A DNA stretch of 64,000 bases from Leucoraja ocellata (lineage: Eukaryota), in the NCBI GenBank assembly GCA_036785375.1, contig JAWMAR010000061.1, positions 9,300,001 through 9,364,000 of the forward strand, given 5' to 3'. A program made the translations under genes and the position numbers. Below are positions 1 through 64,000 of the stretch, one piece after another (position 1 is the stretch's first letter; every line of letters starts with the position of its first letter). Below the pieces are notes generated by a model. That model saw nothing but the letters and a program-made list of their open reading frames with translations, made no database searches and was not told the origin of the DNA.

Positions 1-99
1 TGTAACCATTTCTCAGCCCTTTTACCCAATTGATCAAGATCTTGCTGTAATTTTTGATAACCATCTTCATTATCTACGATATCACTCCTTGATTGTCAC

Positions 100-380
100 C
101 TTTGGAGATACAGCGTGGAAACAGGCCCTACAGCCGACCAAGTCCACATTGACTAGCGATCACCTTGTACACTAGCATCATCCTACACTAAGGACATTTA
201 TAGATGCAATTTATCTACAAACCTGGAGGTTTTTGGAGTGTGGGAGGAAACCAGAGCACTCACAGAAAACCCACACTGTCATGGGGAGAACGTACAAACT
301 CTATAAAGACAGCACCAAAGTCACGATCGAACCTGGGTCCCTGGCCGCTGTGAGGCAGCAACTCTACCGCTACACCACCG
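100..380 (-). mobile_element. tRNA-derived V-SINE (HE1-like)
   Basis: Reverse complement has a tRNA-like head (GGTAGAGTTGCTGCCTCACAGC...GGTTCGATC) and the V-domain motif GTGCTCTGGTTTCCTCCCACACTCC. Confidence 0.75.
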
Positions 381-2159
381 TGAAACATCTGTAAGTTTAC
401 TATTCGTACCTTGTGCATTCTCATCCAAATGGTTTGTAAAAAGTCACAAAGCCGATTCCTGAAGCACACCACTGGCCTCCAGTCTGAAAAACAATCTTCC
501 ACCATCACCCTCTGTTTCCTTCCAATTCTCTAACCAATCGACTCGCTCTTCATTGATCCCATGCGATCTAACCTTCCAGAGCAGCCTACCATGTGGAACC
601 TTAGCAAATAACACTTCTTCTGTCCAGAGTACTTCGGGTTGGCTCGGGGTTGTGAAGGACACTCTTTAGAAACTGCCCAGAAATTGGCGTCTCATCCAGG
701 CACATTTCCCCTACACGATCCCTTCACACCAAACCCTATCTCCCCGGGACGGCCAGCCCGACCTCCGCGGGGTGGAGCCCCAGTGATGGGAGTGAGGGAG
801 GTTGGTACCCTGAGCCCACCCATCCCAGACCAGAGACACACACAAAGCTGGAGTAACTCAGCGGGACAGGCAGCATCCTTGACCAGATCACACACTGAGC
901 ACTTTCTGAAGATGCAGAACCACGCCACTCGTCTGTAAACACCAACACGCGATTTCATAATATCCTCGTTCACAAAAGCCTCACAATTTCGAGCAAGGTC
1001 CTGTTGGTAAACACGACCCCCGGCCCCCCACCCACCCCCTCATCACACTACCAGTGGCCGCGCTGTACAGCGCATTCAGGGGGTGCAGTCTGCATCGGAT
1101 TCATTGCACCGAGCGCTTACAGACTGCAGCTCTGCAACAGATTGATGCACCGATTCATTGATTCCACCGAGCAATGATCGCACCAGTTTGTTTGCACCGA
1201 CCCGGACTCGGTACCGGATTCGTTGCTTGCATTGAATTAATTGTTTGCACCGAATGCATTGATTCCACCGTGTGCCTGCCTGGTGCACCGAGGTATCTCC
1301 GGTTGCACCAGCAGCAGTTCGCTATCCGGGTGCAGGAAGACCTCGGGCACCAGGCACAACCGAGTGGGTAGCTTATACTGGGCATCGCTGCGGGCATTGC
1401 CCACCCGATCCCACCTTACCTGTGTGGCCGCCTCCCGCTCACTTCCTTTGTGTTCCCTCCCGACTCACCAGTGCATGGAGCCCCCTACCCTGGATAGGGC
1501 ATACACATCGATACCCGGCAATCTGAATGCAGCAGTCACGTTACATATTCAGATTCCGGGGTGCCCCATACAAGGCGTGATATCAGCATTACCACCCACG
1601 ATCCTGAATGGTAAATAATACGCCTGGAGCCCAGGTTGGTGCATGGTTTATCATCAGAGTGGGCGCAATTGGGCTTTGCGTTTTAGTGTCGAGTGGGCAG
1701 CTCTGCTGAAGGAGCTTGCGAGCCGTTAGCATTGACGCCTCCCACCCGCGGAATGGGATTTGCGGAGATTTATTGCAACAAAAGGGTACAGGACACTGGT
1801 GGGACTAGTGCCTGTCATGGGGCAAGTCAAAATCGAAGGATAAATAGACACAAAGTGCTGGAATAAGTCAGAGGGTCAGGCAACATCTCTGGGGAACATG
1901 GACACAAAATGCTGCAGTAACTCAGCGGGACAGGCAGCATCTCTGGAGAGAAGGAATGGGTGACAATGCCGAGACCCTTCTTCGGAATAAATCTCCTTTA
2001 TTTGTTACCCTGCCTTTATGGCAGATGCAGAGTATAAGTTGGGAGGTCATGTGGCAGCTGTACACAACAGTGGTCAGGTCACAGTGGGAGTATTGTGTTT
2101 GGTTCTGATTGTCACACCACTGGTGTTATTACAAAGATTTATAGAAAGTGAGAGATTCA

Positions 2160-2880
2160 GCCCATCATCTCAGCCCTCACCTGGTTCCACCCAGCACTGT
2201 GTTCCCCATGAGGCCTCCTTTACATCGGCGAAACCATGTGTAGTTGAGGCGACTGTTTCACCAAACACCTGCATTCGATCCATCTGGGTCTGCTGGGTCT
2301 CCCAATTACTAACCATTTTAACTCCCCTTCCCATTCCCATACCGACCTTTCTGTCCTGGGCTTCCTCCATTGCCTGAGTGAGGCCATATGCAAACTGGAT
2401 GAACAGCACATATTACTTGGGTAGCTTACAAGCCAATAGCATGAACATTAAATTCTCTAATTTTTGATACCATCCCCTATCTTCTTTCCCCCTCTCTTCC
2501 CTGTGCCCCATCCAGGTGCATACCCATGTCTCCCACCATCGACCACTTTTAATTTTTTTTCCTTCCCCCGTCCCCTTTCCTCCTGTCCCATTCACCTATA
2601 TCCCTTCCTCTAGCTTCACATTTCACTACTCATCTCTACTTATCCAGCACTCTTTTGTCTATTTTCTTTGTCGCAAGCCTTTGTCCACCCATCTGCCAAT
2701 TAACCTCACCCCACAACTGTATTCACTTATCACTTGCCAGGCTTTTCCTGCCCCACAGATTTTCTAGTTTTTTCTTCCCTATAATCAATCTGAAGATGGA
2801 CCCTAACCCGAAACATCACCTATCCATGTCCTCCAGAGATGCTGCTCTGACCATTGAGTTACTCTAGCACTTTATGTTTC
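2160..2880 (+). mobile_element. Penelope-like retroelement 3' fragment
   Basis: Degenerate endonuclease C-terminus (CTCCATTG..GAGTGAGGCCA..CTGGATGAACAGCAC..TTGGGTAGCTTACA..ATGAACATT), a pyrimidine-rich tail and the terminal CTGAAGA...CCCGAAACATCACC...GAGTTACTCTAGCAC motif shared with many other copies in the window. Confidence 0.6.
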
Positions 2881-2919
2881 GACAAGACTTGACTTGTATT
2901 CCGTGTAACAATTCAATAA

Positions 2920-4515
2920 AAAAATCAGATGAAGATTAAAGAGAATCCCAAGGCATTTTATTCATATGTTAAAAACAAGAGGGGAACTCGGGAGAGAGTA
3001 GAATTACTCAACAATAAAGGAAGGATTAGTATTCACTAAGAAGAAGGACATGGATGATAGTGAAAGGAGCGTGATGTATACTGAATATGCTGGGTATTTG
3101 GAGCTCAAAACGGAGGTGGTGTTGGGTGTCTTGAAGGGCGTTAAGGTGGATGAGTCCCCATAGCCTGATGGGATCTATCATAGCCTACTGAGAGAGGAAA
3201 CTTGGAGTGTTGACTAAGATCTATTAATTCTCACTAGTTACAGGTGAGTTCCAGGATAACTGAAGAGTAGCTGAGATTGGTCCTTTGTTTAAGAAGGGAA
3301 ATGATAATCGGACATTGGTTAGCATTCTTCGGGATAGAATTTACTTGGATTTTGAAGAGAATGGCCTGTTTACGGAGAGTTAACATGGTTTAGTGTGGGA
3401 CAGGTCATATCTTATAAATGATTTAGTATTTTGAGGAGGTGATGAAGATTATTGATGAGGCTCGGGCAGTGAATATTATCTGCAAGGTACATGACAAAAT
3501 CTCTCATCACATGGCCGATCCAGAAGATTGAGATGCAAGAGATTCACAATAACTTGATAGTTTGGATTCAGAACTAGCTTTTCATGCAAGTTGTGGAGGA
3601 AAGTTGTTATTCGGCTGTAAGTCTGTATCCAGTGGTGTTTCACAGGGATCAGTGCTGGATCCACTGTTGTTTTTAATTCATATAAATGACTAGGATGAAA
3701 TTGTAGATGGGTTAGTTAGTAGGTTTGCACACAACACAAAAATTAGTGGTAGTCACAAAAACTGGAGTAACTCAGCTCTCCGACAAAAAAATAGTGGAGT
3801 TGTGGATAGTGAAGAAGGCTGTCAATAGATACAGCAGGATAAATTTCAATTACAGATATGGGTGGAGAAATAACAGATGGAATTTAATCCAGGCAAGTAT
3901 GTTGTTGTATTTTAGGAGGTCAAACGCAAGGTGAAAGTATACACTTAATGGTAGAACCTTTAATAGTATTGTTGGGTTGTGAGTCTATATCTTCCGGAAA
4001 GTAGCAACAAAAGTAGATAAGAGTGCTAAAGAAGCAATACAATATGCTACCTTTCATGGGTCGGGACATTGAGGAACAGAGACAGGAGATCATGTTGCAT
4101 CTTTATAAATCTTTGGTTAGGTGGAGTAATGTGTGCAGTTCTGGTTGTCCCCATACAAGAGGATGCTGTCTGGATTAGGAAGTATAGATACAAGAAAGGA
4201 ATAGATAGGGTTGACAGAACCAAAGGCGGAAATGTAAAAACCTATGGGCATAGCTTTAAGGTAAGAGGGAAAAGTTTAAAGGAGATATTCAGAGGCAAGT
4301 TTGTTCCACAGAGATTAGTGGGTGCCTGGAACAAGCTCCAGGGTGGTGGAGGAGGCAGGTACAATAGTGCTGTTTAAGAGGCTTATTGGTAGGCACATGG
4401 ATATGCAGGGATGTGGATCGTGTGTAAGCAGAAGGGATTAGTTTAATTTGCCAGCATGTGTGGCACAGACATTACGGGCCAAAGTACCTGTTCCTGCTCT
4501 GTACTAATCTATGTT
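2920..4515 (+). mobile_element. Degenerate CR1-type LINE (ORF2 RT region and 3' tail)
   Basis: KENPKAFY-like and GISAGSTVVF/PQGSVLGP-like RT remnants, many stops and frameshifts, and a 3' tail (GGGCCAAAGTACCTGTTCCTGCTCTGTACTAATCTATG) matching other copies here. Confidence 0.75.
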
Positions 4516-4585
4516 AAAGTGTTACACAAAGCGCAATGAGATTGGGTGAAGGGGAGCCTTTGTGGAGCAATAACCAATAACGCCT

Positions 4586-4745
4586 GCATAAACCAAGTGC
4601 TGGAGCAACTCGGCGGCTCAAGCAGCATCTCTGAATACATGGGTAGGTGATGTTTCAGCTCGGAACCCATTGGTCTGAAGGATCCCGACGTGAAACATCA
4701 CGTATCAATGTTCCCCAGAGACGCTGCCTGACCCCCTGAGTACAA
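4586..4745. mobile_element. Head-to-head (inverted) Penelope-like terminal repeats
   Basis: GCAGCATCTCTG..GGTGATGTTTCA is followed by its inverted counterpart TGAAACATCAC..CAGAGACGCTGCCTGAC. Confidence 0.55.
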
Positions 4746-4849
4746 GAGAAGTCCAACATCTGAACCGTCTTCTCCAACTCCCTGACCCTTAGTTTGGTGA
4801 ATGAATGAATGAATGGGAACCGGACCTGCCCTAGGCCGAGCCCTGCGTC

Positions 4850-5150
4850 TACCCCACAGCCTACCTAGGTTAGTCTTCATCAGCCGGGCCGAAGGGCCGC
4901 AGGGCCGCCCGGGAGACTCCGGAGACCACGTGAGGGACGTGAGGGGAGCGGGAGGCCCGCGGCCCGAGGCCCGAGGCGGGAAACCGGGCGGAACGTTTCT
5001 TCCGCGGAAACCAGGGGCCGGAACCCGGAACCTCCGGCAGCGGGATCTTGTTCCGGGGATCCGGCGCCGTGACTCCGCGAACATGGCGGCGCTCGGAAGC
5101 TTCGTTCGGCGGCTGGAGAACGCGGTGGAGCGGCCGGTCCTCATGTTGAG
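4850..5150 (+). promoter_or_regulatory. CpG-island promoter of MPHOSPH10 (possibly bidirectional)
   Basis: GC- and CpG-rich stretch before the ATG. Contains an E-box CACGTG (4927-4932), repeated ETS-like CCGGAA motifs (about 5018-5030) and a YY1-like AACATGGCGGC overlapping the start codon. Confidence 0.7.
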
Positions 5151-8100
5151 GTAGAAGAGAGAGAGGGGGGGGGGGGGGGTAGAGAGGGGGAGAGAAGGGA
5201 GAGAGAGGGAGAGAGAGAAGGGGAGAGAGGGTGGAGGAGAGAGGGGGGGGGAGGATAGAGAGGGGAGAGGAGAGGGGTTAGAGGGGTGGAGCGGCCGGTC
5301 CTCATGTNNNNNNNNNNNNNNNNNNNNNNNNNNNNNNNNNNNNNNNNNNNNNNNNNNNNNNNNNNNNNNNNNNNNNNNNNNNNNNNNNNNNNNNNNNNNN
5401 NNNNNNNNNNNNNNNNNNNNNNNNNNNNNNNNNNNNNNNNNNNNNNNNNNNNNNNNNNNNNNNNNNNNNNNNNNNNNNNNNNNNNNNNNNNNNNNNNNNN
5501 NNNNNNNNNNNNNNNNNNNNNNNNNNNNNNNNNNNNNNNNNNNNNNNNNNNNNNNNNNNNNNNNNNNNNNNNNNNNNNNNNNNNNNNNNNNNNNNNNNNN
5601 NNNNNNNNNNNNNNNNNNNNNNNNNNNNNNNNNNNNNNNNNNNNNNNNNNNNNNNNNNNNNNNNNNNNNNNNNNNNNNNNNNNNNNNNNNNNNNNNNNNA
5701 GAGGAGAGAGGGGGGAGAGAGGAGAGAGGGGGGGAGAGAGGCCGGTCCTCATGTTGAGGTAGAGGGAGGAGAGAGAGGGGAGAGAGAAGGAGGGGGGAGA
5801 GAGGAGGGGGGAGACGGGAGAGGAGAGAGGGGGGAGGAGAGAGCCGGGGCAAGGCGGGGGCAGCGGCCCGGGTTAGCGTCAGGTTGGACGTTCATGCTGA
5901 CAGAGATAATTTTCGCAGCTACTTCTATTCCCCTGTAATTTGGCCCGGTGTCCCTCAAACTTTCCTATCCATTAACCATTTGAAAGGGTTCTAAATGTTG
6001 CAATTGTTTGGGAATTTGGGGCCAATGTCTAAGCGAGGGGGGGGGGGGGGGGGTATGGTTGCAGAGCGAGCTATGGGGGTTTGGTAAGAATGGGGTTCAA
6101 GATGGGGAGGGGTTTGTATCAAAGAGAAAGATGGATTATTTAGATGGATTTTGTGCTCTTTGACCGTGGTTGGGTAGCCATGACCAGGTTTCATAAACTG
6201 GTGATTATGAATCCCATGAAGTGCCAGCCAGGACGGTTATACTGAACACAAGCCTGCCATCTGGTGTGTGCCTGAAACACCTTGCAGAATTACAAGTGTT
6301 GATGCCTGAGAAACCATGGATGGTTTGTGTAATAGCTGGGTCCTGACCATTACTGGTGAGAATGTGTGATTAACACGGTCTTCTCTGACTCCCAGTGTAC
6401 AGGAAGGATTGGCATCAGAGTTCACTGGTCTCACGAAGGAGCTGTATGATTTCCAGAAGACACAGGAGGCGGACGGGACTGCCGGGAGCCCTTTGAAGGA
6501 GTTGGTTGTAGAACAATTTGATGAAGAGCAGATCTGGCAGGAAATTGAATTACAGAATCATTCAGTCTTGAACTATTTTAAAAGGGCAGTTGCTTTTCTT
6601 GTGCAAGACAATCTCAGCAGAGTGAATAGAGTGGAAGAGGCAGAGATTGATACGCCTGGAGAGGAGTTTGAAACAGAAAATGATTATGAAGTAGGGGAGG
6701 GCAGTGATGATGAGAAAGAGTTAAAATCTGAGAAAGTTAATGAAAAAGACCAGTCTGAAGAGCTTAGTGATGAAGACTCCGACATCAACTTTGATATCGA
6801 TGAGCTTGTGAAAAAAACTAAACTGCAAAAAAAGAGCCCCAAACTCCCAAGCTCAGACCTGGATGATAAATTTTTCAAACTTTCAGAAATGGAAGCTTTT
6901 TTAGAGAAAGCTGAAAAGGAAGAAGGAAATAGTGAAGAGAATGATGAAGATGATATAGATTATTTTGAAGATATTCTCTCTGAGGATGAAGAAATTATAA
7001 AAACAAACTCCAGGAAAAAGGTAATCTCACAAACTTCACTGATCCTGGTAGAGTCTTAAGAGTCACTGGCCCTTCTGGTCAACTTGTCCATGGCGACCCA
7101 GATGCCCCATCTATACTAGCCCATTTCCTGCTAAACCTTTCCTAGCCATGTAGTATCTGCTGTAACTACCTCCTCTGGCAGCTTGATCCATATACCTATT
7201 AGCCTTTGTCTGAAAAGTCACCCCCAAGGTTCCCATTAAATATTTCCCCTCACCTTTGGTCTATGTCTTCATGTTCATGATTCCCCTACTCTGAGTAAAA
7301 GACTGTGCATTCATTTCACCTATTCCCCTCATGATTTTATCCCCTCATCGATAAGATCATTCCTCAGTCTGCTGCGCACCGTGAATAATAAAGTCTTAGC
7401 CTGTCCAACATCTCTCTGTAGCTCAGGCCCTTGGTCCTGGCAACATCCTTGTAAATCTTACCTGCACTTTTCCAGCTTAACATCTTTCACGTTGGAACTT
7501 TATAGGAGCAGAAATAGGCCATTTGGCCCATCAAAACTACTCTGGCATTCATTCATGACTGATCTCTCCAGTAAATATCTCCAACCTGGAGCTAGATTGG
7601 AACGGCATACCGTTGGACAACTGAACTCATACAATCCAATGTACCTCTAAGCATAGGCTTGAATTGGGCATCCTATCCTTGTGATTGCAGACTCTGCGGA
7701 AGTACTGTAACAATGCATCGCACATCTCCAAAGATTCACAGAGATCTGGGTCCTCTGAATGTCAGGATCAGGTGTAGGCTGATGTGACGTGACTTGTTCC
7801 ACAGCCAGTGGATCCAATTTGTACATCATTTAGCACATAGAACAGTGCAACCCACAATGTCTGAACTAAACATAAGCTGTCAAACTCATCGCATGTGACC
7901 CATATCCCTCCATTTGACAAAGATCCAAGAACAGGTTGGCTGTCTGTCCTACCCATGGGATTAGCAAATGGATGGGTGTCTCACAGAAATTGCAAATAAG
8001 GAGCCCTGTGAAATTGTTTATGTATTTAAATTTTGGTTGTTATCGGTCAGGCGAAGAGTTCCAGGAACATGCAGTACAAGGATTTCTTCGACCCAATTGA

Positions 8101-11100
8101 GGAACCTGGAAGAGGAGATGGCAAAGAGGCAAAACGGGAACTAAAGCGGAAAGAATTAGAGGATGACACTACTCTGGATGAGTATGTTCCCCCAAGTTAC
8201 TTTCTCCATTTCTTTTGCTCCACCTCTAGTCAACATTCCTCTGATGCTCCATCCGAGAAACCTCATTCTCTCTTGAGGAAGATGGTGGATGGCAATGTAA
8301 CAGTGGCATTTTAATCCCCTCAGTCTAATTAGCCCTCATCCACTTCATTCTTTAGAAATGCAAGTTACAGGAGTGATGCTGGTGAGTGGAGTTGGACTGC
8401 ATGAAGATTCAGTAACAGGTGTTTGATCTGAGCCTGTTTCCATGCGATGTGATTCTATGAACACGTAATATGCTGCACAACATATCTATGCAGCCAGTTT
8501 GTTTTATAGTCTGGTCCTTTTGAGGGAGCTAACAACGTTACTCTTCTATCTGCACTGCTCTTGAATAGCATGCTCCAAAAACCGTGCTCCCGTTCACATA
8601 CAGTTTATCTCACTGACATCAGTCACAAAAAGCTGGAGTAGCTCAGTGGGTCAGTAACTTCTGCATAACACTGGGCTAGTACATAACACTGGGCTAGTAC
8701 ATAACACTGGGCTAGTACATAATGCTGGGCTAGTACATGACGCCGGGCTTCTAACACTACAACCTGTAAAGACTCGTCTGCAGATGATGAAGACTATGTT
8801 GGACAGTGTTGTATTAATTGGTTTCTTTCATGAACCAGAGACAAGGAGCAGGTGGAAGCCAAGAGGGCCAAGGGCAAGAAAGTCAGCTTTGATCTTTCCG
8901 ATGACGGTGAGGAAGATGACCTGACCAGAGTGATAGAAGGGAAGAAGCTGGAAGTGGAAAAATCAAACTTTGAAAAACGCCAAGAAAAGGTGAGTATTAT
9001 AATTCAAAGACAGTGTTTGTGGCCTGACATTAACTGAAGCTTGTTATAACGTCACGGGAGTCATACGGAGAATGCAGAGTTTTGAGAGTGAATCAGTGGA
9101 CACACATTTCAATTGGATGGTGAGAACTTTACATTTTGTGGGCAGGAGCAGAGAGAGGGTGGGATTGAGTGGAAGTATATGGAATTATTGAAGGCTGGTG
9201 CAGAGTAAAGATGAACAGGGTGCTCATTGTGATGGAAGGGACATACAGTTAACTGAAGAATTGAATAGGAGAATTTTACTTGGATTGAGACTAACATATA
9301 CTGTTGAAACAAGTAACAAAATGCTGCCTGACCTGCTGAGTTACACCAGCGTTTTGTGTTGTTTTTCTTCTGGAATTGGTGATGTTGCAGCGACCAGGTC
9401 AACATTTAAGGACAGATTTTGTTGGCAATAAAAGGAACAGGATTGTGACATGGATTAGCATCCAGCGTATGCAGAGTTAGCACCAGCATGAGAATCGGTC
9501 TAGAATAGCTCCAGTCCAGTCTCTAATTTCCATGTCATTCAATCGCTAACTGCTGTGGTTTGCTCCCTATAGTTGAAAGCACACATCCAACAGCTGGAGA
9601 AAACAGCCTTGGAGCAGAAGCCATGGCAGCTCCTGGGAGAGGTCACAGCTCAGAAACGGCCTGAGAACAGCTTGCTGGAAGAGGACCTTCACTTTGATCA
9701 TGCGGTCAGGAAAGGTGTGTCCTATGCATAATCATTGAGGAGATGGAGGCAAGGAGTTTACTCATTCTGTGGGAATGTTGGGGTGCGTGGGGGGTGACTA
9801 GCTGGGAAAGCAACACTATGTTATGGTCTGTCGAGTACTGAGTCTGTGTCTATCCCTAGCACCTGTCATCACTGAGGAGACAACACTTCAACTAGAGGAT
9901 ATCATTATCCAGAGGATTAAAGACCAGGTCAGTACTATTTTGCTGTTAACTCTGAACCAGCTTGTTTGATGTAGGTGACTAAGAGGGACTGCAGAGACCA
10001 GCGTTCCTTATCGTGCTTCTGCTGTATAGACTGGCAGTGGAAGGTTGATTGAGAATCAAGTGCTCTCTCCACAGGCGTGGGATGATGTCTTGCGTAAGGA
10101 GAAGCCCAAAGAAGAGACGTTTGAATACAAAAAACGACTTACTTTGGACCATGAGAAAAGTAAACTGAGTCTGGCTGAAGTCTATGAGCAAGAATATCAA
10201 AAGCAAACTCAGGTAAGAAATTACTAATCTTGGACAACAGAGTAGAAGGATGTAAAAGTGAAACTGAACCCCGGATAGAGTCACACCTTTAGGGACCAGG
10301 GAGACCTGGCAACTTAAGGCATTATTGGTTAAAATTTACAATGCAAAAACATAACTGGAGGTGAAATTTGCTGCTTTAATAACTGTGATTTAATTTTGGT
10401 AAGACTTATGTTAAAACGGGTAAAGGTCTATGAGCTTGCTCTCAAGGCAGAGAATGGCCCTCGGTCTGACCCTAGTATTGAGTGATGGTGATCTTGTATC
10501 AGAGAGGTGATGTCTGCTCTTTATTTCTATCCTCATCACTGCAGCAAAAATCAGAAGTGGAGGAAAACCAACAGTACACAGAGATCCAGAAAAAGATTGA
10601 TTCTTTATTCCTCAAATTGGATGCGCTCTCAAACTTCCATTTCACCCCCAAACCGGTGAGTAATGAAATAACGTAACACCAACGAAGGTCTGGAAACAGT
10701 TTGGTCGGGTAGAGCTGTGCTGTTTTTGACACCATCAGAGCTTGCTAGCTACATTGATGCTGCCAGCTGTTACCTGCCTAGTGAGCCTCATTGTGCTCAG
10801 CAGCCCTGCAAGTCAATCCCAGGCCCGACGCAGCATTGTAAGTAAGTCATTGTTCCGTTTCAGGACATATGACAATAAAACTCTCTTCACACATGCAGTG
10901 TGGGCACTTGGTTAAACTGTAATGTGACAAGTAACCATGTGAGTGAAGAGTTTGGATTCTTCACTAAGTTAGGAGAGAGATTTCGACCAAGATTATAAAA
11001 ACAATATTCACTTTTGTTGAAACGGAGTTGTTTCAGACGGGTGCTGTGGAACTTCACTGGTACCAGCACCAAAACCAAACACCACAAATCACTGGAGTTT

Positions 11101-12955
11101 CCTAGGACTTATTTATCTGTAGATGACTGCATCAACTGTTTGTGCTCCTACAGATGCTAGTCCAACACAGCAGTCACAGCATCTGACCTTCTGATCATTG
11201 TACCATGAGAAATTTTATCATCTACATAACTGTTTTGTGAGCCATCATGTACAGTAAAATGGAGATTAACTGCAGCTACCTTCCACACTGGGATTGTGAA
11301 TACCCCCCCACACACAATGTGAATACCCCTCTTCCACTGTGTTTACAAGCCCCCATACTTCATAGTATCTCCATACTTCATGACTGAGATGGGACTCGTA
11401 TCTGAGCTGTGTTGATGGGGGGCTGTAGGCATGAACTCGGACATTCTTTGTCTCGCTTTAATGTTTATTTTTAAACAAAACATGTTTATTTTTTCCAGCC
11501 TGTGCCTGAGATGAAGGTAGTTTCCAACCTGCCTTCCATCAACATGGAGGAAGTGGCTCCAGTGAATGTCAGTGATGCCACGCTGTTGGCACCAGAGGAA
11601 GTCAAGGTAAGAGATGAAAGCAGAGCAAAGTCAGAGATAATGGGGGTGAATGCTTCTTGGAGCGACACTGAGCTCCAGTTATCAGTTGAGCTAGTGTGGG
11701 GGTGGCCATTGATTAATGTGAGTCCCTCCTTGTGAGGTCAGTGGGTCTGCTAGAGAGTGATCCAGTGCACATTGGGTGTGTTTGGGGCAGAGCCCAGGTG
11801 TCATTGTGTGAGGTTCACACGTGGTTTACCCGACTGCAGCCCCTCTGTCAGGCTGGATGTTTGAACTGGTGAGAGCAGGAATGTGCTTGGTGCTGGAGTT
11901 GTGCTGACTGGTGACAATTACAGGGGAAGGGCCGAGCTGGAGCGCTGCTGGGAGAGGATGAGAAGACATCGACTGACAAGAAGCGGGAGAGGCGGAAGAA
12001 GAAGAAGCTGAAGCGACTGCGACTACAGGCAAGAGAGATGCGGCAGAAAGAACTGGAGAAGCAGAACGTGAAGCTGAGCGGCAAACAAGAGAAGGAAATG
12101 AATGCTGAGAAAGCAAAGAAACTGAGTCAGCAGGGAAAGGTGGTATTGCTAAAGGTGAGCGCAGATTGTGATTACCATCAGAGCTGCTGTACAATCCTGC
12201 CGTCTAATGTTCCTTGTGTGCATTGAAGAGAGGAAGTGAACTCCACTTTGCAGTGTTTTATTTCCATTGTATAATTGCTCCCCAGTGACAGTAAATCACC
12301 ATGAATCAATCCTAGTGTAATCACCAATTGAATTACCTCTCAACAGATTTTAAATCCAATCGAGCTAGCTCCATGCCCTGCACTGTGATTTCAAATCCGC
12401 TAACATCTCCCATTACAGTTGCTTCATGACAAATTAAAAACAACCAGAAAATACAGAGAATAAACATGATCTATCAGCTTTAGGGACACCTTCAGGGACT
12501 GTACCCCGGGTAGATGATTGTGGTGGGATCCTTCAATAGCTGAAATGTGAACTTTTCTTTAAGCTGTTACTTATCTTCACTAGTTGCAGCACTATCTGAT
12601 TGCTGGATCAGTTTACTTGCTTAATTAGATTTAGTATTTCGATTAATTAGATTAGTAATTCCCTCAATCTCCCCCTTTGCATGCATTCCCGATGCCTGAA
12701 CCACATAGCACTGTTCATACAGTAAATCCTAGCACTGTAATTCACCACAAGCAAGAAATAATACAGCATTTTAAAATGGACTAATGTTGTTTTTATTACA
12801 AAAAGGATGAAGGAAAAGACAAGAGTTTGCGTTCATCAAAAGCCTTCTTCTCCCATTTACAAGATCAAGTGAAAGCAGAGCTCAAAGGAGTCAAGGTTGG
12901 AGCGAAGAAGAAGAATATTCACGGGAAACTTTCAGGAAATAAGTTGAAACTTTAA
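5083..12955 (+). CDS. MPHOSPH10: M-phase phosphoprotein 10 (U3 snoRNP / SSU processome Mpp10), 11 coding exons, about 640 aa
   Basis: Exons join(5083-5150,6396-7020,8051-8181,8839-8989,9573-9714,9860-9927,10075-10212,10545-10655,11499-11606,11924-12154,12806-12955). All introns are GT-AG with consistent phases; total 1923 nt. Mpp10 motifs: [112 protein letters not shown], ending KLKL*. Confidence 0.96.
5151..5845 (+). repeat. GA-rich tandem repeat containing copies of the MPHOSPH10 exon 1 3' end; spans N gap 5308-5699
   Basis: GGCCGGTCCTCATGT(TGAGGTAG) recurs at about 5133, 5293 and 5740, separated by GA-rich spacers. Confidence 0.8.
8664..8750. repeat. 18-bp minisatellite (ACATAACACTGGGCTAGT) x about 4-5
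   Basis: Directly visible tandem copies. Confidence 0.85.
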
Positions 12956-13069
12956 TACAGATCCCTTCACGCTGTCTACATGGTGTCATCCCCGCTTCCT
13001 GCCATTGCTGTTATGGAGCATAGCATTCCAAAATGTTTCTTATATAAAACAAGCTGCGTCCATTAAAAC

Positions 13070-13075
13070 AATAAA
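13070..13075 (+). terminator. MPHOSPH10 polyadenylation signal
   Basis: AATAAA, preceded by ATTAAA, about 115 nt after the stop codon and followed by T-rich sequence. Confidence 0.65.
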
Positions 13076-13499
13076 TTTTCTGCTTTTTGTTAGCCTCAGT
13101 CTGTGAAAGAACTTTACCAGATAATTGACCGAAAATCTGATCTTCAGACAACACAAAGATGTTGGAAATACCAAGGACACTTCAGTGTAGTGCATCAGGG
13201 ATTTCAAGTCGCTGATCTTTTATCCGAACCAGAAAATGTTTTAAAATGCTGAGAAATGGAGAGAATAAAAGCTTGGGAAGGAAGCTGTGTGTTGTGTTGG
13301 ATTAAAGCACACATGTGACTGTTAGCAGTTTCTGGGTAATGTTCACATCATGGACTGATTGTGTAAATTGATCAATAGAAACATGTCCAGCTGATCATAA
13401 ACCTTTATACTTAACATCTCAATTGTTATTTGAAAATGCCACGGAATGATTAAGTATTGTATTGTCAAGAGAATTTGAAGTTGTATTGAAATATTAACA

Positions 13500-14000
13500 T
13501 AGACACAAAATGCAAACGGCCTCGACCTGAAACATCACCCATTCCTTCTCTCAGGAGATGCTGCCTATCCCGCCGAGTTACTCCAGCATTTTGCGTCTAT
13601 CTGTTGGAGTAATTAATGGGGCCAGGCAGCATTTCTGGAGAGAAGGAATGGGTGACCTTTTGGGTTGAGACCTTTCTTCAGGCGGAGTCAGGCGAGAGGG
13701 AGACACAGAGATAATTAAATGTAATGAGTGAAAATAAGAACATCAAAAGAGATGTGAATCAAGGACAATGTAGAATAGATTATTGTTAACTAGTAGGCAT
13801 CAAAGCAGGCAGATATATAGATTTAAATGGGGACAGTCAGACTGGTCGGAGAACTGGGGAGGGATGGAGAGAGAGAGAAAGCAAGGGTTACTTTGTTAGA
13901 GAAGTCAACTGCTGGGGTGTAAGCTGCCCAAGCGAAATATGAGATTTCTCCAATTTGTGCTGGGCCTCACTCTAACAGTGGAGGAGGCCCAGGACAGAAT
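13500..14000 (-). mobile_element. Penelope-like fragment with inverted termini
   Basis: Same terminal motif family, plus the reverse complement of the endonuclease C-terminal region (GCTGCCCAAGCGAAATATGAG..CCTCACTCT..GGAGGAGGCCCAGGACAGA). Confidence 0.6.
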
Positions 14001-14280
14001 GGTCAGTGGAGGATGGAGTGGGAATGTGGAGAGGGGGAATGTGTTTAGAGTGGGTGTTGAGGGGGAGTTAGTATTTACCTAGTGTTTACAGGGGGGGGGC
14101 GTTAAGGCGGACTGAGGGGAACGGTCACCGGCAGGGCGACTATTTGGCTGGCACCTGGGTTGTGATTGTGGATTGGTGGAGGAGGCAGTGGCGGCGGCAG
14201 CTGCAGTGGCTGGTCACACTGGGCCGGGGAGGGGTGGCTCTGGGGGCAGCGTCCGGGCAGCCCGCGCTGTCCATCCGCTA

Positions 14281-14900
14281 GGGGGCGGCACTGGGCACTG
14301 GGTGGGGAGGGGTAGAGGGGGCGGGACTGGGGGGGTGGGGTAGAGGGGGCGGAACTGGGGGGAGGAGTAGAGGGGGCGGGACTGGGGGGAGGGGTAGAGG
14401 GGGCGGGACTGGGGGGAGGGGTAGAGGGGGCGGGACTGGGTGGGGGGGGTAGAGGGGGCGGGACTGGGTGGGGAGGGGTAGAGGGGGCGGCACTGGGCAC
14501 TGGGTGGGGGAGGGGTAGAGGGGGCGGGACTGGGGGGGTGGGGTAGAGGGGGCGGGACTGGGGGAGGGGCAGAGGGGGCGGCACTGGGCACTGGGTGGGG
14601 GAGGGGTAGAGGGGGCGGGACTGGGGGGAGGGGCAGAGGGGGCGGCACTGGGTGGGGGAGGGGGCGGGACTGGGGGGAGGAGTAGAGGGGGCGGCACTGG
14701 GTGGGGGAGGGGGCGGGACTGGGGGGAGGGGCAGAGGGGGCGGCACTGGGTGGGGGAGGGGGCGGGACTGGGGGGAGGGGCAGAGGGGGCGGGACTGGGT
14801 AGAGGGGGCGGGACTGGGGGGAGGGGCAGAGGGGGCGGGACTGGGGGGAGGGGCAGAGGGGGCGGGACTGGGTAGAGGGGGCGGGACTGGGGGGAGGGGC
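14281..14900 (+). repeat. G-rich VNTR of about 30-bp units carrying GC boxes, directly upstream of the FAN1 ATG
   Basis: Unit approximately GGGGGCGGGACTGGGGGGAGGGG(T/C)AGA; about 15 GGGGCGGGAC copies. Confidence 0.9.
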
Positions 14901-14937
14901 AGCGCTGTCGATGCCTTTGCTATAGGATCTTTGGTCG

Positions 14938-17900
14938 ATGCCGCCGCCGAAGCTGAAGCGGCCGCGGGTCGCGGTGACGTCACCCACCCGGGCCCCGTTG
15001 TCCCCACGTGACGCGGCGCCGGGTCCCGGCCGCGTGAACAAGTTGTCGCGGCGACACCGCGGGAAGAGGGAGCGCCCCCTGGGGGGGGGGGAGGAGGAGG
15101 GAGCGCCCCCTGGGGCCTCGGGCTCGGGTGATGCAGACGCCGCCTGCCCTCCCTACTACCTGGGGAACTTCCAGCGGGTCGTGGCCGCGGTGCTGCGGAG
15201 CCCGGACGCCGAGCTGTTGAACGAGGATGACGGCCGCTGGATCGGCGCGTTCGGGCGGCTCTCGGGTAAATGAGGCCAATGTTGCCCCCAGATCAGATGC
15301 TGCCCGGCCCTGTGACCCCTCACCCCCCCTCACACCCCCAACACCCCCCCCCCCTCACACCTACACCCACCCCCACCCCCCCAACACTGGCTGGTTCCCC
15401 AACACCCCCCCCCTCACCCCTCACCCCAAAATTGCACACAATACTCCAGGTGTAGTCTCACTAGGGCCCTGTACAACTGCAGTAGGACCTCCTTGCTCCT
15501 AAAACATCGACATTGTTTCATTAAAGGGTGGACACAGAATTGGTTTCCATTTATCAAATTGGACCAACAGCAGCTAATATTCTTCAACACAGATTATATG
15601 CTGCCCTGTCATAGGACACAGGATTATAAATTCAGTTTAAGTCCCCCGTATGTCTTTGATATCTAGAAATCTGATTTTTATTCTAAACCAAAGATGAAGA
15701 AATGTCTCCTCACTCAGACACAAATGGCCTACCAGTTATTTTCACATTATAATCCCTTATTCTACACACTTAGAAAACAATTTCCCTAAATATACCGTAA
15801 TAAAATGTGTACATTTCCAACGAGGTCACCTCTCATTTTTCTAAACTAGAATGCTAGCCTACACTCTGTCTAGTGCGGCAGCTCTGCATCAGTCTGCTGA
15901 ATCTTTGCTGCATTTTATGGCAATTATATCCTTATGTAAGGATCCAAAATTGAACCAAGTACTGAAGATGTGGTCTCACCAAGATCCTGTATAACTGTCC
16001 TAGAATATCATTGTACTAAATTCCTCGCACATTGAAGACTATTATGTTTGCCTTTCTTAACAGCTTGTTACATCACAGTGACTTGTGTTAGATAACCAGA
16101 CCACTTAAACGTAAACATATACAGGAGACACAAGGAACTGCAGGTGCTGGAATTTTAAGCAAATGTGCTGGAGGAACTCAATGGGTCAGGCAACATCTGT
16201 GGAGAGAATGGTCAAGCGATGTTTTGAATTAGAATCATAGAATCCTACGGTGTGGAAGCAAGTCCTTTGGCCCAACTTGCCCAAGCCGACCAACAGACCC
16301 CCATCTACACAAATCCCACCTGTCCGTGTTTGGCCCATAACCCACTAAACCTATCCCATGCATGTACTATGTCTTTTAAATGGTATGATAGTACCTGCCT
16401 CAACAACCTCTTTCGGCAGTTCGTTCCATAGACCCACCACCCGATATGTAATAACAGTTACCCCTCAGGTTCCATTACATTTTTTCCCCCTCACCTTAAC
16501 CCTATGTCCTCTGGTTCCTTTGCCCTAATCTGTGCAAAAAGACTTCTCAAACAAATCCAAATTGATTTCCTATTTATAAATCCACAGTGAATAGAGCATA
16601 AATTGGCTGTATAATTATTTTTGAAGTGTTCAAATCTCCTTTATTGTGGCTTTGATCATTATTCTCTCCCACTGAGACCAAGCTCACAGTTCACTGGTTC
16701 CTCCCTCCACTGTCAAGTTTCCTACCCTCCAGTCTACAGCAATCATTCGCAGTGTATGGGATCGTGGGAGATTTTAACCACAGCATCCCCTCTCTGCAGC
16801 CACTGCTTCTATATATAAGGTTGTGTACAGATTGTCAGAACCGGCGGAGTTATAAGTTTTCAGCTTCATTCATTTTATCTTAATTATTACGTAATCATTT
16901 TATTTCCTCGTTTGAATGGACTCTCTGGTTCTTGGATATATCTGCGAGTTTTTGCTGTGTCAGTGTTGTATTTGTTCAGTTCCTCCAGGAACTGTACATC
17001 CAGGACTCCTTGACTGGTCTGAGTCTAGTCCACCACACTGTGTGCTCTCTTGTGTCCTCAGCTGCTGCTCAGAAACTCTACGTCAGGCTTTTCCAACGGA
17101 AGCTGAATTGGCTGAAGGTGAAAAAACTGGATTATGCTGAGGTGTGCCTGGATCTGATGCCAGTCATCGATGAGCTGGCCCTGGCTGGCCTGGTTCAGAC
17201 AGGTATGGACCCCTTGAGTACAGTACTGCTGGAGGTAACGGAATGGTCGACATTTCAGGTTGAAACCCTGCATCAGGACAGAGTGAAGAAGGGGAATCGG
17301 TGGTATAAAGAGGAGAGGGTGAGACGGGTGGACAGAGGGGGGGTAAAGGGGGCCTGTGACCATAATGACCACCCCAGCTCCTGGTTACAGATCCCTGTCC
17401 CTACAATTACCTCAGCCTTCTCCACGACCAGTGAAGCCCAATGCTATCTAGACAAACATCTGATATTCTGCCTGGGTTGTGTGTATGAACATTACATTTA
17501 CCCTCCCCCACTCCTCCACCATCCCTGCAGCCCTTTCACTCCTCCATTGCCAACCCCCTCTTGTCCCATTTTCATTGCCCCCCCCCCCTCCTGGTTCCAT
17601 CCACACACACATTTCTCCCACAGCCCCCATTTGGTTCAGCTTCCACCCCATTCCCTAGTGGTTCCATTATCACCTTTCTTAGATGCCCACACTGGCAGCA
17701 TTGTTCCCACTTACTGTCCCAGCAGGGTTCACCTCCCCATCACCGTGCTCTATCCACAGGTCACCTCCTGCTTCTGTTATACCACTCCCTCTCCTTTATG
17801 CCGAGGTACAGTGAAAGGCTTTTGTTATCTATGACTCCACTCAATGCAGTGCCCTGGCCTCTGGCAGCATCTTCTCTGTCACTATCACCTTTAAAAATAA

Positions 17901-20900
17901 TTTGGCGAATTTGTAACTAAGTATTTGCTCCACAGCCCATCCCTCTAAAGGGCTCGGGGCTTGTTCTCGGGGCTCCGGGTTACGGCCCTGACTGTGGTCA
18001 GCCTGGGGCCGCTTGACCTCGCTGTCTCTGACTGTGTCCTTTCCCCCCCCCCCCAGAGGCTGAACTACACGATGTTTCCAACGGCCTGGCCCTGCTGACG
18101 GCTTCTGAACTCAAACTGCTGACCAGACACTTCCATTTGCGTGCCCAGGGTCAGAGGTTGGAGATGATTGGGTCATTGCTGAGCTTGGCCAAGCAGCAGT
18201 CGATCTTCAGCGTGAATCGTAGTCCTGGGTCTGCCATTCTGACCAGGTGCTACCACGCACACAGGCACTGAGTACTGGGGGGAGGGGAGCTGATGCCGGG
18301 AACAAGAGCACCCGGAGGAAACCCACGGAAGTCACAGGGGAATGTGCAAACTCCACACAGACAGCACCTGAGATCAGGTTGGAACCTGGGTCTCTGGCGC
18401 TGTGAAGCAGCAGCTCTACCCGCTGCGCCGCAGTGCCGCCTGTTGTGTTAGGCTGGGGGTGTGTGTGTTGTGTGTGAGGTACTAGGGTCAGTGTTGCTGG
18501 GGTCAGTGTGTTACTGGGGGTCAGTGTGTTACTGGGGGTCAGTGTTGCTGGGGTCAGTGTGTTACTGGGGGTCAGTGTGTTACTGGGGGTCAGTGTTGCT
18601 GGGGGTCAGTGTGTTACTGGGGGTCAGTGTTGCTGGGGTCAGTGTGTTACTGGGGGTCAGTGTTGCTGGGGGTCAGTGTTGCTGGGGTCAGTGTTACTGA
18701 GGTCAATGTTACTGGGGTCAGTGTTGCTGGGGGTCAGTGTGTTGCTGGGGTCAGTGTTTCTGGGGGTCAGTGTTGCTGGGGTCAGTGTTGCTGGGGTCAG
18801 TGTGTTACTGGGGGTCAGTGTTGCTGGGGTCAGTGTGTTGCTGGGGTCAGTGTGTTACTGGGGGTCAGTGTTGCTGGGGTCGGCGTTGCTGTGAGCGTTG
18901 CTGTCTGCATTGTGTCGGCACTGGTGCCCATGGTACTTCAGGGGTGGAAGCTGCAGCATTTGTTGTTCACCAGCAGCCTGTGGGGTGGTTGCTGGTTCTG
19001 CCGTCTGCTATCCAGTCAGGGATAAACTGGCGGTGCTCCCTGACCAGTTCTTGTGGTTTACTTGGTGTTGTCCCGGCACAGACGGGCAGTGCTGGCCTGG
19101 CATCAGTCACTGCACCGTAACCTGGCTCTTCAGCTGGTTGGTGGCCTGGGCTCGTGGGCAAGGTAGGGGCTGGCACAGGATGCAGAGAGGGCTGTATGGA
19201 GAGTAGAGGGAGGGGCTGGGGGTGGTGGCATTGTGGTCATTGTGTTTTCTGGGCCTTGTGTTGTCAGGATGAAGGAGATGGTTGGGCCCTGTGTACGCAT
19301 ATCCATAGCTGCCCGCGCCGTCTTCTCACGAGTGCTGTTGCTCTACTCCCTGACGGAGCCGATGGACGAGGAGGATGCGGCCTGCGCCGGTCAGAACCAG
19401 TTGTCTACACTACTGATGGTCAACATGGGCCGGCTCACCTTCCCACATTACACCATCCACAGGGAGGCCAAGATCTTCCAGAACAGAGAGGACTTGCTCA
19501 GGTAAAGGAACACCTGCACCCAGTGTGGGAACATCCAGTGTGGAAACATCCCGTGTGGGAACACCCAGTGTGGGAACACCCAGTGTGGGAACACCCTGTG
19601 TGGGAACACCCAGTGTGGGAACACCCAGTGTGGGAACACCCCGTGTGGGAACACCTGCATCCAGTGTGGGAACATCCAGTGTGGGAACACCCAGTGTGGG
19701 AACATCCAGTGTGGGAACACCCTGTGTGGGAACACCCAGTGTGGGAACACCCAGTGTGGGAACACCCAGTGTGGGAACACCTGCATCCAGTGTGGGAACA
19801 TCCAGTGTGAGGCCACTTACATCCAGTCACGAGTTCACAGAAGAACTCCAGGTGGTCCGGTTCAGGAACTCTGCCTGTGCAGGCACTGATCCAGGGATCA
19901 TCATGATTTAGGGCATTTAGCTGATATGTAACTGAATATATGGACTGATTATTAGATCTATTGTTGGTGGAGCCTCTAGCAATCGTTATATTACTTGCTT
20001 AATTCTCACTTCTGAAGTGTGAGCTGTGTATTTTGTTAAATCTCTTCCTAAACATATCCAAATCTTTCACTGGTAGTAAATTCATTGGGGCAGGTGCAAG
20101 AGAGGGGACTGGTATAAAGAACGGCAATGTTGGGGTGTACATTCACAGATCATGAGCATCACAGTGGCAAAAGTTTATTATGCAAGACATGAAGTACAAA
20201 ACTGGAGAATTCTGGTGTTCACTGCAAAGATTTACAATGGTTTGACAGATTAGAGAATTGTAGTGATGTTGGAGATGATAAACACAGAAGCTCAGGTGGC
20301 GTTACAGTTAGTTATCACTGAGACGTGTGAGCACCGGCCCCTGATGTTTCAACAGCATTGCTGTCAGGGGCAGGGGGCAGATTAGTTACAGCTGTTAAAT
20401 GAGGGCCTGAATGGCCTGTTTCTATGATTGAGAGGGATGTGGTGACTGGCTGCGTGGTGTTGCAGGTATGAAGCAGCCTGTCACACGCTGGCTGAGCTGG
20501 GAGCAGCAATGGCCGCCAAGGATTGGGAAGTTGCTCTGCAGATTTATCAAAGGGCCAAGGAGACGTGGAGTCACCTGGACAACAGCAGTAACCTCTGGTA
20601 AGGACGGCTCCACATTCACGCCCTATATCCCTGTAGCTAGCCTAAGCTCTCCAGCCTCCCCTGCCCAGCAACTACCTACAGGCTCTGTGGAAGCACCTTG
20701 CAAAGCCACTAATGTGGCCACAGGCATTCGAGGGAAGGGAAACATTAGTTTGTTATGGTGGGGGTTTGAGAAACAGTTCCAACTAACACACCTCACTTTC
20801 ATACATTGATTAATTGTTGAAACTTGACTAAATCAAAGCTCTCAGTCTTGAAGAGAGAGTAAAGGGATTGGATAGGTGACCAACTTCCTGTTAAACGTTT

Positions 20901-23900
20901 CAGGGAAACTATGCCTTTGCATGGGCCGACTGGGGTGGGGACACGTGGGCTGAAGGGGGAGGGGGGGGATAAGGGTGGGGACACGTGGGCTGAAGGGGGA
21001 GGGGAGGGGAGGGGGGGGGGATAAGGGTGGGGACACGTGGGCGGGAGGGGGAGGGGAGGGGAGACAAGGGTGGGGACACGTGGGCGGGAGGGGCTAAGGG
21101 TGGAGAGTGGTAGGTTTGACCCTGCGTTCTGGGACGTGCTCAAACTACCGAGAGGTGACTCTCCCCGCCGTGACGGCTGAACCGTGCGGTGATTGCAGGT
21201 TGTGGCGGCAGCTGCCGGTTTACCTGCGATGCTTCACCGCCGGCTGGGTCTACACCATTGTCCGCTGCAGAGGGGTGGAGGTTCTACAGCGGCTGCACAT
21301 GTACACGGTGAGGATGGTGCTGGGGGGGGGGGGATGGGGGCAGGACTGGGGTCAAGGTTGCCTTTGTTGGTTTACGGAGAACTCGCTGCCAGCGGGCGGT
21401 GGCACCATGCTTGATGCTTCTGGAAAGGCAGAGGGTACAGAGCTTGTGGGGGCTGCTGGGATTAGTGTAGATGGGCAAGGTGATTAGCATAGCTGGGGGG
21501 TGGGGCGGGAATGGAAGTGGGGGGGAGAGGGAAGGAGGGGCTGTATTGTGCTGAGCTCAGTGCCGCTGTCCAATGCCCTTGTTGTTGCCAGGAGGCGGTG
21601 GTGGAGTTGAGGAACCTCCTGGACCAGAGCGACTTCTGCCCAGAGAACCGTGGCCACTGGTGGGACCGGCTGTCACTCAACCTGCAGCAACATCTGAGAC
21701 AGCCGGAGCAGGTAACTGCGGCAACCCCGGTAACCTCATAACCTCTAACCCCAGTAACGGTGCCGTGTTTACATGTTGTGCCGACGGACCACATGTTGTG
21801 GCCACACCTACACTAACCCACACCGCCCGGCTGGGTCCAGCTTCACCGGGAAGGCGGTGATTCACACACAGCTTGTCTCTATCATTGTTCTGCTGCCATT
21901 GACCCAGCGCTTGTGACTTTGCTGCAGGCAGTGGCGTGCATAAGGACAGCGCTGGCTGATATACGGGTGCGTGCGGGACACCGACTGGCACTGCAGCAAC
22001 GGGCACAACGCATGCACGACTCCCCGAGCTGCAGGCAGTGGCACCACCTCCTCCAGGAGCTGCCCGTCATACACGTGGAAGATGTGCCACATGTGAGTAG
22101 TGAGGGGCACGACCAAGTGGCCCCTGGGCAAGACTGTGGCCCCTGGGGCAAGAGAGAGGGTGGGCCTGCTTGCCATCATTGATCCAGGTGACGAGTATCG
22201 GTCTGGAAGTCATGTTGCTGCTCTACTCTATAAGACCTTGGTGAGGCCACATTTGGAGCATTGGCACTAGAGGATGGCAACTCTGCCTGCTGGTCCCAGA
22301 TGAGGAGATCATGAGCATCAAACATTACAATCGCTCCACTCTTAAATCATTATTTTTCTGCACACTGTCATTGTAATCATGTACAGGTTTTTCTTTCACT
22401 GGACAGCAAGCAACAAAAGGTTTTCACTACCTCAGGTGACAATAAACTAAACTATTGTGCAGTTCTGGTTGCCTGATTACAGGAAGGATGTGGAGGCTTT
22501 GAACAGAAGACGCTGTATGTTTTCATCACTATTTTGTCTCCAAATCTCAAGCCGTGACAGGCCGGCCTGGCTGAGAATTTCTGCCATTTATTGTTATTGG
22601 TCAGTGTTCGGTCCACAGCCCAATTGACCTGCGTGTGGTAGTGGTCAGTGGGGTCAGTCCGTCACTCATTCAGATACGTCATTAGGCAACATGAGTGGAC
22701 ATCATGTTACAAGGTGTTGGTGAGACCACACCTGCTGTAATGTGTGCAGTTCCGGTCGGCATTGCTACAGGAAGGAGGTGATTGAACCAGAGAGGGGGAA
22801 GAGAAGATTCACAAGAGGATAGCTGAGATGTAAAGAGTGTCTGGAGAGGCTGGGATAGTTTTCCTCGAAGCAAAGGTGACCTTATTCAGGTTAATAACAT
22901 GAGAGTCAGAGATACTCAGTCTTTTCCCCAGGGTAGGGAAGTCTAAAACTAGAGGGCATAAGTTTAAGGTGAGAGGGGAAAGATTTAAAGGCATCTAAGG
23001 GGCAACTTATTTCACAAGAGGGTGGTGGGTAAATGGAACGAGTGCCAGAGGAAGTGGTAGAGGCAGATATGTGTTCACAGATGTTTGGACAGGTACATGG
23101 ATAGGGCAGGTTCAGAAGGACACAGACAGGTGGGACGCTCTGTTGCTTTGCTGTATAACTCCATCCCTCAGTGCTCTCCTCTCTTAATCAGGTGCGACTA
23201 CCTGGTTCAGGAGGAAACACACTGTTCAGGTGCCTAGACTTGGCCTCTGGCTTGCTCCAGATTGTACTCTCCCTCCCTGTGTTGCACTGACAGCAGTCGC
23301 CACTGGCCATTTGGCAGATATTCTGAGGCCTTTCTGAATTTCACCTTTGTTCTTTGCAGGTGACGATAAAGGGCAGACCGTGCCCGGGAATGGGCTCTGC
23401 CCGGTTCCTGCTGGAGGAGGAGCCTGGCTCTGCAGTGATCTGTTCGGTGGAGGTGCTGTGTCTGGCTCACTACCGCCAGCTGGACTTTGATCAAGGTAAT
23501 GGCCGCAACAATGCTGCTAGTATAGTTGGGGAGATGTCAGCAGTCTGCAGTAATCTGTCACTCTCTCTACACAGGGATACATGGGGAAGGGGCCACGTTC
23601 CTAACACTATTCGGACTTCTCTTTTGGGAGATCATCTTCCTGCCGGGAATACCAGATGTTTTCCGGAATCCATTTCAGGTACGGGCTGTCGTTCTGAGTG
23701 ACACCATGGTGTGTAACAGACACTCGGTTAGCAGGACCTGTGCTGTGGTCCAATGCAAACTAAAGTAGATACAAAATTTTCTTCAGGATTCAGTATTTAT
23801 ATAACTTTTGAAAGCAAATTGGGTAATTATTTAAAATTCCAGGTTTAGGGAACAGGCTGCACCAAACTCTCGAAGTGTTAGAGTAAATCAGCGGGTCAGG

Positions 23901-25958
23901 CAATATCTCGAGAACATGGATTGGTGATGTTTCAGGTTGGGACCCTTCTTGAGACATGTTCTCCAGAGATGCTGCCTGATCTGCTGAGTTACTACAGCAC
24001 TCTGTATCTGTGTAAACCAGCATCTGCAGTCCCTTGTTTCTCTCATTATTCAGCAGCCAGAGTAACAGGAAACTGGGTCTTGGCTCCTCAACTTCCCTGC
24101 TGTGTGCAGAGATTTAGCCAACGGTTCTACAGCAGGGCCGGGTACAGCTGAGCTTGTCTAGTTGACTTGTATCTGTGTTTGTGCCCCAGACCTGTCCTTT
24201 GGATCTGTACACAGACTGTTTCTACCGGAACCGGACAGAGCCCATTGAATCGAGGCTCCGGCTCCTGCAAGAAGCTTCCACAGACACTCTCCACGCTCTC
24301 ATGGCTGACGTGTGGAACACTCACAAAGACACAGCGACTGCTTTGGTGAACTGGGAGATCTTCCGTTCCATTCAGCAGGCCCAGGTAGATGGCTTCTAAT
24401 CCAATCCAGAACCACACACACTGTTTACATCAACACTCACTTCCTTGTCTTATTGTTCTAGAGCCAGAATCGTAGTGTAGGTTGTACAGTAGATTCCTCT
24501 CACACGTACTGTATCGATTATAGTCACATCAGCTGGGAAACGGGGTCTTTGGAGAATCTGACGACTATTTATTGGAGGAAATCATGTGTAATAACAAATT
24601 CTTATTGAGACATTAGAGAAGATGCCGTTAACAAAATGGATTGCTAATGGAAAGACTAGTGGGAGCATGGATTGGAAGTTGGTTTAAGGGGAGAGAGCAG
24701 TGAGTGACAGTGCCCTGGCCCAGACCGTGGTGATGTCCAGCCAGTGCCAAAGGATCAGCAATGGTTACCCTGGTTACCCTTACATAGAAAATAGGTGCAG
24801 GAGTAGGCCATTCGACCTTCGAGCCTGCACCGCATTCAATATGATCACGGGAGTTCAAGATAAAGTTTACAAATCTGATTAATACAAGCTTGAACATGTG
24901 GCAGTGAGGAAGCGATAGACAGAAAGAGTGACGCGCAGTGGTAGAGTGGTGAAGTTTGCAGGACTGGGGTCGTGGGTGAAGTAGAGAGGAGTCTGCTGTT
25001 CCCAAACAGACATGGAACACAAAGTGGGTGACAGCTCAATCTCCACGTCTTGTCACGTACCCGTAGGATATGAAGATGGGTGAAGATTTCCCAGTAATGG
25101 TTCAGGGGATTTCAGCTCTAAGGTGAGACGGGAGGAATGGGTTGTTCTCCAAACAGGTCAAAGATGGTGAGTGGAGGAACCTGTTCTTATTGCAGACTGA
25201 ACAATGAAGCTACAGTTCCAACATTGCTCACTGGATGGCAGTGTGGAGTGGATGGACCAGTCTGATTACAGGTCAGACTGACAGAGATGGGGAACTCAAA
25301 ACACTCCAAAGCCTGTCTTTGTGAATGTCGGTGGCAAAGCCAGCAAGGACGTGATGGTGCCCGACTGTGGCAAGTAGTGATTGCTGCAGGGAGCTGCGTT
25401 TGACTACATTGTCCATTGGTGAGGGTTAGCTTGCACCCTGTCCTGATGTAGGGACAGATTGTGGGCTCACTCCATTTATTCGTTCTGTGACTGTTTGTGG
25501 GATGTTTCAGAGCCTGGTGAGCTGCCTGGGTGGTCTGTTCCTGAGTGGCGTGTGTAGGATCCTGGCGGAGGACCCAAGGCAGGGCCGTGGAGGCCTACCC
25601 GACCTAGTGGTGTGGAGCAGTGAGAGGCTGCAGTACAAGGTGAGGGGGGGGGGGGGGGGGGGGGGATGAGTGGGGAGAGGAAAGAGGGAGAGAGGGGTGA
25701 GGAGGGGAATCTCCAGTTTACAGCACTTCAGTAAGGCATTGTGAAATGAATGGCAGTCTGGAGTGACTTCCTGCCTCTAAAATGCTTCTAACCCAAATGT
25801 TTATTTTCTCTTGTCTCCCAGTTGGTGGAAGTGAAAGGCCCGAGTGACCAGTTGTCGCACAAGCAGAGGGTCTGGCTGCATCGGCTGCAGAAACTGGGGG
25901 CGCCGTCGAGGTTTGCCATGTGAGTGTGGTGGGAGCACGCAGCCTGCAGCTCAGTTGA
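14938..25958 (+). CDS. FAN1: Fanconi-associated nuclease 1 (SAP, TPR and VRR-nuc domains), 13 coding exons; short N-terminus; apparent 1-nt frameshift in last exon
   Basis: Exons join(14938-15265,17062-17202,18057-18246,19268-19501,20466-20597,21199-21307,21592-21711,21928-22092,23360-23495,23575-23678,24190-24384,25511-25639,25822-25958). GT-AG and phase-consistent. Motifs: [68 protein letters not shown], catalytic GGLPDLVVW and [15 protein letters not shown]. Confidence 0.95.
17220..17560. mobile_element. Penelope-like fragments in FAN1 intron
   Basis: Terminal motif on the minus strand (GTCCTGATGCAGGGTTTCAACCTGAAATGTCGAC) and a degenerate EQHLIFCLG-like coding remnant on the plus strand. 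Confidence 0.5.
18305..18440 (-). mobile_element. V-SINE fragment
   Basis: Reverse complement has the tRNA-like head GGTAGAGCTGCTGCTTCACAGCGCCAGAGACCCAGGTTCC and the V-domain start. Confidence 0.7.
18484..18882. repeat. 16-19-bp minisatellite GGGGTCAGTGT(GT)T(A/G)CTG
   Basis: More than 20 tandem copies; source of the spurious GSVLL/GQCC ORFs. Confidence 0.92.
19508..19808. repeat. 15-bp minisatellite GGGAACACCCAGTGT starting just after a FAN1 donor
   Basis: About 19 copies; source of the spurious HPVWE ORFs. Confidence 0.92.
20930..21090. repeat. G-rich repeat with GGGTGGGGACACGTGGGC x4
   Basis: Four copies, each containing CACGTG. Confidence 0.8.
22180..23115 (+). mobile_element. Interrupted CR1 LINE 3' fragments
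   Basis: [10 protein letters not shown]-like remnant and [10 protein letters not shown]-like remnant (AAAACTAGAGGGCATAAGTTTAAGGTGAGAGGGG). Confidence 0.6.
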
Positions 25959-26239
25959 AGCCAGTGCAGGTCTGCAAACTCCTGCCCTCGCCCTCCACCA
26001 GCTCCAACTTGCAATCAATCATCTGAACAACATTTGACAATCCTCTAGAGCTGACACGGAGACAAGTACTGAGTCGTACAGTGAGGCCTGGCTAGACGAG
26101 GTCACGTGAGGAGATCAGAGACATCCTCACGGCTGCAAGGTGACAGATTGGTGCAGAATGTCACGGTTACCAAGTCAGTCCTGTGGCACAGTGTGGTCAT
26201 GGAGGCACATGTAGTACGCACTGAAGTTTTTAAACACTA

Positions 26240-26245
26240 AATAAA
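26240..26245 (+). terminator. FAN1 polyadenylation signal
   Basis: AATAAA about 280 nt after the corrected stop codon, with T-rich downstream sequence. Confidence 0.55.
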
Positions 26246-26719
26246 AATGAACACCAAAGGCTTTAAACAGCTGACATCTTTAATTCCTTTGCTTTGTCAC
26301 ATTGCTCTTACACCAACTCTGCAGCACAGCTCCACCCTCCCATGCAGGCTCTGACCACCTGCTGCCCCTTGATGTTAGTTCCTGCTCCTGGCAAAACTGG
26401 ACAATGACTTGTTCTGATCAACCCTGAATCCATCTCTTTTAGAAAGGTCCAAATCGATCAAACTGCAAGTGCTGATTTTGTAGCGTTCAAATAGGCTGAG
26501 GAGGTGGAGGGGCGGCAGTCAGAGTGAGGTTCCCTTCGCTAATGAGTATACAATGGGGGAGATGGCAGCAACTGCCCAGAGGGGAAGAGATTCTGTCATG
26601 AATGGGTGGGTGGGTCAGACAAGAGAGACTCCAGGTTAGGACACTGCCTCTCTGGTGTCTGAACAGGTGGGTGAATTGCTCTAGATCATAATAAATTAAA
26701 GTTTATAAAGGGAATTACT

Positions 26720-26884
26720 TTGTAAAATCGAACAAAACTTGCTACTGCACGGCCCAGGCAAATGGTGAGTAAGGCGCTCCTAAATTTGTTGCGCTATCGT
26801 GTACCGTTTTGGCTCTATTTCAGGAACATACATACATACATATATACACATGACAAGATGACACCTTCCGTTATATATATAGAT
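26720..26884 (+). mobile_element. Possible non-autonomous Helitron/Helentron-like end fragment
   Basis: CpG-rich core, then an (ACAT)n microsatellite and a TATATATATAGAT terminus. This architecture resembles DINE/HINE-like elements; the classification is uncertain. Confidence 0.3.
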
Positions 26885-29800
26885 AATGCCTTTGAGAAAC
26901 CAAACTATTAAACCACTAACATCAATACAATAATAAAATCTTACCTTTTTGCTCCTCTCTCTTGGCAAGTAATCTCCAAACAAATGAGTGTATATTGGTG
27001 GGAAATTCCAGTGCAATAGACATCAACTGTTGACTCCACTGGAAATCCCATGACAGACTGGAATGGCAGTTGTGCCCAGATCTGGCAGGTCGACACACTG
27101 ACTTACCTGAACATGTTGGAAGGAACTACAGATGCTGGTTTAAACCGTAAAGACAAAAAGCTGGAGTAACTCAGCGGGTCAGACAGACTTGAACACCAAC
27201 TGCCCCACAGCCAGGCAGACAGCCCTTCAGCCAGGTAGCTGAGGGTCCTGTTGCAGCTTTATCTGTCCCCAAGTTCACAATCACCTTCCTCACCTGGGAT
27301 AGACGCAACGGAGTAATTAAACACAAAACCATCAGCCTCCCACAAGTCTGTGACGTATGTTATTCTATAAAAGGCTCAATAAGTAAATGGACTCCAGTAA
27401 GAAACACTTGCCAATATATTTATTGCTTAAGGCACTCTGGATCAATTGATAAACGCAATGGAACCTAGATACATACAAGGCAACACAGGCAAGGTGAACC
27501 CACCTCTCCCTCATCCACTCTCAGAATCACCTTCAAAACATGACATTAAATAAAAGCAGGTGTTGAATAAATAGCCAAACACAGAAATAATCATACTAAC
27601 AAAAGGCACAAAGTGACAAAATCCACCAGGAATATTTCATGTACTGGTTCATTGGAGGAAACCTGAAGATAAAATAGATCTAAACGGTAGAAGGGTTTAA
27701 ATTGATCAGTCATACAGCTGTCTAGACATTGTCCAGCCCAGGGTCAGACACTCTAGACCAGGGTCAGTCACTGTCCAGACAAGGGCTCATTGCATTTCAG
27801 CTTCTGCCAGCAGTCCCAGTATTTATGAATATTTCCCTTGTATCTACACAACTCGATTTCAGATTTGAAAAGTTGCAATGATGGATCAAAGAAAGTGGGT
27901 TTCACCACAAACTGACCGTGAGCCATTGCAATTACTTTATAAACATTCCCATTCAAAGGTTCACACTGGTCTTGTTTGTGCTGTGGTGTTGGAGCCAATC
28001 CTCTTGGTCAGGCTGATCTTTCCAGGGTAAAAGTTTGGAGATTTTAAGCTTAGGCAGGCGCTACAGAGCGGGGAACAATCACTTCATGTACCTTAAATAA
28101 CAAATGCTTACGTACAACATAAATAATGAGTCAACCGCCTGCAAGTAAATCCTTGGTAGAGAACACGACACAAGATTGGCATAAACTGCAGACAGACAGA
28201 CACAACGCTCAGTGTGAGCTAACGATAGTGTGGTGGAAAATCTCAAACTATATCCATAACTAAGAAAACCAGTCTCCTTCAGAGACTGACCAGAGTTCTG
28301 CACCAGTTCTGGTGACTTTGCTGCTGTTACAGATACAGACAGCCCCAGTTCAGCACCTTCTCTCCAGCTGCCAATTGACCCAAACCAGTACTTGTTTCAG
28401 TTTTCTGAACCTACTTAAATGGTACTGGAGAGAGGGAAGTTGTGATTATAATGAGAGAATCTTGCAGTGGAATCCCAGAGCAAACACAACAGACATGAAT
28501 GTACTAGACCGCACAGCCACGGTGGGAGCACGCAAGCACCAGGGCATGAACACTTAGCCCAACATTGTCCTTGCTTATTCAAGAGTTAAAGGCAGTAAAA
28601 TGGTCCCGATTAGTAAAGATAAAGTGCAAACTCAGGTAGGAGCTGATCAGTGGCATTTTTGAGTAAAGCCTGGTTAATGGTGAGTAATTGGTGCCAGAGG
28701 CCATGTCAACTCCTCCTCCCCCCCCCCCCCCCCCCCCGACCGGCTTTGCAAATTCTGCATTTAATTTAATAAGCAGATTTCCCTATTAGTTGCTTTCCTT
28801 TCTCTAATGTCTAAGCAGCTTTTCACATCCAGCGTTTCTGCATTGATGGCACAACGCATGTATGTAAATGCATTTTGTGCGTTTTCAACAAGGTGGTAGA
28901 CTGGGTGTGAATATGTGGAGTTTAAGATTCATGGTGCACTGGAGACATGCTGATTATCACATCCTTCCTCAGTCTCTCATCCCAACTCCACAACATTCCC
29001 ACTCACGTCTAGGTCCCATGGTACTGAATTCACTCAGGATAATGAGTGCAGACCAGGTTGCCCTGTCTGCAACACACAGGCAACGCAGAGGAAACTCTGG
29101 TGTAAATGACCTGAAACTGGACAGACTATTCCCAGCCAGGAGCCGGCCGAAGCCGGCAGCCTTAACTTAAAAAGTGGACGCCTTTAGAAAAACTAGTTTA
29201 AGCAGACAGTGCAAGTTCAGACCTTTGACCAGCTCCAGAGTTGAGACAGGAAAGTGAGTGGTCAGAGTTACATTGCCACACAGAAAAACACCTCATAATG
29301 TTGCGATGAGTGTGTTTAAAATGGAGTCATCGCACGTCACACTTTAGAATTACAAGAGTAGGCACTTAAAGTTGCTCAAGTAAAATTTCAAATTATTTCC
29401 TTGGTGCGAGTGAAGGCAGCCCCTTCAGGGCCTGTACCCCAGGTAGACTCACACCTTCAGGGACTTTACGCCAGGTAGAGTCACACCTTCAGGGACTTTA
29501 CTGTCAGTGCGTATGACAGTGGTAACAATAGACCATGTGCTTCGGTTCTGATACGAGGTGGTCACTGATGTGCATTTCAGGTCTCATTAACTAATAATAA
29601 TCTGCCAGAAGCACTGTGCTGTATAATGAGCTGCTGGAGGCACGTCTGGCTTCAGTAGTACTGAGGTGTACATTCCTCTACTGTGTATCACCCTAGTCTC
29701 TAGGCATTCAGGGCCACTAGAGACAACAGTCACATTCAACCTGATCTTTCAATCTATAAAAATACTTTGTACAGGAATAGCTTCTTTTTAAATTATTTGA

Positions 29801-30775
29801 ATGTATGTACTCTATGACAGGCTTGGCAATGAAGGAGGGGGTTTTAGTGCTGCAGAACACCTTGCATTTAGGCACGCAATGAGATTATAAGCAGTGCAAG
29901 GCTTCTGCTGTTGAGGAACTTCCTGCTGCCATACAACAGGCAAACCTCTGACCCATAACACTGGGGCCCAGAGGTCAGACCCACTCCATCACCCACGCCT
30001 CTTACAGGGAGGTCAGACTTAAAGGAGGCAATCCTGGCAGCTCTTGGCGGCAATTGTGCTTCAAGGAAAGACAGGCTNNNNNNNNNNNNNNNNNNNNNNN
30101 NNNNNNNNNNNNNNNNNNNNNNNNNNNNNNNNNNNNNNNNNNNNNNNNNNNNNNNNNNNNNNNNNNNNNNNNNNNNNNNNNNNNNNNNNNNNNNNNNNNN
30201 NNNNNNNNNNNNNNNNNNNNNNNNNNNNNNNNNNNNNNNNNNNNNNNNNNNNNNNNNNNNNNNNNNNNNNNNNNNNNGGACACAACCTCCATAGATGTAC
30301 ATCCCACCCAACACCATGGATGCAGGGCTCACTATCTTCAAAGTGCTGCATAATTCCTCATGTCGGCTAGGGACAACACCTTCCAACAATCAACCTTCAT
30401 CACCCAGCCGCAAGAGAATCCCCTTAGCTGCAGGCTGCCAAACAAAAGTACATTGGCATTCCTCTATCATCCCTAGTCCGACAGAGCTGTGGGAACATCT
30501 ACACCAGTAGGACTATGCTGGTTCAGGAAGAGTCTCATCATCACCTTCTCAATGCTGTCAGGATGGGCAACAAAGGTTGCCTTTCCAGAAGCGCACATCC
30601 CATGGGAGAATGTTCACTGTCCAAGCTCACTCTTGAATGGTCACTCCCAGGAAGTTGCTAGCATGTCCTTGCTAGGTGTGGGGCAGAAAGAGGAGTGAGG
30701 TTGTGAAGGAGGAACCTTTGGCGAGGGTGGTGAACTACAATTGGGATCTGGGGGGGTTGAGGCTGGGGGGTCTGA

Positions 30776-63484
<32,709 letters not shown>

Positions 63485-64000
63485 CTGAAAATGAACAATA
63501 AGGGTTACTGCAGGCCTTAAGGCGATCGGTGAAGGTGGGTGGAGGGGAAAGGGGATAGAGTGGGGAAGGTTGGAGGGAGGAGGAGGATTGAATGGGGGAG
63601 TAAAGGGGAAGTGGGAAGGAGAGAGGGTTGATTGAGGAGTGGTGGTGGATGTGGAGGGAGACAGAGAAAGAGGACAGGTTTGGAAAGTATGGCAGAGTGG
63701 AGGAATTCAGGACAAATCCTTGGGTTGAAAAATAACCAATTGAAGGTGCCATTTTAACAATTTAAAGCAACAAATCCAAGTTCCAAATCGCAAGACAATG
63801 ATTCCCAGGGACAGAACATTGGTGTCGATTCTTCAGCCTCCAACTACCAGGAACCCAGCTGCCAGTTCCTGTAACTGTTTGGTTTCCAGTGAGGTGCAAG
63901 GATGTGTGAGGGTCTGCAGGCCAGGAAACTAATTGTATATAAATGTCATGTTGCCCATTGCTCACCTGTGCTGACTCCTGCAGTGAATATCCAGGCACTC

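Follow-up and report, generated by a model that had tools for sequence, protein, structure and literature searches.

The window, a stretch of 64,000 nucleotides from Leucoraja ocellata (assembly GCA_036785375.1, contig JAWMAR010000061.1), carries on its forward strand a FAN1 gene of 13 coding exons, all with AG/GT ends, between MPHOSPH10 upstream and TRPM1 downstream. The features of the locus are as follows.

9573..13075, + strand: 3' part of MPHOSPH10, the upstream neighbour, with polyA signals at 13062 and 13070 and Pfam Mpp10 matches on two exons
14281..14900, + strand: GC-rich minisatellite with 23 GGGCGG boxes, compared with 35 across the whole window
14911..14925, + strand: in-frame uORF of four codons, from ATG 14911 to TAG 14923-14925, overlapping an acceptor-like sequence at 14914-14925
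14938..15265, + strand: first coding exon of FAN1, encoding the N-terminal tail (residues 1-71) and then the start of the HTH/core, with PYYL from 15151
14950..14967, + strand: basic motif KLKRPR, positional homologue of the NLS/DIP-box region
15022..15057, + strand: MIM remnant equivalent to human residues 152-163, with KLSRRH and L159 kept and the L155, L152 and I150 positions lost
15062..15115, + strand: two direct repeats of 23 nt, 31 nt apart, in the tail linker, read in different frames
17062-17202, 18057-18246, 19268-19501, 20466-20597, 21199-21307 and 21592-21711, + strand: FAN1 exons 2-7
18197..18199, + strand: Gln codon in exon 3 at the position of human R507, which contacts PCNA D232
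21928-22092, 23360-23495, 23575-23678, 24190-24384, 25511-25639 and 25822-25958, + strand: FAN1 exons 8-13
25894..25923, + strand: one-base shortfall in the last exon, shifting the frame to a stop at 25921-25923 (codon 695)
30776..42504, - strand: 3' part of TRPM1, the downstream neighbour of FAN1

Human FAN1 likewise has 13 coding exons and lies in the order FAN1-MTMR10-TRPM1, as described in PMC7990447, and the adjoining TRPM1 supports the orthology of the skate gene. There is no space for MTMR10 between FAN1 and TRPM1, where positions 26260-30776 (4.5 kb) hold a 200-N gap and short ORFs only; it may have been lost, have moved or be missing from the assembly. The end of MPHOSPH10 exon 1 seems to be duplicated at 5288-5307 and 5741-5760, on either side of a 392-N gap, which suggests a local mis-assembly. 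The GC-rich minisatellite is likely, to judge from its sequence, to be the promoter or 5' region of FAN1, and the copy number of this GC-box array might tune expression.

In the first coding exon, the reading frame begins at ATG 14938 with [10 protein letters not shown] and stays open as far as PYYLGNF at 15151; a GT donor follows position 15265. An earlier first-pass annotation of this DNA had estimated about 70 residues before PYYLGNF, and we counted 71 ahead of the PYYL proline; with only one Cys and one His before YYL, no C2HC finger is possible in this tail. The in-frame TAG that had been placed at 14923-14925 is present and also closes the uORF. The proposed length of about 706 residues holds with a conserved C-terminus, whereas the last exon as assembled yields 694 residues, with the conserved final strand gone. 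The C-terminus is intact in seven related skate proteins, and the one-base shortfall is probably an assembly error. Exon 1 had 99% identity to the skate protein P0002, a 705-residue Logan protein whose cluster includes FAN1 of Amblyraja radiata.

Exons 2-13 (17062..25958, + strand) encode the HTH, SAP, TPR and VRR-NUC domains, the last of these in exons 12-13. Pfam searches with P0002 placed PF21315, PF21169 and PF21170 (HTH, SAP, TPR) above the cut-off and matched VRR-NUC (PF08774) with E 1.8e-25, and PDB matches to skate FAN1 included human FAN1 (E 1e-225) and the PaFAN1 core (E 1e-27). The catalytic motif GLPDL...EVK was found in all 22 chondrichthyan rows, and R420, R424, K425, R679 and R710 were invariant in chondrichthyan FAN1. 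The skate gene resembles its human and bony-vertebrate counterparts in this HTH-SAP-TPR-VRR_NUC core, the number of coding exons, the TRPM1 neighbour and the catalytic motif.

Human R507 forms a salt bridge with PCNA D232, and the R507H and R507A variants are reported to lose activation by PCNA (PMC12078661; bioRxiv 10.1101/2024.10.09.617442). In rows aligned to primate FAN1, position 507 was Gln in 18 of 21 elasmobranchs and Arg in the chimaera and in 103 of 108 bony vertebrates; by eye, hagfish also appears to have Gln there. The K525 position, part of a FAN1 dimer mutant described in PMC7990447, was occupied by N, S or T in 19 of 22 chondrichthyan rows, with Thr in skates. Among 320 columns that hardly vary in bony vertebrates, 33 differed in most elasmobranchs, including R507, K525 and R706, and the stem branches of the core tree were long (0.25 for elasmobranchs, 0.24 for skates). 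At the R706 position, in exon 7 (21592-21711) and in what we take to be part of the 5'-phosphate pocket of FAN1, skates have His; H, C or Y was found in 17 of 21 elasmobranch rows and Arg in the chimaera and 107 of 108 bony rows.

These altered columns and long stems, together with the last-exon frameshift as assembled, are what would be seen if FAN1 were dispensable in these fishes and drifting to a pseudogene. We regard such decay as very improbable given that the ORFs and the PDL...EVK motif are intact throughout, the five basic residues named above do not vary, the closest skate proteins end in a normal C-terminus and FAN1 is expressed and spliced.

The silence of Pfam on a UBZ was not used as evidence, since even the UBZs of coelacanth and paddlefish FAN1 stay below the Pfam cut-off; a custom profile was built instead from 105 of 109 bony-vertebrate FAN1s. 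With this profile, 7 of the 10 outgroup N-termini were recovered (iE <= 5.4e-7), and the six frames of the whole window, divided into 2893 segments, gave no match (best iE 0.48), in agreement with the initial claim that the UBZ is absent from skate FAN1. Nine long FAN1 N-termini gave nothing significant in tblastn against the window (best E 0.29), and exon 1 alone had no match in PDB. The sole literal SPYF in the window, at 11368, lies inside an MPHOSPH10 intron. A PIP-profile match (iE 0.005) in the segment starting at 8333 was judged to be due to chance, as it also falls in an MPHOSPH10 intron and has no adjacent UBZ. The MLH1-binding region had been described as apparently missing; SPYF is indeed absent, but a remnant of the second motif, the MIM, is present at 15022-15057.

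Mapping of reads and contigs covered 14881-18470, with about 5% of each RNA run read. Contig X1, from the best-matching DNA run, spans 14881-15455 with 0 substitutions and one intronic indel, and that run may be the assembly's own source sample. Exons 1, 2 and 3 are joined in a 675-nt contig from a related organism, whose end lies at 14943. In two RNA runs from a close relative, the exon 1-2 joint was crossed by 8 and 21 reads and the exon 2-3 joint by 15 and 16. RNA depth at 14881-15000 was 0.66 and 0.3 in the two runs, short of the 5' end, and among the joints and loose ends listed, at a depth below 1, neither an RNA start cluster nor a read across the 14881 end was found. Skate FAN1 is orthologous and expressed, with splicing of exons 1-3 seen in the RNA of a close relative. 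Three Logan skate contigs with the 705-residue ORF were 2450-2470 nt long, from which we infer that there is no room for about 900 more coding bases.

A UBZ and SPYF could have been supplied by an upstream exon, a collapsed GC-rich repeat or a separate gene. Such a source might be sought behind the acceptor-like sequence, in the GC-rich VNTR or the three N gaps within the window, in an assembly with a probable one-base error in the last exon, or in 13000-14880, upstream of the mapped stretch and of the point that the RNA reached. We nevertheless consider it extremely improbable, because all six frames of the window are devoid of a UBZ, exon 1 is matched by the DNA contig, the Logan contigs leave no space for the missing codons, and the same short tail recurs in separate assemblies of 20 named species, where it starts with the homologous basic motif and has the MIM remnant downstream. 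To overturn this view, an exon spliced to position 14926 would have to encode a UBZ, which no part of the window does. Two protein database searches, with 8000 candidates scored in each, revealed no long chondrichthyan FAN1 paralogue. The short FAN1 N-terminus is genuine and not an assembly artefact.

Whereas the short tail had been attributed to this lineage in particular, it was found in every chondrichthyan examined, chimaera included. In a comparison set of the best 120 of 833 matches listed, plus Amblyraja, the UBZ Cys/His spacing pattern and SPYF occurred in none of 18 anchored chondrichthyan rows (20 examined, 2 truncated), compared with 94 of 101 other (bony-vertebrate) rows for each among the matches listed; the tail before the core measured 43-280 residues in chondrichthyans and 305-439 in the other rows. 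Most comparator proteins come from NCBI gene models, and a short protein in a database can result from 5' truncation. Short bony-vertebrate proteins such as P0141, P0148, P0154 and P0158 were not counted as further losses, P0148 being a 5'-truncated form of the 1001-residue bat protein P0227.

Motif profiles were applied to 22 complete chondrichthyan N-termini (the window, one further skate and 20 named species), with a match defined by a score that at most 1% of shuffles reached; 10 of 150 distant representatives, picked by rank and motif content, served as outgroups. The UBZ4 C2HC zinc finger (human 41-69) was absent from all 22. The MIP box SxYF, which occupies the S2 site of MLH1, was found in 0/22 (control positive in 6/10 outgroups), as was the N-terminal non-canonical PIP, for which the profile was the 14 residues before the UBZ and the control sensitivity 4/10 outgroups. 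The MIM profile was matched in 15/22 and the DIP profile in 11/22. The single chimaera species, represented by the current model XP_042199072.1 (767 residues), has a short tail like those of other chondrichthyans.

Hagfish, amphioxus and a hemichordate have both UBZ and SPYF, and the presence of both in bony vertebrates, hagfish and amphioxus points to a derived loss on the cartilaginous-fish stem. A quick maximum-likelihood tree of 45 FAN1 cores grouped the 16 chondrichthyan rows as a single clade (SH-aLRT 97, without bootstrap) and followed the main vertebrate groups, with all six long proteins of unassigned species falling among bony vertebrates. The absence of UBZ, PIP and MIP is thus likely to reflect a single loss on the chondrichthyan stem. 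The surviving basic/LSL motif and the KLSRR motif flank the missing block in their original order, which favours an internal loss over the absence of a first exon.

UBZ loss would, on the simplest reading of these sequences, recur separately elsewhere among animals. Isoform X3 of the lamprey Lethenteron reissneri (P0263) lacks a UBZ, as skate FAN1 does, but unlike the latter retains SPYF and a strong MIM, together with a PIP-like motif; as hagfish has the UBZ, this is possibly a second vertebrate loss or an isoform effect. No UBZ-profile match was found in Haliotis or Owenia FAN1; these two and the lamprey protein are single gene models. The FAN1s of S. pombe and Pseudomonas aeruginosa also lack the UBZ, and the first reading of the locus had likened the skate protein to such fungal and bacterial forms. 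The tree indicates that this likeness is convergent: the skate state is a secondary loss within an orthologous vertebrate FAN1 in which motif remnants are kept. Yeast Fan1 is reported to repair crosslinks without a UBZ (PMC7990447, PMC4803051), and S. pombe is described in PMC4402529 as having no FANCD2 or FANCI.

Human FAN1 binds FANCD2 directly through its UBZ and through DIP-box residues R15/L17, and DIP-boxes are noted to resemble NLSs (bioRxiv 10.64898/2026.02.24.707417). It binds MLH1 through two motifs, the MIP (126-129) and the MIM (152-163, with L155 and L159), which takes the S3 site of MLH1 (PMC13473659, PMC8324060, PMC8424649). For the window, KLKRPR did not score above shuffles with the DIP profile (265/1000). 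The MIM remnant was the best match to its profile in the whole window, although a weak one (iE 3.4) and borderline against shuffles (55/1000).

It is possible to read these vestiges as a rewired tail that still tethers FANCD2, by an LSL-type DIP-box or, in skates, by KLSRR, and MLH1, by the MIM remnant, with partners compensating. By eye, LSL lies among basic residues within the first 20 residues of 17 of 21 full-length chondrichthyan N-termini, often as R-L-S-L-R/K, a form that fits the DIP-box spacing R22-L23-x-x-K26 of USP1 (bioRxiv 10.64898/2026.02.24.707417). The pattern [KR]LS[RK][RK] occurs in 19 of 22 rows, 11 of these 19 having L or I at the L155 position, and a MIM-only peptide reportedly has micromolar affinity for MLH1 (PMC13473659, PMC8324060). 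However, none of the 19 KLSRR-type rows has I, L or V at I150 or L at L152 (ungapped register), and residues 145-151 strengthen human MIM-MLH1 binding about 500-fold, affinity weakening from 0.06 to 33 uM without that strand (PMC13473659). In addition, the LSL leucine is absent from three skates, which carry other leucines among basic residues and have Arg at the L155 position; Narcine lacks both motifs; and the resemblance of DIP-boxes to NLSs means that conservation may reflect nuclear import only. We therefore consider rewiring unlikely. The KLSRR remnant was likely kept for a basic-motif role, in nuclear import or as a surface for an acidic partner, rather than for tight MLH1 binding.

The reading we prefer, and think quite probable, is that skate FAN1 works as an active nuclease, largely on its own and only weakly coupled to FANCD2, MLH1 and PCNA. 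The UBZ, PIP and SPYF would have been lost from the tail once, before the chimaera/elasmobranch split, by internal deletion or erosion between the two flanking motifs. Elasmobranchs would then have lost the R507 salt bridge to PCNA and K525, and skates would have further eroded the DIP-box leucine and MIM L155. The resulting skate enzyme would depend mainly on its own ability to bind DNA in reaching crosslinks and flaps, with rapid SAP-dependent recruitment and crosslink repair retained. The slow retention that needs FANCD2, the binding to MLH1 and the cutting of CAG extrusions under PCNA stimulation would be weakened, most of all in skates. UBZ-dead FAN1 has been described as behaving in a similar manner, with fast SAP recruitment and rescue of crosslink sensitivity but without the slow FANCD2-dependent phase (PMC4803051). 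Deletion of the UBZ region failed to complement in Arabidopsis (PMC4402529), so that dispensability of the UBZ is not universal. The first-pass suggestion of uncoupling from FANCD2 and MutL appears most likely for skates and only partly applicable to sharks, most of which seem to have the DIP-like leucine and the MIM remnant. Conservation of these two elements in most chondrichthyans argues for some retained contact, and FANCD2, MLH1 and PCNA may have co-adapted in this class.

Cartilaginous fishes span more than 400 million years. As a tentative proposal, the class would have run for these >400 My on a FAN1 without UBZ, PIP and MIP, elasmobranchs, and skates most of all, having also dispensed with the R507 contact and most of the MIM, so that couplings that in mammals protect CAG repeats and restrain stalled forks were lost. 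If this is true, these fishes control repeats and forks in another way, or carry a constitutively free nuclease that would harm human cells.

Compared with human and bony-vertebrate FAN1, in which the tail comprises about 370-395 residues, the 71-residue skate tail has no PIP, UBZ or SPYF, its MIM is cut to the C-terminal half, and Gln and Thr stand at R507 and K525. The engineered human variants C44A/C47A, delta73-349, MIP* and R507H/R507A each remove one coupling that is naturally missing in skate (PMC8424649, PMC8324060, PMC12078661), whereas the skate combines the loss of all of them in a wild-type animal. Human cells with a MIP/MIM mutant were reported to be more sensitive to MMC and poorer in CAG slip-out repair (PMC8324060). 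The foremost explanation for how FAN1 modifies Huntington's disease lies in its contacts with MLH1 and PCNA, and R507, the PCNA contact mutated in one such modifier, is the position held by Gln in most elasmobranchs.

For the purpose of the FAN1 UBZ, described as dispensable for crosslink resistance and tied to fork restraint (PMC4803051, PMC7990447), cartilaginous fishes offer a natural test. They form a graded series, from chimaera (R507 kept) through sharks and rays (DIP-like and MIM remnants, Q507) to skates (almost nothing), that can tell the core nuclease function apart from each coupling and indicate which of residues 158-163 matter beyond MLH1. The distribution also qualifies the statement in PMC7990447 that multicellular eukaryotes show good conservation of PIP and UBZ. 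Among the titles and abstracts searched, we found no published account of a short UBZ-less chondrichthyan FAN1; such proteins are already present in NCBI annotations yet appear unremarked in the literature.

A link between the short FAN1 and the minisatellites of the region, mentioned as speculative at first, was rejected as unsupported: most of the 68 tandem-repeat rows in the window have long periods, whereas the FAN1-MLH1 studies cited deal with triplet repeats. Within the protein, many sharks and rays (P0016, P0021, P0022, P0004, P0224) have a lineage-specific minisatellite that codes for the linker from the MIM remnant to PYYL, with tails of up to 280 residues. The shortest tail, of 43 residues and without LSL and KLSRR, was that of Narcine bancroftii (P0238 / P0018).
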